The notes below the pieces were generated by a model. It saw only the letters and a program-made list of their open reading frames with translations, was not told the DNA's origin and did not search any database. 64,000 nt of DNA from a virus (lineage: Duplodnaviria > Caudoviricetes), in the IMG/VR virus record IMGVR_UViG_2548876929_000003, positions 4,825 through 68,824 of that record. One strand, written 5' to 3'. The translations under genes and the position numbers were made by a program. This document shows, one piece after another, positions 1 to 64,000 of the stretch. Positions within the stretch are counted from its first letter, which is position 1, and each line of letters starts with the position of its first letter.

Positions 1-734
1 TTGTAATCAAGTGAATGTTTAAGTAAATTTGCTGTGATGTCTCCGTACTTCTTTCGAGCTATAGGAACAGCTACTAATATAAATGCTTTACGATCAGGAT
101 AATGTATTACAGCATCTGTTGAATTCTTTACCTTCTCTACGCCTCGCACCCAAGTTTTTTCTAGTTCTACCATCGGATTTTCAAACGGAAAAGTATTATT
201 TCCTGCATACACTAACATATTCTTACTATATGCACCTTCCAGTACTTTTTGCGAGACATCAGACTGATCATTTTCTCTTGTTTCCTTAGGTTCTAACTGA
301 GGACTGTATTGAATTTTTCCCAATTTATCTTCTTTTTGTTTTAAAACAAGTTCAAACTCAAGGATCTCTTTGCTGGTATCAATCTGTTCTTGATACTTAT
401 CTACATAAGCGTGTGTTAACGTAATATCTCGGATAGTGTTTTCATTTCTAACGATTTGGATATTACATTTGCGATAGTAATCCTCACTATCAGGTTTATA
501 TTCTGTCTTTGCCCATGTATACAGCATGTTGGATTTATCCGCATTGTCTATAACTGAAGGAAGCGAATGAAGCGGAATTTTGCTTCGGATATGTAGCGAA
601 TGAGTTAAGTTTGGAGACTTAGCTGAAAGGTTTATGGAACTATTATTCTTATAAGTAAAGCCAATGACCTCACCTTTTACAAACTCGATTGGTTCACCAC
701 CGGATTTGCGTTCTATTCTTAATAAAATGCTCAT
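1..734 (-). CDS. Partial ORF (runs off the left edge): Hcp/TssD-like tube-family N-terminal domain plus an unknown C-terminal extension
   Basis: Manual translation from ATG at 734 (RBS GAGGAG) is open to the window edge: MSILLRIERKSGGEPIEF...WAKTEYKPDSEDYYRKCIIQIVRNENTIRDITLTHAYVDKYQEQID...LVLKQKRDK. Missing from the ORF track because it has no stop in the window. Family call is from memory of the motif. Confidence 0.55.
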   Translation of the reverse strand, partial: MSILLRIERKSGGEPIEFVKGEVIGFTYKNNSSINLSAKSPNLTHSLHIRSKIPLHSLPSVIDNADKSNMLYTWAKTEYKPDSEDYYRKCNIQIVRNENTIRDITLTHAYVDKYQEQIDTSKEILEFELVLKQKEDKLGKIQYSPQLEPKETRENDQSDVSQKVLEGAYSKNMLVYAGNNTFPFENPMVELEKTWVRGVEKVKNSTDAVIHYPDRKAFILVAVPIARKKYGDITANLLKHSLDY

Positions 735-946
735 TGTAATAATCTCCTCTGTTAATTCAATCTAGTTTTGCAGGAAATATTTGTGAAAAACTAATTTCCA
801 AATATTAATATATACGAAAAATATTAAATAGTAAACATATTTTCAACATGGTAAAGGACGACAATAGAGTTTCGTAACCTCGGCAAATTATATGAAGAAG
901 CTAAAACGAAATATAAACCAGCTAACACAGACCTGTTAAAAATGAT

Positions 947-984
947 AAAAGCTCTGCCGACCAATTAAGGTTAGCAGAGCTTTT
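947..984. terminator. Bidirectional-type intrinsic terminator, repeat family A copy 1
   Basis: AAAAGCTCTGCCGACC-AATTAA-GGTTAGCAGAGCTTTT hairpin with A and T flanks. Confidence 0.75.
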
Positions 985-988
985 CAAT

Positions 989-2122
989 TTATTTAGAATA
1001 TTCATTTACTTCAAACGTTAGGATACGATCATACAGCATGTAGTCCTTACGGCTGCTGAACGGCCCTTTATTGTTATCATGTTTATTGATTGCATATGAA
1101 GCCGATCCAGAACCAGCCTGCTTGCTTTCATACCAAGAGATGAAATCATTGACCTCTTTCATGCTTAGGTCGAATTCCTTTTCCAAACCAGTTGTCATGG
1201 TGACTACCAGAATAGCACGGTTACCTGAAGGTGATTGAGGATTAGTAGGCTCACCAGTCGATGGTTCATCAGGATTTGTTGTACCAGGTTCGCTTGGATT
1301 AGTCGGTTCTTCTGGAGATGGATTGTCAGGAGTTGTCGGCTCAGTCGTTGAAGGCCCCGTTGGTGTAACTGAAGCTTCATTGGAAATCGATGTCTCAACA
1401 CCATTGAAAATAGCAACTATTTGAAAATAATAAGTTGTTCCATTTATCAAATTAGGAATCACATAGTTACCAGCCGCGTCTTTTTCTACAGAAATTGAAT
1501 CTGTATATTTATTAGGTTGTGTACCGTAATTAATTTTATAATTAGTAGCATCCTTGATTGTATTCCAACTTAATTTAGCAGATGAGTTCTGTGGTTGCCC
1601 CTTAAGATCAATTGCTTCCACCATGCCAATGGTTATCTCGTTAAATGCTAACCATGACGAACCTCCGTTAGCATCAATTTTTATACCATCATAGGTTCCA
1701 AGCTTCACCTTATCGGGTTGTGACGTTGTATATTTAGCAGTTAAAGAATGAGTTATTTGCTCACTTATTGGTGCCCACTTTCCACCTTCTAATCCATAAA
1801 TGGTGTATGAAATCTCTCTCGGTGGCGTAGCAGCAGTGGTAATATGAACGAAATTCATTTCGATTGGGCTAGGAAAAATTAATTCAATATCCCCTTTGAA
1901 TGTACTGGCATTCCAATACGTTCCGATGTCTCCGTCTATTGAATTTCCCGCCACATAGTTGCTATAAATACTGCTGGCTTTTGCAGTAGTTCCTTCTGGA
2001 GGTGAGAATCCAAGCATTCCTTTTACTGTTTTATTTAGTGCAGCTGCATGTGTTACAGACGGTAGTAACATAATGCTTACTAGTAAAAAAGTTAAAATCG
2101 TAGCCATAAATTTCTTCGACAT
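989..2122 (-). CDS. Secreted protein: discoidin (F5/8-type-C)-like domain, FN3 domain, Pro/Thr/Glu linker and conserved C-terminal domain
   Basis: Signal peptide MSKKFMATILTFLL...AHA after RBS AGGGGG (ATG 2122); SIDGDIGTYWNA; AKLSWNTIKDATNYKINYGT (FN3); PT/PS repeats. Confidence 0.75.
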   Translation of the reverse strand: MSKKFMATILTFLLVSIMLLPSVTHAAALNKTVKGMLGFSPPEGTTAKASSIYSNYVAGNSIDGDIGTYWNASTFKGDIELIFPSPIEMNFVHITTAATPPREISYTIYGLEGGKWAPISEQITHSLTAKYTTSQPDKVKLGTYDGIKIDANGGSSWLAFNEITIGMVEAIDLKGQPQNSSAKLSWNTIKDATNYKINYGTQPNKYTDSISVEKDAAGNYVIPNLINGTTYYFQIVAIFNGVETSISNEASVTPTGPSTTEPTTPDNPSPEEPTNPSEPGTTNPDEPSTGEPTNPQSPSGNRAILVVTMTTGLEKEFDLSMKEVNDFISWYESKQAGSGSASYAINKHDNNKGPFSSRKDYMLYDRILTFEVNEYSK

Positions 2123-2296
2123 GATTATTAGCCCCCTATGAATATCTTCTATATCCATAAAGATAGGTTAACACTCTCATATTGTCTAAACATAAACTTG
2201 CTGATCTATAAATATAATCTAAATATTTGCATATTTATTTTTTATTGGGTATGAAAAAGGACTCTATCAGCCAATACCCTGTAGAGTCCCTCACAC

Positions 2297-2725
2297 TTAT
2301 TTCACTATAAATTTTACCTTTGTTCCATCAGCATACTTATCTAGCTGATGACTTACCCATGATCCTGCTCCCCTGTTATCACTAGGGGTTATGTATCGAA
2401 TATCAGCACCTGCGCCACCTTCAGCACACATTGCCATTGGCCACTCGTCACGGTCATATCCTTTTTTAGTCGGATAACCCTTGAGTGACTCCTTCCTGTT
2501 TTCCTCGGCTCCATCTCTGTCAATCGTGCAAACGGAGGAATGTCCGGCTGCTATTGCATCTCTAATGTGCGCCCCGGTTTCAGGGTAACGTGAACTAGGG
2601 AACTCCAACGTATACCCAGCTGCTGCTTGTTGGTTGGTTGCTGCCAGTTCTGCATAGACACCTTGAACGGAAAAAATAGCAGCTAATAAAAATACGATTA
2701 ATCCTCTTGCGATCCCTTTTATCAT
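2297..2725 (-). CDS. NucA/NucB-family deoxyribonuclease, secreted (signal peptide)
   Basis: [34 protein letters not shown] and SDNRGAGSW motifs. Confidence 0.9.
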
Positions 2726-2959
2726 ATGACACCTCCATAGTATTTAAATCTTCTCTATACTAATTGGAGAGCCATATCGAAGTATCGCATAACTTGTCGC
2801 AAAACAAAAAAAAGACATTTCAGTTATAGTGAACTAGAGAGAGTAAAAATTAAAACCTACCATTAAACTTTATTTTGAATATTTAGACATAATTGTTTAG
2901 ACATTCCTTTTTGTTATTTGTATGCTTACTAAGCAAATAAACAAAAAGGGGATTTATAC

Positions 2960-3826
2960 ATGAAAAGAAAGCTCAATTTAATTTTATGCTTCACTTTACT
3001 TATTACCATTTTCCTCCCATTGTCATCAGTGAGTGCCTACACTGGTGGTTATGCCAACGGAAAAAGTGTTGATGCAATGATTCCTGATATATATTTTATA
3101 GGGAGATCCCATGCAAGCACAACGAGTACAACGCTTATTACAGATAACAATGAAGAAACAAGTTACTTACTTCCTAAAGATAAGATGATTATGATTGATT
3201 TAGGTACAGATAGAACTATTGATTCATATAAGCTTAAAGGCGATTTAAAGCCTATGAGAATAAACTTTTATAATCGAAGTACAGGTTATGAAGATGCATT
3301 TGAAGCCAATGTAGGTGATGGAAATCTCAAAACGCTTCCTAAGGAAAAAATAGTACGTAATGTAAGATTCATCACTTTATACACTATGAGTGGTGAAGAC
3401 ATAAATATAAGCGAACTCGACTTTTTTAACAGTAACGACATAGTACCAGCGCCCGAACCTTCTCCAACACCAGATCCTAAACCGACACCTGAACCAACGC
3501 CGACACCAAATCCAACACCAAGTCCTGAGCCTAATCCTTCTGACCCTACGGAGCCAACTGAACCATACGAACCATCACAACCTACTGGTGACCGTGCTAT
3601 TCTGACAGTAACGATGGACAATGGATTTGATAAAGAATTCGATCTAAGTAAAAAAGAACTCAATGCATTCATCGCTTGGTATGACGCTAAAGATGCTGGC
3701 AGAGGCCCATCATTCTTTGCCATTGATAAGCACAATAATAACAAAGGTCCATTCAGTACCCGTAAGGACTATGTAATATTCAATAAAATCCTTACGTTTG
3801 AAGTAAGCGAGTATTCAACTAAATAA
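2960..3826 (+). CDS. Secreted protein: discoidin-like domain, PEP/PTP linker and the same C-terminal domain as 989..2122
   Basis: Signal peptide; ITDNNEETSY...IDLGTDRTIDSYKL; PT repeats; C-terminus GDRAILTVTMDNGFDKEFDLS...KILTFEVSEY. Confidence 0.75.
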   Translation: MKRKLNLILCFTLLITIFLPLSSVSAYTGGYANGKSVDAMIPDIYFIGRSHASTTSTTLITDNNEETSYLLPKDKMIMIDLGTDRTIDSYKLKGDLKPMRINFYNRSTGYEDAFEANVGDGNLKTLPKEKIVRNVRFITLYTMSGEDINISELDFFNSNDIVPAPEPSPTPDPKPTPEPTPTPNPTPSPEPNPSDPTEPTEPYEPSQPTGDRAILTVTMDNGFDKEFDLSKKELNAFIAWYDAKDAGRGPSFFAIDKHNNNKGPFSTRKDYVIFNKILTFEVSEYSTK

Positions 3827-3848
3827 ACTACAAAGGACTCCATACTGG

Positions 3849-4082
3849 TTACATACCAGCGGAGTCTTTTTTCACATCTACTCTAAATTCAAACTGATTA
3901 CGAAAGAAATAAGTTCCGTTAATTTTAATCGACTCCGGTGTGTATTTTTCGACCGGTCCGCCGTAGTCCACGATATCTATCAAATCCTCATCCAACGACT
4001 GAACAACGTACACTCTTGCTAGACTTAATGCAGCTGCAAATAGTTCTATATCCGACTTTAACACTTTATATGTATAGTTCAT
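3849..4082 (-). CDS. Small hypothetical protein (MNYTYKVLKSD...)
   Basis: ORF track; RBS GAGGTG before ATG 4082; terminator hairpin just downstream (3833-3870). Confidence 0.6.
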   Translation of the reverse strand: MNYTYKVLKSDIELFAAALSLARVYVVQSLDEDLIDIVDYGGPVEKYTPESIKINGTYFFRNQFEFRVDVKKDSAGM

Positions 4083-4137
4083 GCTGATCACCTCAGATAG
4101 TTATTCTGTTGTATGTGTGGTAATTCCTGCACTAAAG

Positions 4138-4170
4138 AAAGCCCTACCAACTATAAGGTTGGCAGAGCTT
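4138..4170 (-). terminator. Intrinsic terminator, repeat family A copy 2, ending the receptor-peptide operon
   Basis: GCCCTACCAAC-TATAAG-GTTGGCAGAGC, similar to 947-984 and 6986-7026. Confidence 0.65.
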
Positions 4171-4175
4171 AAGCT

Positions 4176-4298
4176 TTAAAATCCTCCAATGGTAACGTTA
4201 GGCTGAATACTATGGTGGTGGTTAAAGGCTTGATCCGCCCCAGTAAAAATAAACAAAAAGCTAACCGCGATGGTCAGAAGTACAATTTTTCTCAACAT
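4176..4298 (-). CDS. aloP: Signalling pro-peptide 2 (40 aa, MLRKIVLLTIAVSFLFIFTGADQAFNHHHSIQPNVTIGGF)
   Basis: Manual translation; RBS GAGGAG; basic N-terminus, hydrophobic core, polar C-terminal tail; downstream of an RRNPP receptor. Symbol is family-level. Confidence 0.75.
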   Translation of the reverse strand: MLRKIVLLTIAVSFLFIFTGADQAFNHHHSIQPNVTIGGF

Positions 4299-4323
4299 TG
4301 GTCATCCACTCCTCAAACAGGGT

Positions 4324-4443
4324 TCAGGCCCCACCAATTGGATCATAGTATGGAGTAACCTGATGGCTATTCGACTGAACAGGTACAGTAACAATAAACA
4401 AAAAACTAGCTGCAATGATTAGCAGTACCATTTTTTTTAACAT
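4324..4443 (-). CDS. aloP: Signalling pro-peptide 1 (39 aa, MLKKMVLLIIAASFLFIVTVPVQSNSHQVTPYYDPIGGA)
   Basis: Manual translation; start overlaps the 3' end of the receptor gene; signal-peptide architecture. Symbol is family-level. Confidence 0.75.
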   Translation of the reverse strand: MLKKMVLLIIAASFLFIVTVPVQSNSHQVTPYYDPIGGA

Positions 4444-5821
4444 TGTCTAACCACACCTTCTCAATGAATTTTGAGTATTTTTCCTTTGTTTCGGGAATTG
4501 CATGAGTGCGGAAATGCTCAAACATTCCTACACAGTTTAAATAATAAGTCTCATTATTCAATGTATGAAAATTTTCCAAAGAATACATCAAATATTTAAA
4601 ACCATCTTCGTAAGAACCTTGATGTAAATAATAGTAAGCCAGCTCATAACCCAAACGCGCATACTGCTCTGGTATAACTTGTTTCGTATACATATCCGTT
4701 GATGGCTGTTGCACAAAAGAAGCAATAACCGTTTCAAACCGTTTAATTATATCATTAACGTCTAACTTATATTGGTTAGCTGCAAACATTACGTTCAAAA
4801 GCTTTACAATCATTTCCTTATCGACTTTATCACTTGATGCAATAATATATTGAACATAATCGTTTAGCACGCTTATATCTCCAGATAAAAGCTTATATAC
4901 GTACGTGTTACCTTCTGCCCAGTTTTGGAACAAACCTATCCAGTGTTGGGTGTACTCGTCCTTCTCCAAAACCCAATCTAAACTAGCGTAGGCGTATGTA
5001 TACTGGAGAGCTTGGTGGTAATCGCCTTTAGCTTCGCAAGAACCTGAACACAACAAATCAGCATAAGCAATGTACACAAACAGTGGACGACTTAGTTTCT
5101 TGGAAGACTCATCACACATTCGACTCTGGTGTTGATGTTTCATCGAATATTGGATTTCCGCCTTAGCTCTCATTTTTCGAGCTACTTCCTCAACCTTGTC
5201 CCATTTACGCAATGACCTGTACACGTTAGCTAAATCCTTCAGCGCGTCAAGCTGTTCCATTTCATCCAGACGTTCCACAAAGGGTTCAAGTAGCGTTGCT
5301 GCCTCGAGATTACGGCTTTGATCCTCTCCAACTTGAATTGTGAATATACGATATTGGCAGATTGCCAAACGTTCAGAATGTTGATATCTCTCTGTTTCAG
5401 CCACCCCCTCATAGAGCACCAATGCTGCCGCATTTTTTCCCTGCGCCAACAATCCTTCTGCAATTTCAAATAGCTTGGGTGAATACAGTAGATTGTCCAT
5501 GATGGCTCCCACCACTCGACGGATTGCATCCAACCTGTCTAACTCCGCACAGCGAAACAAAAACGGCTCGATTCGCCTCATATTTGGAGGATGATCGATG
5601 ATGTAGTTTTCTATAAACAGATCGTAAAACTCCCCTTCTGGTAAACCCATAGCCTCAGTGATTAAGTCAAGTTGGTTAACAGACATAGACTTATTCCCTG
5701 ACACAATAGCACTTATTATTCCCCTATTCATGCCTGCAAGTTGTCCAAATTGCGCTAAGCTCAAACCCTTTTGTTCTAAATATCTGTCTAATTCTGCTCT
5801 AATCGTAGGTGTATGCTTCAT
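4406..5821 (-). CDS. aloR: RRNPP-family peptide receptor/regulator (XRE HTH plus TPR-like helices), AloR-like
   Basis: N-terminal HTH (KGLSLAQFGQLAGMNRGIISAIVSG); helical repeat body; followed by pro-peptide ORFs; likely start MKHTPTIRAEL at 5821 after GGAAGGTG. Confidence 0.8.
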   Translation of the reverse strand: MKHTPTIRAELDRYLEQKGLSLAQFGQLAGMNRGIISAIVSGNKSMSVNQLDLITEAMGLPEGEFYDLFIENYIIDHPPNMRRIEPFLFRCAELDRLDAIRRVVGAIMDNLLYSPKLFEIAEGLLAQGKNAAALVLYEGVAETERYQHSERLAICQYRIFTIQVGEDQSRNLEAATLLEPFVERLDEMEQLDALKDLANVYRSLRKWDKVEEVARKMRAKAEIQYSMKHQHQSRMCDESSKKLSRPLFVYIAYADLLCSGSCEAKGDYHQALQYTYAYASLDWVLEKDEYTQHWIGLFQNWAEGNTYVYKLLSGDISVLNDYVQYIIASSDKVDKEMIVKLLNVMFAANQYKLDVNDIIKRFETVIASFVQQPSTDMYTKQVIPEQYARLGYELAYYYLHQGSYEDGFKYLMYSLENFHTLNNETYYLNCVGMFEHFRTHAIPETKEKYSKFIEKVWLDNVKKNGTANHCS

Positions 5822-6093
5822 ATCATATCCACCTTCCACACAGAAATTCCAAAACTTTTTATTATTGCATTCTATTGTTGTCCATAATTTAACAGTTGTC
5901 AATAAGTTTTGAAATTTTTGTCATTCGATATTTGACTAAATTATATTTTTTGAATATTGTCGACTACTGTAAGACAAATAGTTCTATAGTGTCATTTTCC
6001 ATTTAATTATTTAAAACACACAAATTATTCCTTATTTTGTGGTACACTGGATTGGTAGTTCAAAATAATACTATTTCGAGAGGACGGTTTTGG

Positions 6094-6702
6094 ATGAAGT
6101 TAAAGAACACAGCAATCATTCTTTCAGGTGTATTGGCTCTTACAGCAGTTGCTCCAATTGCAGCATCTGCTGAATCATCCACAGAACAAATCACACAAAA
6201 TTCAAGTTCAAGTGTAACTCAAAAGAGTGCAGTTGAGGCAGTAAAACCCTATGTACAAGTTAAGGATGGGGTATTATCCCTAAAAGACGTTCCTGAAAGT
6301 ATTTATAACCAGTATAATTTATCGGATTTGCAAAAGCATTTTGATGAATTAAATGAGTTATCAAAATCAGGTAAAATTACTGTTAATAGCGATTTAAGCA
6401 TAAAGGACAATACCATCTCGCTTAATGCAGAATACGGATCCTGGACCTACCATTGGTGGGGATATGATCGGAAATTCACTGACTCTCAAACTAAACAAGC
6501 GATAGATTACTATAATAGTGTGGCAGGTGGCGGCGCACTCGTTTCAGGGGCAACTGCTTGGTATCCTCCTGTTTCAGGTATTTCAGGATCAGTCGCAGGA
6601 TACTTTGCATTGTTTGCAGCACGTATGAGCGCTAATAACAATGGTAACGGAGTTTATGTTTCTGTTTCATGGGCGGCAGTGTTTGATGTTGAACCTTTGT
6701 AA
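6094..6702 (+). CDS. Secreted protein with Gly/Ala-rich C-terminal domain, putative large bacteriocin-like protein
   Basis: Signal peptide MKLKNTAIILSGVLALTAVAPIAASA; C-terminal HWWGYDRKF...VAGGGALVSGATAWYPPVSGISGSVAGYFALFAA. Confidence 0.5.
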   Translation: MKLKNTAIILSGVLALTAVAPIAASAESSTEQITQNSSSSVTQKSAVEAVKPYVQVKDGVLSLKDVPESIYNQYNLSDLQKHFDELNELSKSGKITVNSDLSIKDNTISLNAEYGSWTYHWWGYDRKFTDSQTKQAIDYYNSVAGGGALVSGATAWYPPVSGISGSVAGYFALFAARMSANNNGNGVYVSVSWAAVFDVEPL

Positions 6703-6724
6703 TACGACACAGTAAGGAGACTCT

Positions 6725-6889
6725 ATGACCAGTATTTTAGCTGTTTTAGTGATTATTTGGGGAATAAGTTATATGGCTGTCTACTACATTAAGAAGAAAA
6801 AAAATACACACGGACAACCTGGTTATAAAATATTCTTTATGGTTATTCTTGTTATTTTAGCAATCGCTTTGGTTAGTTCATATTTATAA
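6725..6889 (+). CDS. 54-aa two-TM membrane protein, putative immunity protein
   Basis: Manual translation MTSILAVLVIIWGISYMAVYYIKKKKNTHGQPGYKIFFMVILVILAIALVSSYL; RBS AAGGAG; terminator at about 6912-6938. Confidence 0.6.
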   Translation: MTSILAVLVIIWGISYMAVYYIKKKKNTHGQPGYKIFFMVILVILAIALVSSYL

Positions 6890-6985
6890 TCAAACAATTT
6901 TATGATTTTTATAGCCTTCCTTTAATGGAGGGCTTTTATATTACATACCAAATCTTTTGGTGTAAATCCCATATTAGTAATGACA

Positions 6986-7026
6986 AAAAGACTCCCCGCC
7001 GACCGATTAAGGTTAGCGGAGAGTTT
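6986..7026. terminator. Intrinsic terminator, repeat family A copy 3
   Basis: ACTCCCCGCCGACC-GATTAA-GGTTAGCGGAGAGT. Confidence 0.7.
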
Positions 7027-7476
7027 CTATTTCACGATAAATTCAACTTTTGTCCCATCTGCGTAGTCATCCAGCTTGTGACCTACCCACGATCCAGCTC
7101 CACGATTATCCTTTGGACTTATGTACTTAATGTCTGCACCGTCTCCACCTTCGGAGCACATCGCCATAGGCCACTCGTCACGGTCTTTGCCTTTTTTAGT
7201 GGGTACACCTTTCAGAGATAGTTCACGGTTATGGTCTGCCCCTTCACGGTCAATGGTGCATACTGATGACTTTCCGGCTGCAATGGCCTCCTTGATGTGT
7301 TGTGCTGTTTCGGTGTAACGGTCTGACGGGAATTCCAGCTTGACCGTATCGGCAGATACCTGTGTTACAGCTACGGGTACCGATTCGTGTTTTGTTGTCT
7401 TCGTCTTAGCTGTCTCTTGTACACTGCATCCAGCTAATAGGATTGTTATTAACACGGTAAAAATCCATTTAAACAT
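7027..7476 (-). CDS. NucA/NucB-family deoxyribonuclease, lipoprotein
   Basis: Lipobox LLAGC; [15 protein letters not shown] and KDNRGAGSW motifs; paralog of 2297..2725. Confidence 0.9.
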   Translation of the reverse strand: MFKWIFTVLITILLAGCSVQETAKTKTTKHESVPVAVTQVSADTVKLEFPSDRYTETAQHIKEAIAAGKSSVCTIDREGADHNRELSLKGVPTKKGKDRDEWPMAMCSEGGDGADIKYISPKDNRGAGSWVGHKLDDYADGTKVEFIVK

Positions 7477-7500
7477 ATGTATTCCCCCCCTATAAAACAG

Positions 7501-8049
7501 AAAAACACCCCACCGGCTTGAGCCAGCGGAGTGCTACCGATGCTTTCGGATTTATATAGAAAGTATATACCGCTTGGTTGATTCTGTAAATATCCTGATG
7601 ACCTTACGCTACTACGCGTTCTACCCAGTCCCAAGTACCTTGGCTTGTTACTTTGATTTTATCCCCTACGACAAAAAGGCCGTATTTATCGTCCCTAACT
7701 ATAATTTCTTTGCGCTCATTATTTTCGAACTCGCAGGTTATATAGAATGTTTTTGAAGACGATCCTTCGGTCCAATTAACTCGTTTATCAACCACTTCAC
7801 CTATCCGTTCTATTTTCGGTTGTTTACGATTTTTTCTGGCTGTAATATCTGCACCTATGACCACTGAAAGAATAAGTCCCACTACCAAAGCTGAAAGAAT
7901 CCAAAAGACCATCTATAATCCTCCTAAATATTCATTCGTTGGTAATTATGATATCGGCTTTTCAACTGTTTATTTTGATAGCCAATGAAAATCAATAAAA
8001 AAATACCCCACCAGCTATGCCAGCAGGGTATCACCGATGCTTTCGGATT
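7501..8049. repeat. ~50-bp imperfect direct repeats (7501-7552 and 7998-8049) flanking one gene
   Basis: Both copies have a CCCCACC.GCT..GCCAGC.G.GT hairpin plus the identical 17-mer ACCGATGCTTTCGGATT. Confidence 0.8.
7604..7912 (-). CDS. DUF2500-like membrane protein
   Basis: N-terminal TM helix; FYITCEFENNERKEIIV..DKYGLFVVGDKIKVTSQGT pattern. Confidence 0.65.
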   Translation of the reverse strand: MVFWILSALVVGLILSVVIGADITARKNRKQPKIERIGEVVDKRVNWTEGSSSKTFYITCEFENNERKEIIVRDDKYGLFVVGDKIKVTSQGTWDWVERVVA

Positions 8050-8097
8050 GCACAACGGTGCTTCCGTATGTGTTGTTAACAGTATTGACAAAATTAT

Positions 8098-8865
8098 TCA
8101 AACACTACATTGCTTTAATACATCATCACTAATTAAGCAGTGTTCTAAACATTTTTTTTCTAGTTCTTCTAAATCACTATCCCAGATTCCCTTATAGATC
8201 ATATGTTTCTTGATATCGTAGTAATTTTCATCACTAAACAGGGCATAAGAGCATGTAGCACTATACTCTGATTCTGATTGGCAAGAATTTAATAGGTTAT
8301 GCACCTTACATATCAATTCATTCTGATCTTCAATTGCCTGAGTTCCATTTGTCTTCTCAATCCATTTCACCAGTATATCCAAGGTTTCGGACACTTGATT
8401 ACCTATTTTGAATCTAGGCAACATAAGACGTTCAGAATCATTTAACTGTAAAATCCGAACAGTTCTCTTTCCAATTTCGTCCTTGCTAAAAAAACGATAA
8501 TTTTTGATAAATAAGTGCTGGCTTGGTTCATCGATTGTAGGATTTATGATTGGTTCGTGTTTCGTATCGTGATCTCTCTTTAAACCGTTACATCGTTTAC
8601 ATATTGGTAGAAGATTGAGCCAATCTACAACTTCATATGGGTATAAGGACTTGGGATGAAAATGTTCTACCTCAATATATTTACTTTCTTCGCCCAGTTT
8701 GCATTCACAAAAAATACACTTATCATGGCTCATTGCTAATAATGCTTTTTTAATATAATCTTGATTCCAAACATTTCTTTTAGTTTTCAAATATTCTTCG
8801 GTTAGTTCTTTTACTTTTTCATTAGTCATTTGATGTGGAGGAAAAGTTCTTGTAATTTTTATCAT
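8098..8865 (-). CDS. ptuB: HNH endonuclease, Septu PtuB-like
   Basis: CIFCE...EVEHFHPKSLYP..VVDWLNLLPICKRCN; directly downstream of an ABC-type ATPase. Confidence 0.75.
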   Translation of the reverse strand: MIKITRTFPPHQMTNEKVKELTEEYLKTKRNVWNQDYIKKALLAMSHDKCIFCECKLGEESKYIEVEHFHPKSLYPYEVVDWLNLLPICKRCNGLKRDHDTKHEPIINPTIDEPSQHLFIKNYRFFSKDEIGKRTVRILQLNDSERLMLPRFKIGNQVSETLDILVKWIEKTNGTQAIEDQNELICKVHNLLNSCQSESEYSATCSYALFSDENYYDIKKHMIYKGIWDSDLEELEKKCLEHCLISDDVLKQCSV

Positions 8866-8868
8866 AAT

Positions 8869-10020
8869 TCACCCTAAGGAACCCAATTGGAGTTCATATA
8901 CCTTCCTCATTGGACTTCGTGGATGTAGCATTTTATTTAAAACATCGAATAACTCCCTTGCTTGTTCAATATCTTCATTATCTAGAGCATGTTCAAATTT
9001 ATTTTTAATTTCCAAATATTTATTTGACCTTGTTTCCTTCAAACCCATAACATCTTCCAATATTTCTTCGACTGTCCAGCCTTTAAATCCATACTCAGAT
9101 TTAAATAGATCCAGTTTAAATACCTCACCTTCTTCATCAATGCCAAGAGCAATAAGTTCTTCAGTATTTGCCTCCTGAATCATATGTGGACTATGAGTAG
9201 TAATAATAATTTGTGCATTTGTGAACGTATTTCTAAGTGCATCAACAAATGGTCCTTGCCAGTAAGGATGCAAATGGGCATCTGCTTCATCGATTAGAAT
9301 GATACCATCGAAATCCGAAACTCTAACTTTGGGCGTCATATTGAATTCGATTTCTTTAATTAGACCCAATAAAATAAATAAGGTTGACTTAAAGCCAGAG
9401 GATAAATATTCAAAATAAACTTTACCTCTCGGTGTGTTTACTATGGTGTCTAGTGTTGAATGATCTATATGAGAGTATGTAACATTTTGATCAAGTAATG
9501 AAAAACATTTCTTAGCAGAAGATAAGTTAAATAATTCCGCTTCAGAAAGATGTCCTTGTGGCTCGAACAAAATTCTGTTACTTAACCAAGTCTTTATCGT
9601 CTCTCCCCGCATCCCATTTATGAAATTACGTTGGTAAATTCTTGAATCTCTTTCCTCATCTGAACGTATTCCATCCACTTTTTGATATTCGAGTTGTCTT
9701 TGGTCTTTTATATAGATCACTTTCAAAGCCTCTTCAAAAATTAAACTATAGACTATTTGCGACTCATTAGGCATAAATGACTCAGTATTGAAAACATTTT
9801 CTTCCCCATCAATTTTCACTTTCCATACACCTTTATCAACCCTAGAATTACGTTTCAATTTTCCAGAATTCCCAAAACTAAATGCATGGACAATACATTC
9901 CAAAATAGTACTCTTTCCTACCCCATTCATTCCACAAATAATATTTAATCTATCATTAAAAGAGACATCAAGTTCTTTTATACCACCTATATTTTTAATA
10001 GATACTGAATCAACCTTCAT
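8869..10020 (-). CDS. ptuA: ABC/AAA ATPase, Septu PtuA-like
   Basis: Walker A GMNGVGKS, signature LSSG, Walker B ILIDEADAHLHP, H-loop ITTHSP; start ATG 10020 after AGGGAGG. Confidence 0.8.
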   Translation of the reverse strand: MKVDSVSIKNIGGIKELDVSFNDRLNIICGMNGVGKSTILECIVHAFSFGNSGKLKRNSRVDKGVWKVKIDGEENVFNTESFMPNESQIVYSLIFEEALKVIYIKDQRQLEYQKVDGIRSDEERDSRIYQRNFINGMRGETIKTWLSNRILFEPQGHLSEAELFNLSSAKKCFSLLDQNVTYSHIDHSTLDTIVNTPRGKVYFEYLSSGFKSTLFILLGLIKEIEFNMTPKVRVSDFDGIILIDEADAHLHPYWQGPFVDALRNTFTNAQIIITTHSPHMIQEANTEELIALGIDEEGEVFKLDLFKSEYGFKGWTVEEILEDVMGLKETRSNKYLEIKNKFEHALDNEDIEQARELFDVLNKMLHPRSPMRKVYELQLGSLG

Positions 10021-10069
10021 AATAGTTCCTCCCTTGTTTAAAAGGATTATACCACAAAATCCCACTCTG

Positions 10070-10291
10070 CTATCCCAAAACATAAGTTTCAAGCAGTTCA
10101 TTCTTAGACATAATCTTACAGCGATTTATCCATCCTTCATCAGTATCTTTTTCCATTGGACCAATAAGTATTGTATCTCCGTTTGAACTAACTGCATACA
10201 AAATTTTTCTCTTTCCAGTTCTTTTATGCACCACAATGACATTTGGAACTGAGTAGGATACAATTAATTTTTCTAATTCATTCAAATTCAT
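10070..10291 (-). CDS. 73-aa hypothetical protein upstream of ptuA
   Basis: ORF track; RBS GGAGG before ATG 10291. Confidence 0.6.
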   Translation of the reverse strand: MNLNELEKLIVSYSVPNVIVVHKRTGKRKILYAVSSNGDTILIGPMEKDTDEGWINRCKIMSKNELLETYVLG

Positions 10292-10566
10292 CGCCTCCAT
10301 TAATAAAGTGTATTTTTTGGAGCATAAAAAATGACAAGCCCAAATACGAGTGGACTTGCCATTCTATAATTATAATTGGGATAAGCATATTTATTGTGGG
10401 TTTTCGGGATGATTTTAGAACGGACTCGGGATAGTTTAAGAAATCCCCTAACAATTCTAGTACCATTTAAACTTTAATCCCTTGGCCTATACCTAGCTTC
10501 AAAAACAGCATGCGTACCTTGCTAACAGCGCGGGCAGCCATCTATATCTCATATATAGCATCTCTA

Positions 10567-11109
10567 TTAAGTGAGTACAGGCGTTTGAGCCACTATGTTT
10601 GGAACTTTTACTGGTTCAGTTGCCCCACTTGCCACGGTATCTCCTTCAGTAGCTTGAGAAAGAATAGCCGTAACTTGTGCAGCTAAAGAAGAGACAGCTT
10701 CCTTAGCTGCGGCCTGTGTCGCCTCTTCACTTGGCTGAGCTTCGGTAGTCAGCACTGTCTTTGTCTTAGCCTTATACTCCAGATATGCCTTCTCAATTGC
10801 AGACCTTAACTCTACTTGGGAAACTGTAATGCCCTGACTGGTAAGAGTAAGTGAAGCATACTGCAAAGCCTCCTGAAGCTTACGCTCTCCCCCTGCCTGC
10901 TTAAAAGCTGTCTGAGCAAAAGCAAATCCTTCCCCAGCGATCTTATGAATTACTTCCCTCTGTGCTGCCGTTGTACGCGCTTCTAGCCACACGTTAACTT
11001 TAGTCTTGAGTTTGTTCAGACCTCCTAAAACAAACGCTGTAAGCACACCCGCAGCGGCTGTGACAATGGTATTTACATAAGGCTGTACAGTTTCGATAAT
11101 GGTTTGCAT
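10567..11109 (-). CDS. Phage holin, LL-H-like family
   Basis: Single N-terminal TM; AFAFAQTAFKQAGGERKLQEA...IEKAY pattern; follows the endolysin. Confidence 0.7.
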   Translation of the reverse strand: MQTIIETVQPYVNTIVTAAAGVLTAFVLGGLNKLKTKVNVWLEARTTAAQREVIHKIAGEGFAFAQTAFKQAGGERKLQEALQYASLTLTSQGITVSQVELRSAIEKAYLEYKAKTKTVLTTEAQPSEEATQAAAKEAVSSLAAQVTAILSQATEGDTVASGATEPVKVPNIVAQTPVLT

Positions 11110-11111
11110 GA

Positions 11112-12062
11112 TTATTTATCCCCTTTCGTTTTCAACGATGCGATTTTATTTTTTGAATCCCAGGACACTACAGCGCCGTATGCCTCCGCAACGGGTCTTA
11201 GCTGCACATATGCCACTCCTTCGACCAGTTGGATAAATTGCAGCTTGGCTCCATTTAAAAAAGCGACCTTGAGACTGGTGTCCCAATGACACGATAAGCC
11301 CAACACAGTAGCAAGCACACGCAGCGGAACATACGTCCTGCCACTAAAGAGCAACGTCTTCCCTACCTGTTTGCCATTTGCGATGAACGTACCGGACGTG
11401 ACTGTCTCCGGCTGCTCAGGGCGCTTTGTGAAACGTTCACGCAGCTCGTCCGCCGTACCATCATACTCATTCATATCCACGTTCCCTTTTATCCCTGCTA
11501 CCTTGCCGCTATCGCTATATTGCCAAATATCCCAACGTTTCCACGTCACTGTATCGCTTGGGACGCGAGTATCACTATACCGGGCTATCCATAGTGGGTA
11601 ACCGCCCAATGAGGCGTTAAAATTAGCTGCGAATGCATTGCCTGTATAGATAATGGGCTTGCGTCCTGTAAGTCTCTCCAGCTCAAGCAGGAAGGCCAAA
11701 GCTACAGCACTAATAAGTGTTTTGGACAAGTTGCCGGGATTGTTTTCATAGTCCATCACCGGAGGAAGGTCCAACGCTTTAGCGCCTCCAACCTGGTCCA
11801 ACACATCAGCAAAATGCTTTGCTTCTACTTTTGCTGCGTCAACGTTGGTTGCATCTAGGAAATGGTATGCTCCCAGCAATACACCTGCTTCCTTGGCCCT
11901 TTTGGCATTTGTAATGAATGTCGGATCAACATAACGTTGCCCCTGGCTGGCCTTGATGAAGGCAAATGAAACACCATCTGCCTTAACCGCCTTCCAATCA
12001 ATCTTACCTTGATATCTGGATACGTCGATCCCTCTTGCATTACGGCTGTTTCGTCGTTGCAT
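11112..12062 (-). CDS. Endolysin: GH25 muramidase plus copper-amine-oxidase-N-like cell-binding domain
   Basis: GIDVSRYQG, FIKASQG, PPVMDYE, WQYSDSG..GIKGNVDMN; C-terminal GRTYVPLR. Confidence 0.9.
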   Translation of the reverse strand: MQRRNSRNARGIDVSRYQGKIDWKAVKADGVSFAFIKASQGQRYVDPTFITNAKRAKEAGVLLGAYHFLDATNVDAAKVEAKHFADVLDQVGGAKALDLPPVMDYENNPGNLSKTLISAVALAFLLELERLTGRKPIIYTGNAFAANFNASLGGYPLWIARYSDTRVPSDTVTWKRWDIWQYSDSGKVAGIKGNVDMNEYDGTADELRERFTKRPEQPETVTSGTFIANGKQVGKTLLFSGRTYVPLRVLATVLGLSCHWDTSLKVAFLNGAKLQFIQLVEGVAYVQLRPVAEAYGAVVSWDSKNKIASLKTKGDK

Positions 12063-12492
12063 CTTCTTTCTCTCCTTCCTTACCACTCTTACTTTTCAAA
12101 ACTTCTACGGCCTGTCGGATCACTGGCGGGATAGGTGCGCCGAGTCTGCCGCCATTCTCCAAAATGGACAAAAGCTCATTTGCCATATAAAAATAGGCGA
12201 CCGCATCCCGGAATAGGTGCGAATCGCCTAAGACTCCATCAATTAGATGGGATACTGCTACCATCGTAAAAATAAATACCTTTCGAGCGATACCAATAAG
12301 ACCGATCTTACTTTTTAAACCAGGTCCGGTACCCTTCTTACCTTCTGCGCCAGCCGCAAATAATCCGGTCACATAATCAATAACGACTAGAGCAAGTAAC
12401 ACCCCCAATACTCCCGACCACCCACCGTAAAAATACGTCACAGCGCTACTTCCTAAAGCAGTGCTGAACTTAAAAACCTCCCACTTATCCAC
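12040..12492 (-). CDS. Phage holin (holin-4 / toxin-secretion family)
   Basis: VIDYVTG, ARKVFIF, NELLSILENGGRLGAPIP; likely GTG start at 12492 after GGGGGA. Confidence 0.9.
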   Translation of the reverse strand: MDKWEVFKFSTALGSSAVTYFYGGWSGVLGVLLALVVIDYVTGLFAAGAEGKKGTGPGLKSKIGLIGIARKVFIFTMVAVSHLIDGVLGDSHLFRDAVAYFYMANELLSILENGGRLGAPIPPVIRQAVEVLKSKSGKEGEKEDATTKQP

Positions 12493-12514
12493 CTTGCTTC
12501 CCCCGTCTCTTCGT

Positions 12515-12736
12515 TCAGGAAACTTTTCCTGAGCTATCATCGTCTGTTTTCTGTTCATTTTCTTCCTGGGCCTGCATCTCTGCTAATGCATTTCCTACTG
12601 CCATATCCAAACCTATAAGTATTTCTTTCCGTCGTGCTGGCTGTGAAGCAATTACAGCAGAAATGACCTCAGTCAAATCCTCAACAGGTCTGGTTAGATC
12701 CAGTTGTATATCCAATGTGGATTTTATCTTTGCCAT
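12515..12736 (-). CDS. Small phage hypothetical protein
   Basis: ORF track; RBS GGGAGGTG before MAKIKSTLDIQ. Confidence 0.7.
   Translation of the reverse strand: MAKIKSTLDIQLDLTRPVEDLTEVISAVIASQPARRKEILIGLDMAVGNALAEMQAQEENEQKTDDDSSGKVS
12516..12531. promoter_or_regulatory. Palindrome CAGGAAA-NN-TTTCCTG upstream of the holin
   Basis: Perfect 7-2-7 inverted repeat that recurs elsewhere in the window. Confidence 0.6.
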
Positions 12737-12775
12737 GGGTTTTATCACCTCCCTCAGACACAAAAAAAGACACCT

Positions 12776-13546
12776 TTAGTTTGCAGATGCCTGTAATTGT
12801 TCCTTATTATAAATTCTCACAAGCCATTCACGGCCTAATTGAGTAAATCTACGGTGATAGATCACTTTTCCGTTATCAAGAACTTCTTGTTTGATTTCAA
12901 CATATCCGCAATCCGCATATCGGCTATAAAGCAGCCAAGTGTCATTTTGTCTGAATTGAATCTTACGACTCCCTAAATCATTATTCAGAGCAATTGCCGA
13001 CTTGAATCCAAGTTCCTTTGCAATCTCCGTAGCAGTATAGGTCTTGTTAACGTGCATCAGAATTGCATTTGTTCTTTCAGCCTCTACTCTGGCAGCGCGC
13101 TCCTCTTTGAGTTTAGTCAAGAGTTCAATTCCGAAGTCAGGATTGTTTAGTATTTTATCCATTACGTCATCCGTTGCATAAACACCATGTTTTTGGATCG
13201 AAGGAAGGATATCTTCATATAACCAATCTTGGAACGTCTCAGCCTTGGATTGACCAGATTGTCCAAGTACACGATTCAAAGCAAAACTTGTAATAAAAGC
13301 CTCTCCTGCATTATTCATTTTTCGGACATTCCGATTCAGAATGTCCGAATTCTTCACTCGATATATATGAGATTCTTTACAGAATTTCAATACATTATTA
13401 GTCGCTTTTTCTCCTCGGTACTCTAGGATTGTAGCAACGTCTTTTGCACTTATTAAAAAATCACCTTTGAATTCAATTCCTACATCCTCCCTTGTCAGTA
13501 TTGTCACTTCATGCTGATTTTCAAAAACAGCTAAACCATTATTCAT
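12776..13546 (-). CDS. Phage antirepressor (BRO-N-like plus KilAC/ANT-like C-terminal domain)
   Basis: FQDWLYEDILPSIQKHGVY; TATEIAKELG; FTQLGREWL. Confidence 0.85.
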   Translation of the reverse strand: MNNGLAVFENQHEVTILTREDVGIEFKGDFLISAKDVATILEYRGEKATNNVLKFCKESHIYRVKNSDILNRNVRKMNNAGEAFITSFALNRVLGQSGQSKAETFQDWLYEDILPSIQKHGVYATDDVMDKILNNPDFGIELLTKLKEERAARVEAERTNAILMHVNKTYTATEIAKELGFKSAIALNNDLGSRKIQFRQNDTWLLYSRYADCGYVEIKQEVLDNGKVIYHRRFTQLGREWLVRIYNKEQLQASAN

Positions 13547-13825
13547 GCTTTATCACTCCTATAATTTATTTGAGACGCAAAATAAGCCCCTGAGTTATCA
13601 GAGGCTTTCATACTTATATCTTAAATTGGTTCTGCTGCTATAACGCTGCGGATTTTAGAAGGAATTATTGATCGGTAAATATAAAGTTGTAGACAGACAA
13701 TGCGATTAGTTAATGGGCAGGATAGTTGAGTAATGAGTTAGTTAAATGATTTGAGTATACGAATGGTACAACTGTAAATGTGACCTTACTTTGGTAACCA
13801 ACATTAAAAGGCTCTTGAAAGCCTT

Positions 13826-14086
13826 TTAATGTACAAAGGATTTTATTCTTTTCATAATATTATCACCATTAGTAGTAAACAAAATGTAAGTTTGAGAACT
13901 GGTTTTTATAACAACACGATCGGTGGTTCCGTAAGGAGTGCCTATTCTTATGGCGTTTCTTACCTCTCCCCCGTAAGTATTATCATTAGAAACGTCTTTA
14001 ATATCAGATAGCGGAATTACCGTTTTAGATAACTGCCAAGTTATTACTAATTTTTCTTCTATTTCTTTTACATCAATTCCTAACAT
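13826..14086 (-). CDS. SunI/YnzG-like (bacterial PH-domain) protein
   Basis: WQLSKTVIPLSDI..V..DNTYGG....IRIGTPYGTTDRVVIKT motif. Confidence 0.7.
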   Translation of the reverse strand: MLGIDVKEIEEKLVITWQLSKTVIPLSDIKDVSNDNTYGGEVRNAIRIGTPYGTTDRVVIKTSSQTYILFTTNGDNIMKRIKSFVH

Positions 14087-14347
14087 CGTTCAACCTCCCG
14101 ATTTGAGATGATGTGCAAGTATGATTATATAATATATGGTTAATCCGTACAATATTACAAGTTAGTATTTACAGAACTAACGGGACACGATTATTAAATA
14201 TCACACTCGTTGAGCAGGCACATAAGTCTGCTCTTTGAGGTAGTAGACGCTAATTTGATTATTTTTAAAATTGAGTTGTTTATCATTTTAAAGCATTATA
14301 AGATGATTTCAGACATCGATGTACTTTAAAAAGAAAGAGAAGAGAAT

Positions 14348-14800
14348 ATGAAGGCTGAAATTGAAAAAATACCGTCTTGTAAAATTTCATACATGAGACA
14401 GATTGGTCCTTATGGAATTGCCAATTCACAACTAATGGAGAAATTTAAATATTGGGTTAAATCGAATAATTTATTTAATAATACATCTATTATCCTTGGT
14501 ATTGCCCAAGATAATCCTGCATTTGTGAAGCCGGAAAATTGTCGCTACGATGCATGTTTGGTTCTTCCTGATGGTTACTGTGTTAATACTGATGAAGTAA
14601 ACTTGAGCAACATTAGTGGAGGAAGATACGCTGTTTTTAAAATAAATCATACAGCAGAAGCTATTCAGAAGGCTTGGACTGAAATATTCCTGGAGTTGGA
14701 AAATCAAAGGTTTAGCTTAGATGAAACCCGACCTATCTTGGAACGATATACAGTTGAACTTATTAATAATCATTATTGCGAAATTTGCGTTCCGATTTAA
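14348..14800 (+). CDS. GyrI-like small-molecule-binding protein (moron)
   Basis: YMRQIGPYG, QDNP....PENCRYDAC, GGRYAVF, RPILERY; opposite strand to the phage late genes. Confidence 0.85.
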   Translation: MKAEIEKIPSCKISYMRQIGPYGIANSQLMEKFKYWVKSNNLFNNTSIILGIAQDNPAFVKPENCRYDACLVLPDGYCVNTDEVNLSNISGGRYAVFKINHTAEAIQKAWTEIFLELENQRFSLDETRPILERYTVELINNHYCEICVPI

Positions 14801-14933
14801 TAAACGTATTAAGGCATAGGAGTGTTTCTATTATTAAAGGCAGTCTAATATCATTCTCTTATATAAGAGTAAAAGCCCTCTGTTTAAGAGGGCTTTTGTG
14901 TATACAGTATATAATTTGTTTGTTGCAGGATAA

Positions 14934-15539
14934 CTACGGATATAATTTAAGGGAAGCTATAGCTTTATTTATTTCTTCTAGTTCAGTCTTATATTTAGCT
15001 ATAGCGCTCTCAGTACTGTCTAATTCCTTCTTTGTTTTAGCCACATTCGATTCTCTAATGGCTAATGTTGAAGAACTTACTGATGTTTTCGACAATTTAT
15101 CAGCAATCTCTAGTTCATGATTTAGTTTATCTTTACTGCTTTCAGATTCTGAAATGTATTTTTCTAAATCAGATTTCCTTTGTTCCAATTTCACTTTGCT
15201 CCAACCCGCATACTGTTCTTCTTTTTTTATCAACCCATCAGTTTCTGACAAGGAAGTTGCTTTTGTATCAGCAGAAGAATCTGTACTTATTTGAATTGTT
15301 TTTCCGTCCAATTTTAGATTCGCCCCTAATGAGTCGGTTACAGCTCGTAAAGGTACATGTGCTTTTCCGTCTACCACAATGGCACTTTCGGAAAGAGAAT
15401 TTCCATTTACCTTGACTGAATATTCCCCCGCTACCTTTTCACCGACTAAAGATTTGATTTGATCTGCAAATGCACTACCAGCCGTAGCAACAACTGCTCC
15501 GATCAACACACCACTAAGTAAATAAGACCATTTTTTCAT
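14934..15539 (-). CDS. Secreted protein: copper-amine-oxidase-N-like domain plus coiled coil
   Basis: Signal peptide; AIVVDGKAHVPLRAV; charged heptad-like C-terminus. Confidence 0.65.
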   Translation of the reverse strand: MKKWSYLLSGVLIGAVVATAGSAFADQIKSLVGEKVAGEYSVKVNGNSLSESAIVVDGKAHVPLRAVTDSLGANLKLDGKTIQISTDSSADTKATSLSETDGLIKKEEQYAGWSKVKLEQRKSDLEKYISESESSKDKLNHELEIADKLSKTSVSSSTLAIRESNVAKTKKELDSTESAIAKYKTELEEINKAIASLKLYP

Positions 15540-15603
15540 TATCCGTGCCTCCTACATAGTATATATGTCCTAATATTACCATCGGTAGGAGGTGCAGTAA
15601 ACA

Positions 15604-17745
15604 TTATGTTGTCGAACTAGTACCAGCAGGAATTTTAACAGTCGCAACTGTCCTTGTTCGACTAAACAGCTTCAAATTTCTTGATGATGGATCAAATGTA
15701 GCGTTCACGATCACATCATCGTACATATCACCTCTCAATGAAGCAGTATCGTTCCTCAATTCTCTAATTGTATCCCCAAGATTTTCAATATTTTCAACTC
15801 CAAGCTTAAGCCCGCTAACAGTAGCGTCAGTAAAATTAATCTCATTCTGAAAATAAACCATATCATCAGTAGACTTAATATATACCCCACCCATATTGCC
15901 TACATGAAATCCGTTCGAGTCTCCAAAAATACTTCCTCTTGGACTTCCATTATCCATAAACAGCAGCCCGCCACCATCATTATACTGTCCCAAAGAAATA
16001 GACTCCCCACCCCTTGAGTTATAAGCAGTCAAGCCATTGGAGTTTATCTCTATTCGTCTGCCTTCCTTGGCTGTACGAAACAAAGCCCCTGTAATAATAC
16101 CGCCTTCTATTTCATTGCCGATCAGTTTACTACCACGTATTGTACTTGCATTAACTGTACTTGCCCTAATATCTGAAGCATTCATTTCTGAGTTATCAAT
16201 TTGGCCCGTAAGCTTGATTGACCTGGCAACAACATTCCCCTGCATGTCTACCCGGAATGGCGCAATGGTATAGTCGTCATTCCCTGCACTAATTCCGTCG
16301 GTATTGATTTTAGTTACGTTATTGCCACTACCAATAACCAAGGATACAAAGTTTCCGAGCTGCCCGACAATCTGTTCAGCAACAACGCCACGTGCTGTAA
16401 TTGCTGTTCTTGCTGTTTTACCTCCGTCCGTTGTTAAAACAACCCCGTTTGAAGTCATAATAACTTGGTTCTGAGCATTGGCCTTGTCCTGTAGGATTAT
16501 GCCACGTTGATCGTACTTGATTTCCGTTTTGGAATTATCAATGTCGATCACGGCTTGCTTGGCAAAAGACTCAAATACTTCCGTTCGGATCTTCCCGTTA
16601 CTGAACAGATTATTGATAATATTCTTGTTCCGCTCCAGGTCAGAAATGATATCTGCATAGTCCCGTAAATTGACATTTGATATGGTAGGCTCACTGTGTT
16701 TGTCACGGCTATATGGATACTCTGTAAGCTCTGTTATTCGGGCTTTGAGTTGGTTCATATCCATAGCCGGATCAATACACATTACCGTGTCACCTAAATG
16801 CGGTTCTGGTTCTGTATTGTCAATTTTAAATAGGTCAGCCGTTGATACGGTAACTTCTATTGTTACGTTCTCTTGCTCCCTGAGAGCCTTTCGAGTAGCC
16901 TTAAGCAAATCTTCAGGTTCTTCAATATCCTGCTCTATGATTTCACCATCATAAAATGGTACAGAAGCACTGGACCAATATTGAGCATAAGGAGAAATTA
17001 AGTAGTTAACTGCCAGCTTCCCGTTTACGATCGTTCCCGGCACACCGGAAAGTAAACTCTGCTCCTCGTCCGTCAGTTTAGATGCATCCATTCCAATAAA
17101 GGTTCGTCCATCCTTCATTTGCGAAAACATGCGGGTTACAAGGGATTCCCCTTTATCTTTGAAGGAGCTAGAAACGATATTCTTTTTGAGTCTGTATTGT
17201 AGCCCATTATCAGCCCCGATCTTTTTTCTCAAATTGATCACAAAATTATCTGGCTCCACTTCACATTCATACATTTGAACGATCTTGTTGAGAGCTTCCA
17301 AGCAGGTCCCACGCCCGAAGTCTTTGACATCATGCAAATCAAATGTGTCGTGAATAACGAACTTAAATCGCCCGCCTGTAGCAACTGTAATCAGGTCTGT
17401 GAGTTGATTGATATGAATACCGTAGGCTTCTGCAATGTATGAAGCATATGGAAACTTGTAATCATTAAGTTTGAACATGATGTGATTACAGTAGATATTT
17501 GCAGTCAGCTTTTTTCCCTCTCGTGATCGGCTACGAGACTGAATAACATAAAATTGGCCACGCTCATCCAGAACGTGGCCCTTGATTGCTATCTTCTCCC
17601 TATAGTCTTCGCTGGTCATTGGGACCATAAAGGTTAATTCGTAGTCACTGTTAATCCTGCGCCGCCGTTGAATGTCATAAGAGTCCACCAGCGTCCCAAC
17701 GCGCCTCATGTTTTTATCAAACACTTGCATAGTTGGAGTAGGCAT
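15604..17745 (-). CDS. Phage tail protein (tail endopeptidase/spike-like hub)
   Basis: Follows distal-tail-like genes; prophage tail N-terminus; low-complexity beta-rich C-terminus. Confidence 0.8.
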   Translation of the reverse strand: MPTPTMQVFDKNMRRVGTLVDSYDIQRRRRINSDYELTFMVPMTSEDYREKIAIKGHVLDERGQFYVIQSRSRSREGKKLTANIYCNHIMFKLNDYKFPYASYIAEAYGIHINQLTDLITVATGGRFKFVIHDTFDLHDVKDFGRGTCLEALNKIVQMYECEVEPDNFVINLRKKIGADNGLQYRLKKNIVSSSFKDKGESLVTRMFSQMKDGRTFIGMDASKLTDEEQSLLSGVPGTIVNGKLAVNYLISPYAQYWSSASVPFYDGEIIEQDIEEPEDLLKATRKALREQENVTIEVTVSTADLFKIDNTEPEPHLGDTVMCIDPAMDMNQLKARITELTEYPYSRDKHSEPTISNVNLRDYADIISDLERNKNIINNLFSNGKIRTEVFESFAKQAVIDIDNSKTEIKYDQRGIILQDKANAQNQVIMTSNGVVLTTDGGKTARTAITARGVVAEQIVGQLGNFVSLVIGSGNNVTKINTDGISAGNDDYTIAPFRVDMQGNVVARSIKLTGQIDNSEMNASDIRASTVNASTIRGSKLIGNEIEGGIITGALFRTAKEGRRIEINSNGLTAYNSRGGESISLGQYNDGGGLLFMDNGSPRGSIFGDSNGFHVGNMGGVYIKSTDDMVYFQNEINFTDATVSGLKLGVENIENLGDTIRELRNDTASLRGDMYDDVIVNATFDPSSRNLKLFSRTRTVATVKIPAGTSSTT

Positions 17746-17757
17746 AGTCCACCTCTC

Positions 17758-18387
17758 TTAATATAAGAATTTATCTCGGTGTGTAATACGGAACAAAACT
17801 GTCCGGCCTGTCTCTGGATCTGTCCAGGTAAGATTGTTATTGCCGAGATTTAAGTCAAAGAAATCACCATTATACAAGTGAGAAACGTTCTGCCCATTGC
17901 GAGTGATCTTGAACTTACCTGAGTCAATCACAATAACTTCTCCCGGCCTGAACACATCTGTAAACTCAATGTAGTCGGTATGGAATTTTGACAGCTCCGC
18001 TGATATCCTTCCTTCCCCAGACATGGGTACTGCTTGCATCAGAATTTCTCGAACGTATTCTGCGTTAGTTATGCGTCCCTCGCCAGACATAGGAACGGCT
18101 TCCAAGGCATACTCACGGACAAAATCAGCCTGCGCCTGACCTTCACCGGACAACTCCGCAGCGGCAGTCATATCCAAAACAAATTCCAAAATGTATTCCG
18201 TTACGGTACCAGGTTCGTCCACATTAAAAGCCATAAGATTGAACGCATTATCGCTTTCGGTTCCAGCTGTCTCCACCTTCCGTGAGTACATTTGCCCGGA
18301 ACCAGAAAGAGATGCAGAAAGGTCAATAATATTCCCTTCTACATCTCCTGTATTAAAACCAAGGCTATTAAATCCACCATTAAACAT
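17758..18387 (-). CDS. Phage tail protein (distal-tail C-terminal-like)
   Basis: Tail-module position; PGEVIVIDSGKFKIT...GDFFDLNLGNNNLTW. Confidence 0.65.
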   Translation of the reverse strand: MFNGGFNSLGFNTGDVEGNIIDLSASLSGSGQMYSRKVETAGTESDNAFNLMAFNVDEPGTVTEYILEFVLDMTAAAELSGEGQAQADFVREYALEAVPMSGEGRITNAEYVREILMQAVPMSGEGRISAELSKFHTDYIEFTDVFRPGEVIVIDSGKFKITRNGQNVSHLYNGDFFDLNLGNNNLTWTDPETGRTVLFRITHRDKFLY

Positions 18388-18419
18388 AGCTTCCTCCTAT
18401 CAGGCAAGGAAAATTTTCC

Positions 18420-18560
18420 TTACTGGAAGTCCACGCCTGTAATGGTCTTGTATTCTTCCGGTGTGATTTCTCCGAAACGGTTTGTCTCCGTGATTACTGC
18501 GCCCTTCAATTGCTCTGCCGTTACCCAGTTCCACTTAAAAGCAAGAGTCCAAAATGTCAT
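18420..18560 (-). CDS. xkdX: XkdX-family small protein
   Basis: Manual translation MTFWTLAFKWNWVTAEQLKGAV...GEITPEEYKTITGVDFQ. Confidence 0.8.
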   Translation of the reverse strand: MTFWTLAFKWNWVTAEQLKGAVITETNRFGEITPEEYKTITGVDFQ

Positions 18561-18937
18561 GATTGATTAGCCCCTTTCAGATTGATTAGTTCCAATTTTG
18601 TAGTTGCTAGTTCAGCGCCCATGCTGGCTAACAGTTGAGTTTGCTGCATGGTTTGAATCTTCATTTCTGCGAGTTGCTGTCCAAGAAGTTCATGTCTGGT
18701 CGGCTGTGCAGAACCCTTTACAACCAGACCGCCATCCGGTGCAACTTCAATTTCCTGTTCTTCGATAGTTGCCCCTTCAGGTAAAGGATTCATGGTCTGT
18801 TCTTCGTACACGGCTTCCTTCGTGATCATTCCCTCGTCGTTATACTCTGCTGGTGACTTCAGGACTTGCTGGCGCTTATAATCCCACGGTCCGATGTTTA
18901 TTACCTCGTCATTTAACACTACACATTCTTTTATCAT
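18557..18937 (-). CDS. Tail fibre assembly/chaperone-like protein
   Basis: Lies between the tail fibre gene and xkdX. Confidence 0.55.
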   Translation of the reverse strand: MIKECVVLNDEVINIGPWDYKRQQVLKSPAEYNDEGMITKEAVYEEQTMNPLPEGATIEEQEIEVAPDGGLVVKGSAQPTRHELLGQQLAEMKIQTMQQTQLLASMGAELATTKLELINLKGANQS

Positions 18938-20085
18938 TTAACAGCCCTCCATCCCGTGTTTCCTGTTCCAGATTCTTTGATATACAGAGTCTCCCCTGCA
19001 TATCCATCCAGCCTTCGATATAGCGATCCTACTGGAGCAGACACGGCTCCTTCAGGACTTCCGTTCCCACTGAAAAGATTTGCAGAGGAAGCTTTTAGAC
19101 TGTTCAGGTCCCCGCCTTGCCAGCCTATATTACCCTCTTCTATCCATAACCCATTACCAAAATTCCAGTCAGTACCATCTATCGTGTTAGATGGAGATAT
19201 ATATACTCGGCCATTATCCGATTTGTGTAATGCCCATGATTTATACCCTGGACGATAGATAGCTAACGGAATGGCGTTCTTGCTATCTATCGTTCCCCAC
19301 ACAGAACCGCCGCGAGTCATGAAAATTTCCGTCCACTCTCTCCAGTCAGCACCAGCAAAAGCAATTCGTGTATAGACACGGCCTGGATTATCATGTGAAA
19401 AGTACATTTGAACAATAGCACCGCTGTCGTAATTCACCACAAGTTTGCCATAGGTATAGGCTCCAGGTGGATAGTTCGAAAAACCTGTCCATGCAGAAAG
19501 AGCCACATTGTAGTTACCTGATAAGGTTGCATCATTCCAGTTTGTTGGTACATTACCTCGATAGCGATATGCGCTATTTGCCAAGTCATACGCAGCCTTT
19601 ACAGCAGACGCTGCAGCAACTTGGGTTGAGCTTGTGTTGTTTGTGGCTGTGCTGATAGGTAGTTGAGCGGCAGGCACCTTTGAATCCTTGTCCAGCGTAG
19701 CCACCCCGCTGGCCGCCCCTTTTTGTACTGCGGGGATGGCCGCAGCAGCCACAGCAGCAGCATCTGCAACTCCCTCGCCTAGCTCCTCAATGTTTCCTTT
19801 AAAAGCAACATGATCATAGGCTGTAAAGTTCCGGGCAACCCGTGTACCAACAGGCCAAGCACGTGCCACTCCTTCAAAACCGCGTATGCAGCCTTTAAGT
19901 ACGTTTTCCTCCACAGATGTATATGTGATCGTTTCTGCAACATCTCCATTACCCAAAACGGCAATTCCTTCGCCTTGTAGTAGCACGGACGCATTAGCAA
20001 CCGTAATTTCTGTTTGCGTGTCCGTGATCAGTTCCGCAAGCTCGGTTTTAGGACTGTTTACAACTGGTGGATACATTTTTTCCAC
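18934..20085 (-). CDS. Tail fibre / receptor-binding protein
   Basis: GVATLDKDSKVPAAQLP, AAASAVKAAYDLA fibre motifs and knob-like middle domain. Confidence 0.75.
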   Translation of the reverse strand: MEKMYPPVVNSPKTELAELITDTQTEITVANASVLLQGEGIAVLGNGDVAETITYTSVEENVLKGCIRGFEGVARAWPVGTRVARNFTAYDHVAFKGNIEELGEGVADAAAVAAAAIPAVQKGAASGVATLDKDSKVPAAQLPISTATNNTSSTQVAAASAVKAAYDLANSAYRYRGNVPTNWNDATLSGNYNVALSAWTGFSNYPPGAYTYGKLVVNYDSGAIVQMYFSHDNPGRVYTRIAFAGADWREWTEIFMTRGGSVWGTIDSKNAIPLAIYRPGYKSWALHKSDNGRVYISPSNTIDGTDWNFGNGLWIEEGNIGWQGGDLNSLKASSANLFSGNGSPEGAVSAPVGSLYRRLDGYAGETLYIKESGTGNTGWRAVK

Positions 20086-20094
20086 ACTTCACAC

Positions 20095-20505
20095 CTACCC
20101 TTCGTCTACTTTTATTTGCCCGGCAAGAAACCGAAGTGTGTCATTCGTCTGGACCGTGCGCGGTGTTTTGACTGCACCGTGATAGACAAGATTGCCCCCG
20201 GTTGCTGCTGTCCGAATGCCTATGTGTGTTATCAATCCCCAATCTGCTCCAGCGATAGGAAAAGAGACATCCCCCACGCTGGACGTAACAGCTCTACGAT
20301 CCGCTATAACTGGTTCTGAGAACGCCACAGCACGGCGCGTATAGCCTCCACCGCTTACTTCCTGCCCTGTATCCGCATCTGTAGGGCTGCTGGTGTATAG
20401 GGCAATGTAAAGCGCTTGAGGAGAAGCAAAGTTAATCCCCCGCAAGGCCGCATTAATACAGGCTGTTTTCCACCAGTTCGATTTACTAAGCAATATATCT
20501 GCCAA
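20095..20505 (-). CDS. Phage tail protein
   Basis: LYIALYTSSPTDADTGQEVSGGGYTR motif. Confidence 0.7.
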   Translation of the reverse strand: MADILLSKSNWWKTACINAALRGINFASPQALYIALYTSSPTDADTGQEVSGGGYTRRAVAFSEPVIADRRAVTSSVGDVSFPIAGADWGLITHIGIRTAATGGNLVYHGAVKTPRTVQTNDTLRFLAGQIKVDEG

Positions 20506-20517
20506 TATAAAGACCTC

Positions 20518-21072
20518 CTATTCTACTTGATACTCATTTGCGATACGGAAATTCCGTATGTCGTTATTACCGATGTTAGTCAAGACGATAATAGGACTGG
20601 CTCTTTCATCTCCTGTAGAAATGACCGACACTGTTTGTGGCGATTGAGTAATGATAACTTCTTTGATATTCTCATCGCTTTCCGGGAACGGATGCTCCCC
20701 CATTTTGATTGGTATGGTAAGCTCCCCATCCCAAAGTATCTTTTCAATATCCAAAGTTCCTGCGTACCGTCCTATATACCTTCTTCCCGGCAAATCAGAA
20801 AATGTAAATACGATATCCCCTTTCTTGGCATTAAAAAGAGCCGCCACTTGGGCGACTCTCCTATGGTAATCAAGGGTTGTATCATCAGCCATTAGGACGC
20901 ATTCGAGATTGATTGTTCGCGCTCCATAGGTGCTGCCAAAATCCAGTTCTCCATCCCTCTCAGCTATCTCAAGGCTGTGGTCTTTTGTCGGCGGTAACAC
21001 AGGTATGTTGTGCTTTTTAAGCCCTAATCCAATGGATTTAAAAGACTTTCCATCTGCCGTTGCGTCGATCAT
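20518..21072 (-). CDS. Distal tail protein (Dit)
   Basis: Directly downstream of the tape measure gene; DFGSTYGARTINL. Confidence 0.8.
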   Translation of the reverse strand: MIDATADGKSFKSIGLGLKKHNIPVLPPTKDHSLEIAERDGELDFGSTYGARTINLECVLMADDTTLDYHRRVAQVAALFNAKKGDIVFTFSDLPGRRYIGRYAGTLDIEKILWDGELTIPIKMGEHPFPESDENIKEVIITQSPQTVSVISTGDERASPIIVLTNIGNNDIRNFRIANEYQVE

Positions 21073-24000
21073 TAAGACTTACCTCCCCTCGCTTGCAACC
21101 TCCGCACTAGGTTATCTCGTTCGCTCCAGAAAACCTTTGCTGCGGATTCATCTTCAATATAAGTATCGCCTGATTTTATTACGAACTGGTTGCTGATTTG
21201 CTGCGGATTTGAACCGCCCGAAGCCATTGGCATAGAGAAGTCTGGCATGGAGAAATTAAGTTTCGGCATCTTAAAATTGATAATTTTCCACAAGTTACTC
21301 TGTTGTTGACCATTCAAATACATTTCCCCTTCTCGGGCAATGACGGGTACCTCTGCTCCCTTCTGGCCTTGAACTATCCCACCAGAATGGAATTTTTGAA
21401 GTTTCCCTGTATCCTTCTTAATGCCATACTTATTCCGCAGAGCAGCATTTTCCTCGTGCAGTTTAGCCTTCTCGGCAGCGCCTGCTGAATACCATTTGTC
21501 AATATTAGAATTGTATCTCGCCAAATCGCTGTCCTTTTCTGATATTGAGGAACCTGTATCAAAGGATGCAGACAATGAGGTAGCATTGATTTCAGCCATT
21601 TTCATTTGATAGTCTAAGATGAATTGATCCAACTGACGCAAGATTTCTGCGTTTTTCTCAGATTCCTTTGAAATCTGAGTATTTTTCAAATCTTCAGCTT
21701 TAGATTCAACTCCGTCTGAGTACTCATCATATTTCTCGGCTAGCTGATCATAATGCTGTTTGGCAGCTTCAATCTGGTCATTGTAGTCCTTTTCCCGTTC
21801 AGTCTTCTCGTCTTGGAGTTTCTTCTTCTGATCCTCCAATCCACGCTTAGCAAGCGTCCGGTTATGTTCACGTTGCATATCTTCAATATCTTTTTCTGTC
21901 TGTTTCCGTTCGGCAATACCTTCGGGACCGACAGCAGATTGTAGTAGAGCAAGGCGCGCTTGTTTCTCCGCCATTGCACGTTCATAATCCTCGTCTTCGT
22001 TAGCTGTCTGCATTTTGGCAAGCAAGTCGTCTATGGCCTTAATTTTAGAGTCCTGAGCCTCGATAAAAGCATCCCGTTCCGCCTCAATCCGCTTTACTTC
22101 CTCATCCCGAGTCTTTTCAAGTGCTTCCTTTTCCTTCTTGGCAGCTTCGGTAGCAGCCTTCTTCTGATCCTCCAAAAGTTGCTTCTTCAAATCATGGACC
22201 TGTACATCAATTTCCATCCGTTGTTCTGATCCTTCTTTATAAAGAGCCTGCATTTTTGTCCATAAATTGAGCTGATCGGAAACAGATACGGCTTCCATAC
22301 TCTTTTGGTAATTGATTCGTTTTTGGAAATCGGACAGGAACTCATCTTCCAGCGCTTTACGTTTCTCATAAATCTTCTGTTGCAACTCAAAACTTTGTTC
22401 GGCAGTACGATCCTTTGCCTTACTCATACGCATATAAGCGTCATATTCCATTTTGAGGATAGCAATTTGGGTTTGCCCTGCCATCTCCATTTTGGAAGTC
22501 TCTTTATCAATCCACTTCTCACTGTTTTGATAGCGAAGCTCATTGTATTTGACGGTTAAATCATAGATTTGTTTGGCAATCTCTCTACGGTTAGCAGGAA
22601 GCAGATAATTTTTACTTTGCTCCTTCTTATAGAAATCCAGACTGGTTTTTACCATCTCAATTTCTTGTTTGTTGGCCTGCCGCATACGCTCGGTTCTTCG
22701 CTCAAGATTCAACACGTCTTCCTGAAATCTTGAATCATTCAGTTTCTGAACATCGCGGCTCCATTGCTTCATTGCATCCTTATCTTCCGATAGGTACTGC
22801 TTATGTCGTTGAGCCAGTCGTTTGTATCCTGCAATCTGCTGGTTTATAGACCATTCATTTCGTTCAGCGATATACTTAAAGTTATCAAGATCGTCATCAT
22901 AACTATCTTTTCGTGCCGCAGATGCGTCCTTGACTGCTTTTTCAGCTGCACGTTCCGCATCGCTCTTGCCTTTTTTGCCCCCGCTTCCCTTCGATTTTTT
23001 CGAACCAGAAGAACTCACACCAAATTTAGGATCGTTATATAGCTTGGTTAAAGCATTAATCTGAGTGTCATACTGCTTCATATCTTTCTCGTATCCGCTA
23101 TATATTTCGCCTATATCTTTTTTGCTTTGCTCCATGTTTTTCTTGTCTTGGTTTAACTGGTTCTGAAAAGGAGCATTTAGGAAAGATTTCACTCCGGTCA
23201 TGTTGTTTAGTTCTTTTTGTTTATTAAAAACTTCTAATGAACTTTGAGCCATAACTCCATTCAATCTAGCTTTTAACTCAGCAAGACTCTTAATCGCTCC
23301 AGCCTCTTTAATGTAGACTGCGATACGATCATCAGACTCAAGTTTTGTACTTAAACTGGACGCTTTTTCTGACTTTAGATCATCTATAGCCTTTTGTATT
23401 TTAGCTTTACGAACAACTTCGAGAGCATTCTTTTCGAAAGCCCATCCCTCAGATGTTTTGTAAATCTCCGAAGCTAATTGAGGGTATTTGAGAATTAATT
23501 CTGCCGCAGCTTCTGCGTTCATGGACTGTTTATTGGCAAGATCATTTAAAACAGTATTCATCTCAGAAATAGCCTTGCCGTTACCCTGAATCTGCTCTCT
23601 TAAATCGGCAAGAGCTTCCTCCTGTGATTTAACACTTTCGGTTGCTGTTCCAGCCGTCCCAGAAAATTGGTCAGCTTCTACAGTTGCTTGACCTAAAGCT
23701 ACTCCTACTTCTGTTACAGATAAAGTGAGCTTGTTATTTTCTTGTTCTAACGTTTTGATTTTTTCTTCTAACTTCGCAGCATCTTCCTTAAATTCGCCTG
23801 TTCCTAAAAAATTTCCAATTGGATTAGCAATGATCTTTTTTACTCGTTCCAGTTCTTTTGTAGCTTCTGTGATTTCATTTATTTTTTGTTTTTGTTGTTC
23901 GATTAATTGCGCTTGCTGATCTTTCAATACATTTTTCCGGGCTTCATTCTGCTTCTCGATGAGTTTGTTCAACGCAGCAACTTGCACCTGCACAGCTTCA

Positions 24001-26486
24001 TCGGTATAACCAGCAGCTTCAAGTTGCTTGGCCCCTTCTTTTCCAAGAGTGATGACCAGCGCTTTAGAAACCTCTTCGAGTTGTTTTTTTACTTTTGTTT
24101 CCTTTTCTACTGAACCACTGCTTTGTTTTAATGACTGTTCAAGAGAACGATGTGCATTAACCAATTTTGGCAACAATTCTATCTGTCGTTGGTACTGACT
24201 AACCATTTGTTGTGATGCTGAGTCTTGATCCTTTAAGTTTTGAATCCGATCCCTCGCAGCTTTTTCTTCCTTACCACTATTCATCGCTACAAGTGCTATT
24301 GCGCCAACAAGTAAGCTCAATCCTGCTGTAGCGGCTGCTGTTGTGACGGTTGCCGTTGCTTGGGCAACAGACAATGATTTCGTAGCAACTGTAGCCCCCT
24401 CGGTTGCTACGGTTAAAGCTCCTTGTGCTACTGTAGCTCCTTCGGTAGCGGCAACTCTCTGAACTGTTGAAAGAGTTGCCCCTTGTGAAGAAACGATATT
24501 AACATTATTAGCTACCGTATTAGCGCCAATAGCGGCAGTTTCCGCAGCCTTTGCAGTCGTCAATACTTTTACAGCAGCAATTACATTCATGATTGGACCG
24601 CTTAGAGCTTTATAGGCAAAAAGTAGCCCGCCGATAGCCGCCGTTCCTTCAAACACACCAGGAGGTACTTTTGTAAGCCCAATTAGCAATTGGTCAATAG
24701 CGTCCAGAACATCCTTGATCGTACGCCGCAGCCCATCATCTCCAGCATTATTGAATATTTCCAATAACGAAGCCTTCGTTTGAGCTGCCTTACGCTGAAT
24801 CGTATCCATCTGGACTTTAAGATACTCCATTGTCGATCCGGTTGAACCGATAGAGGCCGCAGTACCCAACAAAATGCCCCCAGCATTCAGTGAAGCAGCT
24901 AATTTTGCGTATTGATATACGCCACGCGATATATCAGCGTAGGATTTCGTAAGGTCATAGTTTTTGTCGATTACTTTGGTCGATAATTCTAACAGGATGT
25001 CTTCTGCCTTTTTCCACTGCTCTGTACCATTTACAACTTCTTTTGTATGAACTCCTAATCTCTCAATCTCTGCAACAGCTTTATCTGTACGGATCGTACC
25101 CAAGACTGTTTTCCACATGTTACCCAGGTTTTCCCCACTCAGCGCCGTGTTACGTATACCGGCTGAAATCAAGCCATTCATAAAGTCAAATGAAACACCA
25201 GTTTCCGCCGCTATCTTACCTGTCCGTTCAAAGGCAGCTCCCAAGTCTCTAGCCGGGGCCATCGTATCATGGGCAACCTTGGACCAAGAATCCAGAACGC
25301 GTCCACCAAGCACCATAGCGTCATTACTGTCCTTGATTTGTACACCGTATTGAGCAAAGGTAGACTCCATAGACTTGGTCGCATCTTCCAAGGATACAAG
25401 GTCAACGGTACTGAGCATTGTTGACTTGCGTACCATCTCCTGAACAACGCCTGCATCCTTATACATCCGGCCCCATAAACGTGCTGATTCGGTAACGTCC
25501 ATGATTTCAGAACCAAGATCATGAGCCGTCCTGATAAAATTGGTTGTCTCGTCGTGCAACTTCTCAGTGTTCATCACCATTTCCTTAGTACCCTCGTTGT
25601 ACTCAAGGAAATAATGCTCATTCGTCTGGACATAGCCAGCCATATTAGATTCAATGCCGACTATGCCCTCTCTTAAGGCTTCCTGTACCTTGTGCATAGC
25701 GGCATATGCCGTGTGGAATACAGCGGCATGGGTAGCCATATCCCCAAGCTTGCCTATCCAACTTGGCGTAATGTTAAAGGTTTGCTTCATCTGCGTTTCG
25801 GTTTGACTTAATGAACGCCTGATTTTCTGTTCTTCCTGAAGGACCTTCTCTCGGACTTGTGCCTCCTTCTGCTCCCTGGTCCGTAAAGCATTAATCCAGA
25901 ACTTCTCATAATCTTGAGCGTTTTTCCTTGCTTGCTGTGCTTCCTTATCAGCCATTTGCTGTAACTTCATACGGATAGCCTGTTCTTGCATGAGGACACG
26001 TTCTCGCGTCTTATCATCCGTTCCTGCCCCTGAAATTTTAGCAGCTCTCTGCCCGGTTGATGTCGCCTTATTTTGAAGGGCTTCCATCCGTTTTAGATGC
26101 TCTCGTTCCTGCTGTTCAATTGCATCCTCACGCTTTTTTACAATGGCCTGCTGTGCTTTTAGTTTCTCATCTGTAATTTTGTTAGCTTGGTCTAGTTGGT
26201 TCTTTCGTGCAGTATTTAATTCAGCCTGTGCAGTGCGTTGCTTAACAAGAGCTTCGGATTCAGCAAGGATCTTCTTTCTTCTATCCTCTGCTGAAAGAGC
26301 AAACTTGTCTGCACTGCTGGCAAGAGACTTGAAATTCTTCTCACTTAGCCCGAGTTCAGAATTTAGAACCTTAAAGGATTCAGCATTCGTCCTTGCTCCG
26401 TTGTCTATCAATTTGAAAGCGGGTAGTATCTTAGTTGTATCCAAGCTTATACGCGCACCTACTACATCTTTACTTAAATCCGCCAC
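21072..26486 (-). CDS. Tape measure protein (~1804 aa)
   Basis: Very long helical ORF after the tail chaperone; FHSGG..G...EVPVIAREGE near the C-terminus; likely GTG start at 26486 after GAGGTG. Confidence 0.92.
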   Translation of the reverse strand: MADLSKDVVGARISLDTTKILPAFKLIDNGARTNAESFKVLNSELGLSEKNFKSLASSADKFALSAEDRRKKILAESEALVKQRTAQAELNTARKNQLDQANKITDEKLKAQQAIVKKREDAIEQQEREHLKRMEALQNKATSTGQRAAKISGAGTDDKTRERVLMQEQAIRMKLQQMADKEAQQARKNAQDYEKFWINALRTREQKEAQVREKVLQEEQKIRRSLSQTETQMKQTFNITPSWIGKLGDMATHAAVFHTAYAAMHKVQEALREGIVGIESNMAGYVQTNEHYFLEYNEGTKEMVMNTEKLHDETTNFIRTAHDLGSEIMDVTESARLWGRMYKDAGVVQEMVRKSTMLSTVDLVSLEDATKSMESTFAQYGVQIKDSNDAMVLGGRVLDSWSKVAHDTMAPARDLGAAFERTGKIAAETGVSFDFMNGLISAGIRNTALSGENLGNMWKTVLGTIRTDKAVAEIERLGVHTKEVVNGTEQWKKAEDILLELSTKVIDKNYDLTKSYADISRGVYQYAKLAASLNAGGILLGTAASIGSTGSTMEYLKVQMDTIQRKAAQTKASLLEIFNNAGDDGLRRTIKDVLDAIDQLLIGLTKVPPGVFEGTAAIGGLLFAYKALSGPIMNVIAAVKVLTTAKAAETAAIGANTVANNVNIVSSQGATLSTVQRVAATEGATVAQGALTVATEGATVATKSLSVAQATATVTTAAATAGLSLLVGAIALVAMNSGKEEKAARDRIQNLKDQDSASQQMVSQYQRQIELLPKLVNAHRSLEQSLKQSSGSVEKETKVKKQLEEVSKALVITLGKEGAKQLEAAGYTDEAVQVQVAALNKLIEKQNEARKNVLKDQQAQLIEQQKQKINEITEATKELERVKKIIANPIGNFLGTGEFKEDAAKLEEKIKTLEQENNKLTLSVTEVGVALGQATVEADQFSGTAGTATESVKSQEEALADLREQIQGNGKAISEMNTVLNDLANKQSMNAEAAAELILKYPQLASEIYKTSEGWAFEKNALEVVRKAKIQKAIDDLKSEKASSLSTKLESDDRIAVYIKEAGAIKSLAELKARLNGVMAQSSLEVFNKQKELNNMTGVKSFLNAPFQNQLNQDKKNMEQSKKDIGEIYSGYEKDMKQYDTQINALTKLYNDPKFGVSSSGSKKSKGSGGKKGKSDAERAAEKAVKDASAARKDSYDDDLDNFKYIAERNEWSINQQIAGYKRLAQRHKQYLSEDKDAMKQWSRDVQKLNDSRFQEDVLNLERRTERMRQANKQEIEMVKTSLDFYKKEQSKNYLLPANRREIAKQIYDLTVKYNELRYQNSEKWIDKETSKMEMAGQTQIAILKMEYDAYMRMSKAKDRTAEQSFELQQKIYEKRKALEDEFLSDFQKRINYQKSMEAVSVSDQLNLWTKMQALYKEGSEQRMEIDVQVHDLKKQLLEDQKKAATEAAKKEKEALEKTRDEEVKRIEAERDAFIEAQDSKIKAIDDLLAKMQTANEDEDYERAMAEKQARLALLQSAVGPEGIAERKQTEKDIEDMQREHNRTLAKRGLEDQKKKLQDEKTEREKDYNDQIEAAKQHYDQLAEKYDEYSDGVESKAEDLKNTQISKESEKNAEILRQLDQFILDYQMKMAEINATSLSASFDTGSSISEKDSDLARYNSNIDKWYSAGAAEKAKLHEENAALRNKYGIKKDTGKLQKFHSGGIVQGQKGAEVPVIAREGEMYLNGQQQSNLWKIINFKMPKLNFSMPDFSMPMASGGSNPQQISNQFVIKSGDTYIEDESAAKVFWSERDNLVRRLQARGGKS

Positions 26487-26509
26487 TTTGCTCACCTCTT
26501 CATAAGGTT

Positions 26510-26525
26510 CAGGAAACTTTTCCTG
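26510..26525. promoter_or_regulatory. Palindrome CAGGAAA-NN-TTTCCTG upstream of the tape measure gene
   Basis: Perfect 7-2-7 inverted repeat between a terminator and the RBS. Confidence 0.6.
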
Positions 26526-26537
26526 CCCTGAATACAG

Positions 26538-26573
26538 AAAAAGAGGCATCCTGCATGATTGCGGATGCCTCTT
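26538..26573 (-). terminator. Strong intrinsic terminator between tail chaperone and tape measure genes
   Basis: 11-bp stem AAGAGGCATCC/GGATGCCTCTT followed by a T-run on the - strand. Confidence 0.8.
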
Positions 26574-26576
26574 AAT

Positions 26577-26879
26577 TTACTTGGCGAAGAAACCAAGATC
26601 AGATAGTGACTTGACCTTCTTCGGTTTTTTATTCTCTACATTGCCACCGTGAAGAATGATTTCAAATTCCCGGTTTCTGTTCTTGGCCTTCATGAGCGCT
26701 CTAATTTTTGGAATAGTCATATTAGGCCACTCCGAATCAGAAATACCATTGCTCACACATAAAGCCCAAAGTTCTAACCAGTCCGTTTCATGCTCATCCT
26801 CGACAGGGTTAGACTCCTCCTGTTCATCTTCCTCATCTGACTCTTCATCTGGAGGAAACGACTCAGAATAGAAATCGGT
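26577..26879 (-). CDS. Tail assembly chaperone T-frame extension (needs a frameshift from the G gene)
   Basis: 100-codon open frame with no start codon or RBS at its 5' end, overlapping the last codons of 26863..27204. Confidence 0.75.
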   Translation of the reverse strand, partial: TDFYSESFPPDEESDEEDEQEESNPVEDEHETDWLELWALCVSNGISDSEWPNMTIPKIRALMKAKNRNREFEIILHGGNVENKKPKKVKSLSDLGFFAK

Positions 26880-27204
26880 CTAACAAATCATCCAGTACTG
26901 CAATACCGTCCTGGTCAATCAGTTCGTACTCTTTTTCCGTTATTTCCTCAACCAGCACGAGATTAAACACCTTTTTGTACATTTCCTCCACTTTAGGCCA
27001 GTCAACTGCTTCCCGGTCTTCGGTAGCCTCCCATTTTTTCCGGCCTATCGAAAAGGAAAACTTGTGTACTACACCATCCATTTCTTCACGAACCTGACGG
27101 ATCAATGCAATAGTCCCGATCTTCACATGCTTTTTGATGCCCTCTGCCAACCGAATTTCTGAACCTATATTAAGAGTTTTATCCAACTGTTTGTCTGTAC
27201 TCAT
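26863..27204 (-). CDS. Tail assembly chaperone G
   Basis: Lies between the major tail and tape measure genes. Confidence 0.8.
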   Translation of the reverse strand: MSTDKQLDKTLNIGSEIRLAEGIKKHVKIGTIALIRQVREEMDGVVHKFSFSIGRKKWEATEDREAVDWPKVEEMYKKVFNLVLVEEITEKEYELIDQDGIAVLDDLLDRFLF

Positions 27205-27268
27205 TAAATTTCCTCCTCAATGTATGTAACCCCCTATCGCTCAGGTAGGGGGTTGGGTTAGTAATTGA

Positions 27269-28057
27269 TTAGATACCGAAAATGATTTCTACTGCATATC
27301 CATTAGGATTCTCTGGCGTGATATCCGGCTCCATAATCTCCAGCGCCAATGTATTGGTGGTTGGCTTTTTGCGCTCTTGGGACACGTCCAAAGTCCCGCC
27401 CCCGAGAGCCTTCCAAATAGTGAGCTGGCAAGGGACTTCTTTACCGTTCCGATCATCAGTTAATGAAAAGCGATGTACCAGTTTAAATGGCTTCGGACGG
27501 CGTTTACCACTTAAGCTACTTCTTGTAGCATTCTCTTTTGACCATTTGAACGTAACCGTGATTAATTTCCCTTCGTTTGCAACATCAGATGTGATTTTCC
27601 CATCAGCAGTAATTACGTACTGCTCTGCTGTTGGGGCAGATGCAACACGAGTCAACTCAGCTAGTTCACCTGTGTCAGTATCTTTTAAATAAACCCGGTC
27701 ACTCTTATTTACAAAGGTTCCGTTATACTTCGTTGGAGCCTTTAACTTGTAGCCATCAGTTGCATTTAAAAACCCTTGTTCTACTTCATCGAATTGAACT
27801 GTTCCTTTTTCCGATTCAGCCCCTTGAGACAATTCGGCTAAAATATCAGAGTAGCGCGGAACCTCCATTGAAGCTTTATCCCCTAAGTCCTTAGCAGTGT
27901 AGTGGAATGCGTAGCCGCTATCGCCGCCCATTACTTTGTCCCAATCAAATTGCAATTGCAAAGTTACTTTAGTGATTTTATCATCAAGAAACTTGAGCCT
28001 TCCGCCTTCTTCATAGACTTGCGCTGACCCTACGCCATCAAATACTAAAGGTTGCAT
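27269..28057 (-). CDS. Major tail tube protein
   Basis: Size and position immediately before the chaperone and tape measure genes. Confidence 0.75.
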   Translation of the reverse strand: MQPLVFDGVGSAQVYEEGGRLKFLDDKITKVTLQLQFDWDKVMGGDSGYAFHYTAKDLGDKASMEVPRYSDILAELSQGAESEKGTVQFDEVEQGFLNATDGYKLKAPTKYNGTFVNKSDRVYLKDTDTGELAELTRVASAPTAEQYVITADGKITSDVANEGKLITVTFKWSKENATRSSLSGKRRPKPFKLVHRFSLTDDRNGKEVPCQLTIWKALGGGTLDVSQERKKPTTNTLALEIMEPDITPENPNGYAVEIIFGI

Positions 28058-28101
28058 ATAGTTTCATCCTCCTTATATGTGAACACAAAAAACTGGTCAG
28101 C

Positions 28102-28557
28102 TTATTTGACCAGTTCCCATAGACGCTTATCAATTTCTGCAATGCGACTGTAATCTTTTGTTAGCTTGTAACCCTGTTTTGGATTCCAGATCCCCATGAT
28201 ACCCAATCCTTTAGCAAGCGCGATTTTTTCAGCAATCAGCGTTTCCCACTCGGTAGGTTCTGGTTTAGGAGGATTAGGTTGAGTCCAATTCAATTCGGCT
28301 TCATAAGTTGTACCAGCAAGAGTAACAACATTAAATTTGTACTTCTTGGTTGCATTTGCTTCACTAAACCATAGAGTTTCCTGATCATCCGGTTCAATTT
28401 TAACCCCATCTTTTTCAATACTGGATACGTTGGTTTTAGCCAAAGAAACTCGCTTTTGTGCTGAATCCAGCAGCTCATATTCAACGTGGTTAACACCATT
28501 GTGATCACCGGATCTCCCGGTTGCTTTCCATACAGCTGCTTCTGCCATTCTGCTCAC
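28102..28557 (-). CDS. Phage structural-region hypothetical protein
   Basis: ORF track; position in the head-tail module. Confidence 0.55.
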   Translation of the reverse strand: MSRMAEAAVWKATGRSGDHNGVNHVEYELLDSAQKRVSLAKTNVSSIEKDGVKIEPDDQETLWFSEANATKKYKFNVVTLAGTTYEAELNWTQPNPPKPEPTEWETLIAEKIALAKGLGIMGIWNPKQGYKLTKDYSRIAEIDKRLWELVK

Positions 28558-28558
28558 C

Positions 28559-28993
28559 TCAATTCATTCTCAAGTAATCAACATCGAAAATTGCTTTGTA
28601 CCCCTTAACCCCTTGGATGCCAGTAGCAAAATCTGAGTCATAGGACAGCACACAAAGATAGGACATAAACCCCTGTGCAAACAACCTTTTTTCGTGCAAG
28701 GTTTTGAATGCTCTTTCAAATAGAAGCTTTGCTTCATATGCTGTCTTACCGTAAAAGTCGATACAGAACTTGCCTTCGAACACCAGTGGATTAGTGGCAT
28801 ATCGTCCCGGCATGACATATTGGCAGATATGTGGAACTGTATCCTTAGAAACCGTTATCTCAGGTTCCATACCTTTCGTAAATCGCTTTACCACATCAGC
28901 AGAGGATGATGAAGGAGTAAGCTTCAGCATGTTCATAAGTTCCGAATCTGCTTTTAAAACGCTCTGAACAGCATCAATAAGTTGTAGGCTCAC
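28559..28993 (-). CDS. Tail terminator/completion-like protein
   Basis: Position and size. Confidence 0.55.
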   Translation of the reverse strand: MSLQLIDAVQSVLKADSELMNMLKLTPSSSSADVVKRFTKGMEPEITVSKDTVPHICQYVMPGRYATNPLVFEGKFCIDFYGKTAYEAKLLFERAFKTLHEKRLFAQGFMSYLCVLSYDSDFATGIQGVKGYKAIFDVDYLRMN

Positions 28994-29568
28994 TCCCGCA
29001 CCTCCTTGAAGTATCTGTGATATGGAAACTCAGTTATTACACGGCTAATGCCATCCAGAATACGTTTCCGGTTAGACTGAATTGCAATACGCAAAAAGTA
29101 GGTTGGTGGTGTGGCCCTGAATGAAGGATCAATGTCACCGCGCTCCGCAAGCTCCTCCAAGTCCACCCCAGCATAGCCCCCACCTGATTCCTTCATGGTC
29201 CCGTCAATCGCCCGGTACTTTCCACGAGAACGACCTACAATAATACGATCACCTTTGGACCTCAGTCGGTTCCATGCTTCACTGTTCATATAAGTTATCA
29301 GTCCGGAGTTTTGGCTGCTGTCTGCCATCTTGGAGCCTTTACCGAATTGCTCAAGCCATGCTTGCCAGTAATCTGCTGTGATGTCGCCTGAAATCATCTG
29401 ATTAGCAAGTACAAACATGTGCATTTCCAAGTGGTCCCGAACAGCCGGATAGTACCGTATTCCGCTTTTAGCTGTAAGCATAATCAGTTTTGTTAGTCCT
29501 GTAATTTCGACAGCCAATTTATTCTCCAGATCCTTTGCGGCCCGCGCTGCATCATAGCCAGTAATCAT
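28990..29568 (-). CDS. Neck / tail-completion protein
   Basis: Position; EQFGKG and PPTYFLRIAI motifs. Confidence 0.5.
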   Translation of the reverse strand: MITGYDAARAAKDLENKLAVEITGLTKLIMLTAKSGIRYYPAVRDHLEMHMFVLANQMISGDITADYWQAWLEQFGKGSKMADSSQNSGLITYMNSEAWNRLRSKGDRIIVGRSRGKYRAIDGTMKESGGGYAGVDLEELAERGDIDPSFRATPPTYFLRIAIQSNRKRILDGISRVITEFPYHRYFKEVRE

Positions 29569-30140
29569 ATCCGATCCTCAGAAATTTGAACATGCAGCAA
29601 ATTAGGATACTTCACCCTATCAACTACATCTACCCGATATGTTTTTCCACTCATCACAATCCGGTCAGGAATAGCTGTATTCGTCTCCTCCGGCCGTTTA
29701 ATATCAACATTAGTCTGTAACTGCAAAACAAAGACGGTACTTGGCAACAAGCCCGGCTCTTGCTGTCTCAATTGAGCGGTTACATACTGAGTGAAACAAA
29801 CTACATCGACAGCTATTGGAACAAACTCAGGATCACCTATCGGGTTGTCGTTTGAGTCATAGGACTGCCGATAGCGCTGAACTTCAATTGAAGCATTGGT
29901 TTTAATCAGAGAGCAGTATTTGTCCTTTTCAGTTGTTGTACGTAGAGTCTGTACCAAGAACGATGATTCGTTCTGAACTATATCTCCTGGCTTTACAGGT
30001 GATTTCGAAGAAAACAAACCATTGTACATATATTCTTTGCCGATAATCGTTGTAGCTTTCGTTTCCCGAGACAGTATAACAACGTCTGGCTCACCGTTGA
30101 CAGTACAAGGTGAGTGCCTATGAGCAAAGTCTTTAAACAT
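29565..30140 (-). CDS. Head-tail joining (head closure)-like protein
   Basis: Position; C-terminal TYRVDVVDR. Confidence 0.5.
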   Translation of the reverse strand: MFKDFAHRHSPCTVNGEPDVVILSRETKATTIIGKEYMYNGLFSSKSPVKPGDIVQNESSFLVQTLRTTTEKDKYCSLIKTNASIEVQRYRQSYDSNDNPIGDPEFVPIAVDVVCFTQYVTAQLRQQEPGLLPSTVFVLQLQTNVDIKRPEETNTAIPDRIVMSGKTYRVDVVDRVKYPNLLHVQISEDRI

Positions 30141-30577
30141 CAGTAACGCCGCCTCTCTTTTGCACGGGTTGGCCCCGCTACACCGAACACCGGAACGGTT
30201 GTTTCTTGCTCCGCCGTCGATATCAAGTCAATGTACTGGTACGCCTCATCAACGAGCTGAACAGCGTATTTCTTCCAATCAACAACCTGATTTTCAAAGG
30301 AGAAGTCGAAGTCCTTTTTGGACTTCTTGATTCTTGCTGTCATGGACGGAGCTAGTATAGCAGCGACCATACAAACGGCTGCTGCATACACATAGGTCTG
30401 ATCGTCACCAGTCAACACAGCATAATCAGGAACAGCCTTTACTATCCTTGATTCACCAATGGACAAAACAGAAAGAGCGTCTATGTCAGCATCGGATATT
30501 ACATCCTCACCAACGCCTAGACGCCCTCTAATTTCCTCGTGATATGTTACTGTAGTAAGTATCTTATTAGTCGCCAT
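30140..30577 (-). CDS. Head-tail connector (adaptor)-like protein
   Basis: Position after the capsid module. Confidence 0.5.
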   Translation of the reverse strand: MATNKILTTVTYHEEIRGRLGVGEDVISDADIDALSVLSIGESRIVKAVPDYAVLTGDDQTYVYAAAVCMVAAILAPSMTARIKKSKKDFDFSFENQVVDWKKYAVQLVDEAYQYIDLISTAEQETTVPVFGVAGPTRAKERRRY

Positions 30578-30944
30578 CTGCTGCACTGATAGCCTGTTTC
30601 AATTCTTCAATACTCATTTTGGTGTATCCGGGTATTTTCAATTCCTTAGCTGAAGCTTTCAATTCTTTCAACTCACCATCGGACTGAAGAATATCAATTT
30701 GCTCAAGCAATTCTGTTTCTCGCGCTTTGGACTGTTCTAATTCGGCCTGAAGCTGCAACTCCCGTTCTGAAGGAGAACCATCCACAATTCCGTTACCATC
30801 CACAATCTCCGCAAGTAATTGTCCGGTTGCGGCATTACGAATTTCTTTCTTTGCGATATCTACAAGGCCATCTGGGGCATCTGTTACGATGTCCCCGGCA
30901 TTGTATTGTCCAACAGCATCAACCAATACTTTTACAGTTGTCAT
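30567..30944 (-). CDS. Capsid-adjacent protein with Rho-N-like C-terminal motif
   Basis: LKELKASAKELKIPGYTKMSIEELKQAI. Confidence 0.6.
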   Translation of the reverse strand: MTTVKVLVDAVGQYNAGDIVTDAPDGLVDIAKKEIRNAATGQLLAEIVDGNGIVDGSPSERELQLQAELEQSKARETELLEQIDILQSDGELKELKASAKELKIPGYTKMSIEELKQAISAADGD

Positions 30945-30961
30945 AAATTCGGTCTCCTCCC

Positions 30962-31975
30962 TTACGCCACTGTTGCGAAGATATGCCAGTTAACGTATTT
31001 CAGACGCGGTAACACTGTTGCACCATTGATGGCTTGCCATTGATCGGGGTCTCCTTGGATCAACTTAGTCAGTGCAAACTTTCCTGTATGACCGGTGAAA
31101 ATGTCTTCATAGTTATTCGGGCCGGTCACAAGATCCATAATTGAGCCTGTCATACCTTGGCCGATTATGATTACTGCATTATCTGGAATGAACGGATAGA
31201 ATACGCCAGAGTCATCAATGTAACCACCATCGTAAACTTCATACTTAAGACCATTCAAATTTTGGCTGACAATTTCAGCAAGCGAACCGTCAGTGACAAC
31301 ATCTTTACCAAAAGTATACTTGATCAATTCACGGATTTTAGCATTCTGCTTCAAATAGATATCGACTTTCTTATTAACAATAATTTTAACAGGCCGAGCC
31401 CCACTTCCTCGGAATCGAAGTGACCAGCCATCCAAGTCAGCCAATGGATCTGCTGTTTCGGTATTACTCCACAATACGGATGCTGTTGGCTTGTTATTAG
31501 CTGGAACACCATAGTCAATCGTTCTGGCTGGTTTGGTGGATGTGGCTGGTACAATAAGTTTTCCTGTTAATGACTGCCATCTCATCCACTCAAACCGAGT
31601 TTCGAGGCGAAGGTTCAGACCAACCATTTTCTCAATCATGTATTCTTCGCCCCACTTTTGCTCAAGACTGTTGCCGGGCTTTCTCAAAGTAGCAATCTTT
31701 TCACGGTCGATAACAACCTTTTCTCTCCATTCTTGGTTCGTAAAGTTCATGTGTTTCACCACAGGTGGAGTATGAATAGGTGAAGGATCATTCAATCCTG
31801 TAGGTGGCGTCATACCCGTGTCGTCATAGGTGATATCGTATTCAATAGTGAGTCCAAGTTCCGGTTTGAAGTCAACTCCATTGGTTAGCAGTTGAGCCCC
31901 TCGAAAGCTGTTAATATCTGTTCGGATGTTCTGAACGACTTCCGTAAGGAAATATGGATCAAGTACGTTTGCCAT
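30962..31975 (-). CDS. Major capsid protein (lambda gpE-like)
   Basis: Size; follows the decoration gene; ETRFEWMRWQSLTG..V...IDYGVP. Confidence 0.85.
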   Translation of the reverse strand: MANVLDPYFLTEVVQNIRTDINSFRGAQLLTNGVDFKPELGLTIEYDITYDDTGMTPPTGLNDPSPIHTPPVVKHMNFTNQEWREKVVIDREKIATLRKPGNSLEQKWGEEYMIEKMVGLNLRLETRFEWMRWQSLTGKLIVPATSTKPARTIDYGVPANNKPTASVLWSNTETADPLADLDGWSLRFRGSGARPVKIIVNKKVDIYLKQNAKIRELIKYTFGKDVVTDGSLAEIVSQNLNGLKYEVYDGGYIDDSGVFYPFIPDNAVIIIGQGMTGSIMDLVTGPNNYEDIFTGHTGKFALTKLIQGDPDQWQAINGATVLPRLKYVNWHIFATVA

Positions 31976-31990
31976 GTGTGTTTATCCCCC

Positions 31991-32371
31991 TTATACAAAG
32001 TAGCAAAGCTTCAGCGCTGTTTTAGCTGCTGTATCTAAGCCAGTCAATTTGGATGAATCAAAAATACCTGCAATCCACGCAGATGCCCCAATATCAGAAA
32101 GTGTTGTGTCATGATCATTATCAAGGATACACAGTGCCACTTCGGAGCCGTTGGTTGCTGCGGAACTATAAGCTACCGCTTTATCCTTATCCGCTCCTGC
32201 TGCTGTGATCTTACCTATAATCGTCCCTTTTTTCAGGATTCCTTGCCCTTGTTTCAGCAAGACTCCTCCCGGTAGTTTAGCCTGAAGGTCAGTAGACGCT
32301 AGAACCTCCGTAAACTCTTGAGTAATAACCTGACCGGGACCAGGAGCGCCATTATACTGAGATTGCATCAT
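31991..32371 (-). CDS. Head decoration protein
   Basis: LKQGQGILKKGTIIGKITA...NGSEVALCIL (gpD-like). Confidence 0.8.
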   Translation of the reverse strand: MMQSQYNGAPGPGQVITQEFTEVLASTDLQAKLPGGVLLKQGQGILKKGTIIGKITAAGADKDKAVAYSSAATNGSEVALCILDNDHDTTLSDIGASAWIAGIFDSSKLTGLDTAAKTALKLCYFV

Positions 32372-32373
32372 AA

Positions 32374-33678
32374 TTATTTATCCTCCTTCAGCAGATTACC
32401 TCTGCCTGTGTTCTTAAGTGCCGCCCGAGCTTCTTCACGAGCTAATGCTTTAAGTTGTTCTGGCGTTTTCTCGCCACCATCATTTTGTGAGTTAGTTGGC
32501 GGCGCTCCATTCAGAGCTCCTTCAGGAAGGTTTACATCTTCTCCTTGTGTATGGCGACCACCTCCGCCTAAGGCGGCTTGTGCCTGCGCCTCATACGTTG
32601 CACCGATCTTTTCAATTTCAGATACTGGCAAATGAGATAATGCCGTTTTCATAGCTTCTACATTAAAGGCCTCACCAAGAGCACGGACGCCAGCTCCGCA
32701 TGCTTGTTCAGTGACCTTCACCTTGTACATTGCTCCATCAGTAGCTTGAACACTCAGCGCCGTAAGCTTCGCCGGGATTTCTGCGTCACTCTCAACGCCC
32801 AATGCAGCCCGTACTTGTCCAAGCACGCCATTAGCCGCTGCCAGTGCAGTTGCTTGGGTTTGCGCTGCTGCCAAAGCAGCTTTTTGTTCTTCATTCATAG
32901 TGTCATCTCCTTGGGCCAGTGTCTCAGCCTGTTCTTTTGTTTGATGCTGTTTAGGTACAAAAGCAGACATGCCGCCTTTGTTACTGAAAAAATAAAAGAC
33001 GCGTCCATCGCCATCAAGCGACTTCGCATCTAATGGTAACGGTTCGTATTCAGTTTGTTTCGGCTGTTCATATTCACCATGTTGTTTCATTGAGAGAGAT
33101 TCACGTGTAATTCCGGCGCCTTCGTAACCGCCATCAAACACGATAGAATTTTCCATGATGTATCCATCATCCGCGAGAACAAGACATTCTTTGTCATCGT
33201 ACGTTTGTCCACGAATGTGCGAACATGCCGAGGAACCATAATAATCGCCGCCACAAATGCTACATGTATGCTTGGTAGTGACAAACCCTGCCGAGGTATC
33301 AAAGATAGTTCCTGAATCAATACCAGTAGCCAGTTGATCTGTTGAGATTCCATCAGCCTCTAGCCCTTTTGCCATGTAATGATCACCGTAGAGTTCCAGT
33401 TCCCCTCCCTCTTCGATAATTCGACTGTCAAAAGTTCTGCCATACGGGAAAGATAAGGCTTCCCACTTCTGCCACGGATGGTCAACCAGCAAGGCGACTC
33501 CCTCTTTAACCTGATCTGCCATTTTGCGTAGGAAGTTTGGGGTAATCTTCATTTTGTACTTATCAATACGCTTGGTTCCAATGATTCTCGCTTGAAACAC
33601 ATGAGTTTGTTCATCGGTTAAAGGGACCAATGCTTTTTGATTGATCTTCGCCAATTGTTCGGATGTAGGTTTAGCCAT
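32374..33678 (-). CDS. Prohead protease / scaffold protein
   Basis: Lies between portal and decoration genes; protease-like N-terminus; Ala-rich C-terminal scaffold. Confidence 0.7.
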   Translation of the reverse strand: MAKPTSEQLAKINQKALVPLTDEQTHVFQARIIGTKRIDKYKMKITPNFLRKMADQVKEGVALLVDHPWQKWEALSFPYGRTFDSRIIEEGGELELYGDHYMAKGLEADGISTDQLATGIDSGTIFDTSAGFVTTKHTCSICGGDYYGSSACSHIRGQTYDDKECLVLADDGYIMENSIVFDGGYEGAGITRESLSMKQHGEYEQPKQTEYEPLPLDAKSLDGDGRVFYFFSNKGGMSAFVPKQHQTKEQAETLAQGDDTMNEEQKAALAAAQTQATALAAANGVLGQVRAALGVESDAEIPAKLTALSVQATDGAMYKVKVTEQACGAGVRALGEAFNVEAMKTALSHLPVSEIEKIGATYEAQAQAALGGGGRHTQGEDVNLPEGALNGAPPTNSQNDGGEKTPEQLKALAREEARAALKNTGRGNLLKEDK

Positions 33679-33683
33679 ATTGT

Positions 33684-35144
33684 TTATTCACCTCCCTCCG
33701 GTGGAGTATTTTCTTCATTTAAATTAGATTCATGCTTTTGTACAAGCAAAGGAAGTAATTCAGCAGGAATTTTGGCATTAATACCAAGTGTCCAACGTAT
33801 TTCCTCAGCAGCTTCCAACGGTGTGATGTAGAAATTCTTCTCCGCTGTGATATAGTTGTCGATCTTTGAACGTCGGTCACGTTCAATCTCATTTTCAGAA
33901 CGTAAATCAATGGGGAGGTAGTCAGCTTCAACTTTTGTTTGAGTCCCCTTTACTCTTGCAGACAACGAAAAAGCCCGCTGCCAGAAACGTTTGGTTACGC
34001 TCCGCGCGGACTCTACATTTTTGATATATATTTGAGTGTCAATTGAACTGTACGTTTCTGTTGACCCTTGATGTCTAGAAAGGATAGTAAGCAGTGTCTT
34101 GAGTGAAGTAGCCATTTGGGTATCAATGATATCAATCAGCTTCTTAATATCAATCATCGGTCCAGAATTGCCGCCTTTGAGATATTCCACCTTTACACTA
34201 TCCCAGTGGACAAGAGCATCATCTGGATTGAGTGAGTTGAAATGGTTTAGCATCTCATCCATTCGCTCTTTGAGCCATTTTTGTTGACCATCGGGATTAC
34301 TCTTTAAGTTGTTTGGCATATTCTTCAGCATGATTTCTTCCAGCATCGAAATATCGAGCCTTGGATACCCCTGGTTATGAACTACTGCTTTTAGATCTGC
34401 CAACACCTGAAGATGAAAGAATACTACTTGCAGTACCGGAAGCATAGGCGTTCGTCCATAAGGATCATCAACCATAGGATCAAACTCTTCATAGATGAAT
34501 GTTGGTGTGTCAATCTTTTTGTAATTGCCAAACCATTCTTCATTTGCGCCCCTTCTTGGGTTCTTTACATACTGCCACGGTGTAAGTCGATTAGTATCTG
34601 GCTCCCTACGGAACCAAATTAAAGCCGGATCAACTGGAACAATATCAATGACATCATTACACTGCTCATTCAGGACGATTTCCCCGGCACAAGCCCCACG
34701 GACCATAATCATCATCCGCTGAATTGTGTCTAGTTTATCTAATGAGCGTCCGTGCTGGTATCCCGGCGAAGGTAGCGGTGTATTAAGCATAGCTTTGAGT
34801 TCATCCAGTACCCGTTGTCCGCTCTTATCTGCATTCCCATTCGGCTTCTTAGCTGTAAACGTTAAATCGGTATCTCCCATACGCAAGTATGTGTATAAGG
34901 CATAGGATACGTCGGGATGAACGGATATCAGAAGTTCCAGTAATTCCTCAGCTGTATAGCTCTGTAACTTGGTAAGGTCAATATTGTGAGCCTGCTGATG
35001 TTTCTTGGGTAGCCAATTAAATATGCCCCACGGGTTAGCATTATTAGGTACTGTTGCTCTGCCTATACCCATCATCTGACGCTTTACCGCTGTTGGAAGA
35101 ACAGCATTAGCAAATGAATATACAGCTCTATGATACCATTTCAA
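33684..35144 (-). CDS. Portal protein
   Basis: 486 aa; first gene of the head module; VPVDPALIWFRRE. Confidence 0.8.
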   Translation of the reverse strand: MKWYHRAVYSFANAVLPTAVKRQMMGIGRATVPNNANPWGIFNWLPKKHQQAHNIDLTKLQSYTAEELLELLISVHPDVSYALYTYLRMGDTDLTFTAKKPNGNADKSGQRVLDELKAMLNTPLPSPGYQHGRSLDKLDTIQRMMIMVRGACAGEIVLNEQCNDVIDIVPVDPALIWFRREPDTNRLTPWQYVKNPRRGANEEWFGNYKKIDTPTFIYEEFDPMVDDPYGRTPMLPVLQVVFFHLQVLADLKAVVHNQGYPRLDISMLEEIMLKNMPNNLKSNPDGQQKWLKERMDEMLNHFNSLNPDDALVHWDSVKVEYLKGGNSGPMIDIKKLIDIIDTQMATSLKTLLTILSRHQGSTETYSSIDTQIYIKNVESARSVTKRFWQRAFSLSARVKGTQTKVEADYLPIDLRSENEIERDRRSKIDNYITAEKNFYITPLEAAEEIRWTLGINAKIPAELLPLLVQKHESNLNEENTPPEGGE

Positions 35145-35297
35145 GATTTCACCGCCTTTCTTTGCAAACTTCTATAAATAAAGGATAACATCTTTTTTAT
35201 TCGAATTTACTGCTGATTTTTGCCCAAAAAAAGTACTTCTTCCTCCATAAGATTCGATTTTTGAAGGCCTTCTGGAATCTGTAATAAAAAAAGAAGA

Positions 35298-35313
35298 CAG
35301 GAAAACTTTCCTG
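35298..35313. promoter_or_regulatory. Palindrome CAGGAAA-NN-TTTCCTG upstream of portal (could also be a terminator stem)
   Basis: Perfect inverted repeat, followed by a T-run on the - strand. Confidence 0.55.
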
Positions 35314-35519
35314 ACCTTCTGTATTTGTTCATACTTCTATGTTTAATTAATATCTTGGGTTATGTATACAATCCCTATCCCAAGTTTAATAAATCCAGTT
35401 ATCAAATTTAATTTGTTTTTATGGAACGGTTGCGATACCTCGACACATACAATATGCTCAGAACACCAACTACATCTGTCAACTAAGATGGTCATCCAAA
35501 GACCATTATTACAATTTAA

Positions 35520-36323
35520 TTACAAAGGTGGTTCAATATCATTAGTATTGTTTTGAGAATTCACAAGTTTCTCAATAAACGGCGGTATAGGCAATCCTGT
35601 CACCTTCATATTATCAACGGTTCCTTTAAGCTCGCCCCATACTAGCCATACCAATAGCAGAGAATAAAATGTGTTGTCTGGCAAGCCATCAAATGAAACG
35701 AATTTACTCAATACGTTACCTATAAATAACCAAAAGTATGGGAGAATGAATATTTGAACTGTCCGATTGAATTTTATATAGTCATTTGGCGTATGATATC
35801 TATTTGCCCATACACGAGAAATAAAATGGGCTACTGTTAAAGAAACAAAAACCCAGTTCAGAGTAGTAAACTGTCCAAATAGCAGCGTTATAACTGCACC
35901 GAGTAAAACAAAGAATAACTTAATGCTTGGGACAGCAACAAAGTCGGAGAAATATCTGCTTAATTCACTCATACCTACAAAAGGAAAGAAAGAGGCTATA
36001 TTTCTCATTAATTTCTCACCCCTTACCATGGGATGCTTATAAATATGCTTTTCCTTTGTTTTTATTACTTTCTGTTCTTCAATAAGTTTATTTGTACTCT
36101 CAATAAAATTTGATGCAATCTTTAGCATTTCCTCATGCTCATACTTTATCTTGCTTTGATCACTAGCATTTAGTACTTGCCAATAGACAGAGCGTGTTTC
36201 ATTCAATACATATTCTATCTTTTTTTCAATTCTTTTAAGTTCCTCGTTTGACTTATCATTTTCTCTGAAAGATTGTATTTCTAAGAAAATATTGCTTCTT
36301 TCTTGGTACAAATCATTCTTCAT
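35520..36323 (-). CDS. Soluble N-terminal domain fused to a holin-4-like membrane domain
   Basis: C-terminal half aligns by eye with the holin at 12040 (GELKGTVDNMKVTGLPIPPFI vs NELLSILENGGRLGAPIPPVI). Confidence 0.6.
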   Translation of the reverse strand: MKNDLYQERSNIFLEIQSFRENDKSNEELKRIEKKIEYVLNETRSVYWQVLNASDQSKIKYEHEEMLKIASNFIESTNKLIEEQKVIKTKEKHIYKHPMVRGEKLMRNIASFFPFVGMSELSRYFSDFVAVPSIKLFFVLLGAVITLLFGQFTTLNWVFVSLTVAHFISRVWANRYHTPNDYIKFNRTVQIFILPYFWLFIGNVLSKFVSFDGLPDNTFYSLLLVWLVWGELKGTVDNMKVTGLPIPPFIEKLVNSQNNTNDIEPPL

Positions 36324-36981
36324 ACGTATCGCCAGCCTTATGCGCCAAAAAGGACAAATTCCCCTTCGTTTGCAAAGATAAATACTTATTCATTTCAGAT
36401 AATGATTGTATACATAGAGAATCAAGGTTACTGTATAAATCTTGAGAGTTTATCAATTTCTTATCTGTTTCAATTTCTGAAAAAACAATATTAGGCTGTT
36501 CATCTCTATTACTTTCATCGAATATTCTTATTCTTGTTGTAGTATCATTAGCATTTTTTACTGTAAATTGAACATCTACAGATAAAATATCCTCTTCTTC
36601 TAAACTTAAACCAAGCAGTTTTTTATTATCTTTTATCATAAACCCACCTATATGAACAACTTTTTTTATGACAAGTTTGTCAAAATCAATTTCTTTAACA
36701 AGCACATCTATAAATTCTTTAAATTTTTTTGTCCAATCCTTAACAATAGCAATTGTAATATCAATACTCTTTGATCTAAACTCACATTTCATTATAGGAA
36801 AACATTCGATAAGTTGTACATGATCCGGTGAAATCTCTACTTTTTTGAATTTGAAATTTTTTTTAATTATCTCCAACCATTTTAATTCAACCTCTTGAAT
36901 ATTTAGGTCCAAATAACTAAGTTCAAGTTCAACTACCATAGGTTTAAAAGTATCAGCTTCCTGTAAGTTAGATGAAAACAC
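36313..36981 (-). CDS. Hypothetical soluble protein, translationally coupled to the holin-domain gene
   Basis: GTG start after AGGAGG; 11-nt overlap with the next gene; AT-rich. Confidence 0.7.
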   Translation of the reverse strand: MFSSNLQEADTFKPMVVELELSYLDLNIQEVELKWLEIIKKNFKFKKVEISPDHVQLIECFPIMKCEFRSKSIDITIAIVKDWTKKFKEFIDVLVKEIDFDKLVIKKVVHIGGFMIKDNKKLLGLSLEEEDILSVDVQFTVKNANDTTTRIRIFDESNRDEQPNIVFSEIETDKKLINSQDLYSNLDSLCIQSLSEMNKYLSLQTKGNLSFLAHKAGDTYEE

Positions 36982-37515
36982 AAATTGTTCCTCCTACTAT
37001 AAATAAAAAATCATTCTCTTATAGATTTAATATCTCATTATCACCAGAAAGTGTCAATATCGAATGGACAAATATAAACATTTTATGTATTAAACTTCAA
37101 TCCATATAGGTCTTAATACCTGTTTTAATGAACTGAGCGCTTATTTAAAACCCGAAAAAAGAAACAGCGATAGGGTCTACTCCCGCAAGCGGGATGCAAA
37201 ACGCTACGCTGTTGCATAAAAGCATTGTACTTAGTAACTAGAGAGGAAGAATAACACCATTTTACATATTGCTAAAAATGTCCGTCAAAGAACAAAAACC
37301 GGACAATACCGGAAAATGGGTAATTAAACCATTATAAGCTGGCTTTTGCTCACTTTCTCGATATTACTCGTCCTAAACGATTCTCTCACCCAGTTTATCC
37401 TCATCACCGGAAGCCATTACATTACATCCCAACTTGAATCACAAAAGAATGCGCCCATTGTTGTATGTTCGAGCTCGGGTTGGTCGACCTCTTCAATGCA
37501 TACTTTATGATAAGA

Positions 37516-38029
37516 TTATTGCAATTCTCCTTTAGCATTGGCTATGCGAACTGAAAGGCCGCCCTTCATAACACCGCCGGGTGAAGTAAGGTTTACATAG
37601 AAACTACCAACAGGCCAAGTACTTTCGTTGATTTCATCAAATACTTTACCTGGGGTTTATTTTTCCTTTCATCTTAACTGGACCACTAGCAGACTCCTGA
37701 GTTACTGTTATATTAATCGGGGCTTTCCCATCATTATACACATACACTCTAGCATATCCGTATCCCGGATCAATGTAGAAACGCTCTGACATGTCAGTAT
37801 TCCCAAGAGACTTGTTGAGTACCTTTTTCGTGTCTTGAGGAGTAATAACATGATCCCCCAGTTTTGATGTATTCACCTCAATAGATTCATTTGCAGCTTG
37901 AACTACTGGCGCTGAGTCCACAGTAGCTGAATTTATACCACTGATAACTGAAGAAGTACAACTAGTTAACGATAATACAGCAGCTAAAGACAATACAGCA
38001 AAGAAAGGAGTCATTCCACTATTTTTCAT
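37516..38029 (-). pseudogene. Frameshifted lipoprotein gene (extra base in the C4 run at 37652-37655)
   Basis: Lipobox LSLTSC; removing one C from AACCCCAGG extends the frame to GKVFDEINESTWPVGSFYVNLTSPGGVMKGGLSVRIANAKGELQ-stop at 37516. Confidence 0.7.
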
Positions 38030-38139
38030 ATTATAAACCCACTTTTTTCAATTTAAAAGATTAATTTCTTATAATAATATTATAAGGTTTATTTTGTAAT
38101 TCTCAAAGAAGGATTGGCGATCCCCTTAAATTCAATCTT

Positions 38140-38550
38140 CTTTTAGATGCCGTGGCCTCTCACCGGAAAGGCTTCCCCTCTAGAAGAGCACGCAGCGGAA
38201 TTGAACCGCGCAAGGGTTCTGACCAGGCTGTTTCATGTTTCCGCTGGTTAACTGGTTCCTTGCCGCCTGCGCGTGCCATGAATAATGTAGGCGGGGGCCA
38301 CTCTTCCCCCGTATGAAATGACTTACCGTTTAACCGCAATCTGCAAACTGTGTCGATCTACCGCTGTGCGTTACGGGTGCCAAGGATCTACCCTTGTTCG
38401 CGGCCACATAATCGGGCCTTCCCTTGCGCGCACTGGTCTATGCCGCTGAGCAGTATGTCCCTCTATCCCCTTGCAGGAGTCACTGAGGCTATTTAACTGT
38501 CATCTGCAGGTGTCATCCTACGTTGTAGCGTCTCTCTTCCGCCACCACAT
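38140..38550 (-). ncRNA. Putative large structured non-coding RNA with tRNA-like elements
   Basis: GC-rich stretch with no credible ORF; D-arm-like GTGGCGGAAGAGAGACGC; T-loop GGTTCAATTCC closed by an acceptor-like stem; long-range complementary segments. Confidence 0.55.
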
Positions 38551-38557
38551 TCAAAAA

Positions 38558-38818
38558 CTACAGGAGCTCTGCTGCGAGTTGCTTGAGCACCAACGGTGTT
38601 GGGATGAGTTGGCCATCTTTCTTGTTACCCTTAACATAAGCCTTGTCCTCACGAGCATAATAGACAACGCCTTGGCCCTCGACGATCGGAAATGCCGCTT
38701 TCATCATCCGTCAGGGATGTTTGTCGTGCTTACCATGTTGAGCAGCATGTTCTTCATCGTGTAAGTGTAAAATACCGTCAGAGCTGAGAAATGCAAAGCG
38801 TGGTTGTGTAGTAGACAT
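38558..38818 (-). pseudogene. Disrupted paralog of the 84-aa gene at 44729..44983
   Basis: MSTTQPRFAFLSSDGILHLH...FPIVEGQGVVYYAREDKAYVKGN; in-frame TGA between apparent compensating indels; RBS AGGAGG. Confidence 0.75.
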
Positions 38819-38998
38819 GATCAAATGTCCTCCTAATATGTTTTGTAGAAAAACCAAAAAGGCTGGCACGTTGTCCGACCTGAGTCACCGAAGCTTGAAA
38901 GCTGCAGTTTCGTTCCTTATTTGATTTTCCATGATACAAATTTACGTCATTAAAAGTCCAACCGTGAAACATAAGAGGCCATTTCCCCAAAAAAAATA

Positions 38999-39955
38999 CT
39001 ATTCCCATTGGCCAATCGTGAAATTACTTCTCCAAGTCCACAAATCTCCTAATCCAGTACCAGTAATACTCACAGAGCCTAAAGATAAAGCAAAGGGCAC
39101 CTCAGTGTATGAATGAGCATAACTATTAGCAAAGCTTCCTGTACCACCACCATGCGCTGCTGGTATTCTTACTTCAGTATATAAAGTTCCGTATTGTTCT
39201 TTGATAGGTATTAAACGGACCGAACCAATAGTTCCCGAAACTTGTGATTGGTCAATATTACTGAATTCACCATCATGCCAGTTTCCATTTGCTGTACGAT
39301 AAAAGAAATCCGCTTTTGACCCAACGGCTGAAGTATGGGATTGGAAAGCATGCGCTACCCTATCAGATAAGGTAATCCAAGGGATGTTGCTCCAGTTAAA
39401 ATGTGTTCGGTATGAGTACTTGTACTCTCTACCATTAGCCGTTTTCCCCATATAATGAATTGAAGAAGTGCCTGAAAAAGTACCGTCGTTAACAGATCCC
39501 ATTGCAGATGTGCTAATTTTATCACCTTTTATTTTCTTTAAATCAGCTTCTTTGATTTTGTTAATTTCAGCTTCATTTTCTGGTGTAATTATATGCTCCT
39601 TACCACTAAGATCAAAGTATTTGTGGACCATTTCACTTTGGGTTACATTAACTTTTACTCCACCCTCAGTAATGAGGTAAACTTTTTCCGACTCAGAGAG
39701 TTCTTCACTTTCTTTTTCAGTATAGCCCATTTCGCTTAAGATCTCATTTTGTTGTTTCTCCGTCAAAGCCTTTGCATTCTCAATCGGCTCAATACGGCCA
39801 TCAGAAAATTTTTTAACCGTTAGATTGTTGTCAATTTTCAGGGGAGTATAGTCCATTACTTTCATTTCTGCCGAACTAGACGCGCTAACTGAGCCTTGAG
39901 AAAACGCAAGGAGTCCAACTACCACAAGCGAGAGTAACCCTGTCTTCTTTTTCAT
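38999..39955 (-). CDS. Secreted protein with a beta-rich C-terminal domain, function unknown
   Basis: Signal peptide MKKKTGLLSLVVVGLLAFSQGSVSA; ORF track. Confidence 0.7.
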   Translation of the reverse strand: MKKKTGLLSLVVVGLLAFSQGSVSASSSAEMKVMDYTPLKIDNNLTVKKFSDGRIEPIENAKALTEKQQNEILSEMGYTEKESEELSESEKVYLITEGGVKVNVTQSEMVHKYFDLSGKEHIITPENEAEINKIKEADLKKIKGDKISTSAMGSVNDGTFSGTSSIHYMGKTANGREYKYSYRTHFNWSNIPWITLSDRVAHAFQSHTSAVGSKADFFYRTANGNWHDGEFSNIDQSQVSGTIGSVRLIPIKEQYGTLYTEVRIPAAHGGGTGSFANSYAHSYTEVPFALSLGSVSITGTGLGDLWTWRSNFTIGQWE

Positions 39956-40046
39956 TCTCTACCTCCAAAGTGGAATAATATTGTAATTCTATTACCAATA
40001 TTATCATAGATATAGTATAATGATCAAATATTGGAGGTGTATTCAA

Positions 40047-40343
40047 ATGTTAGTGACAAAAAACAAAAATGCAATATTTATTTTAAAAATTGCATTTTTG
40101 TTACTAATCATTGGCTGTATTTATTATTTTTCTGGATCTCATTCTAGTGAAAACGCTAAATTAATTGAAGTTAAAGATGATTACTTAGTCATCCAGAGCA
40201 ATGCGTCTAACGGAGGCAAGATTAAAAAATTATATATTTCTTCAAAGTCCGTTATCCCTCCTCTTGTTGTGGGGAAGGAATATTACTTCGTGTCTGACCA
40301 AAGATATTTCCAACGTCCATATATCCGTTTTGTAGAAGACTAA
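40047..40343 (+). CDS. Small membrane-anchored protein (moron)
   Basis: RBS GGAGG before ATG 40047; one TM helix; terminator AAAAGTCGAAG/CTTCGACTTTT downstream. Confidence 0.65.
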   Translation: MLVTKNKNAIFILKIAFLLLIIGCIYYFSGSHSSENAKLIEVKDDYLVIQSNASNGGKIKKLYISSKSVIPPLVVGKEYYFVSDQRYFQRPYIRFVED

Positions 40344-40742
40344 AGTAGCAAAAGTCGAAGAAAATGAACTTCGACTTTTGTTTTATATACAATTTGGATG
40401 TTTATATATATATTTTTTAACATTAAGATTCAATATAATCCCCACTATGTTTATAGCTGCAATTTTTATCACAAAATGTGCTGTCACTAGTCCCTAGCTC
40501 ACCACACCTGATATAATCGTGACTTCTCAGAACTCCCCCACGTTGCACATACTGGAAAACTTACTCATCGTCAGTTCCAACAAACTATCCTTTGCCTCAA
40601 GCTCTATCTCCTTATCAATATTATATTATGGAGCAATTTCCTCCCTCACTTTGCTGGCCTCATTAGTAGATTGATGCTCTCTAAATAAACAGTTCTGAGA
40701 AATCTCCACCTCATGCAATATATTATCTATTCTCACCGTAAT

Positions 40743-42200
40743 TTATCTTTTTACAGTTACACTACCTATTGAAGGAAGCATAATATGTGTATCTGGTTCC
40801 ATTAAATATTCCCCAAATGTCAAAACAAAAGCGTCAGCTCGGTCTGGCGACTTGAGCCCACGCTTTTTCATATCCTTCTTACTTTCAAGTAGCATTTTAC
40901 CCTTACTGGTCATGTTCCATTTACGTGCTGTAAGTTGGGTTATAAGAACATCGTCATCGGGCAATTGCAGAACGCTCACATCTCCATTTATAAAATTGCT
41001 CATATTCTGTTCTAATTGTTTCTTAATGGATGCCCACATTTCAGTAACTAGATTTCCATAGTGTTCATCTAATGAAGAGGAGCCGTTGTTAATTGGAATG
41101 ATTTCATATGGTAGCCCTTCTTCAGCTACGATTTCATTTAGTCGATCGGTTACTCCTCCACCTACACCACTATCATCAACTCTTATTCTGATTCGGTTTA
41201 AATATGGATGCTCTTCATTTAGTTCTTTAGCCAGGCTGATCACCCAACCAGCAGTAGCCATTGTGTCTTTCTTGAAATGATGGTGTTCCCCTACAATTCT
41301 TGGTCCTATACCAGCAAACATTGAGGTTTCATCATCACCAAATCGTGCAACGTCAACGCCTATGGTTAGCATATCTCCAGTAGGTTCCAGTTTCACTTCT
41401 TTAGCTGCAAATTCTGCTACTTCCAACGAGATAAAGGTATCCGATTCTCCACGGGGGAATTCACCTTCAACCCGGACTCTCCATACATCGCTACCTTCAC
41501 CATACTTACGCTTGAGCATAGCGATATTATCCTTACTGGTTCTTGGGCTGTCTAAGCATGACACCTTGCGTGTTTTATAATCCGCTCTGTCCTTATTGTG
41601 TGAATCATAAAAAACACCCGACGTTTTTGTCGGGTTGCCGCACATCAATATTTTATTGAACTCACCCGACAACGTACCTAAAATGGCTTCCATGATTGGA
41701 TCAGCAACACCTGAAGCTTCATCCACAATGAAAAGCATGTAGTCCTCATGGAAGCCCTGCATATTCTCAGGCTTGGTTGCTGTCCGAGCTGTAGCGAACC
41801 AGCGTTCCTCATAGTTCTTCATGTAGATTTTGGTTTTAGTCCATTTAAGGATTCTTTTCAGCACTGGGCTTTTGGACTGCCATTTATTTATCTCAGCCCA
41901 TAACACGTCATGTAACTGCTGTCTTGTAGGAGCTGTACAAATCACTTTTGGATAAGGGAAACAGGATAGAAACCAAAGGGCTGTTGCAGCTTCTAGTCCG
42001 GTTTTTCCTACACCCTGACCTGAACGGACTGAAACACGAGGATCATTTGCTAAATCCATAAGAGTGCTTGCCTGCCAATCATCAGGATAGAATTTAAGCA
42101 TCTCTTGGCAGAATAATGTAGGATTCTTACGATATTCAGGAATCCGTTTCTTGAATGCTTGAAGCCTCCGTTTCGTCTCCGGTGAGTCTTTCGTCTTCAT
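40743..42200 (-). CDS. terL: Terminase large subunit
   Basis: Walker A SGQGVGKT, Walker B VDEASG, GNPT, nuclease GVDVARFGDD and SPDRADA. Confidence 0.95.
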   Translation of the reverse strand: MKTKDSPETKRRLQAFKKRIPEYRKNPTLFCQEMLKFYPDDWQASTLMDLANDPRVSVRSGQGVGKTGLEAATALWFLSCFPYPKVICTAPTRQQLHDVLWAEINKWQSKSPVLKRILKWTKTKIYMKNYEERWFATARTATKPENMQGFHEDYMLFIVDEASGVADPIMEAILGTLSGEFNKILMCGNPTKTSGVFYDSHNKDRADYKTRKVSCLDSPRTSKDNIAMLKRKYGEGSDVWRVRVEGEFPRGESDTFISLEVAEFAAKEVKLEPTGDMLTIGVDVARFGDDETSMFAGIGPRIVGEHHHFKKDTMATAGWVISLAKELNEEHPYLNRIRIRVDDSGVGGGVTDRLNEIVAEEGLPYEIIPINNGSSSLDEHYGNLVTEMWASIKKQLEQNMSNFINGDVSVLQLPDDDVLITQLTARKWNMTSKGKMLLESKKDMKKRGLKSPDRADAFVLTFGEYLMEPDTHIMLPSIGSVTVKR

Positions 42201-43425
42201 TACCTACCACCGCCTCTACCCAATCATCAATTAGATCGTCTTCTGTATTGCCTTCACCCGTGACTTTTGCCCTTTCGAGCTCAAGTTTCTCACGCTGCAT
42301 CTTAAGTTTCTCGTCTTCAACCATCCGTTTATGTTTGTCTGGAAGCAGATCCATGTATTTAGTTAGCACGTCTAATGCCTTGGTTTTGTCGTGTAGCTTT
42401 ACACTCACTCCGTCCTTACCCTGCTTGACTTCTGAAACCAGAGTTCCATCAATTTCATCACTGTTTTTAAAAGAGACATAATTATATCTGTACTTCTTCG
42501 TTTCTCCAGTCTCAGAATCAAAGACAGGGTCTCCATCTAAACCAAGAACGTCCTCTTCCTTTTGACCAAATTCCACGTAATCCGTAATGTCTGCAAAAGC
42601 TATCTTCATGTACTCCATCAGTACGCGCTGAGCGTTCAATCCTATCTCATCAATCATAGATTCTTTGTGCTGCCGAATAATGTTTTGAATTTCAACTTTC
42701 TTCAACAGAGCGAATCCAATCTGATAGGCAGTTTTCTTACTGTATCCCGCCGCAATGGCTGACCTGGTAGCGTTGAAGTCTCGAAGGTATTCATAAGTGA
42801 ATATCCTTTGCTTAGGCGTTAATCCATCCTCATCAGGAATTTCAGGTTCAGGTTCTTCAACAACCACTGGAGCGCTCTGTACTTTTTTAGAACGTTCCAT
42901 ATTACTGGAGCGTTCCGATACCTTTTTCGGAGCGCTCCGTATTTCTGGTATAGCAACTTTTAGCTCTTTAGCAAGTGCGTCAACTGTAAGCGGGGTAGCA
43001 TATACCTCTCTTGGCTTATCATCTCTATATGTACCAATGAGTCTGCGCCGCTCCAGTTCATCAATCAGTCTGGCTGCTCTGCTATAGCCTATCCTCATCC
43101 TTCTCTGTAATAAAGAAACCGAGGCTTGTTTGGCCTCGGCTACAATTTGGACAGCTTTTAGAAAAAGCTCATCAGGATATGATGTTGGGTCTTCATCTTC
43201 ATCTGGAGCTTCTTTATTATAAGGCGCTCCATTTTCATCAGAACGTTCCGTATCCTTCACTTCTCCAGCAATTAAACTCTCCCACTTATCTTTAGCCTTC
43301 CATCCTCTTACCGTACCTTCAGATACACTAAGTTGAGAGGCTATATCTGTGAGACGTATGTTGCCGGAACTGGTTTTGTATAAATCGAATGCTTCATCCC
43401 GTTTTGGATCTCTTTTTCGTCCCAT
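42136..43425 (-). CDS. terS: Terminase small subunit with an inserted FtsK/SpoIIIE gamma domain
   Basis: N-terminal HTH (TVRGWKAKDKW); gamma domain at aa ~85-142; TerS core LTPKQRIF..EYLRDFNATRSAIAAGYSKKTA. Confidence 0.9.
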   Translation of the reverse strand: MGRKRDPKRDEAFDLYKTSSGNIRLTDIASQLSVSEGTVRGWKAKDKWESLIAGEVKDTERSDENGAPYNKEAPDEDEDPTSYPDELFLKAVQIVAEAKQASVSLLQRRMRIGYSRAARLIDELERRRLIGTYRDDKPREVYATPLTVDALAKELKVAIPEIRSAPKKVSERSSNMERSKKVQSAPVVVEEPEPEIPDEDGLTPKQRIFTYEYLRDFNATRSAIAAGYSKKTAYQIGFALLKKVEIQNIIRQHKESMIDEIGLNAQRVLMEYMKIAFADITDYVEFGQKEEDVLGLDGDPVFDSETGETKKYRYNYVSFKNSDEIDGTLVSEVKQGKDGVSVKLHDKTKALDVLTKYMDLLPDKHKRMVEDEKLKMQREKLELERAKVTGEGNTEDDLIDDWVEAVVGNEDERLTGDETEASSIQETDS

Positions 43426-43613
43426 AATCTTATTATTCCCCCTTTTCGATAATGTATCTGAAGCTAAGGGAAAGTTTCCTGTACAAAAATAAAAAGCTTC
43501 TAATTCAGTGACTCTTCATTCTAATACACGTTGTACTTTTTGCCTTATCAAATAGTACAATCAAATCTACACAATCTTAATAATATAGTAATTATAAAGG
43601 AGGTGTAAAATCA

Positions 43614-43964
43614 ATGAATGCAAAATCGCCAGTTAACCAAAAGAAAATATTAAAGCCAAAAAAGAAACAAGTTGCTCGCAAATTTAAGCGTGTTGCCCTA
43701 AGACACAAAGATGCAAATGCCACTATTTTCCTGGCAAACAATTTTTATAGAGATGATTTCATAAGATTTATTCCGGCAAATACAAGATATACTTTCACCT
43801 TTATAGCTAATAACGTCAAAACAATAAGCGCTGGTTGGGATAATGATAGACACCTACCAGGTGTTGTTTTGAGCTATCCACAAGGTAACAACTGGGTAGT
43901 TGTTATTCAAACCCCTACCAACCAATCTTTCACTGCAACATTCTCTTTCGTATATACATCTTAA
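43614..43964 (+). CDS. Hypothetical moron protein between the terS-leader repeats
   Basis: RBS AAAGGAGGTG; own terminator (GCTGAGTAG/CTACTCAGC plus T7) at about 43979-44012. Confidence 0.7.
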   Translation: MNAKSPVNQKKILKPKKKQVARKFKRVALRHKDANATIFLANNFYRDDFIRFIPANTRYTFTFIANNVKTISAGWDNDRHLPGVVLSYPQGNNWVVVIQTPTNQSFTATFSFVYTS

Positions 43965-44025
43965 TGTCTTAGTTGTTCAGCTGAGTAGCTTGTTGTCTAC
44001 TCAGCTTTTTTTGAGATAATACGTA

Positions 44026-44160
44026 CTAGTTCAGTAAACATATGATACTCAATATATAAGCTGTTCTATTTTTAATACAAGCACGCTTGATACCACTTTT
44101 TTGGCAAGCTTTGCATAAATCAAATACTTCGTCCCGTTTCGGGTCTCTCTTTCGTCCCAT
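44026..44160 (-). pseudogene. Duplicated 5' fragment of terS
   Basis: MGRKRDPKRDEVFDLCK... diverges after ~15 codons and stops at 44026. Confidence 0.75.
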
Positions 44161-44232
44161 GCTTTGTTATTCACCCCTTTTGATAATGTATCTGAAGCTA
44201 AGGAAAAGTTTCCTGAACAAATAAAAAAGCCA

Positions 44233-44472
44233 CTATTCAGCAGCTTTCTCTTGTTTTTCTTTGTATTCCCTTAGATATTCCACTTCAATTTGGAAACCTT
44301 TTTTATACCAATTTCGTCCAAAGAATTCCCAGTAGCCCTCTTGAGTATGGTATTCTTCTTTAATATGTTTCCAATCCATATAATTTGTAAGAAAGTGTAC
44401 CCAAATGAGTGATGATAATGATAGCGGTATGATTACAAAAACAATTATAAAGTCTTTTAATTTTTTGTTCAC
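44233..44472 (-). CDS. Small membrane protein
   Basis: ORF track; N-terminal TM helix; RBS AGGAG. Confidence 0.6.
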   Translation of the reverse strand: MNKKLKDFIIVFVIIPLSLSSLIWVHFLTNYMDWKHIKEEYHTQEGYWEFFGRNWYKKGFQIEVEYLREYKEKQEKAAE

Positions 44473-44559
44473 TCAAATTCATCTCCTATATTGTTCCATA
44501 CGATAGTATCGACATTAAGGATGCAGAATTTTATATAACAATACTTCATTCAAAATTAA

Positions 44560-44725
44560 AAAGAGCAGCTATTTTACGCTGCTCCTGTTGTAGTGATCGG
44601 TAATTTATAACATGCGGTTACCGCTAATCCGCCATGCCTGGAATAGGCCTTCAATGGACATCCTTCTTGCTCCGGGTTTATATTACCCTCTGAGTCCTGT
44701 CTCCGATTTAGTTTTAGTTTTGAAA
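44560..44725 (-). ncRNA. Putative small structured RNA or long 3' UTR ending in a terminator
   Basis: No ORF; hairpin CATGGCGG..CCGCATG; terminator GAGCAGC/GCTGCTC plus T-run. Confidence 0.35.
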
Positions 44726-44728
44726 AAA

Positions 44729-44983
44729 TTACTGAAGCTGACCAGCTAGCGTTTTAAGGCCACTTGGTACTGCGATTTGTTTACCATCATGTTCATTTCC
44801 GTTTACATAAGCTGTGTCTTTGTCTACATAGTAGACTACACCTTCCCCGCCGATAATCGGGAAGCCGCTTTCGTCGTAATCCAGATTTGTGCCTACATAC
44901 TTGCCATGCTTGGCTGCTTCACTTTCCAACGGATGAAGGTGTAAAATCCCCGCATTGTCCAAGTAAGCGTAACTATGTGCCAT
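44729..44983 (-). CDS. 84-aa phage hypothetical protein (first gene after the late activator)
   Basis: ORF track; RBS AGGAGG; paralog at 38558..38818. Confidence 0.8.
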   Translation of the reverse strand: MAHSYAYLDNAGILHLHPLESEAAKHGKYVGTNLDYDESGFPIIGGEGVVYYVDKDTAYVNGNEHDGKQIAVPSGLKTLAGQLQ

Positions 44984-45026
44984 GTTTATTGCCTCCTAGA
45001 ATAGATTTAATTTGTTCCTGAATAAA

Positions 45027-45067
45027 GTGTAAATCCTTTCTACTCCGTACTTACTACGGATTTACCT
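45027..45067. promoter_or_regulatory. Inverted repeat at the putative late promoter
   Basis: GTAAATCC...GGATTTAC enclosing CCGTACTTACTACGG, just past the activator terminator on the - strand. Confidence 0.45.
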
Positions 45068-45113
45068 TACTCTAACAACAAATAAAGACCGCAAAGGCTT
45101 AAGCCCTTACGGT

Positions 45114-45752
45114 CTAATTTACTTCTGGCATCCTCAGCCCAATTTCTCCTTCTTGGTTTCGCCCCCGGCCATAGTCTATGGTGACAAAATCCAATGTACG
45201 GTTTGTTTTTAGGCTGTTTGCTATGTTGACAATAAGCCTACGCCGTTTATCTGCAAATGTAGTCGCTGAGATAGGAGGAATGTCCTTGCGATAACCTTTT
45301 TCCAAATATTGTTGAGCTTTGAGATATTTCATACCATCCAAAAATAACAGCTTTGCTATCAATCCCTCGTGCTTATCACGCATATTATTTATTGCAAACT
45401 TAATGTTATTCGTAAGGAATTGATAGAATTTATAATTCACATGTCGCTGGTCTTTGAGTAGCACGGCATTTGCTGTCACATCTGCTGTCAGTTCTTGCCC
45501 CGAGACTCGCTTAGCAACCGATCCCTCTGCCGAAAGCAAATCATATGCAGCCATGCCGTTTTCCAATTGTTGAAGTGAGTATTCATAGTTTTTGATTACA
45601 TCAATTAAGTCAGTATATTTGTTTAGCAGCCACTTTGTTTTTCTTATATCTACTACATCTACATCGTCAAAGAAGTTTACTTGGATTATCTTCTGTGTAT
45701 CAGTAGCATCCTCTTCTTTGTTACGTATAACTACAGAATGTCCGTTTACCAT
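45114..45752 (-). CDS. ArpU/RinA-like late transcriptional activator
   Basis: Last early gene before the packaging module; helical C-terminal region (LIAKLLFLDG...TFADKRRRLI); followed by a terminator. Confidence 0.6.
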   Translation of the reverse strand: MVNGHSVVIRNKEEDATDTQKIIQVNFFDDVDVVDIRKTKWLLNKYTDLIDVIKNYEYSLQQLENGMAAYDLLSAEGSVAKRVSGQELTADVTANAVLLKDQRHVNYKFYQFLTNNIKFAINNMRDKHEGLIAKLLFLDGMKYLKAQQYLEKGYRKDIPPISATTFADKRRRLIVNIANSLKTNRTLDFVTIDYGRGRNQEGEIGLRMPEVN

Positions 45753-45971
45753 AAATGTTCACTCCTTGTATAGCTGAGTGTATCAGGCGTAATATGTCCA
45801 ATAAGCATGAATCTATCTACTTGCACAATCCCCACATATAACAGTAATGCGCATAATATAGAGGTATAGGCTCTTATCATCAGCGTTTCCCCCAATAGGT
45901 GGATGACATGCAAAGTATGATAAACATAATAGTCACCCACAGAATGTTACGATCCATGAACTCCCATATAG

Positions 45972-46340
45972 TCATAGGTTGTCTCCTTTATCTCGTAGGA
46001 AAGACGTATGTTCAGGCTGCACACGCGTTGACCTTTCTGTGATCAGCCGTAGACCCTCAATAGACTTTTTGAGTCTTTCTATCTCTGCATCCTTTTGTTG
46101 TATAAGGGATTCAGCCTCGCATTTAACTTCTCTTAATTCCTTTACTTCCTGTACCAAATCGGTTAACCATACATACGTATTGTCTCGCATTCGTTTAGTA
46201 TACCTACTAGCTTCCATCCGGTTTAACGACCACGTCTTAGTCAGTGTTTTTTCAATATATTCAATGTCTACAGCAATTCCACTACTTGGATGGAGTTTTC
46301 GTTTAACTGCATTTTCATTTATGCGTGGTTTATCTGTCAT
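45972..46340 (-). CDS. Phage hypothetical protein
   Basis: ORF track; co-oriented in the early operon. Confidence 0.6.
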   Translation of the reverse strand: MTDKPRINENAVKRKLHPSSGIAVDIEYIEKTLTKTWSLNRMEASRYTKRMRDNTYVWLTDLVQEVKELREVKCEAESLIQQKDAEIERLKKSIEGLRLITERSTRVQPEHTSFLRDKGDNL

Positions 46341-46623
46341 TGTTGTTCCTCCCCATACGCATTCCGGATAACATGCCTAGTAAGTAAGCCATAGTCACTC
46401 GTTCATTCCCACTGGCGCACTCAATCTCCTGGTATTCTCCATAACCCATATCAGCGTACAGATTGTAAATGGTCTCTGGTTTCTTCAACAAACCTCTCTT
46501 TACTGTTTCACGCTCGACTATCAGCTTATTTTTACGTTGTTCATTGACTTCATTCAGGTATTCGCTCAACTCGCTTTTTGGATCTATATTCGTCTCAAAA
46601 TGTCCATAAGTGAAAACTGCCAT
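46330..46623 (-). CDS. Phage hypothetical protein
   Basis: ORF track; RBS AGGGAGG. Confidence 0.65.
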   Translation of the reverse strand: MAVFTYGHFETNIDPKSELSEYLNEVNEQRKNKLIVERETVKRGLLKKPETIYNLYADMGYGEYQEIECASGNERVTMAYLLGMLSGMRMGRNNNDR

Positions 46624-46833
46624 TTATATATCCTCCCTTAGTGGGTGTAGGTCCTACACCCTGTAGCGTATTTTTAACTCTCCAAGCAAGTCCCACGACA
46701 TTTACTCTTAGAAAGAGAGCATTTATAATGGGTTCACACCGCTTTCCTATGGAGTGGTGGTTCATAACTCTCCCTCCATATTTAACGTTCCTAGCGACAA
46801 TATGGGGGGCCACTATCTACACCCTGTATTGGT

Positions 46834-47049
46834 TTAATCCTCAAGTGAATTTTGTTGAGCCTTAAAATAAGCTCTGTCTTTTCCTGTATCTCTTTCTAAA
46901 TCCCGAATACAAGCAATAATGTGGCTTCTTTCGTGAGGTTGTTCAGTCATTTCGTCCAGAATCCTATATAAGTTTTCTAACGTTATTTCAGCTTCAACCA
47001 TTCGACCTTGGTCATAGGCTTTTTTCTCTTTTGCATTCATATTTATCAT
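46834..47049 (-). CDS. Phage hypothetical protein
   Basis: ORF track; RBS GGAAGG. Confidence 0.6.
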   Translation of the reverse strand: MINMNAKEKKAYDQGRMVEAEITLENLYRILDEMTEQPHERSHIIACIRDLERDTGKDRAYFKAQQNSLED

Positions 47050-47092
47050 CCTTCCAACGCTCCCTCAGAGTGCAGGAGCGTAATGTATTGGT

Positions 47093-47614
47093 TTAATCCT
47101 CTGATTTCTCCGCCTCAATCGCCAACACTCTAAAATAATGTGCTAGATTTTTGAATTTTGCTCCATCAATCAATTTGTCTATTCTGTCCCACTCTTCTTG
47201 TGGCAGAGTTATGGACACCTTTCGAACAACTGGTTTTTCGCCTATAGGCTTACGTCCTGCCCCTTTGCGTTTACCGCCACGACGACTTATCTCTTCTTTG
47301 ATTTCTGGTTCATTTATCAAATGATTTTCTTTGGCTTTAGGTGATGGAAATAGTGTGTATAACTCTCTGTCGGGCCAAGTAGATATTTCAACTTCAAATG
47401 CATTTACAATTGTTTCGCCATCTGCAATAGCTTTTTCACATCTCTTGATATAGTTTATATATTTCATACGCCCTTGCCCTTTTCGAAGGCGTACAATTTC
47501 ATCCATTAGCTTATCCACTCGTTGTTTTTGGAAAAATTGTTTTGTCGAATTGGAAATCCTTGACATATACGAGTATGTCTTTAGTAATTTGGTGTTAAGT
47601 TCTTCCACAATCAA
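47093..47614 (-). CDS. Protein with AT-hook-like and ribbon-helix-helix C-terminus
   Basis: RRGGKRKGAGRKP...VRKVSITLPQEEWDRID. Confidence 0.6.
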   Translation of the reverse strand: MIVEELNTKLLKTYSYMSRISNSTKQFFQKQRVDKLMDEIVRLRKGQGRMKYINYIKRCEKAIADGETIVNAFEVEISTWPDRELYTLFPSPKAKENHLINEPEIKEEISRRGGKRKGAGRKPIGEKPVVRKVSITLPQEEWDRIDKLIDGAKFKNLAHYFRVLAIEAEKSED

Positions 47615-47704
47615 TCGCCCCTTTGAATTATGCTCTATAATTCAATTATAACATTGGCAAATTGATTTATGCACCATTTTTCTCTCGGCTTATTGTATTG
47701 GTGG

Positions 47705-48241
47705 TTACTCCCTACCTAATGCCTTCTCTATATAGTTCCTGTCAACAGAAACAAATGATAGTTCCTGACGTGAGGAAAATATTAATTGTCCTTTTAGCGT
47801 CAGTTCGTTTGCTGTTTTTGATGATATTATTCTACGCATCGTGTTATCTTCATTTTTGACTTTGTATCCGTATATTTGATTTGAGTCATCATTAAAATAA
47901 ACAGTATTAACGACTGTCCACTTTTTTGGTTTCAAAGCTTGATCCTTGGTGAGCAGGTCTATTGTCCGGTCCCTCTCTGCTAGCTGCTCCAACAACTCGA
48001 CAACTTTGGCATAATGCATATTGCTGGTTACACAGGTTTCGCGTGCTTTTCTAACTGCAATCTCACGCGACTCCACTGCGGACCTGTTACCTTCCTGTAA
48101 TTCCTTTACCTGCTGCTGGAGTGAGTCTACCAGGGCGAGCACGTCTTCTACCTCTCTAGCTGGTAACAGGATATTTTTCTTCGCTTCGTTTTTAGCCTGC
48201 TGCATATCTTTACGGATTAAATCTATTGTCCGTTCACTCAC
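47705..48241 (-). CDS. Phage coiled-coil hypothetical protein
   Basis: ORF track. Confidence 0.6.
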   Translation of the reverse strand: MSERTIDLIRKDMQQAKNEAKKNILLPAREVEDVLALVDSLQQQVKELQEGNRSAVESREIAVRKARETCVTSNMHYAKVVELLEQLAERDRTIDLLTKDQALKPKKWTVVNTVYFNDDSNQIYGYKVKNEDNTMRRIISSKTANELTLKGQLIFSSRQELSFVSVDRNYIEKALGRE

Positions 48242-48656
48242 CTTTACCGCCTCCTTGGGGCTGTAGTAGCTCCGGGTTATCGTGTATGTTTCCTATTACC
48301 GTAATCTCTGCCGATTCGCTGAACAGATAATCTCCGTCCTTTCCGTCCAAGTCTTCAAGTAGGTACGATCCGTCAATGTGCTTTACAATTCCCGTCCGTG
48401 TGCCTGCTAGTGGGAATAGAATTTCTTCTGCAGTGCATATGTCCTTCTCATAGATATCCTTTCCGTTCTTGTCTGGCAGACCAGTGGGCCACATCAACTC
48501 AAAATCCGACAGTCGCAAAACATGATATCCTTTACCGTCCATATCCATGTACACACCGATTACCTTAGTATCAAAGTTGATACTCTCTACATGTTCAGGC
48601 TGAATCATAACTCCAAGTGACTTATACCATGCACGCGGTGCTTTAATATCTCTCAT
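48234..48656 (-). CDS. YopX-family protein
   Basis: MRDIK.RAW, PTGLPDKNGKDIYEKDI, VIGNIHDNPELL. Confidence 0.9.
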   Translation of the reverse strand: MRDIKAPRAWYKSLGVMIQPEHVESINFDTKVIGVYMDMDGKGYHVLRLSDFELMWPTGLPDKNGKDIYEKDICTAEEILFPLAGTRTGIVKHIDGSYLLEDLDGKDGDYLFSESAEITVIGNIHDNPELLQPQGGGKGE

Positions 48657-48755
48657 ATCTATTCACTCTCCTTATAGGGCTATCGCTTCATTTAACATAT
48701 TGTTTCCCTCAATTAAATCTGATAAAATTAAATTCAAAAAATTAGGAGAAAAAAC

Positions 48756-48956
48756 ATGGACTTTTTAACAGGACTTCTTATGTGTATCCCGCTTTATGCT
48801 GCATTCAGAGCTTTTGCAATTACTCGTAATCCAGAAGCAAAAAAAAGAATCCCAAAAACGACACTAAAAGCTCTAACTTTTTTTGCTTACTTTATATTTA
48901 TCGTTTTGGGATTTTTTATAATTACAGAAGCTATAGAATACCTCTCTCAGTTATAA
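48756..48956 (+). CDS. Small two-TM membrane moron
   Basis: RBS AGGAG; opposite strand; AT-rich. Confidence 0.65.
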   Translation: MDFLTGLLMCIPLYAAFRAFAITRNPEAKKRIPKTTLKALTFFAYFIFIVLGFFIITEAIEYLSQL

Positions 48957-49021
48957 TTGAATTGGTAGTTGCAAGTAGTTTTATAAATCTGAAGGGATTT
49001 AGAGTACGGGGGTAAAGGCTG

Positions 49022-49222
49022 CTATGCCTCAACCCTCTTCAAATACTCCGTAGCAAATCCGCCACTGTGCCCTTCAAGCCGCACAACCTCCGAACCACAC
49101 AAGTCCCAAGGCTCGGATTCTACTGTCCAAACCTTGTCCTTGTACTTCTCCTTACGGGCTTCATAGCAACCGTGCATTACAACCTGATCGCCTTTTTGTA
49201 GCTTATATGTCCATTCATTCAC
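49022..49222 (-). CDS. Phage hypothetical protein (SH3-like small beta domain)
   Basis: LQKGDQVVMHGCYEA...VVRLEGHSGGFATEYL. Confidence 0.6.
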   Translation of the reverse strand: MNEWTYKLQKGDQVVMHGCYEARKEKYKDKVWTVESEPWDLCGSEVVRLEGHSGGFATEYLKRVEA

Positions 49223-49520
49223 CTTTCCCGCCTCCTTGAGAAGCAGAACTACTTTGATAGGAATCAGGGATTTTAACCTTTACAGGCGGTCGATCATACA
49301 CAGTCAGGGTTAATCCTTCATTGCGGAAATTTTCCAAATAAAAATGAGTCCGTACTATTTTATCTTCACGAATAAACCAGAACTCTAAAGAATCCCCTTT
49401 AATATCAGTTATAATCCCGGTTTCATCTATTTCATCGCCGCCCTCGTCGTGTCCAGTAACACGCGCCAGCATCCTACGCAAATTGGGGTTAAACGCCCAC
49501 GACTGTACTGCTAATTCCAT
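49215..49520 (-). CDS. Phage hypothetical protein
   Basis: ORF track; RBS AAGGAG. Confidence 0.6.
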   Translation of the reverse strand: MELAVQSWAFNPNLRRMLARVTGHDEGGDEIDETGIITDIKGDSLEFWFIREDKIVRTHFYLENFRNEGLTLTVYDRPPVKVKIPDSYQSSSASQGGGKGE

Positions 49521-49556
49521 TTATAATCGTCTCCTTATATATAGGGGTATCACCCC

Positions 49557-49916
49557 TCATTTATCTTTAATGGCTCTATAAGCAACACCCAGAGCATCGC
49601 CCATCGCCAAGTCCTCCGGTATTTTACGCGCATATTTCTGGTATAAGTCTGGAGCCGCAAAGTAGAGAGAATGAAAAATTTCATCTCGTCCGGTTAAACA
49701 CTTACCGATCAATTTTTCCGTGTATTCCTTGCGAAACTCAGGATGTTGGACGCTCATTCCCCAAATTTGATGGATATGGTCACGGTGTCTACTAGCTGTA
49801 TAAGTCTTTATACAAAGCATGCCGAGTGCCGGGTTGCTTCTTATTACTGCGTAAAGCTCGTTTTTAAACTCCTGCCGGATAATCCTGTATTTTCGCTTAA
49901 TACGGCTCATATTCAT
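49557..49916 (-). CDS. Phage hypothetical protein
   Basis: ORF track; RBS AAAGGAG. Confidence 0.6.
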   Translation of the reverse strand: MNMSRIKRKYRIIRQEFKNELYAVIRSNPALGMLCIKTYTASRHRDHIHQIWGMSVQHPEFRKEYTEKLIGKCLTGRDEIFHSLYFAAPDLYQKYARKIPEDLAMGDALGVAYRAIKDK

Positions 49917-49962
49917 GCTCCTTTAAGGTATATAGGGGTATAGGGTAAGAGGCTGTTATGCC

Positions 49963-50262
49963 TCACCACTCATTGCGTTTGCGGACTATCTTTAATTCTT
50001 CCTGTGTCAGTTCTACTGGTACAGGGTCATAATTGTCCTTGATGAATTGAACATCATTGCTTAGTGGCAAGCTGGCGAAGAATTTGTAACAATCTTCAAT
50101 GTCTTTCTCACCCGGCTCCGCCAGATCTTTGCGGATAACCAACAGCGCATCTGACAGCACTTTTGTATCAAGGTTCTCGTCGGCCCAATCTCCACAATCA
50201 ATACCGTCACACAGATAACGTCCATCCTTTCCCTTTGCTTTGAATGCAATAGCTTTAACCAT
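49963..50262 (-). CDS. Phage hypothetical protein
   Basis: ORF track; RBS AAAGGAG. Confidence 0.6.
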   Translation of the reverse strand: MVKAIAFKAKGKDGRYLCDGIDCGDWADENLDTKVLSDALLVIRKDLAEPGEKDIEDCYKFFASLPLSNDVQFIKDNYDPVPVELTQEELKIVRKRNEW

Positions 50263-50318
50263 GTAATATCTCTCCTTTGGTATAGGTAGTAGGGGGTGTA
50301 TCCCCCGCTAATTAGCGC

Positions 50319-50537
50319 TTATTCCCTTCCAACTATTTTTGCTGTTGCAAGCATATTTTCTAAATAGGGAATGCGACCTTTATAAAAATCTCTTTCTTCC
50401 GTTGCATCTTTAATGTCGCCACCGTGCTTACGAATCAGTTCAAGACGCTGTTCGACTTCTGGCAGCTTGGATGAAATGACATATTCAAGTTCTTCCTTAA
50501 TTTTCTTGACACCTTCGACAGTTAAAATAGTAGTCAT
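50319..50537 (-). CDS. GreA N-terminal coiled-coil-like mini protein
   Basis: ILTVEGVKKIKEELEY....LPEVEQRL...GDI...E..F..GRI.YLENMLATAKIV matches the GreA N-domain pattern; no C-terminal domain. Confidence 0.75.
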   Translation of the reverse strand: MTTILTVEGVKKIKEELEYVISSKLPEVEQRLELIRKHGGDIKDATEERDFYKGRIPYLENMLATAKIVGRE

Positions 50538-50640
50538 GCTGTTCCCTCCTTCTTATCCCCTGGGCCTGTCCTCTCTGCCCTTGGGGGCTATACTTTCCAT
50601 CGTTATTTTTTGGTATAATTTATTTAAAGGAGTTGATAAA

Positions 50641-50865
50641 ATGCTTGGTTTCATACTTATACTTTTTGCAATTATTTTTTTCGCGCTTGGTATTTTAAGT
50701 AAACGAAATCCCACTTGGGGATGGCGTGCAAACGAAGCCTGGAAGATCAAAGGTGACTCAGAACCAAGTGATGCATACATTAATGACATGAAATTTAGAG
50801 GCTCTGTATCTATTCTCTTTGGTTCCTTCTTTTTAGTATGTGGACTTTTGGTTATATTCCTGTAA
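50641..50865 (+). CDS. DUF6199-like small membrane protein (moron)
   Basis: RBS AAAGGAG before ATG 50641; NPTWGWRANEAWK..DSEPSDAY. Confidence 0.7.
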   Translation: MLGFILILFAIIFFALGILSKRNPTWGWRANEAWKIKGDSEPSDAYINDMKFRGSVSILFGSFFLVCGLLVIFL

Positions 50866-50881
50866 GATCCAATACCCTTTA

Positions 50882-51562
50882 TTAATCATCAAAATACCCA
50901 TATCCAAAAGGCACTTGCTGTTTAGCTGAAGCCCCTAAAATATCGTTTATCATGTTTTCGAAAACAGAAATCTCTTTTTCATCCATAGCTTCCAGCAAGT
51001 GTACTTCCTTAACCTTCAAAGATCGGCCTGCCGCTGTAGTAAGTAGTTCCATAACTGGTTTTATAGATTCCAGATGTTCCTTTTTTTCGGCTTCTACGCG
51101 CTTACTCGCCGCCTGTTTGCGGTTGTACTCTTCCCAATCTTGTTCATCGAACCAAAAATGATCTCCGTATTTGTCTCGGAAAGCTGAAATCCAGAATTGC
51201 AGCAGCTCCTCATTTGTTTGTATCCGATCATGACACGGCCAACAGAGCCTCAATCCGTTTGTCTTCACACCGCGCCCTTTTCTCCCGCGCGGATATACAT
51301 GATGGGTGGTCGTAGCCTCGGCGGCTTTACAGCATTCGCAGATTCCATTTGAATCGGCAATCAACTCCGCGATTACATCCTTTGAGAATTCGCCGCGCTC
51401 CTTGGTATTAGGCCGTGACTGGTGATGAGAGAGAATGTCTTTCTTCCATTCAGGAACAATTTTTTTATCCTTTTTCCGTTGTCCAAGGCTGTTGTAAGTC
51501 TTCTTTTGCTTTTGCTTTTGCTCCGGCTTCCAAAATGTTTGATGGGACATTCCCCTCGCCAC
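50882..51562 (-). CDS. HNH endonuclease-domain protein
   Basis: CECC......HHVYPR......NGLRLCWPCH. Confidence 0.8.
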   Translation of the reverse strand: MARGMSHQTFWKPEQKQKQKKTYNSLGQRKKDKKIVPEWKKDILSHHQSRPNTKERGEFSKDVIAELIADSNGICECCKAAEATTTHHVYPRGRKGRGVKTNGLRLCWPCHDRIQTNEELLQFWISAFRDKYGDHFWFDEQDWEEYNRKQAASKRVEAEKKEHLESIKPVMELLTTAAGRSLKVKEVHLLEAMDEKEISVFENMINDILGASAKQQVPFGYGYFDD

Positions 51563-51622
51563 CTTTCCTACAATTTAAATTCGTTTCTCCTTTGCTTATG
51601 CTTATATTTTGAGCCTAAACCA

Positions 51623-51805
51623 CTACTGCTCCACTACGGATTTTAGAGGTTCAAGCAGCCCTGCTTCTTCTAAAATCGAATAATACTTATATCTTTCTAA
51701 CGTTGTTACGCGCACTTTATTTATCGTATGTGATGCGTAGAAGGCTACAGCCTGCTGTACCTCAATAGGCTCATCTTCGAACTTGTTTAAGTCGAGCTTT
51801 TTCAC
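51623..51805 (-). CDS. Phage hypothetical protein
   Basis: ORF track; coupled to its neighbour. Confidence 0.55.
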   Translation of the reverse strand: MKKLDLNKFEDEPIEVQQAVAFYASHTINKVRVTTLERYKYYSILEEAGLLEPLKSVVEQ

Positions 51806-52005
51806 AAGCTCCCCTCCCTTATGCGGCGATTATATTTCTCTTGAAAATCACCCTTTATTTTAGGCGGTAAGGTATCAATTACCTCATCCCATATGTTCAA
51901 TAATTCACTGTTAACTGAGGCAAACTTTTGTATATCCACGTAACGTTCCACCAATGCCGTAGTGAACTCATCCATTTCTTGTTCTGTCATACACCATGCC
52001 TCCAT
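51802..52005 (-). CDS. Phage hypothetical protein
   Basis: ORF track; the start may be the second Met. Confidence 0.55.
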   Translation of the reverse strand: MEAWCMTEQEMDEFTTALVERYVDIQKFASVNSELLNIWDEVIDTLPPKIKGDFQEKYNRRIREGSL

Positions 52006-52072
52006 TACGTTTTTGGTTCCAGTACAATGTTGCTCTTTTGGATACAGTGTTGCGTAATCGAATCATTCAGCG

Positions 52073-52088
52073 CAGGAAAAGTTTCCTG
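52073..52088. promoter_or_regulatory. Palindrome CAGGAAA-NN-TTTCCTG in the early region
   Basis: Perfect copy, extended by AAC as at 12516 and 26510. Confidence 0.55.
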
Positions 52089-52112
52089 AACTGATCTTGG
52101 CTTGTGCCAACC

Positions 52113-52274
52113 TCACCGGATGATCCCGGTGAACGCTCTGAGCTTAATGACCTGTTTATACTCGCTCAGACGAGTTTTTAATTCTTTGATCCAAATTGTA
52201 AGTAGGATGAAACTCCACTCGAATTCCCAAAACCCGTCTTGCCAGAATACCCATTGCTTGTATGTTTTTCTCAT
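52113..52274 (-). CDS. 53-aa Trp-rich protein divergent from the XRE gene
   Basis: RBS GGAGG before MRKTYKQWVFWQDGFWEFEW. Confidence 0.45.
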   Translation of the reverse strand: MRKTYKQWVFWQDGFWEFEWSFILLTIWIKELKTRLSEYKQVIKLRAFTGIIR

Positions 52275-52306
52275 AATCAGCGCCTCCATTTTTATATGCA
52301 ATATAC

Positions 52307-52361
52307 AATATGCAAACTCGTATATTTGTTTGTAAACCAATAATATACGAGTTTGCATATT
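52307..52361. promoter_or_regulatory. Perfect 20-bp inverted repeat operator pair
   Basis: AATATGCAAACTCGTATATT (52307-52326) and its exact reverse complement (52342-52361), 15-bp spacer. Confidence 0.8.
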
Positions 52362-52424
52362 CAGTCAATAGATATTGATAAAAAATATACAACATCGTAT
52401 AATGCATTGTATTGAGGTGATATC

Positions 52425-52643
52425 ATGGCTAAGGTTGTTAGGGTGCGTCCCAATTTGACAAACATTTTGAAAGAAAGGGATATGACCCAAAATCAACTAT
52501 CAGAACTTAGTGGAGTTCCGCAAGCTTCTATCAGTCGATTCGACAAAAACGAGCGTCACGAAGCAAATATTTTATTCTCGATCTCAAAAGCACTTAATAT
52601 TTCCATTGAAGATTTATTTGTTGAGGAGCAAGAGGAAGTATGA
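52425..52643 (+). CDS. XRE/Cro-C1-type HTH regulator
   Basis: LKERDMTQNQLSELSGVPQASISRFDKN; RBS GAGGTG. Confidence 0.9.
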   Translation: MAKVVRVRPNLTNILKERDMTQNQLSELSGVPQASISRFDKNERHEANILFSISKALNISIEDLFVEEQEEV

Positions 52644-52667
52644 CCTCTGTGCTCCTTTTATTTATCC

Positions 52668-52895
52668 TCAGATTGGGTTAAGCAGCCTTTCGAGTCGCAT
52701 GATTTCTTTCTGCTGGTACTGAATAAGATCAATTGCCTCCTCCAGCGCCATAAGCTTCCAGTCATAGGCCATATCTGATACCTGGTCTATAGTTGTTCCG
52801 TATTTCTTAAGACCTTTCTCATTTTGCTTGTCCAGCAATTCTATGATCCGCTGTGTTACTTCCGGACGTTTAACTTCATTTTGAGAGCGCTTCAT
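52668..52895 (-). CDS. Phage protein, possibly MazG-like nucleotide pyrophosphohydrolase fold
   Basis: KGLKKYGTTID....W...ALEEAIDLIQY pattern. Confidence 0.4.
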   Translation of the reverse strand: MKRSQNEVKRPEVTQRIIELLDKQNEKGLKKYGTTIDQVSDMAYDWKLMALEEAIDLIQYQQKEIMRLERLLNPI

Positions 52896-53206
52896 TTAAT
52901 TTCCTCCTCCGTTCTCGGTAGAATAAGGGTACCACCGTAATACTCCATCTCTGCCTGATTAGGATCACTCACCGGACCCCAATGGTTATTGGTTTGCATG
53001 ATACGAACAATATCAGTGGCATATGGTTCGTCTGTGTTAACTACCAGATACGTATTAAGTGGAGGCTTTCCATCCAGAAGCCGCAGCTCCTGAACCTTCC
53101 ACAAAATACGAGATAGATCACTTTTCTCACGTTCATCAAGGTATTTATTGATATCCTCATTTTTTAATACGGTGAATTTTACTTGCATTCCGGCTAGTCC
53201 TGACAT
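52892..53206 (-). CDS. Phage hypothetical protein
   Basis: ORF track. Confidence 0.6.
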   Translation of the reverse strand: MSGLAGMQVKFTVLKNEDINKYLDEREKSDLSRILWKVQELRLLDGKPPLNTYLVVNTDEPYATDIVRIMQTNNHWGPVSDPNQAEMEYYGGTLILPRTEEEIK

Positions 53207-53675
53207 TTTTCCTCTCTCCTTCTGCTTGTTTTAAAAGTTTATTGATAGCTCGTTTCCGATCCGCTTTTTCTTTCTTGAACTGCTTGATCGGAATAAATTC
53301 TCCTCGTTTTTTAGTGAGTATATCTATAGGTAAAGTCGGATATTTTGCTTGGAATAATTTCAATTTGACACGGAATGTCGATGTCTCCACGCCCTTGATA
53401 TCTATTACTCGCTGAGTATCGTCTAGATTAGTGACCAGAAAATCAGCAATGTAGGTCACTTTTGGTTTCTCCTGTAGTATAAATACAGGGTGGCACTTGA
53501 AGTCTTTGATTTCTCCATACTTGCGCTGACGAAGGAGTTCTTGGCAATACTCTCCCTCTGCTTTGCTATCAAAGAGAGTACCTATCACATCTAGTTCATA
53601 CCTTTTTACAATCCATTCCTCAAATAATGTTCCATCCTCCGTGACAATGACCTTTTTGGCATTATATTTACTCAT
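53157..53675 (-). CDS. DUF1064-family PD-(D/E)XK nuclease-like protein
   Basis: SKYNAKK, FDSKAE, YIADF...VIDIKG, FRVKLKLF. Confidence 0.85.
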   Translation of the reverse strand: MSKYNAKKVIVTEDGTLFEEWIVKRYELDVIGTLFDSKAEGEYCQELLRQRKYGEIKDFKCHPVFILQEKPKVTYIADFLVTNLDDTQRVIDIKGVETSTFRVKLKLFQAKYPTLPIDILTKKRGEFIPIKQFKKEKADRKRAINKLLKQAEGERKNVRTSRNASKIHRIKK

Positions 53676-53676
53676 C

Positions 53677-54795
53677 TTATCCAGCCACCCTATAAGGAAG
53701 AACAATGTAGAAACTGGACTCGTCACTCCGAAGAGTGAGAGGCTTTAAAGAACCAGTGTACCCGAGTGTAATTACATCGTTTTCTAAGACCTTCAATGCA
53801 TCCAGCACATATTTTGCATTCAACGTCAGGTTGAAATTTTCTCCGTTGAAACTGATTGGTGTTATGCTTTCTGTTGCCTTACCCGTTTCCTTTCCCTTAC
53901 CTCGAATGTTAATTTCTTTTTCTGTAACTGAGAATGTAACAGCGTTGTTTTTTTCTTCTTTCGCCAATGTAAAAATAAGCTCCAATGATTCAATCAGTTC
54001 TTTCCGATTCACTTGTATTTCGGTAACTGCTTTAATAGCCATAGCATGGGTTGTATCAGGGTAAATCCCTTCTAGAACACGAGAATAAAATATAAATCTT
54101 TCTGTTCGTGCGAACGCATATATCACTTCCCCGCCAGAAGACTTGGAAAAACCGAATTCTACTTCATCGTTGTCATTTACGATCTTCTGTAACTCAATTA
54201 TTCCTCTAGCTTCAATAACAGCCGTACCGATATTTCCAATATCAAATTCTCTCTCAGCACGGGCCAGTCGGTGTCGGTTCGTTGCTACCATTTGAATTTT
54301 CCCGGTCTGAAGGATAACGTTTACCCCTGTAATGATAGGGTGTGATTTTCCGTCTATATCAGCCGCGAAAACTGTTTTTTTGATCAAATTTTTTAAGTCT
54401 TTTCCCTTAATCTCAACAAACTCATTTTCATTTATCTCTGGAGGAGCAGGATATTCTTCTGGAGGCATTCCAGTAATCTCAATTTCCTTATTCCGTGACT
54501 TTATGGTGACTTGATTCCCATTTTTAACTTGCAGTTCTATTTTCCCATTGATCTTTTGAAGAATATCCAATAGAACTTTAGGCAGTGCCGCCGAACCAGT
54601 CTCTTTGATGTCTATGTTTTCCTCGACAAATGATTGGATAGTTGCTCGGTCATCGGTACCAGTAACGGTTACCCTGTCCTCCGTTGCTTCGATCAAAAAG
54701 CAACTCAATATGGGGATTATTACTTTTGTTGAAATTGCCTTGCTGGCATCTTCTAAAGCCTCAGCTAATAGAGAACTGTCCACTACTATATTCAT
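53677..54795 (-). CDS. dnaN: DNA polymerase III beta sliding clamp
   Basis: 372 aa; VIIPILSCFLIEA, MVATNRHRLA, FYSRVLEGIYPD, LNAKYVLDALK. Confidence 0.92.
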   Translation of the reverse strand: MNIVVDSSLLAEALEDASKAISTKVIIPILSCFLIEATEDRVTVTGTDDRATIQSFVEENIDIKETGSAALPKVLLDILQKINGKIELQVKNGNQVTIKSRNKEIEITGMPPEEYPAPPEINENEFVEIKGKDLKNLIKKTVFAADIDGKSHPIITGVNVILQTGKIQMVATNRHRLARAEREFDIGNIGTAVIEARGIIELQKIVNDNDEVEFGFSKSSGGEVIYAFARTERFIFYSRVLEGIYPDTTHAMAIKAVTEIQVNRKELIESLELIFTLAKEEKNNAVTFSVTEKEINIRGKGKETGKATESITPISFNGENFNLTLNAKYVLDALKVLENDVITLGYTGSLKPLTLRSDESSFYIVLPYRVAG

Positions 54796-54922
54796 AAGCT
54801 CTGACCTCCTTCTTCACCGCTTCCTTCTTAGCATTTGGGTTGCATTCTGGACATGGACCCAATGCCAACATGGAGCCAAAGAAACTGTATGCTACCTTAC
54901 CGCCTCCACATGTTCTGCACAT
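54761..54922 (-). CDS. 53-aa zinc-ribbon protein (CxxC...CxxC)
   Basis: Manual translation MCRTCGGGKVAYSFFGSMLALGPCPECNPNAKK... Confidence 0.6.
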   Translation of the reverse strand: MCRTCGGGKVAYSFFGSMLALGPCPECNPNAKKEAVKKEVRAYEYSSGQFSIS

Positions 54923-54926
54923 ATGC

Positions 54927-55883
54927 TTACCCCCTACGTCTATTCCGTCCGCCTACTGGCAGTATTTTTACAAAAGGCTCAATCCGTTCAATAATCCGCT
55001 CCGCCTTCTTCTCATGCTGCCTTCTGTCCATCTCCTTGGCATCCTTTACATTGGCCAAGTGATGCCTCAATTCATTGATGGTCAAATTTGATGTGTAGAT
55101 TATCGGCAGCCGCTCCATGCGACGCTGGAGTATAGGCCCTATTACTTCATCCCTTGTCCAAACGGTCAAGGTCTCAGCTCCAATATCATCCAGTATCAGT
55201 ACAGAAGCCGTTCTGAGAGAGTCAAGCTTGTTCTCAACGGTCTCTGTCTTGGAACCAATAGCATCTTTGACTTCCAGCAGAAAATCCGGTACATAGACCA
55301 TGAGAACATCTATGTCACATTTGGCAAGTTCTTGAGCAATCGCTCCTGCTATCCGGCTCTTACCTACCCCCATCGGACCATAAAGGTACAAACCTTCTGT
55401 CGTCTCCCCTGGAACGAACGTGCTACAGAACTTCACTGCCGCCGTAATCGCAGCCAACCGCTGCGGATCAGGTTCAATGTCGTCAAAGGTGGCATCCAGA
55501 ATGTGCGATGGTATATAGTGGCTCTTGATCCTCTGTCCAATACCCTGCTGTTTCTCATACTGCTTCAGCAAATCACATTTCCGAAACCGGAATACCAACT
55601 CGTCCGATTGGGTTGGACTTGGTTCCTCAACGCTCATGTGCCCCTTCTGTTCGTTTTGACATGCTTTTAAGCCAGGGCAAGCGTCGCATGCATCGCAGTA
55701 TGAAAGATGCTGTGATACATCCCTATAGTGCCTTGGACTTGTTAAATCTACTGTCCGATCAGGATATTTCTGTTTTAGTCGTTGGATCTCAGGATGATTC
55801 TCTATGCGCTGAATGGCAGCAGCTTGGAGTTCGTAAAATCGTGAAGGTACTAAAGCCTTTAACTCTTCTTGGAAGCTTCCCAC
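54927..55883 (-). CDS. dnaI: Primosomal helicase loader DnaI
   Basis: Zn-binding N-terminus; Walker A GPMGVGKS; Walker B LILDDIGAE; RDEVIGPILQRRM. Confidence 0.9.
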   Translation of the reverse strand: MGSFQEELKALVPSRFYELQAAAIQRIENHPEIQRLKQKYPDRTVDLTSPRHYRDVSQHLSYCDACDACPGLKACQNEQKGHMSVEEPSPTQSDELVFRFRKCDLLKQYEKQQGIGQRIKSHYIPSHILDATFDDIEPDPQRLAAITAAVKFCSTFVPGETTEGLYLYGPMGVGKSRIAGAIAQELAKCDIDVLMVYVPDFLLEVKDAIGSKTETVENKLDSLRTASVLILDDIGAETLTVWTRDEVIGPILQRRMERLPIIYTSNLTINELRHHLANVKDAKEMDRRQHEKKAERIIERIEPFVKILPVGGRNRRRG

Positions 55884-55887
55884 ATTA

Positions 55888-56895
55888 TCAGCCTCCTTGC
55901 TTTGCTCTTAACTCAGCCAGCATTTTTTGTAAATTATCCGTGTTGTATTGCTCGTCCGATTGAAGCGCAGAATCACTTTCCTGTTCACACTCCACTGTGA
56001 CAGTGCTTTGGTCAGTAGTTTGACGAGATGCATGCAAGGAATAAATGACCGTAGCACAGTAGCTTACGCTTCTAATCTCATCGCGCTTATGCTTGGGTTT
56101 GAAATTGTCAAAAGCCTGGTCAATGCCATCTAAAACAGTTTGAAGTGGTACACCTTCCTTGATTAGCTCGTCTATCGCTTGATCATCAGCAACCGTTATT
56201 TCTAGGCCTTTCCCACGACGACGAAGATATTTATCAGCTACAGCCTGCCGATAATCAATATCCGAAGATGATATTTCATTCTGTTCAGAGTCAGTATCTG
56301 TTTCAGAAGTGGCAGGAGCGGTACCTTGCCGGGAAGACGGTATCCCCTCATCTTTGGAATTGATTTCAGTTTCGGGAGTTAAGCAACAACAACTTTCTTT
56401 TTCTAGTTCTAAATCTAATTCTTTATCTGTTTCGTTACCGACCGTTACTGTAACGTTACTAGTAGCGTTTCCTGTAACATGGTAATTCGCTTCACCTGAA
56501 CCAAGCTGCTTCTGCTTATCGCGGTATTTCTGAACCCTCTTTTTAGTTTGTTCCCTGACCTTCTCCATCCCGTCTACATTCTGATGCTTCTCCCAGTTAG
56601 GTAGAAAGAAAGCTCCTTGCTCAGATACTTCTAGCATCCCAAATCTTTCAAAGATGGATAGAGCCATTTTTATAACTGGCAGCGGTCTCTTGATCACTGA
56701 AATCAACATGTCCTCTGTGTATGGAATAGTTTCGGTTAGCATGATGTAACCGCCCATGTTGGATCTGCCAGTCATAGTCATTAGCTTGAGCCATATAACA
56801 ATGATCGTGTCAGCTTCGGGCATATCTTCAATGATTTTTATTTTTTCGTCGTCAAACATGCCGGTGCTGAGCTTAATCCATTTAATCTCAGCCAT
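55888..56895 (-). CDS. Phage replisome organiser / replication initiator
   Basis: MAEIKWIKLSTGMFDDEKIK...PNWEKHQN; upstream of the helicase loader. Confidence 0.9.
   Translation of the reverse strand: MAEIKWIKLSTGMFDDEKIKIIEDMPEADTIIVIWLKLMTMTGRSNMGGYIMLTETIPYTEDMLISVIKRPLPVIKMALSIFERFGMLEVSEQGAFFLPNWEKHQNVDGMEKVREQTKKRVQKYRDKQKQLGSGEANYHVTGNATSNVTVTVGNETDKELDLELEKESCCCLTPETEINSKDEGIPSSRQGTAPATSETDTDSEQNEISSSDIDYRQAVADKYLRRRGKGLEITVADDQAIDELIKEGVPLQTVLDGIDQAFDNFKPKHKRDEIRSVSYCATVIYSLHASRQTTDQSTVTVECEQESDSALQSDEQYNTDNLQKMLAELRAKQGG
56433..56485. other. Putative replication origin iterons inside the initiator gene
   Basis: Clustered GTTAC/GTAAC repeats including the palindrome GTAACGTTAC. Confidence 0.55.
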
Positions 56896-57328
56896 CTGTA
56901 TCAATCCTCTGAATAGCAGTTCTCATATTTTCAGCATCTTTAACGCCCTTCTTGGAATTGCATGATTTACAAGCAACTATCAGGTTATGAGGCTCAGTCG
57001 GTCCGCCCTTTGATTCAGGAATCACATGGTCGATGGTTAGTCCCTTTTCTCTCCCGCAATATTGGCATTTGTAACAATCTCTTTCTAGTACCAATTTCCT
57101 CATTTCCTTAGGAATCAAAGCTTTAGAATAAACAGGTATCTTTTTTATTATGTTTACAGGTCTTCTACGAGGGTTAGGTTCCATAAAACCATCGTCCTCT
57201 AACCTCCAGTAGCACAGCTGGCAAATTCCATATCCTGTACCCGTAAAGTCTACGAATCTTATGTGGTTTACATCCTCAGAAGTATGTTCACACCACAAGC
57301 AAATACTATTTTTGTCCATTTCACTCAC
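56888..57328 (-). CDS. HNH endonuclease
   Basis: CQYCG....LTIDHVIPESKGG......IVACKSCNSKKG. Confidence 0.9.
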   Translation of the reverse strand: MSEMDKNSICLWCEHTSEDVNHIRFVDFTGTGYGICQLCYWRLEDDGFMEPNPRRRPVNIIKKIPVYSKALIPKEMRKLVLERDCYKCQYCGREKGLTIDHVIPESKGGPTEPHNLIVACKSCNSKKGVKDAENMRTAIQRIDTDG

Positions 57329-57336
57329 CCCGGATA

Positions 57337-57759
57337 TTATCTAATCCCGCTGGCGGAGCTTCCATACTCCGCCAGCAACACCTTTAGACTGTATTTTAAA
57401 GAGTTTATTACCTGGTCATTACTTTCTACAGCATTACTCCAGCGGACCTTATCAGCTTCTGCATCTGCTTCTTGGAGGCGAAGTTCAATTACCGCCAACT
57501 CCGCGCGTTGCTCTCTTAGGTTCTTTGCTGCAATATACGCTTCAGCATAAACGCGTTTCCTCTCAGCATATTTCTTCTTATAATCCCTTACGGCCTCAGC
57601 TGCCTTGCGCCCCAGGAGAATCTGGACTTCGGTCAGCAATTCAATCTTACGTGCCAGTGTAGCAGGGTAATCATGGCTGCATTGATCCGCAAGACTATAA
57701 AGCTCTCCGAGCGTATATTGTTTTTGTAGAGACAATGCAGCCACTCCTTTTTTATACAT
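57337..57759 (-). CDS. Coiled-coil phage protein
   Basis: ORF track. Confidence 0.55.
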   Translation of the reverse strand: MYKKGVAALSLQKQYTLGELYSLADQCSHDYPATLARKIELLTEVQILLGRKAAEAVRDYKKKYAERKRVYAEAYIAAKNLREQRAELAVIELRLQEADAEADKVRWSNAVESNDQVINSLKYSLKVLLAEYGSSASGIR

Positions 57760-58912
57760 GCGCTCCTATATGGAGTAATCGTTCTCTAACCTCAGGCCAA
57801 AGGTAGGCTTGTCCACCTTCTCCGTTTCCATCCCGGCAGAACCATTTTGAGATAGTTGGCTTACCACCTGTAACATAATCCCTTAAGCCTTTAACCCAGG
57901 ACGATTCTGTACCAGACATAGCCAATGAACGAGTGTAGAGAGGCATAATTCGAGGCGGATCATACTTTTTCTCACCCAGTCTGTGGCCCAAGAAATATGG
58001 GTTCCCTTCGGTTTCCATCAGACCAAGTCGGCCATTATCTTTTTTTAAGAACTGGAATTTACGAGAGGTCCAGTTGATTTCATATAAGTAATCCAGCACA
58101 CTATTCGCTAGCTTAATCCTTCCGTCTTTTCCGGCTTTTTTAGCCGCTGTACTCCACTCCTTTAAATTAGCCTCACTAGGAATGAATCTGGATTTTGGGT
58201 TGTGATGACCTGATCTCTTCGTCAGTTTTCTAAGTCTGTTTTCGGGTTTTGTAGCAAGGTCAAACAATTCGAAACTTGCCAAGTTGGTATAGTAATCTTT
58301 ATTAACTATGACCCACCACATATTATTGATATTGTGGTAGACGGTCCCGCGCATCAACGTTCCCTTTCTACCTCTGAAATATTTCACTTCGCCGTTATTT
58401 ATCCGTATCCCATCTTTATCGAGAGCGTTATAATCAGGAAGATTTTCTGAACTCCAGTGTCTGCTTGGCGAATTAAGCTTATGAAATACCTTATCGTATG
58501 ACGTTTTTAGTACTGGTTCAGAGTCACAAGTAAATCCTTCCTTCAGTAAAAATTGTTCCATATACCTGACTTCAACTAGAAACCGCTTTTGGAGTAGATA
58601 AGGCATCTTTTCAAATTTGTTAAAGTCATATCTACCGCCGTTTGGGTTCTCTACATTAATTTCTTGATAGAATTCAAGTTTTGCACCACAATTATATTTT
58701 TCACCAACAAACAGAAGCTCTCCCTTGTTGCCAGCAAAACGGTCCTTCGAAAGGATAGGATAGTCACGGTCTATTCGTGGATCAGATCCAATGACAAAAC
58801 CTCTATTCCTCATCATGTCTAACATCCGTAAAAAGGTAGGATGGGATATTTCTTTATCGCCTCTTACAGCTATGCTTGTATTCCAAATGCTAAAATCCTT
58901 GTCTCCTCTCAC
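57752..58912 (-). CDS. Phage hypothetical protein (386 aa)
   Basis: Long ORF in the early operon; exact start uncertain. Confidence 0.7.
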   Translation of the reverse strand: MRGDKDFSIWNTSIAVRGDKEISHPTFLRMLDMMRNRGFVIGSDPRIDRDYPILSKDRFAGNKGELLFVGEKYNCGAKLEFYQEINVENPNGGRYDFNKFEKMPYLLQKRFLVEVRYMEQFLLKEGFTCDSEPVLKTSYDKVFHKLNSPSRHWSSENLPDYNALDKDGIRINNGEVKYFRGRKGTLMRGTVYHNINNMWWVIVNKDYYTNLASFELFDLATKPENRLRKLTKRSGHHNPKSRFIPSEANLKEWSTAAKKAGKDGRIKLANSVLDYLYEINWTSRKFQFLKKDNGRLGLMETEGNPYFLGHRLGEKKYDPPRIMPLYTRSLAMSGTESSWVKGLRDYVTGGKPTISKWFCRDGNGEGGQAYLWPEVRERLLHIGAHV

Positions 58913-58972
58913 AAGACAGGCCTCCTGTTTTCATTTTCAAAATCTTGTGTTATACTTCCGTTGAATTGTTTC

Positions 58973-59371
58973 TTAAATGATCGTGTTGGTAGCACGATTG
59001 TTTTTCTGGACTTTTCTGTCTTTTCTTTTGCGGTATAACTTACGGCAATAGTAATTACAGAAAAGTCCTTCTTCTTTTGGATTGGGAATTTTTTGTCCTT
59101 CAAAGACTTCTTTTTCACAATGCTTGCAGCATCCTATTTTTTTACCAGATATCTTGTATCCTGATGACTTAGGAGCCTCTAGCCCTTCATATTCTTCATT
59201 TTTAAATTCCTCAAGTTCACTTAATTCAGCAGTAAGCAAATCTATTTGAGCATGAATTTCGTCAGTCGGTAATCCGAATTTGACAGCGTCAATGCTGTCC
59301 TCATATAATTCACGTAATTGCGCTCTAAGCACCCTAGATTGTTTATGATCGTCCAACTCTCTCAGCTCCAT
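58973..59371 (-). CDS. Phage hypothetical protein with Cys motifs
   Basis: CCKHCEK...FCNYYC. Confidence 0.55.
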   Translation of the reverse strand: MELRELDDHKQSRVLRAQLRELYEDSIDAVKFGLPTDEIHAQIDLLTAELSELEEFKNEEYEGLEAPKSSGYKISGKKIGCCKHCEKEVFEGQKIPNPKEEGLFCNYYCRKLYRKRKDRKVQKNNRATNTII

Positions 59372-59730
59372 ATCTCCGCCTCAAGTTCGGATATTTTAGC
59401 CTTCAATTGCCTTTCTTGTTCCTTCAAAGGTTTCATCTTCTGAATACATACGTGATTAGGCCATGGACTATCTGTAATAGCATATTGAGTTTTATAAATG
59501 GCCTGAAGCTTTTGTTCAGTAAGTTCTTTTTCCTTTTGAAGAGAAAGCTTTTTCTTATCCTGCTCTGTCAGCTGTAGCATCTCAATATCTACCGAATGTT
59601 GACAATTCAACCAACAATGCATGAGTAATACAGCGGCTATAAGCGAGTCTGCTGGTTGATCCAATGTAAATTTGAAGCCTTCATCATCCACAATAGGAAT
59701 AGAGTAAATGGTTTGCATTTTGCTACTCAT
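59362..59730 (-). CDS. Phage hypothetical protein
   Basis: ORF track. Confidence 0.45.
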   Translation of the reverse strand: MSSKMQTIYSIPIVDDEGFKFTLDQPADSLIAAVLLMHCWLNCQHSVDIEMLQLTEQDKKKLSLQKEKELTEQKLQAIYKTQYAITDSPWPNHVCIQKMKPLKEQERQLKAKISELEAEIWS

Positions 59731-59822
59731 TTTGACTTGCTCTTGCGTTGTATATTACGAACGATAATGGCATGCTGTAATTCGTTTTCGAACCAGATAC
59801 GAGCCAATTCCGGTAGAGTCAT
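59727..59822 (-). CDS. 31-aa hypothetical protein
   Basis: Manual translation MTLPELARIWFENELQHAIIVRNIQRKSKSK; fills the operon gap. Confidence 0.45.
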   Translation of the reverse strand: MTLPELARIWFENELQHAIIVRNIQRKSKSK

Positions 59823-59835
59823 AATCATTCACCCC

Positions 59836-60267
59836 TTAGATATAGTCTTCTGGACGAAAGTCTTTAACGAAGTAAATGGAATCATCAAAATCAATGCGCC
59901 GGATGTGACTGTACTTCGCGACTGAGAACAAAACTTTCAACTTACTCCAAATTATGCGGCGATATTTTCCGACCGTTTCGTTAAATTTTCCATCTGTCTC
60001 CTTGTAACGATCTTTTGTGAGAGTAATGGACCTAATTCTTACTGCATCCTGTAACTGATAGCATTCAGCATCCGTCAGCGTTACACTGTCTCGAACCTCT
60101 TGAACCATCATCTGAACTTCTTCCACTTTTTCAGTTACATCCAAATGCATTTGCTTAATACCGTCTATAAGACCGCGAATCGCCATGCCTTGAGCCTCTG
60201 TTAGTTGCATTTGCTTTTCAACTACAGACAAGAAATCTGGCTGCTGATTAGGATTCATTAGTGTCAT
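59836..60267 (-). CDS. ORF6C-domain (antirepressor-like) protein
   Basis: IWSKLKVLFSVAKYSHIRRIDFDDSIYFVKDFRP. Confidence 0.7.
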   Translation of the reverse strand: MTLMNPNQQPDFLSVVEKQMQLTEAQGMAIRGLIDGIKQMHLDVTEKVEEVQMMVQEVRDSVTLTDAECYQLQDAVRIRSITLTKDRYKETDGKFNETVGKYRRIIWSKLKVLFSVAKYSHIRRIDFDDSIYFVKDFRPEDYI

Positions 60268-61385
60268 TTTTCTACCACCTTTCTGCTGTTTACAGCTGGA
60301 CGAATCTGTTCAATAAAGGCTTCCAACATGTCCAAACTTTCAGACAACCGTTTCTTTTCAGAACTACTTGCACTGCCTATTGCCCCCAACATGAACGAAG
60401 TAATTCCAACCTTTTGCAGAAACTGTTTCACATGGATACTTACCTGGATCGTGTTGCTGTCCGCTTCAAAGCGAAGCTTCTTCATTTGAGCAGCGGCCTC
60501 ATGTTCGTTGAAGTCATCTGGCTGCTGGAGTTTGATAGTCTCCAGTTCTTCTTTAGCTCTTTGGTAGCCACTCTTCAATTGTTCAACTTTTAAACGTTCT
60601 TTTTCCAAATCATCATTGAGTTTGTTTTTCCAATATTCATCGCGTTGTTTGAGCTGCGCTTCCGCCTCTTTTTCCTTTTGGCGAATGAAAATGCCTGTTT
60701 CTTCCTCATGACGCTCTACAGCCGCAGATACAGCATCCTCAAGTTGATCCGCAGGAATGGCATCTTTGTACTGTCTCTGTAACTCAAGCTTGTCCCGCTC
60801 TGCCTGCTCTGCTCTTTCCTCTGCCTCACGGACAGCCTCTTCGAGCCGAGCTTTGGTTTCTACAAATGCCTTGTGAGTGCTGATCAAGCCTTCATCAAGC
60901 TGCTGAATGATTTCGGGAGTAGCATTTTCCGCAATAAACTTCGCTTTGTCGTACTGCCTGCCAGAGCCAAAGCCTGCCTGATCCGCTACAATATCCCGAA
61001 CTTGTCCGGTAGGTTGGTCAGGAAAATTTTCCGTACCTCCAGCCATGCGCTCTTTTGCCTTCAAGCGTTCGACCTCTTCAAGTCGCCGTGCCCATTCTAC
61101 TCGCTCGGAAAAAGTGAACTCCTTACGATGTTCATTCTCGGAAATCTCAAGCTGAAGTTGATGCTCAAAATCCTTGATTTCCATAACTCTTACCGTCACT
61201 TCTGAGCGTCCAAGGAACTGGTGCGCTCTCAAGCGCCGCTCTCCAGCAATTAACTGATAATCTGGTGTTACTACAATAGGGTTAATAAGTCCGTTTTGTT
61301 CTATATCCTGTGCCAGTTCTTCGATGCCACCGAAGTCCTTACGGATACGATCACTGACTTTGATTTTGCTGATACCAATTTGCAA
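60264..61385 (-). CDS. ParB N-terminal domain protein with coiled coil
   Basis: IEELAQDIEQNGLINPIVV....LIAGERRLRA; EISENEHRKEF. Confidence 0.85.
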   Translation of the reverse strand: MQIGISKIKVSDRIRKDFGGIEELAQDIEQNGLINPIVVTPDYQLIAGERRLRAHQFLGRSEVTVRVMEIKDFEHQLQLEISENEHRKEFTFSERVEWARRLEEVERLKAKERMAGGTENFPDQPTGQVRDIVADQAGFGSGRQYDKAKFIAENATPEIIQQLDEGLISTHKAFVETKARLEEAVREAEERAEQAERDKLELQRQYKDAIPADQLEDAVSAAVERHEEETGIFIRQKEKEAEAQLKQRDEYWKNKLNDDLEKERLKVEQLKSGYQRAKEELETIKLQQPDDFNEHEAAAQMKKLRFEADSNTIQVSIHVKQFLQKVGITSFMLGAIGSASSSEKKRLSESLDMLEAFIEQIRPAVNSRKVVEK

Positions 61386-61591
61386 GTTGATTCTCCTTTC
61401 TTTACATCCCCTCTGTGATAAAATGTAAGTTGTTGTAGCTTTATCAATTCATCAAAGAAAAGAGATGCTATCTTGTAAAGATACTCTCGCTATTTTTTAA
61501 TAGAGTAGAATGCTTACATTCTTTAAATCATGCAGTCAGTTATCCAGTTGTTCTATATTGGGTGTAGTCATTTAGTTTTGTTCTCCTTTCT

Positions 61592-61858
61592 TTAATAAGA
61601 TTGTTCCAATAACCAATTTTCCAAGAACTCACGCGTTTCTCTCGCAGGAAAATACCATTTGCTCCCTACTTTCCGTTTCGGAAATCCTGGATGATAGAAA
61701 AATTGTTCTTGTATAAAGTTCCAACTCATACATGTACGACGCTTTAATTCAGCCGCATCCCAAAATACGTACTCCACATCAGCTTCTTTTAAAACCTCCG
61801 CTATCTTCGATTTGACCAGTTGAAAGGCTTCCTTTTCGTCAACGCTGACTGACAACAT
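61592..61858 (-). CDS. Putative excisionase / winged-helix protein
   Basis: Directly after Cro; FPKRKVGSKWYFPARET. Confidence 0.6.
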   Translation of the reverse strand: MLSVSVDEKEAFQLVKSKIAEVLKEADVEYVFWDAAELKRRTCMSWNFIQEQFFYHPGFPKRKVGSKWYFPARETREFLENWLLEQSY

Positions 61859-61870
61859 GTTTATCCCTCC

Positions 61871-62083
61871 TTAATTGTTGTTTTTTTTTAATTTCTTAGG
61901 AACCAGCTTGATCTCTAATCCCAAAGCATCGCAGGCTTTTCTAAGCGTGGTTTCGTTCCACCGACGACTTCCATTTAGCAAATTGTGCATGTACTGCGGG
62001 GAACACCCAACTAAATGAGCTAAATCAGAAGGATTTAATCCTTTTTCATTTATAAGTGGCCTCATTTGTTCAGAAACCTTCAT
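61871..62083 (-). CDS. Cro-like XRE repressor
   Basis: HTH LNPSDLAHLVGCSPQYMHNLLNG; divergent from CI. Confidence 0.85.
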   Translation of the reverse strand: MKVSEQMRPLINEKGLNPSDLAHLVGCSPQYMHNLLNGSRRWNETTLRKACDALGLEIKLVPKKLKKNNN

Positions 62084-62107
62084 TTCATCACCTCCGTTGA
62101 AATAATA

Positions 62108-62270
62108 TTAATCTATTTGATTAATTAAATCAAACGTAAAATTAATCAAATAGATTCAAATAAAAGCATTTTAGATTATTATCCATATAGTTTAATATAT
62201 ATGCTCAATTTTTCGCCTATTTGCTTCTTTTTAATCTATTTGCTGTTTGTATTTTAATCTATTTGTTGAT
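62108..62270. promoter_or_regulatory. Lysis-lysogeny switch with four operator-like sites
   Basis: TTAATCTATTTG(ATTAA)-type sites at 62108, 62142 (inverted core), 62231 and 62254. Confidence 0.7.
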
Positions 62271-62313
62271 ATCATTAATTCATCAATTAGTTTAAAAGGA
62301 GCGGTCACAGGAC

Positions 62314-62703
62314 ATGTCTAGTTATCCTAACCGGATAAGAGAGATTAGAAAATCACAAAAGAAATCAGGAGTACAAGTAGCTGAATTTTTAGGAATTACC
62401 CCTCAATTTCTATACAATATCGAAAAAGGAAGCCGAACTTTAAATACTGAGGTGGCTTCAAAATTAGCCGAGTATTTTGATGTAACCGTAGATTACCTTC
62501 TTGGCCGTACAGAAGCCGAAAAAGATGATCGCCAATATCCAGAGTGGGCCACGTCAAAGGACATTCGGGATTTTAAAACAATACTTGAAGAAGATGCGCC
62601 GGTAATGTTCGATGGCGTACCAATCTCAGAAGACGACAAAGAAAAAATTAAACGGGTCATGGAAGCTATGTTCTGGGATGCTAAAAAGAACAAAAAAGAT
62701 TAA
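62314..62703 (+). CDS. CI/ImmR-like XRE repressor (no S24 autoprotease domain)
   Basis: HTH VQVAEFLGITPQFLYNIEKG...YFDVTVDYLLGRT; short C-terminal domain. Confidence 0.9.
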   Translation: MSSYPNRIREIRKSQKKSGVQVAEFLGITPQFLYNIEKGSRTLNTEVASKLAEYFDVTVDYLLGRTEAEKDDRQYPEWATSKDIRDFKTILEEDAPVMFDGVPISEDDKEKIKRVMEAMFWDAKKNKKD

Positions 62704-62784
62704 TTGTTTTGAATGAAATAGCTTTCCTAAATATTCACTTTGCGCTTTCACCGCTGCGAGGCGGTTTCACATACACAAAAAACG

Positions 62785-62796
62785 GAACATTTGTTC
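62785..62796. promoter_or_regulatory. LexA (SOS) box upstream of the integrase
   Basis: GAAC-ATTT-GTTC matches the Firmicutes GAAC-N4-GTTC consensus, ~16 bp before the ATG. Confidence 0.7.
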
Positions 62797-62812
62797 TATT
62801 GGAGGAATAATC

Positions 62813-64000
62813 ATGGCAAACTTTAAAAGATTAAAGAGTGGTTGGCGGTATCGGTTAAAGTACACCGATCCGTTTACACAGCAACAAAAGGAGAAGTCAG
62901 AACGGGGATTCCGTACAAAACCGGAAGCAGAGTTAGCTGCAGCAGAATTTTTAAAGAGAATAAAACAAGGTTACGAACAGATTGACATGCCTCTCGTCGA
63001 TTATATAGAAAGTTGGATCATCAACTATAAAAAAGGAGATGTTAGAAAAAACACACTTAAACAACATATGAACAATCTAAAAACACACATTAAGCCTTAT
63101 TTTAAACAATTAATGATAAAAGATTTAAAACCAGATATGTACCAAAAATTTTTAGATGCTTGTTTAGAAAAAGGCTTAAGCCGAAGAACAGTCGAAATAA
63201 TTAACTCAACAGTTTACAGTGCTTTAGAACTCGCAGTAATTCAAGGAAAGTTAGAACGTAATCCTTGCATAGGATCAATTATTAAGGGAGAGAGGAAACA
63301 AAAAACTATTGATTTCATTGATTCTGAGGATATTCCTCGTTTTCTTTATACAGCAAGAGGATATGGTTATATATACTGGATATTTTTCAAGGTGCTGTTG
63401 GAGACTGGCATGCGTAAAGGTGAAGCCGCTGCTTTAAAGTGGTCTGATATTAATTTTAAGGAGAAAAAAATTCACATTAATGAAACTTTGGATTTCCAAC
63501 CTGATAACGAGGACGAGCTATTCGGGGAAACAAAAACCTTCAAATCAAAACGAACAATCAGTGTAAGTACATCTCTAATCAACGATCTAAAGTATCATGC
63601 TAGTTGGCAGAACCAGAATAAAATTAATCTCGGAGAAACAATGTACCGACATGATTTAAATCTCGTTCTATGTAGAAATGACGGACGTCCTATGCCGAAG
63701 TCAACACTATTTAACGCATTTAAGCGTATCTTGAAGCGCGCTAGTCTCGATGGAGTTTTGCGTATCCATTCTCTTCGTCACACTTACGCAGTGCTCATGC
63801 TTGAAGCTGGAGCCGATATAAAGTTTGTCCAGGAGCAGCTTGGTCATGGTAGTGTGCAGATTACATCTGATGTATACGCACACATTTCTAAAAAGTTAGA
63901 GAAACGTAACATAGACAGATATGAGGAATACACAAGCAAAATTCTCGGCTCAAACAATTTTAAGTCGGGGGACGTTTGGGGGACACCCCAGAAGAATTAA
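62813..64000 (+). CDS. int: Tyrosine recombinase (phage integrase)
   Basis: ETGMRKGEA (R), RIHSLRHTYA (HxxR), LGHGSVQITSDVYAH (H, Y); N-terminal arm-binding domain. Confidence 0.97.
   Translation: MANFKRLKSGWRYRLKYTDPFTQQQKEKSERGFRTKPEAELAAAEFLKRIKQGYEQIDMPLVDYIESWIINYKKGDVRKNTLKQHMNNLKTHIKPYFKQLMIKDLKPDMYQKFLDACLEKGLSRRTVEIINSTVYSALELAVIQGKLERNPCIGSIIKGERKQKTIDFIDSEDIPRFLYTARGYGYIYWIFFKVLLETGMRKGEAAALKWSDINFKEKKIHINETLDFQPDNEDELFGETKTFKSKRTISVSTSLINDLKYHASWQNQNKINLGETMYRHDLNLVLCRNDGRPMPKSTLFNAFKRILKRASLDGVLRIHSLRHTYAVLMLEAGADIKFVQEQLGHGSVQITSDVYAHISKKLEKRNIDRYEEYTSKILGSNNFKSGDVWGTPQKN

Follow-up and report, generated by a model that had tools for sequence, protein, structure and literature searches.

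A single receptor gene is followed by two different pro-peptide genes

The window, a 64,000-nucleotide stretch of viral DNA, contains a quorum-sensing cassette whose genes are all encoded on the minus strand. Its translation reveals one gene for an HTH-TPR-like receptor of the RRNPP type (aloR20, 4406-5821, 471 aa) with two pro-peptide genes located 3' of it. The first (4324-4443) shares 38 nt with the 3' end of the receptor gene and encodes a 39-aa product with the tail ...YYDPIGGA, the putative cognate signal. It is separated by a short spacer (4299-4323), which holds the ribosome-binding site of the second peptide and resembles the remnant of a receptor gene's 3' end, from the second gene (4176-4298), which encodes a 40-aa product with the tail ...NVTIGGF and is a chimera. 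Both products begin with a Lys/Arg pair followed by a hydrophobic stretch, and a Shine-Dalgarno-like motif can be read 10 nt before the start codon of each ORF. Their length, their position directly downstream of the receptor and their hydrophobic signal helix agree with the description of Alo pro-peptides (32-50 aa). An intrinsic terminator (4139-4170, minus strand; a 13-bp stem with 6 G-C pairs and a T-rich tail) closes the aloR-aloP-aloP unit; it is the sole strong terminator-like hairpin, and none is present between the two peptide ORFs. On the 5' side of aloR, a candidate sigma-70-like promoter (5874-5902, minus strand; TTGACA-17-AACAAT) is proposed from its match to the consensus at 10 of 12 positions. 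An inverted-repeat search for an operator in both promoter regions of the cassette found none, and an Rfam search of positions 1-14000 returned no relevant match, with just a sub-threshold sRNA match at 6001-6092.

The original prediction of an RRNPP/Alo cassette, in which a receptor and two different pro-peptide ORFs form one apparent operon with a single terminator, was confirmed by the translation and the hairpin search. The two signal regions had been called near-identical, but they agree at about 70% of positions (by visual count, 15 matches among the first 21 residues). The tandem ORFs are more than a chance arrangement: both are intact in three further genomes with receptors 88-98% identical to that of the window, the tail codons show only synonymous changes (two nucleotides differ between the window and locus L036 over the final 13 codons of the second peptide), and a published table gives the pair under a single receptor locus tag. 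We infer that both peptide genes are co-transcribed and that their products are exported and processed.

The cassette is an Alo20 system

The receptor has the N-terminal HTH domain expected of the Alo family, as Pfam HTH_3 matches residues 13-65 with 24.3 bits against a cut-off of 23. Its TPR_7 match is sub-threshold (16.6 versus 27.9 bits), and most AloR TPR domains are missed at default thresholds (Voichek et al. 2020, PMC7425212). AloR20 is 70-98% identical over its full length to catalogued AloR proteins. A protein search returned 801 candidates at E<=0.001, including a P. polymyxa protein with 98% identity, and all named proteins among the best 120 are from Paenibacillus. NCBIfam holds no family for the receptor or for either peptide, and a PsbZ match to the first peptide was dismissed, as it reflects just the hydrophobic helix.

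Table S1 of Voichek et al. (2020) lists Alo20 with both peptides, the first peptide of the window among them, in P. polymyxa strains Sb3-1 and CICC 10580. In Sb3-1 (locus L035) the receptor is 98% identical, the first peptide is identical and the gene order is the same. The two-peptide layout of Alo20 is therefore already known and adds nothing new, having appeared in the supplement to the original description of the Alo systems. That paper lists the peptides, but does not discuss the two-peptide layout, its origin or a prophage location, and the word 'prophage' is absent from its main text. What is new is the location of the Alo20 cassette on a prophage and, as judged by sequence comparison, the nature of the second peptide as a recombination leftover with the signal of a sibling phage. 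The published pair, together with AloP10 alpha and beta, contradicts the view taken in the original prediction that each Alo receptor is matched with a single peptide. The prediction had also named, as a finding that would speak against it, that tandem peptides are normal for this receptor clade. This is the case, because two peptide genes are the rule among the relatives of AloR20: all six that were read with receptors at least 88% identical carry two each.

The cassette is carried in the cargo arm of a prophage

The cassette lies within a 69-kb element that is bounded on both sides by a 49-nt direct repeat of the glnA 3' end, of which the window contains no third copy. Empty sites, in which glnA is directly followed by a DUF6199 gene, are found in loci L048, L051 and L053, whereas in the window's own genome the interval between these two genes holds the integrase, the lysis genes, the cassette and agr-like genes, in that order. 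The integrase gene (62813-64000, plus strand; PHROG 1) ends 67 nt from glnA, and attL is located ~70 nt past the end of the window, at the glnA 3' end. The element encodes integrase, structural and lysis genes, as expected of a temperate phage. Its lysis module of holin, endolysin and holin (10567-12558, minus strand; PHROG holin and endolysin matches) shares 87% identity with its counterpart in Paenibacillus phage phiBP, and a 2.5-kb lysis fragment of phiBP is the sole close match of the prophage to a sequenced phage. No virion genome among the sequenced phages is closely related to the prophage or contains a close AloR homologue; the nearest proteins to AloR20 in these genomes are from Brevibacillus phages and are 26-27% identical.

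The att repeat and the empty sites bear out the suggestion that the cassette could be prophage-borne. They also place it inside the element, so the reading that host DNA was wrongly included in the provirus call, which is raised by an Alo20 cassette adjoining a gerA operon elsewhere, was dropped. A search for GerA in the window's own record and in five sibling provirus records found none. For the window and for G003, no att repeats turned up inside the provirus record, because these records are trimmed at the integrase. In Sb3-1 the phage beside Alo20 is a remnant, whereas the window presents a whole prophage.

Within the element, the cassette occupies a cargo arm that extends from the lysis genes to attR and is outside the lysogeny module. 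Its neighbors on this arm are nucleases, secreted fn3/discoidin proteins, agr-like genes and a defence pair; the latter is a Septu-like pair of ABC-type ATPase and HNH nuclease (8098-10101, minus strand; Pfam AAA_15/AAA_21 and HNH; PHROG 8323 and 16016) in the interval between the lysis genes and the cassette. The same arm is found on a sibling prophage whose integrase is just 25% identical. At the same position, related prophages carry peptides with the tails ...NVTIGGF, ...FDQVGGA, ...NATVGGS or ...FDQQGGA, or have no cassette. The variable Alo systems of the superclade ride on prophages.

The receptor is a mosaic whose peptide-binding part covaries with the first-peptide tail

Sequence similarity changes along AloR20. 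Over residues 1-90 it matches the Alo9 receptor of a sibling prophage (locus L007) at 99% identity, whereas residues 201-471 are only 62% identical to this protein and 89-99% identical to receptors of the ...YYDPIGGA type. At the nucleotide level, a sliding identity window against L007 gives 93-99% over positions 6200-5600, 62-76% over 5200-4500 and 92-96% over 4240-4100; against the Alo20 locus L037 it gives 93-97% over 5100-4400. These profiles indicate that the receptor is a mosaic, in which an Alo9-like HTH end is joined to the peptide-binding part of the ...YYDPIGGA clade.

In a tree built on residues 201-471, receptors whose first peptides have a common tail cluster with 97-100% support, and AloR20 falls with five ...YYDPIGGA loci (support 99/97). 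The native partners of ...NVTIGGF or ...QVQHGGA are located on the other main branch and are 61-65% identical to AloR20 in the same region. The first-peptide tail type thus covaries with the clade of the receptor C-terminal part. L035 and L036 have the same first peptide as the window, and the first-peptide tail in L037-L040 is identical to that of the window. Since its tail type follows the peptide-binding clade of the receptor, we infer that the first peptide is the cognate ligand of AloR20, whose binding specificity is here deduced from covariation; the mature signal is probably a C-terminal 6- to 8-mer.

The second peptide gene carries the signal of a sibling phage

Aligned with aloP9 of L007, the second peptide gene shows 13 differences through nt 61 and is then identical over its last 62 nt, which positions a breakpoint within the gene near nt 60; past the gene, four differences are found in the next 93 nt. 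The last 19 residues of the second peptide are identical to those of AloP9 of strain ATCC 842, which has been detected by mass spectrometry (Voichek et al. 2020). One residue differs from the second peptide of Sb3-1. The spacer aligns with the 3'-terminal ~25 nt of aloR genes, where the ribosome-binding site of the peptide is located, and the spacers of L037, L017 and L010 likewise align with aloR gene ends. In L037-L040 an Alo19-type tail is present in the second slot while the first peptide is kept, indicating that the second slot is swappable. In Table S1 the ...NVTIGGF peptide occurs with AloR9 (six strains) or behind AloR20 (two strains), but never both, and neither an Alo9 nor an Alo2 receptor is listed for Sb3-1 (Voichek et al. 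2020). As read from these alignments, the second peptide is a recombination leftover that carries the Alo9 signal of a sibling phage. Three functions had been proposed at the outset, namely dual-input signaling, an agonist/antagonist pair and a peptide aimed at another receptor. The last fits best, as the tail is that of AloP9, whose receptors are 62% identical to AloR20 in the peptide-binding part.

A conserved gene downstream of the cassette is a candidate target

Downstream of the terminator lies p80 (3849-4082, minus strand), a conserved 77-aa gene that follows the Alo cassettes of the superclade and is their putative regulated output; a homologue is positioned directly 3' of the receptor-peptide unit in most loci that were read. 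No Pfam domain occurs in its homologues, of which 140 were found; those named among the best 120 all belong to the P. polymyxa group. The AF2 model of p80 (pLDDT 89) has Hfq and Sm proteins as its best structural matches (Z 7.3, rmsd 1.8 Å over 56 residues), and an Sm/Hfq-like fold is thus predicted. In Alo13 the receptor activates the gene located 3' of the peptide gene, an effect that is undone by the peptide (Voichek et al. 2020); by analogy, p80 would be the target of AloR20.

A model for the two-peptide cassette and its alternatives

We somewhat favor a model in which Alo20 is prophage cargo that gained its second peptide gene through cassette recombination, such that the lysogen emits its own signal and the Alo9 signal but hears only its own. 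By analogy with Alo13, AloR20 would bind DNA via its HTH domain and drive p80, and binding of the imported peptide would switch it off. As sequence comparison shows, the second peptide gene is the outcome of recombination between paralogous Alo cassettes. The recipient was an Alo9-type locus of the kind found in a sibling prophage, which kept its HTH-coding end, the 3' half of its peptide gene, the terminator and the p80 promoter; aloP20, the aloR20 segment for peptide binding, a receptor-tail stub and the 5' half of a further peptide gene were brought in. Emission of two signals follows if both genes share a transcript and both products are exported and processed. In that event the lysogen would be in a pherotype-switch state that 'speaks old and new, hears new', and the main targets of the second signal would be cells bearing AloR9, such as lysogens of the sibling phage.

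Two alternatives are each unlikely, to a similar degree. In the first, both mature peptides bind AloR20, as two agonists of unlike affinity or as an agonist/antagonist pair, and the receptor integrates two self-made signals. AloR20 might also bind the second peptide, because both tails have an xIGGx C-terminal core, and the two intact ORFs have identical ribosome-binding-site geometry in one operon. There is precedent, as several pheromones of one propeptide bind one receptor with unlike affinities in phage Rap-Phr (PMC11343458), and as duplicated phr genes have been described as promiscuous intermediates (PMC5199041). However, in the peptide-binding part the receptors native to the second tail belong to those least similar to AloR20 (61-65% identity), the 3' half of the second gene came by recombination and not by co-evolution with AloR20, and L037-L040 have a different foreign tail in the second slot even though the peptide-binding part of their receptors is still 89% identical.

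In the second alternative, recombination left the second ORF as a scar that is untranslated or unprocessed, functionless and decaying. Its chimeric origin is clear, and second slots can decay, because the second-slot genes of the L037 type and of L017 lack one A of the Lys-Lys run, which shifts the canonical start; they may thus be neutral relics. Four sequencing runs were mapped to the window; the raw RNA-seq runs among them come from strains without the Alo20 locus, and their reads at the cassette are cross-mapping from paralogues (90-95% alike, fitting in part, with loose ends that run into paralogous loci). Decay is nevertheless not what is seen in the window, L035, L036 and CICC 10580, in which the ORF, the Shine-Dalgarno motif and the signal region are intact, and the tail-codon changes relative to L036 are synonymous. 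A comparable second peptide, AloP10 beta, undergoes both secretion and processing: it was detected in supernatants together with AloP10 alpha, its fragments ended six residues short of the C terminus, and the genes of both responded in RNA-seq (Voichek et al. 2020).

Less likely still is an arbitrium-like role, in which the cassette counts lysogens or infections and biases the lysis-lysogeny decision or induction, with p80 acting as AimX and the second peptide pushing AloR9 sibling phages toward lysogeny. Arbitrium (AimR-AimP-AimX of SPbeta-like and B. cereus-group phages) is also phage-borne, with a receptor, a pro-peptide, a small downstream gene and polymorphic peptide alleles. The parallel in layout was noted by Voichek et al. 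(2020), the AloR family is counted among those with phage or prophage members (Bernard 2021), and the Alo alleles of related prophages differ at one position much as AimP alleles do. The original prediction had suggested that the system could be arbitrium-like if prophage-borne; the prophage location holds, but the cassette is in a post-lysis cargo arm, with ~57 kb separating it from the cI/cro/integrase module along the prophage map and >10 kb after circularization, which makes lysis-lysogeny control less likely. The window further differs from arbitrium in its two peptide genes and in its receptor, as Pfam and PHROG scans of AloR20 gave a generic HTH and weak TPR matches but no match to the AimR family. 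The same cassette type also occurs beside a gerA operon where phage genes are absent to a distance of 10 kb, sequenced virion genomes have no close homologue, and Alo13, the sole Alo system for which a peptide-dependent response of the adjacent gene has been shown, controls a host sporulation regulator (Voichek et al. 2020).

We regard as similarly doubtful a bolder extension of the favored model, namely that a family of temperate phages of P. polymyxa carries a polymorphic Alo pherotype locus in the cargo arm and that this prophage switched the specificity of its receptor but kept the old signal gene. Its lysogens would then send out the signal of AloR9-type sibling phages but be deaf to it, resulting in one-way jamming or manipulation between competing prophages. 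If true, the window would be a natural snapshot of an intermediate step in pherotype divergence.

Relation to other signaling systems

The comparisons show that specificity in the large Alo family is reshuffled by recombination between paralogous cassettes, in which the end that binds DNA, the part that binds the peptide and the peptide genes move separately. Such recombination can leave a strain that emits two signals and senses one. It raises the questions of whether orphan second peptides act on other strains or phages, whether a phage-borne Alo system influences phage decisions or solely host physiology, and what role the Sm-like p80 has. One RRNPP receptor also faces two competing peptides in PrgX of the Enterococcus plasmid pCF10; unlike the two Alo20 peptides, cCF10 and iCF10 are encoded on different replicons, and they are known antagonists at one PrgX pocket. 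In Rap-Phr systems with duplicated pheromones, which are found on Bacillus phages, an RRNPP receptor faces more than one pheromone of its own locus as in the window, and multi-pheromone loci have been proposed to be intermediates of specificity shifts (Even-Tov 2016, PMC5199041; Felipe-Ruiz 2024, PMC11343458). However, the Rap-Phr copies are located within one propeptide and arose by duplication and divergence in place, whereas the window has two genes, the second with a tail acquired by paralogous-cassette recombination; the receptors also differ, a Rap phosphatase in one case and an HTH regulator in the other.

A further parallel is Alo10 of ATCC 842, which likewise has one receptor, two different pro-peptide genes and a receptor-tail stub in the spacer, but belongs to another receptor clade and has other tails. 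Each Alo10 tail type is found with its own receptor in another strain (strain J), and Alo10 is also located within IMG/VR provirus calls (L010 and L014).

One receptor gene is followed by two peptide genes

The receptor gene aloR20 (window 4406-5821, minus strand) encodes 471 residues, with an HTH_3 domain at the N-terminus and a weak TPR match, and translation of the adjoining DNA bears out the original observation that two different pro-peptide ORFs follow a single receptor. The first ORF (4324-4443, minus strand), which is overlapped by the last 38 nt of the receptor gene, specifies 39 residues ending in ...YYDPIGGA; after a 25-nt spacer, the second (4176-4298, minus strand) specifies 40 residues ending in ...NVTIGGF. 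In each small ORF a Lys/Arg pair and a hydrophobic stretch are present, and a Shine-Dalgarno-like motif precedes the ATG by 10 nt. The single terminator noted after both peptides is borne out downstream of the second ORF by a terminator-like hairpin with a 13-bp stem (4139-4170), and the hairpin search found none separating the two peptide ORFs. The only overstatement in the initial observation concerns the signal regions, which were called near-identical and have an identity of ~70%.

The cassette is a member of the Alo systems defined by Voichek et al. 2020 (PMC7425212), and the receptor relatives named among the matches listed all come from Paenibacillus of the P. polymyxa group, the best being 98% identical. 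A one-receptor, one-peptide rule for Alo systems fails for this clade, because Table S1 of that study places both peptides under a single receptor locus tag (clade Alo20, strains Sb3-1 and CICC 10580; the Sb3-1 Alo20 locus is L035 among our comparison loci), and because the type strain has two peptide genes, aloP10 alpha and beta, after a single receptor. Both aloP10 genes were responsive in RNA-seq, and both AloP10 peptides were found in supernatants, beta as fragments without the last six residues (PMC7425212). AloP9 of the type strain, which has its last 19 residues in common with the second peptide of the window, was also detected (PMC7425212). The two-peptide finding is real and already catalogued, and its headline novelty does not hold; what is modestly new is the mosaic receptor, the foreign second signal, the att-bounded prophage cargo and the candidate Sm-like output gene, which open clear experiments.

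Pairing of the receptor with its peptides

In a maximum-likelihood tree calculated from receptor residues 201-471, receptors with a common first-peptide tail form clusters with 97-100% support. The window receptor clusters with the five ...YYDPIGGA loci (support 99/97), and the sister taxon of this group has the tail ...HDPIGGF. Receptors natively paired with ...NVTIGGF (L007, the Alo9 locus of a sibling prophage, and L009) or ...QVQHGGA (L019, L021 and L022) lie on the other main branch, and are 61-65% identical to the window receptor over residues 201-471. From the tree and these identities, we infer that the first peptide is the cognate signal of AloR20, and that the second, judged by its sequence, is of a foreign signal type. 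Table S1 pairs the ...NVTIGGF peptide with an AloR9 receptor in six strains and puts it behind AloR20 in two, no strain having both arrangements, and holds no Alo9 or Alo2 receptor for Sb3-1, a distribution that fits allelic replacement and suggests a producer without a dedicated receptor for the second signal.

The survey drew 15 loci from viral contigs and 18 from species-representative genomes, and a further 6 came from assemblies with the closest receptors. Two peptide genes are present in all six loci whose receptor is at least 88% identical, and across these the tail of the first peptide is invariant. The second tail is ...NVTIGGF in the window, L035 and L036, and of the Alo19 type (...QVQHGGA) in L037-L040. 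Two peptide genes also occur in loci of the Alo10 type (L010, L014) and in L017, and a single one in about 25 other loci. The second-slot genes of L037-L040 and L017 contain an A7 run, whereas canonical genes have A8; in the A7 copies the usual start is followed by only 7 codons before a stop, and the sole remaining start lies upstream, in frame, with poor spacing. Because A7 shifts the canonical start, these second genes may be decaying, although slippage-prone phase variation could also be at work. The A7 genes lie at L037:11525-11641 and at about 4600-4720 of L017, in two lineages.

Mosaic origin of the cassette

The sliding identity between the window and L007 is 93-99% from 6200 to 5600 (upstream gene, promoter and HTH end), 62-76% from 5200 to 4500, and 92-96% from 4240 to 4100, with no counterpart in L007 of the window's first peptide gene. 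Relative to L037, an Alo20 locus, it stays at 93-97% between 5100 and 4400. At the protein level, AloR20 and the AloR9 of L007 are 99% identical over residues 1-90 and 62% over residues 201-471. Compared with aloP9, the second peptide gene shows 13 differences in the stretch up to nt 61 and 0 in its last 62 nt, and the 93 nt that follow (terminator and promoter of the downstream gene p80) hold 4 differences from the aloP9 locus. The cassette looks like an Alo9 locus that acquired an Alo20 specificity part via homologous recombination while retaining the tail of its former peptide. Ahead of the second gene, the spacer aligns with the final ~25 nt of receptor genes, where the peptide's ribosome-binding site lies, and the same likeness is found in L037, L017 and L010. 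Because these spacers align with receptor-gene 3' ends, the mobile unit is, on the alignments, a receptor tail plus peptide gene.

In Rap-Phr systems, phr duplication and divergence within a locus forms a promiscuous intermediate in specificity shifts (Even-Tov 2016, PMC5199041), and one phage propeptide can yield several pheromones that bind one Rap (Felipe-Ruiz 2024, PMC11343458). The outcome here is alike, but the mechanism differs, as the window has separate genes and a foreign tail gained by recombination.

Proposed working and the downstream gene

The sequence work establishes how the genes are ordered, their domains and conservation, the mosaic origin and the location on a prophage; the regulatory steps that follow are proposed. 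By analogy with Alo13 (PMC7425212), the model for this scheme of activation and peptide shut-off, AloR20 would switch on the gene after the cassette, and its cognate peptide, once imported, would end that activation. The regulated gene would, by the same analogy, be p80 (window 3849-4082, minus strand), a conserved 77-aa gene after Alo cassettes of this superclade. The two peptide genes probably share a transcript with aloR, and their products are probably exported; the second peptide, an AloP9 signal, would then target the AloR9 receptors that other cells carry.

All p80 homologues named among the matches listed belong to the P. polymyxa group, in which a genome often has several, and no Pfam domain is found in p80 or its homologues. 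The structural model, a confident one (pLDDT 89), consists of one helix and then a small bent beta sheet. Hfq proteins take the top seven places among its structural matches (Z 6.7-7.3, rmsd 1.8-1.9 A over 54-57 residues), and Sm/Lsm proteins come next. Because Z values in this range can reflect just a common arrangement, the RNA-binding role that the model suggests is a lead, not a finding.

The cassette is cargo of a prophage

The window, part of an IMG/VR provirus record, contains an integrase gene (62813-64000), a lysis module (10567-12558) and structural genes. In the genome that the window comes from, represented by L045 and L057, which match the window ends exactly, the integrase abuts the glnA 3' end, and the DUF6199 gene and those following it lie ~5 kb beyond the window's left end; in the empty sites of L048, L051 and L053, glnA is directly followed by the DUF6199 gene. 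The 49 nt that end glnA beside the integrase form attL (L045:11755-11807, about 70 nt right of position 64000), and a direct repeat of them forms attR (L057:11974-12026, about 190 nt outside the record and about 5.0 kb left of window position 1), with no third copy within the window. The element, about 69.1 kb long, encloses the cassette, which stands about 9-11 kb from attR. The att boundaries and empty sites place the cassette on the prophage and speak against its being foreign to the phage, a doubt raised because in L037-L040 it adjoins a gerA operon with no phage genes within 10 kb. The AloR family had already been counted as one with members in phages or prophages (Bernard et al. 2021). 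The phage provides a new glnA end, with one base changed before the stop.

The cargo of the 15-kb arm includes a Septu-like pair, two NucB-type nucleases, secreted fn3/discoidin proteins, a YolD-like gene and an AgrB-small ORF-LytTR group. The sibling prophage G003, whose integrase is only 25% identical to the window's, matches it at 84-97% in early genes, lysis genes and cargo arm and has Alo9 in place of Alo20; other siblings have further Alo alleles or no cassette. Because siblings keep the arm but differ in Alo allele, the arm travels with the phage, and the Alo locus within it is polymorphic. A 221-aa ORF divergent from aloR (window 6037-6889, plus strand), with no Pfam or PHROG match, is a fixed neighbour of this variable locus, since it is 92-99% identical in sibling prophages with differing receptors.

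An arbitrium-like role, proposed in case the cassette proved to be prophage-borne, gains from that location, and the alleles of sibling phages are suggestive of it. However, the cassette stands among cargo genes far from cI/cro/integrase, the receptor has no AimR homology in Pfam and PHROG scans, the same cassette type also exists without phage, and the only tested Alo system targets a host sporulation factor (PMC7425212); we regard such a role as improbable.

Two early-region genes (window 45075-45617 and 50574-51140) resemble the DUF6199 gene and a 108-aa ORF after glnA in the empty sites. Because they match at 74-90% DNA identity with order kept, the attB flank may itself hold what is left of an older, related prophage. 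In genomes where no phage adjoins the cassette, a 58-nt tRNA-like element separates the gerA operon from aloR20 (L037:9743-9800); it scores 30.2 bits with the Rfam tRNA model, is missed by ARAGORN and may be the vestige of an old att site. Copies lie near the Alo loci of L021, L022, L026 and L038. The paralogous NucA/NucB-type secreted DNase genes flanking the cassette (2297-2725 and 7027-7476, minus strand) are about 70% identical in DNA to the nucB-like genes found in SPO1-like Bacillus phages. The AgrB gene, a 48-aa ORF in AgrD position and a 131-aa LytTR-only protein (L043:696-1784, in the record left of the window; L057:10001-11089), with no histidine kinase seen beside them in the arm, would give this prophage a second module for signal production, of the agr type. 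This block is 94% identical in G003, and the YolD-like gene adjoins it.

What the first reader, a model, noticed from the sequence alone, without database searches (positions are those of the whole stretch)
35520..36981. Candidate novel anti-phage system: unknown soluble protein plus a holin-domain effector
Seen: two AT-rich, translationally coupled genes (ATGAAGAATGA overlap) with their own RBS and upstream intergenic space, in the hotspot. The second has a ~110-aa charged helical N-terminus fused to a multi-TM domain. That domain aligns by eye with this phage's own holin-4 (KLFFVLLGAVITLLFGQF vs KFSTALGSSAVTYFYGGW; GELKGTVDNMKVTGLPIPP vs NELLSILENGGRLGAPIPP). Inference: a holin repurposed as a gated membrane-depolarising abortive-infection effector, with the 222-aa protein as sensor or inhibitor. 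I recognise no named system with this layout.
Basis: inference. Interest (0 to 1): 0.78.

Follow-up and report, generated by a model that had tools for sequence, protein, structure and literature searches.

The report
Prophage two-gene holin-effector defence candidate
A self-contained 1.8-kb cassette in a prophage cargo hotspot encodes a small acidic soluble protein and a membrane protein built from a regulatory helical domain fused to a phage holin domain. It is most likely an undescribed, rare and untested abortive-infection type anti-phage module.

Summary
On the minus strand, gene A (36313-36981, 222 aa) and gene B (35520-36323, 267 aa) overlap by 11 nt, and the stretch is AT-rich. Residues 144-255 of B match Pfam Phage_holin_4_1 above the curated cut-off. 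The phage has its own separate holin and endolysin cassette. PADLOC, PHROGs and NCBIfam do not recognise either protein.

New evidence:
- Comparison with 30 related prophages shows the pair is a discrete cassette of about 1.77 kb (about 35365-37130).
- It lies in a hypervariable terminase-portal gap (24 bp to 7 kb). In relatives the gap carries known defence genes, including PD-T7-5, PD-T7-1, Mrr nucleases, PIN_8 and SieB.
- All 10 distinct B homologues have a soluble gene of about 200 aa directly upstream.
- The system is modular. A plus the N-domain of B also occurs with a soluble C-domain and a weakly HEPN-like third gene instead of the holin domain. The holin domain also occurs with an unrelated partner (A') and a different N-region.
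- A folds confidently (pLDDT 86) into a TBP-like double repeat, but the whole family is acidic.

I read it as a Rex-like sensor plus membrane-effector abortive-infection module (confidence about 0.5). Function is untested, the family is very rare, and which role A plays (activator or inhibitor) is open.

The parts
35365..37130 (-). Whole cassette as bounded by comparison with related prophages (about 1.77 kb)
   Evidence: blastn against 30 related prophages. Relatives lacking the pair (L030, L037) share sequence down to window 37127-37137. Homology resumes at about 35361-35366 in many loci. Contigs from public runs also diverge at 37137. GC is 0.29-0.35 against 0.43-0.48 in the flanks.
37029..37057 (-). 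Promoter-like site, TTGACA-17-(TG)GATATT, about 50 nt upstream of gene A
   Evidence: Consensus scan, 10 of 12 matches with TG before the -10. This is a pattern match only, not shown to be active. It lies inside the cassette boundary.
36313..36981 (-). Gene A: 222-aa acidic soluble protein with a TBP-like double beta-alpha-beta4-alpha fold; proposed sensor/regulator
   Evidence: ORF with AGGAGG before the GTG start. AlphaFold pLDDT 86.3, pTM 0.82. Foldseek matches TBPs at E 5e-5 with TM-scores of only 0.3-0.4; VIA Z 7.2-7.9. A family of about 14 cluster representatives was found by HMMER. pI 4.6-5.1 across the family. No Pfam, PADLOC, PHROGs or NCBIfam hit.
36009..36323 (-). Gene B, N-terminal cytoplasmic helical module (about residues 1-105), shared with the non-membrane variant
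   Evidence: Helices 4-22, 26-51 and 61-84 in the model, at low pLDDT of 55-65. hhalign against the middle gene of the three-gene variant gives probability 97.2%, E 4.3e-11 over residues 22-84. H93 and G102 are invariant across both classes.
35559..35924 (-). Gene B, holin-family membrane domain (residues 134-255, four predicted TM helices); proposed effector
   Evidence: Pfam PF05105 at E 2e-7, 31.5 bits against a cut-off of 22.2. TM helices in the model with pLDDT 70-84. Hydropathy scan. Most conserved part of the family.
35520..36323 (-). Gene B, whole (267 aa)
   Evidence: ORF. Its start overlaps the stop of A by 11 nt. Homologues P0002-4, P0009-11, P0030, and the B genes of L014 and L025.
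35298..35313 (-). Terminator-like hairpin just outside the cassette, within a conserved 35284-35361 element upstream of the portal gene
   Evidence: Pattern scan. The element is conserved at 83-88% in many relatives whatever their cargo.

Best explanation
A and B form a prophage-borne, two-component abortive-infection or phage-exclusion module that is built like lambda RexAB but is not related to it.

B sits in the membrane through a divergent Phage_holin_4_1 domain and has a cytoplasmic helical N-domain of about 130 aa. The acidic TBP-fold protein A is made in fixed proportion through translational coupling. I propose that A binds this N-domain and controls whether the holin domains assemble. 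A cue from an infecting phage would change the A-B interaction, the holin domain would oligomerise and permeabilise or depolarise the membrane, and the infected cell would die or lyse before the invader matures.

Shown: the anatomy, the holin-family membership of the domain, the conserved pairing, cassette autonomy, hotspot context and modular exchange of parts.

Inferred: A-B binding, membrane permeabilisation, phage triggering, protection, and the sign of A's action (activator as in RexA, or inhibitor as in an antitoxin).
For: 1. B carries a significant holin-family domain, but it has a long cytoplasmic extension and lies 23 kb from the phage's own holin_4_1, GH25 endolysin and holin_6_1 cassette.
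2. Pairing is conserved. All 10 distinct B homologues found have a soluble gene of about 200 aa directly upstream, overlapping or within 30 nt. One of those upstream genes is cut by a contig end (L005) and one is frameshifted (L012).
3. The parts are exchanged in the mix-and-match way typical of defence systems. The A family pairs either with holin-type B (window, L006, L007, L014, L020, L025) or with a protein of about 190 aa that shares B's N-module (hhalign 97%, E 4e-11) but ends in a soluble domain and is followed by a weakly HEPN-like gene (L017, L018, L023, L026). Conversely, the holin domain also occurs with an unrelated partner A' and a different N-region.
4. The pair is a discrete cassette in a hypervariable TerL-portal gap. 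The gap is 24 bp in 3 relatives and up to 7 kb in others, with 68 distinct cargo protein clusters. That cargo includes PD-T7-5 (E 2e-107), PD-T7-1, methyltransferases, Mrr_cat, PIN_8 (4 members), SieB and NA-iREase1.
5. Other loci lie beside HsdR plus RelA_SpoT (L018), HipA-like genes (L012), AbiTii (L007), or at prophage ends next to lysis cassettes (L011, L020, L023).
6. Only 1 of 30 close relatives of this prophage carries the pair, so it is dispensable for the phage life cycle.
7. There is precedent for a holin domain in a reported defence protein: Epona, an Mrr_cat domain fused to a holin domain (10.1101/2024.07.02.601686).
Against: - There is no functional or expression evidence of any kind.
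- The promoter and terminator are pattern matches only.
- The cassette points the same way as the late structural genes, so late read-through expression is possible.
- The model of B's N-domain is poor (pLDDT 55-65).
- A-B binding could not be tested. Nothing indicates what A would sense, and its fold match is generic (Z below 8).
- Several loci are adjacent to lysis cassettes, which also fits a lysis-related role.
- The family is extremely rare: beyond the window's own prophage lineage, one of about 185,000 species genomes, no record in 50,697 phage genomes and one IMG/VR contig. Context statistics therefore rest on about a dozen loci.
- The HEPN assignment of the alternative effector is below Pfam's threshold.
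Confidence: 0.5

Rival explanations
1. Toxin-antitoxin or addiction module with no defence role. A is a protein antitoxin that neutralises the membrane toxin B by binding its cytoplasmic domain (as SpoIISB does with SpoIISA), and the pair merely stabilises the prophage or island.
For: The gene order (small soluble gene first), the 11-nt overlap and coupled translation are typical of type II-like TA pairs. B is a plausible membrane toxin. L012 lies beside a HipA-like pair. The alternative variant has a HEPN-like third gene, a common toxin class.
Against: Two lineages show a frameshifted upstream gene with an intact B: L012/L013 and L028. That is unexpected if the upstream gene were an essential antitoxin. 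The evidence is weak, because the L028 indels are all single-A insertions in A-runs and could be sequencing errors, and loss of coupling may also silence B. The hotspot cargo is dominated by defence genes rather than plain TA pairs. TA and abortive infection are not mutually exclusive.
Confidence: 0.17
2. Accessory lysis regulator of the phage itself. B acts as an alternative holin or as an antiholin that co-assembles with holin_4_1-type holins, and A tunes lysis timing.
For: B's membrane domain belongs to the same Pfam family as the phage's own holin. The cassette has the orientation of the late genes. Several homologous pairs lie next to lysis cassettes (L007, L011, L020).
Against: - In the window the pair is 23 kb from the lysis cassette.
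- 29 of 30 close relatives lack it.
- Neighbouring lysis cassettes use different holin families: r1t in L007, holin_6_1 in L023.
- L018 and L025 lie among chromosomal genes rather than phage genes.
- The same A plus N-module drives a non-membrane, HEPN-like partner, which has no place in lysis control.
Confidence: 0.12
3. Superinfection exclusion at the envelope without cell death. B interferes with DNA entry or with the holin of a superinfecting phage (a holin decoy that blocks or mistimes lysis), and A is an accessory factor.
For: B is a membrane protein in a prophage hotspot that also carries SieB in a relative. The holin homology could allow hetero-oligomerisation with incoming holins of the same family.
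Against: The non-membrane variant with the same sensor module argues for an intracellular trigger rather than an envelope block. No signal peptide or extracellular domain is present. The N-domain is predicted to be cytoplasmic.
Confidence: 0.1
4. Non-lytic holin-type export device for a neighbouring cargo protein, like TcdE for clostridial toxins.
For: Phage_holin_4_1 relatives are used for non-lytic protein release (PMC9527704, listed). The island also encodes a lipoprotein and a secreted 318-aa protein.
Against: Those neighbours start with hydrophobic, signal-peptide-like N-termini and lie outside the cassette boundaries. No conserved third cargo gene accompanies the pair in other loci.
Confidence: 0.04

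Closest known systems
Lambda RexA/RexB and Rex-like pairs of actinobacteriophages (Sbash gp30/31, Butters gp30/31, CarolAnn gp44/43)
   Same: Prophage-encoded two-gene operon with a cytoplasmic protein encoded first and a four-pass membrane protein second. The proposed logic is the same: the soluble partner controls a membrane channel that collapses the membrane potential and aborts infection (PMC7542560).
   Different: There is no sequence relation. A has no DUF4747 (RexA-like) hit and has a TBP-like fold. B's only Pfam match is the holin family. B carries its own regulatory domain of about 130 aa, which RexB lacks (from my knowledge, RexB is about 144 aa and almost entirely membrane). The module also exists with a non-membrane effector.
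Epona (Vibrio chromosomal integron cassette): Mrr_cat nuclease fused to a 2-TM holin domain
   Same: A holin domain recruited into a protein reported to have anti-phage activity (10.1101/2024.07.02.601686).
   Different: Epona is a single protein with a nuclease domain and two TM helices. Here there is no nuclease. There are four predicted TM helices of the holin_4_1 family, a helical regulatory domain and a separate partner protein. Homology to Epona was not tested because no sequence was at hand.
Canonical Phage_holin_4_1 holins (for example this phage's own 172-aa holin at 12040-12558)
   Same: B residues 144-255 cover nearly the whole Pfam profile (positions 2-112 of 116), including the C-terminal E-L-x5-N-x5-G-x-P-I-P-P motif.
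   Different: The score is far lower (31.5 against 129 bits). There is an N-terminal extension of about 130 aa. The gene is not next to an endolysin. It is paired with a soluble partner and is present in only 1 of 30 related prophages.
SpoIISA/SpoIISB of Bacillus subtilis (membrane toxin with a cytoplasmic domain bound by a small antitoxin)
   Same: The concept is shared: a holin-like membrane toxin whose cytoplasmic domain is the docking site of a soluble regulator (my knowledge, not tested here).
   Different: The domain order is reversed, with TM first in SpoIISA. The antitoxin there is 56 aa and unrelated. No sequence similarity was detected in the Pfam scan.
Transmembrane effectors of signalling defence systems (CBASS Cap14/Cap15-type, Pycsar PycTM, type III CRISPR Cam1)
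   Same: A cytoplasmic sensor or regulatory domain fused to membrane-disrupting helices acts as the suicide effector. Effectors are swapped modularly between systems (my knowledge).
   Different: No cyclase, SAVED, CARF or nucleotide-binding domain is present in A or B. Control would be protein to protein rather than by a nucleotide signal.

Membership tests
Pfam PF05105 Phage_holin_4_1 (domain of B) | HMM match above the curated gathering score | tested here: met
   E 2e-7, 31.5 bits against a cut-off of 22.2, residues 144-255 on profile positions 2-112 of 116. Homologues P0003 (25.7 bits) and P0011 also pass; P0030 is just under at 20.6 bits.
Pfam PF05105 Phage_holin_4_1 (domain of B) | Several membrane-spanning helices | tested here: met
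   Four helices of TM length in the model, 134-242, pLDDT 70-84. The hydropathy scan gives peaks at 131-149, 147-165 and 188-209.
Functional phage holin (lysis gene) | Small protein encoded in the lysis cassette beside an endolysin | tested here: not met
   B is 267 aa with a soluble extension of about 130 aa. It lies between the terminase and portal genes, 23 kb from the GH25 endolysin and its two holins at 10567-12558.
Functional phage holin (lysis gene) | Forms lethal membrane holes at a programmed time | not testable with these tools
   This needs expression and membrane-potential or lysis assays.
RexAB-like abortive infection | Cytoplasmic partner of the RexA / DUF4747 family | tested here: not met
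   A has no Pfam hit at E up to 0.1. Its fold is TBP-like. DUF4747 is the feature shared by Rex-like systems according to PMC7542560.
RexAB-like abortive infection | Four-pass membrane partner encoded directly downstream in the same operon, on a prophage | tested here: met
   Gene order A then B with an 11-nt overlap. Four predicted TM helices. Prophage context.
RexAB-like abortive infection | Expressed from the prophage in the lysogen, and protects by depolarisation | not testable with these tools
   Only a promoter-like pattern at 37029-37057. No RNA run holds the pair.
Known or candidate defence systems in PADLOC-DB 2.0.0 | Significant match of either protein to a system model | tested here: not met
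   A has none. B has only PbeC at E 0.006, 13 bits, on the helical N-region. Later model sets such as current DefenseFinder were not available.
TBP-domain fold (protein A) | Two tandem beta-alpha-beta4-alpha repeats forming a pseudo-dimer | tested here: inconclusive
   The order of secondary-structure elements fits. Foldseek matches many TBPs at E about 5e-5, probability 1.0, but with TM-scores of 0.3-0.4. VIA gives Z 7.2 over 157 residues, tied with COR and McsB domains.
TBP-domain fold (protein A) | Basic DNA-binding saddle | tested here: not met
   All 14 family members are acidic, pI 4.6-5.1, net charge -6 to -17.
HEPN (third gene of the three-gene variant, not in the window) | Pfam HEPN match above threshold and an Rx4-6H motif | tested here: inconclusive
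   All 3 members hit PF05168 at E 0.001-0.008, below the 22-bit cut-off. I saw no conserved Rx4-6H in the three-sequence alignment.

The most novel reading that the evidence does not exclude
A plus the N-terminal helical module of B is a new, portable phage-sensing switch, built from an acidic TBP-fold protein and its docking domain. It can be wired to unrelated executioners: a holin-derived pore in this prophage and a HEPN-like protein elsewhere. On this reading a phage lysis protein has been domesticated as an immune effector, and the family is a previously unrecognised modular defence system of Bacillota and their prophages.
Probability: 0.4. Interest if true: 0.72.

Novelty: new variant of a known kind. 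Interest (0 to 1): 0.6.

Why it matters
If the pair protects against phages, three things follow.

- It would add a sensor family with no known relatives and a holin-derived executioner to the list of abortive-infection systems. It would be a Gram-positive, non-homologous counterpart of RexAB.
- The natural swap between a membrane pore and a HEPN-like effector on the same sensor module gives a ready-made experiment on how one sensor couples to different killing devices.
- The terminase-portal gap of this prophage lineage is shown here to be a rich, hypervariable cargo site. It holds 68 distinct protein clusters in 21 loci, including several known defence genes, and could be mined further.

The practical weight is limited by the family's rarity.

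Tried and rejected
- tblastn of A and B against 50,697 phage records: no match.
- Scans with the B alignment: genome contigs gave one locus (L014). Viral contigs gave only the near-identical sister prophage (UViG 2551306396) and one already known contig. Metagenome contigs gave nothing new.
- The A-family alignment was too divergent for the search for related loci.
- ESM Atlas: only unnamed clusters for A and nothing for the B N-domain.
- A against A': BLASTP and hhalign show no similarity.
- PDB sequence searches with the profiles of the middle and third genes of the three-gene variant: nothing significant.
- RNA evidence: no run holds the pair. Small-share runs cover only 37137-38060, the neighbouring lipoprotein gene of relatives, so expression in the lysogen remains unknown.
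- I considered reading the frameshifted A genes in L028 and L012 as proof that A is not an antitoxin. I rejected them as decisive: the L028 indels are all single-A insertions in A-runs, and L012 and L013 are identical over the aligned stretch and may be one organism.
- The 50-aa ORF at 35343-35495 downstream of B lacks an RBS and crosses the cassette boundary, so I do not count it as a gene.
- Literature searches found no description of a holin_4_1-domain defence system. The nearest is Epona.
Full report
**1. What is there**

The window is a provirus record. On the minus strand, late genes run from the small terminase (42136-43425) and large terminase (40743-42200) through the portal (33684-35144) and the head, tail and lysis genes. 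Between the large terminase and the portal lies 5.6 kb of cargo.

The finding covers the portal-proximal part of that cargo:
- Gene A, 36313-36981, 222 aa. It has a GTG start with AGGAGG 8 nt upstream.
- Gene B, 35520-36323, 267 aa. Its ATG lies inside the last codons of A (ATGAAGAATGA, an 11-nt overlap).
- GC falls to 0.29-0.35 against 0.43-0.48 in the neighbouring genes.

**2. Protein B**

Pfam places residues 144-255 in Phage_holin_4_1 (E 2e-7, 31.5 bits, cut-off 22.2). The phage's own lysis cassette is elsewhere. It consists of a 172-aa holin_4_1 (129 bits), a GH25 endolysin and a holin_6_1 at 10567-12558.

Direct BLASTP of B against that holin finds only the C-terminal motif (E 0.005).

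The AlphaFold model (8-sequence alignment, mean pLDDT 64) shows:
- three long N-terminal helices (4-84);
- a poorly modelled linker;
- two short helices (98-130);
- four helices of membrane length (134-242, pLDDT 70-84).

Hydropathy agrees, and A has no hydrophobic segment. With no signal peptide and four spans, both ends of B should be cytoplasmic (inference).

**3. Protein A**

No Pfam, PADLOC, PHROGs or NCBIfam family matches A. The word-based search of 5.8 billion proteins found only A itself. An exhaustive HMMER search with a two-sequence profile found about 14 cluster representatives of about 200 aa.

With that alignment, A folds confidently (pLDDT 86.3, pTM 0.82) into two beta-alpha-beta4-alpha repeats.

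- Foldseek matches many TATA-binding proteins (E about 5e-5, probability 1.0) but with low TM-scores of 0.3-0.4.
- The exhaustive aligner gives Z 7.2-7.9 for TBP, COR and McsB domains, a range in which only a shared arrangement can be claimed.
- One unnamed viral protein in BFVD matches over its full length (TM 0.60).
- The whole family is acidic (pI 4.6-5.1), so a TBP-like DNA saddle is unlikely.

**4. The pair is conserved and modular**

B homologues are very rare. Every one has a soluble gene of about 200 aa immediately upstream.

*Type 1, A-family partner with a B of 260-274 aa:*
- the window and its sister prophage L028;
- L006, where A is 29% identical at E 3e-30;
- L007, L014 (a Bacillota MAG), L020 and L025.

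*Type 2, a 300-aa B with the same holin domain but a different N-region:*
- It is preceded by a 208-212-aa protein A' (L001-5, L011, L012).
- A' shows no similarity to A.

*Three-gene variant, four further A-family members (L017, L018, L023, L026):*
- A is followed, again with an 8-11-nt overlap, by a protein of about 190 aa and then a protein of about 120 aa.
- The 190-aa protein shares B's N-terminal module (hhalign 97.2%, E 4.3e-11, B residues 22-84). H93 and G102 are invariant across both classes. It ends in a soluble domain rather than a holin domain.
- The 120-aa protein hits Pfam HEPN weakly in all three members tested (E 0.001-0.008, below threshold).

So one sensor module is coupled to two different outputs, and one output is coupled to two different upstream partners. 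Known defence systems show this pattern. Lysis genes would not be expected to show it.

**5. Context**

Thirty prophages with portals 76-97% identical were fetched.
- Their terminase-portal gap ranges from 24-45 bp (L038, L041, L042) to 7 kb.
- The gap holds 68 distinct protein clusters of 120 aa or more in 21 loci.
- PADLOC recognises PD-T7-5 (E 2e-107), PD-T7-1, several methyltransferases, a ZorD-like protein and PDC-S02 among them.
- Pfam adds PIN_8 (4 members), Mrr_cat (2), SieB, DUF5677 and NA-iREase1, beside non-defence cargo such as an SLH protein and peptidases.
- Only L028 shares the A-B pair.

blastn fixes the cassette limits. Relatives with other cargo share sequence down to 37127-37137 and again from 35361-35366. 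Contigs from public runs also break at 37137. The cassette is therefore about 1.77 kb. It contains a promoter-like TTGACA-17-TGnGATATT site at 37057-37029 and abuts a conserved element with a terminator-like hairpin at 35298-35313. These two are pattern matches only.

Other loci add to the picture:
- L018 lies beside HsdR and a RelA_SpoT gene.
- L012 lies beside a HipA-like pair.
- L007 has AbiTii nearby.
- L011, L020 and L023 lie at prophage ends next to lysis cassettes.

This prophage also carries a Septu-like PtuA/PtuB pair after its lysis genes.

**6. Mechanism**

The best reading is a two-component abortive-infection or exclusion module. Coupled translation sets the A:B ratio. A docks on the cytoplasmic N-module of B. 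A phage-derived cue changes this interaction, and the holin domain assembles and permeabilises the membrane.

Steps shown: domain identities, pairing, modularity, cassette autonomy and hotspot context.

Steps inferred: binding, triggering, depolarisation, protection, and whether A activates or restrains B.

Two lineages show a frameshifted upstream gene with an intact B: L012/L013 and L028. That would favour an activator role, as with RexA, over an antitoxin role. The evidence is weak for two reasons. All the L028 indels are single-A insertions in A-runs and may be sequencing errors. A frameshift would also uncouple B's translation.

**7. Rivals**

- *Plain toxin-antitoxin module (0.17).* It fits the gene order and overlap, and it is not exclusive of defence.
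- *Lysis regulator or antiholin (0.12).* It fits the family of the domain and the proximity of some loci to lysis cassettes. It does not fit the non-membrane variant, the loci among chromosomal genes (L018, L025), the varied holin families next door, or the absence of the pair from 29 of 30 close relatives.
- *Envelope-level exclusion (0.10) and holin-type export (0.04).* These are less likely, for the reasons given in their entries.

**8. Comparison with known systems**

In logic and layout the pair resembles RexAB and the Rex-like pairs of actinobacteriophages, which have a cytoplasmic DUF4747 protein plus a four-pass membrane protein (PMC7542560). It fails the membership test for that family: A has no DUF4747 hit, and B's only Pfam match is the holin family.

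A holin domain in a reported defence protein has one precedent that I could find. This is Epona, an Mrr_cat-holin fusion from Vibrio integrons (10.1101/2024.07.02.601686). Its architecture is different.

B is a member of the holin_4_1 domain family, but it lacks the defining context of a lysis holin. I therefore class the finding as a new variant of a known kind: a sensor plus membrane-effector abortive-infection system built from protein families not previously tied to defence.

**9. Verdict**

Interest is 0.6. The modular architecture and the new sensor family are attractive and directly testable, but the family is very rare and no mechanism is demonstrated.

Noticed in passing
window 8098-10101 (-): The two genes just after the lysis cassette resemble the Septu / retron-Ec78 effector pair. 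The 410-aa ATPase hits NCBIfam PtuA (E 2e-40) and the 255-aa protein hits PtuB HNH (E 3e-17), both below the equivalog cut-offs. This is a second probable defence module on the same prophage.
   Followed up: partly
window 35145-40742, and loci L028-L057: The terminase-portal gap is a hypervariable cargo hotspot in this prophage lineage. It runs from 24 bp to 7 kb, with 68 distinct protein clusters in 21 loci. Cargo includes PD-T7-5, PD-T7-1, Mrr_cat, PIN_8 (4 members), SieB, methyltransferases and NA-iREase1.
   Followed up: yes
window 35284-35361: A short element with a terminator-like hairpin (35298-35313) just upstream of the portal gene is conserved at 83-88% in many relatives whatever cargo precedes it. 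It may insulate the late operon from cargo transcription, or mark the recombination boundary of the hotspot.
   Followed up: partly
L017:2038-3415, L018:5001-6625, L023:194-1729, L026:5001-6539: A three-gene variant exists: an A-family protein, then a protein of about 190 aa with B's N-module and a soluble C-domain, then a basic protein of about 120 aa with sub-threshold HEPN similarity. In L018 it lies beside HsdR and a RelA_SpoT gene.
   Followed up: partly
L028:7161-7826 (sister prophage, IMGVR_UViG_2551306396_000002); L012:5702-6324: The upstream gene is frameshifted while B is intact. In L028 there are three single-A insertions in A-runs; in L012/L013 there is one frameshift. This is either real decay or phase variation, or a homopolymer sequencing error.
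   Followed up: partly
L028:4567-5980: In the sister prophage the TerL-proximal cargo differs from the window. A 349-aa ORF overlaps a 134-aa ORF that contains an R-x4-H (RSSIVH) motif, so this may be a split HEPN-type gene. It was not searched.
   Followed up: no
window 37137-38060 (-): The 127-aa lipoprotein gene (phrog_33200, E 6e-18) and its downstream region occur at about 95% identity in contigs from RNA-seq libraries of several coded organisms and studies, at high contig depth. They break exactly at the cassette edge, 37137. Contigs cannot prove transcription.
   Followed up: partly
window 52106-52175 (-): Pistol ribozyme, Rfam RF02679, 74.7 bits against a cut-off of 34.5, full length.
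   Followed up: no
window 42136-43425 (-): The small terminase carries an FtsK gamma domain (PF09397, E 8e-24) between its N-terminal HTH and the Terminase_2 core. This agrees with another first-reader note.
   Followed up: no
window 38100-38550: A GC-richer stretch without an ORF follows a small gene. A copy of that small gene with a similar ORF-free stretch is kept in L028 (6185-7100). No Rfam family reaches threshold there.
   Followed up: no

Follow-up and report, generated by a model that had tools for sequence, protein, structure and literature searches.

An FtsK/SpoIIIE-type gamma domain between two DNA-binding modules of a Paenibacillus prophage small terminase subunit

Introduction

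Little is understood so far of how a small terminase subunit (TerS) chooses the DNA that is to be packaged. A TerS that carries the direction-reading domain of a chromosome pump is a natural experiment on this choice. The question raised by such a protein is what the domain reads and whether it directs packaging on phage DNA, on host DNA or on neither. If it reads polar words of the host type, phage packaging would be linked to chromosome architecture. The domain could then determine how often genes move, and in which direction, in soil- and plant-associated Paenibacillus.

Fusions of an FtsK gamma domain to TerS were described in two phages of Bacillus, vB_BcM_Sam46 and vB_BcM_Sam112, together with the same hypothesis of KOPS/SRS-dependent loading and transduction (Kazantseva, Piligrimova, Shadrin 2021, Sci Rep 11:12173; PMC8190038). 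Because the basic fusion and the hypothesis are already in print, the gain from the present locus is a better-defined system and not a new principle. What sets the present locus apart is the position of gamma between two other DNA-binding modules.

The phage and its terminase genes

The DNA that was analyzed is a stretch of 64 kb, referred to as the window. It comes from a 68.8-kb provirus record rated 100% complete by CheckV. A tyrosine integrase gene was located at window positions 62813-64000 and portal and major head genes were also present. The following terminase features were identified.

42136..43425, minus strand: terS, small terminase subunit gene, encoding the 429-aa protein P0001 (open reading frame list, Pfam, AF2 model)
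43267..43425, minus strand: N-terminal helix-turn-helix (HTH) module, PF10668 Phage_terminase, aa 1-53 (Pfam, pLDDT)
42997..43173, minus strand: FtsK/SpoIIIE gamma winged-helix domain, aa 85-143 (Pfam PF09397, PDB sequence matches, Foldseek, host identity)
42289..42822, minus strand: TerS body with G1P-type HTH and oligomerization core, Terminase_2, aa 202-379 (Pfam, Foldseek)
40743..42200, minus strand: terL, gene for the large terminase subunit; it overlaps the end of terS (PHROG phrog_2)

The terL product matched phrog_2 'terminase large subunit' (5.8e-49) and was 56% identical to TerL of Bacillus phage vB_BtS_B83. Experiments on phage B83 revealed headful packaging that starts at a pac site, with the pac cut mapped to approximately 95 bp upstream of terS (PMC6669507). 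The present phage is probably temperate, complete and of the headful (pac) type, with an integrase and a Paenibacillus host, a reading that forms part of the preferred explanation set out below. The initial annotation had included GTA-like packaging of host DNA among its suggestions. This is a misfit because the provirus is full-length, carries an integrase and was rated complete; a GTA or PBSX-like defective particle would be expected to come from a defective element devoid of replication and integration functions.

TerS was composed of three folded modules joined by two disordered linkers according to Pfam and AF2. PF10668 matched aa 1-50 (E 5.3e-20) and PF03592 Terminase_2 matched aa 202-379 (155.8 bits, E 1.4e-45). 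In the AF2 model, built from a 51-sequence alignment, the folded parts were aa 1-53, 85-143 and 200-390. The pLDDT was approximately 90 for both the N-terminal HTH module (aa 1-53) and gamma (aa 85-143) and below 50 at aa 55-83 and in most of aa 158-186. The disordered linker between the PF10668 HTH and gamma is acidic. The core aligned to the full-length SF6 small terminase 3ZQQ (Foldseek E 3e-4) and its HTH to the DNA-binding domain of SF6 G1P (4ZC3/2CMP, rmsd 1.1-1.6 Å, 46-49% identity). The profile match, the G1P-like HTH and core, and the location of the gene directly upstream of terL place P0001 among the Terminase_2/G1P-type small terminases. No match to the FtsK alpha-beta motor PF01580 was found in P0001 by Pfam and the protein is not a whole translocase. 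Several homologues are therefore misnamed 'cell division protein FtsK' at NCBI. Rfam and promoter/terminator scans of window positions 42000-45200 gave nothing above threshold for the conserved terS leader.

The gamma domain of TerS

The initial annotation had placed a close relative of the SpoIIIE/FtsK gamma winged helix at aa 85-142, in the stretch that separates the N-terminal HTH from the TerS core. The peptide that it quoted corresponds exactly to window 43000-43173 and the assignment was borne out by each method used. PF09397 FtsK_gamma matched aa 85-143 with an E value of 8e-24 and 83.6 bits, compared to a gathering cut-off of 30.6, and the alignment spanned profile positions 4-62 of 63. 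A sequence search of the PDB aligned the segment with solved structures of the FtsK gamma domain, namely 2J5P, 2J5O and 2VE8/2VE9 (E 3e-11 to 5e-10). Identity to the Gram-negative gamma structures was 39-46%. Foldseek superposed the modeled domain on the KOPS-bound Pseudomonas aeruginosa structure 2VE9 with an rmsd of 1.2-1.4 Å and a target TM-score of 0.87-0.89. For 2VE9, 2VE8 and 2J5P together the values were 1.2-2.1 Å and 0.77-0.89. A match of this strength lies far outside chance expectation, and the TerS insert is a true FtsK/SpoIIIE gamma winged helix.

KOPS reading by the gamma domain of Escherichia coli needs residues N1296, R1300 and E1303 (PMC2533119). The TerS gamma has S, R and D at the equivalent positions, where the host FtsK has T, R and D. 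At the same positions 83 cellular gamma domains had T (48), S (30) or A (5), followed by R in all 83 and D in all 83, while 81 TerS gamma domains had T/S, R and D/E. The N and E of E. coli were replaced in all sampled cellular gamma domains and likewise in the TerS gamma. The helix 2-3 consensus was nearly identical between the 81 TerS and the 83 cellular domains. The wing had diverged from that of the host FtsK/SpoIIIE. As the TerS gamma has the residue types of cellular gamma domains, it is plausible that it reads a host-like DNA word.

Probable host origin of the gamma domain

The TerS gamma was 72% identical to the chromosomal FtsK/SpoIIIE gamma of a Paenibacillus host that carries a 92%-identical TerS. 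The nearest gamma domains outside TerS were those of Paenibacillus FtsK/SpoIIIE proteins (66-74% identity). The recognition helix differed from that of the host translocase by a single T/S difference in a stretch of 26 residues. These values suggest that the source of the captured gamma was the ftsK/spoIIIE gene of a host in the Paenibacillaceae. Synonymous codons were TTA, AGA and ATA in the TerS gamma where the host ftsK gamma had CTC, CGC and ATC. The capture was not recent, since the codons have drifted to AT-rich phage usage. All carriers of the fusion that were seen belong to spore-forming Bacillales.

Gamma as an optional cassette

Among the 120 nearest TerS clusters 76 encoded the N-terminal HTH, gamma and core (N+G+C), 36 the N-terminal HTH and core (N+C), four gamma and core (G+C) and four the core only. 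On a tree of the N-terminal HTH plus core the presence of gamma required 12 changes, with at least seven of them forced by well-supported branches; the tree was constructed with FastTree only, from the best matches to come out of a single search with a length limit. In three pairs of sister TerS proteins a clean indel of the cassette was the sole difference. Gamma is thus an optional cassette, repeatedly gained or lost among close TerS relatives. It is dispensable in this TerS family. A survey of how widespread the fusion is had been suggested in the initial annotation. The fusion is patchy: it is frequent among the nearest TerS clusters but was found in none of 150 genomes of other Paenibacillaceae species.

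Repeated loss with no visible change in the rest of TerS is what would be expected of a functionless passenger that illegitimate recombination had placed in a permissive disordered linker. The disordered linkers on both sides of gamma, where insertions are tolerated, agree with such an origin. A neutral passenger was nevertheless considered very unlikely. Gamma was intact and strongly conserved across TerS proteins that are only ~50% identical overall, with invariant or near-invariant residues throughout helices 2-3. Its protein sequence was held while synonymous sites diverged, and nearly two thirds of the nearest clusters (76/120) carry all three modules.

The gamma domain of FtsK in E. coli activates a XerD-type recombinase, and gamma also regulates the translocase motor. 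The TerS gamma could similarly act through protein contacts, either by activation of a XerD-type recombinase or by allosteric control of the TerL ATPase. The second, protein-binding role of FtsK gamma is reflected in the XerD-gamma fusion structure 5DCF, which was among the sequence matches, and a XerC/XerD gene adjoins terS in the related phage B83. However, B83 has no gamma, and the conserved residues of the TerS gamma are those of the DNA-facing helix and not of a distinct surface. An action through protein contacts was considered very unlikely.

A decamer array in terS

The terS gene contains copies of the palindromic decamer RGARCGYTCY.

42869..42938, no strand assigned: four palindromic decamers RGARCGYTCY starting at 42869, 42889, 42907 and 42929 with a spacing of 18-22 bp, in the DNA of the gamma-core linker; candidate pac/TerS-binding repeats
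43240..43249, no strand assigned: fifth decamer copy, between the N-terminal HTH and gamma

As the fifth copy falls between the N-terminal HTH and gamma, the gamma cassette lies inside the array. All five copies in the 64-kb window are within terS (0.68 expected) and none of 100 shuffles reached five. The decamers were conserved in the terS genes of relatives (L002-L014), including those without gamma. They were translated in two different frames, as ERS or as S/N-A-P. Where a decamer encodes ERS the arginine codon was CGY in 27 of 27 cases, compared to 22% elsewhere in the same genes. The array is conserved at the DNA level.

A triple decamer array was present on 67 IMG/VR contigs and in 59 of these it was inside a terS gene. 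A PF10668-type N-terminus was encoded by 58 of the 59 array-bearing terS ORFs. The 58 ORFs had three architectures: 36 had another core, 13 were N+C and nine were N+G+C. The TerS of phage B83 has the same PF10668 start as P0001, followed in the DNA by three phased decamers at +181 to +223 of terS, but lacks both gamma and the Terminase_2 core. Phage PM1 TerS is headed by the same PF10668 module and also contains Terminase_2, yet there is no decamer in its terS. Sam46 terS is without the array. The array appears to track the PF10668 module across the three TerS architectures, and the assignment of the decamer to PF10668 is a correlation. It is a better candidate for the pac signal than a target of gamma. 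A full-text search of a literature collection returned no description of the decamer as a pac element and only unrelated uses, for example the CebR boxes of Streptomyces.

SRS- and KOPS-like words in phage and host DNA

The SRS of Bacillus subtilis is GAGAAGGG and KOPS is GGGNAGGG. A single copy of GAGAAGGG was found in the 64-kb window, 22 kb from terS, and GGGNAGGG had zero copies. No SRS-like polar G-rich word was detected in the prophage window beyond the purine bias of the coding strand. Two candidates were tried and rejected. The 32:6 ratio of GAGAAG toward the coding strand could not be told apart from coding bias. GAGAAGG in the gamma-coding DNA was dismissed as a cis site as it was not kept at synonymous sites.

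These counts bear on the hypothesis published for Sam46 and Sam112, in which gamma is the primary pac reader and one or a few SRS/KOPS-like words in the phage genome load and orient the terminase. The conserved DNA-reading residues of gamma agree with this. Sam46 has no extra DNA-binding module apart from gamma, and its packaging starts from one precise site (PMC8190038). By our own reading a G-rich purine word, GGGGGAAAGG, lies in the DNA at the mapped Sam46 cut (n = 1). For the present phage a primary role for gamma in pac recognition is nonetheless rather unlikely. Near-identical TerS proteins without gamma exist, which makes gamma dispensable, and the conserved cis element of terS is the decamer array, which also accompanies gamma-less TerS. 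The lone and distant GAGAAGGG and the lack of conservation of GAGAAGG at synonymous sites also count against it.

Host DNA was represented by 800 kb of Paenibacillus ottowii, sampled as two stretches of 400 kb with negative GC skew in both. No KOPS-like octamer stood out among the skewed 6- to 8-mers of this DNA, which reflected general purine/coding bias. The top skewed octamer was GGAAGAGG (45:4) and GAGAAGGG had a ratio of 24:4. In the 5.5-Mb host genome a pattern count gave 155 copies of GAGAAGGG, compared to 184 for the reversed control. No host word could be defined from the 800 kb. Among public sequencing runs, all of them stored as contigs, none contained more than 18% of the sampled words.

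The target of gamma could also lie in the host chromosome. A TerS ring with eight or more host-type gammas would be a multivalent reader of host SRS words, while the decamer array would serve as the ordinary phage pac. The headful motor could then be loaded in one orientation on the chromosome, leading to polar, high-frequency generalized transduction. Alternatively, the ring could compete with the single gamma-bearing FtsK/SpoIIIE, which would be titrated or blocked during division or spore formation. The near-identity of the recognition helix to that of the host translocase (one T/S difference in 26 residues) favors such a target, as do the headful lineage of TerL, a strategy that permits generalized transduction, and the occurrence of all carriers seen in spore-forming Bacillales. 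The wing has diverged from that of the host, however, and the patchy occurrence of the fusion (0/150) argues against a large general advantage. A host target, with either consequence, was judged improbable.

The initial annotation had proposed that the packaging motor is loaded or oriented at host SRS-like sites. The part of this that stood is the presence of a true gamma with host-like reading residues. The dispensability of gamma, the decamers as the better pac candidate and the lack of a polar word in the window weigh against the remainder. Directional loading is speculation, and so are enhanced transduction and any competition with SpoIIIE.

Proposed role of gamma in packaging

The explanation that best accounts for these results is a headful phage TerS that captured an optional gamma as an accessory reader and has the decamer array as its primary pac element. 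A probability of approximately 55% was assigned to this explanation as a whole. The analysis established the domain identities, the fold, the host-like sequence, the optional nature of the cassette and the DNA-level conservation of the decamers. We infer which module would bind which DNA and how packaging direction or transduction may be affected.

TerS would be organized as beads on a string, with the PF10668 HTH, the acidic linker, gamma, the second disordered linker and finally an SF6/SPP1 G1P-type TerS comprising an HTH and a ring-forming core. The packaging site would most likely be recognized through the phased decamer array in terS, which may be read by the PF10668 module, the G1P HTH or both. 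For gamma the most likely role is that of an accessory reader of DNA. In FtsK three gamma domains jointly grip the DNA word. Neighboring gammas of a TerS ring, held on long flexible linkers, could in a similar manner jointly grip a short G-rich SRS/KOPS-like word. Such a grip would add affinity or polarity to the loading of the terminase on phage DNA, and the same boost to loading on host DNA could follow as a side effect. Natural sister pairs in which the cassette is present or absent, and a decamer array that is conserved at the DNA level and translated in two frames, offer clean and easily built comparisons.

Comparison with known systems

Sam46 and Sam112 are the closest known systems. They resemble the present phage in having FtsK_gamma and Terminase_2 in one TerS polypeptide and in being phages of spore-forming Bacillales. 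Headful packaging, probable for the present phage, is a further similarity. Gamma is at the extreme N-terminus of the Sam46 TerS (aa 10-69, with Terminase_2 at aa 107-232) and there is no PF10668 HTH, whereas the gamma of P0001 has PF10668 ahead of it and the core behind it, which makes three DNA-binding modules in all. Identity between the two TerS proteins was only 34% over gamma plus the first part of the core, and 55% for the gamma domains. Separate captures of the P0001 and Sam46 gammas are suggested because each is closest to the FtsK of its own host group (PMC8190038). The Sam46 pac cut is 4.5 kb from terS, so that gamma-bearing phages do not as a rule have such elements close to terS.

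P0001 shares the Pfam family, the winged-helix fold and the residue types of cellular Firmicute gamma domains with FtsK/SpoIIIE gamma (2VE9, 2J5P). In FtsK/SpoIIIE gamma is carried on an alpha-beta motor with a membrane anchor, whereas in P0001 it is part of a ring-forming terminase subunit. The fold of SF6/SPP1 G1P (3ZQQ, 4ZC3, 2CMP) is common to the C-terminal 230 residues of P0001, with an rmsd of 1.1 Å and 46% identity for 4ZC3. G1P has nothing ahead of its HTH, in contrast to P0001, which begins with ~200 additional residues that hold two more DNA-binding domains.

Gamma proteins that stand alone or have other fusion partners occur in phages and mobile elements. The 'putative cell division protein FtsK' of Brevibacillus phage Jenst is, like P0001, a phage protein with gamma and without the translocase motor, but it is not a terminase subunit. 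Other gamma fusions were also observed in which gamma is joined to an Mrr-type nuclease (P0198, P0202), and these are not terminase subunits.

Domains and Predicted Fold of the Small Terminase

The small terminase (TerS) of the prophage, P0001, is a real and conserved three-module protein of a putatively headful temperate phage. Its three Pfam domains were all significant and did not overlap.

42136..43425, minus strand: terS ORF encoding P0001, 429 aa
aa 1-50 of P0001, minus strand: PF10668 Phage_terminase, the N-terminal helix-turn-helix (HTH) (Pfam E 5.3e-20)
aa 85-143 of P0001, minus strand: PF09397 FtsK_gamma, termed gamma (Pfam E 8e-24, 83.6 bits against a cut-off of 30.6)
aa 202-379 of P0001, minus strand: PF03592 Terminase_2, the core (Pfam E 1.4e-45)
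40743..42200: terL, large terminase gene, next after terS

The initial annotation had described an FtsK/SpoIIIE gamma domain in TerS. This was borne out by the Pfam match, by sequence matches to the solved FtsK gamma structures 2J5P, 2J5O and 2VE8/9 (E 3e-11 to 5e-10) and by Foldseek. The peptide originally quoted is aa 85-142 of P0001, exactly positions 43000-43173 of the window. AlphaFold2, with an alignment of 51 homologues as input, gave three confident blocks (aa 1-53, aa 85-143 and roughly aa 200-390). The linkers were of low confidence: aa 55-83 and most of aa 158-186 scored below 50 in pLDDT. In Foldseek the middle block aligned to the KOPS-bound P. aeruginosa gamma 2VE9 (rmsd 1.2-1.4 Å, target TM 0.87-0.89). 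The C-terminal part aligned to the SF6 small terminase 3ZQQ and to the SF6 HTH DNA-binding domain 4ZC3/2CMP (rmsd 1.1-1.6 Å, 46-49% identity). With this SF6-type HTH in addition to PF10668 and gamma, P0001 has three DNA-binding-type modules rather than two.

Comparison to Known Fusions

The gamma-TerS fusion and the SRS/transduction hypothesis are both already published. Bacillus cereus phages Sam46 and Sam112 have an "unusual small terminase structure" in which an N-terminal FtsK_gamma is fused to Terminase_2 (Kazantseva, Piligrimova, Shadrin 2021, PMC8190038). The authors proposed two roles: loading and orientation of the terminase at KOPS/SRS-like sites, and binding to SRS of the host, which could lead to mispackaging and generalised transduction. 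In the same study headful packaging was shown to begin at a single precise site, located 4.5 kb upstream of terS (PMC8190038). Gamma is N-terminal in Sam46 and Sam112, whereas in P0001 it is inserted between the PF10668 HTH and the core, and the P0001 and Sam46 gamma sequences are about 55% identical. In a collection of 50,697 phage records gamma was found within an annotated TerS only in Sam46 and Sam112, and no isolated phage matched 80% or more of the three-module P0001. What is new is the inserted position of gamma, giving three DNA-binding modules in one TerS, its repeated gain and loss among relatives, its apparently host-derived sequence and an array of decamers in terS.

The experimentally mapped pac cut of Sam46, at about 40,843, is located in an intergenic region with the G-rich purine word GGGGGAAAGG (positions 534-545 of Sam46 locus L137, about 40,833-40,844 of the Sam46 record). 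This is possibly a KOPS/SRS-like word, a single case and a lead only. Motor-less gamma fusions of other kinds were present among the gamma-only search matches (P0198, P0202, P0187). Such fusions include PF22722 with an Mrr-type restriction nuclease (PF04471) and gamma, and RCC1-type repeats with gamma.

Distribution and Origin of Gamma

Gamma is an optional accessory of TerS. Among the 120 nearest TerS clusters, 76 had the N-terminal HTH, gamma and core, 36 had the HTH and core without gamma, 4 had gamma and core and 4 had the core only. Carriers were Paenibacillus, Brevibacillus, Cohnella, one Bacillus thuringiensis record and metagenomes. A FastTree of the HTH and core (113 rows), from which the gamma columns were left out by construction, needed 12 changes in gamma presence, and well-supported branches force at least 7 of these. 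The sister pairs P0041/P0055, P0062/P0100 and P0059/P0103 were near-identical apart from a clean cassette indel. This repeated gain and loss provides natural controls. The fusion is rare per genome: none of 150 further Paenibacillaceae species genomes, sampled evenly, had it. A chromosomal FtsK gamma was present in all 150 and a gamma-less TerS in a few. Six TerS records (P0006, P0010, P0019, P0020, P0031, P0064) owe the name "cell division protein FtsK" to their gamma domain, wrongly, as they have no translocase motor.

The nearest non-TerS proteins to the P0001 gamma in a gamma-only search were Paenibacillus FtsK/SpoIIIE (66-74% identity). Identity to the gamma of the P. farraposensis chromosomal translocase was 72% (41/57), with one T/S difference across a 26-residue stretch through helices 2 and 3. 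Three Paenibacillus genomes with close prophage relatives (G001-G003), P. farraposensis among them, each encoded one chromosomal gamma-bearing translocase, of about 890 aa, besides the TerS copies. The simplest reading of these sequences is that gamma was captured from a Paenibacillaceae host gene, separately from the Sam46 capture. For the same gamma amino acids the TerS copies use AT-rich codons and host ftsK uses GC-richer ones, so the capture is not a recent one. A single FtsK/SpoIIIE-type gamma-bearing translocase per genome, of about 900 aa, was seen in G001-G003 and the 150 Paenibacillaceae genomes. B. subtilis has two such translocases, SpoIIIE and SftA. If that difference holds, one Paenibacillus translocase may serve both division and sporulation.

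KOPS reading by E. coli FtsK requires N1296, R1300 and E1303 (PMC2533119). The equivalent residues, taken from alignment to solved gamma domains, are S, R and D in P0001 and T, R and D in the host translocase. They were tallied across 81 TerS and 83 cellular gamma domains.

Residues at KOPS-reading positions
N1296 equivalent: TerS T 43, S 35; cellular T 48, S 30
R1300 equivalent: TerS R 73; cellular R 83
E1303 equivalent: TerS D 57, E 19; cellular D 83

The helix 2-3 consensus was nearly identical in the two sets, while the wing was looser in TerS. The kept reading positions and helix consensus indicate that TerS gamma is conserved as a DNA reader, and it seems to be a functional one of the kind found in the host translocase.

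Decamer Array in terS

The palindromic decamer RGARCGYTCY occurred five times in the 64-kb window, all within terS. The expected number was 0.68 per window and five copies were reached in 0/100 shuffles.

Starts 42869, 42889, 42907 and 42929 (span 42869-42938): four copies spaced 18-22 bp, in linker-coding DNA after gamma
43240-43249: fifth copy, before gamma

With one decamer before gamma and four after, the gamma cassette is flanked by array copies on both sides. Every relative examined (L002-L014) carried the array in terS, down to about 50% protein identity, and it was also present in gamma-less terS (at +206, +224 and +244). Translation of the palindrome uses two reading frames, giving Glu-Arg-Ser (ERS) or Ser/Asn-Ala-Pro. 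Arg was CGY in 27/27 ERS tripeptides, compared to 22% for the remaining Arg codons of these genes. Ser was TCY in 27/27. The rows come from related sequences and do not count as independent events. Because two frames are used and codon choice is fixed, it is the DNA that is constrained and not the peptide.

Among 2.9 million IMG/VR contigs, 67 had an array of three phased copies, and in 59 of these it lay inside a terS gene. The array-bearing terS ORFs included 58 starting with a PF10668-type N-terminus (36 with another core, 13 with the N-terminus and Terminase_2 core, 9 with gamma as well). Phage B83, whose TerL is 56% identical to that of the prophage, has a TerS with PF10668 but without gamma or Terminase_2, and its terS carries three decamers at +181, +202 and +223. 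Experimental mapping placed the B83 headful cut upstream of terS, at a distance of about 95 bp (PMC6669507). Phage PM1 has PF10668 without a decamer in terS, so the link is not absolute. The array is a candidate pac recognition element of this TerS family, probably read by the PF10668 module. A search of the available papers found no description of a phased RGARCGYTCY array.

SRS-Like Words

The B. subtilis SRS GAGAAGGG occurred once in the window, at 21327, and GGGNAGGG had zero occurrences in the 64 kb. GAGAAG was skewed 32:6 towards the coding strand, as were many purine-rich words, and the most skewed 7- and 8-mers of the prophage were ordinary A/G-rich coding words. GAGAAGG within the gamma-coding DNA was rejected as a cis site; it was not kept at synonymous positions. 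No octamer stood out as a host word in 800 kb of P. ottowii with the leading strand assigned from GC skew. There GAGAAGGG was skewed 24:4 but rare, and genome-wide in P. ottowii it was not above the reversed control (155 vs 184).

The initial annotation had suggested that host SRS-like sites may load or orient the packaging motor. This interpretation gains partial support. Gamma does look like a host-type reader, given its kept KOPS-reading residue types and 72% identity, but it is optional and the decamer array is the likelier pac signal. The word counts give SRS loading of the terminase no support, although it may still occur.

Prophage Context

The IMG/VR provirus record is 68.8 kb, has a CheckV completeness of 100%, and includes portal and major head protein genes. 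GTA-like packaging of host DNA, also suggested initially, is at odds with a provirus that is complete and bears an integrase.

62813-64000: tyrosine integrase
43375-43494 and 44110-44228: two copies of the terS leader and first ~50 nt of terS (78-88% identity), the second about 735 bp upstream of the first
44026-44160, minus strand: 44-aa stub ORF with a TerS-like start, left by the leader duplication
43614-43964, plus (opposite) strand: 116-aa gene bracketed by the leader copies
43979-44006: terminator of the 116-aa gene

The 116-aa gene had no match in Pfam or PHROG, and relatives L002-L009 have a single leader copy. The duplicated leader and 116-aa gene look like a moron insertion or recombination scar beside the likely pac region. 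The terL and portal genes are usually neighbours. Here about 4.5 kb of genes without known function lie between them (35520-39955), and a 267-aa protein in this interval carries a holin-family domain (PF05105, 2e-07). Contig NZ_VIJZ01000002.1 of P. ottowii has two prophage TerS copies (L002, L006) spaced exactly 59,740 bp apart, and its GAGAAGGG matches recur at the same offset. Either a tandem duplication of the prophage or an artefact of assembly could explain the pair.
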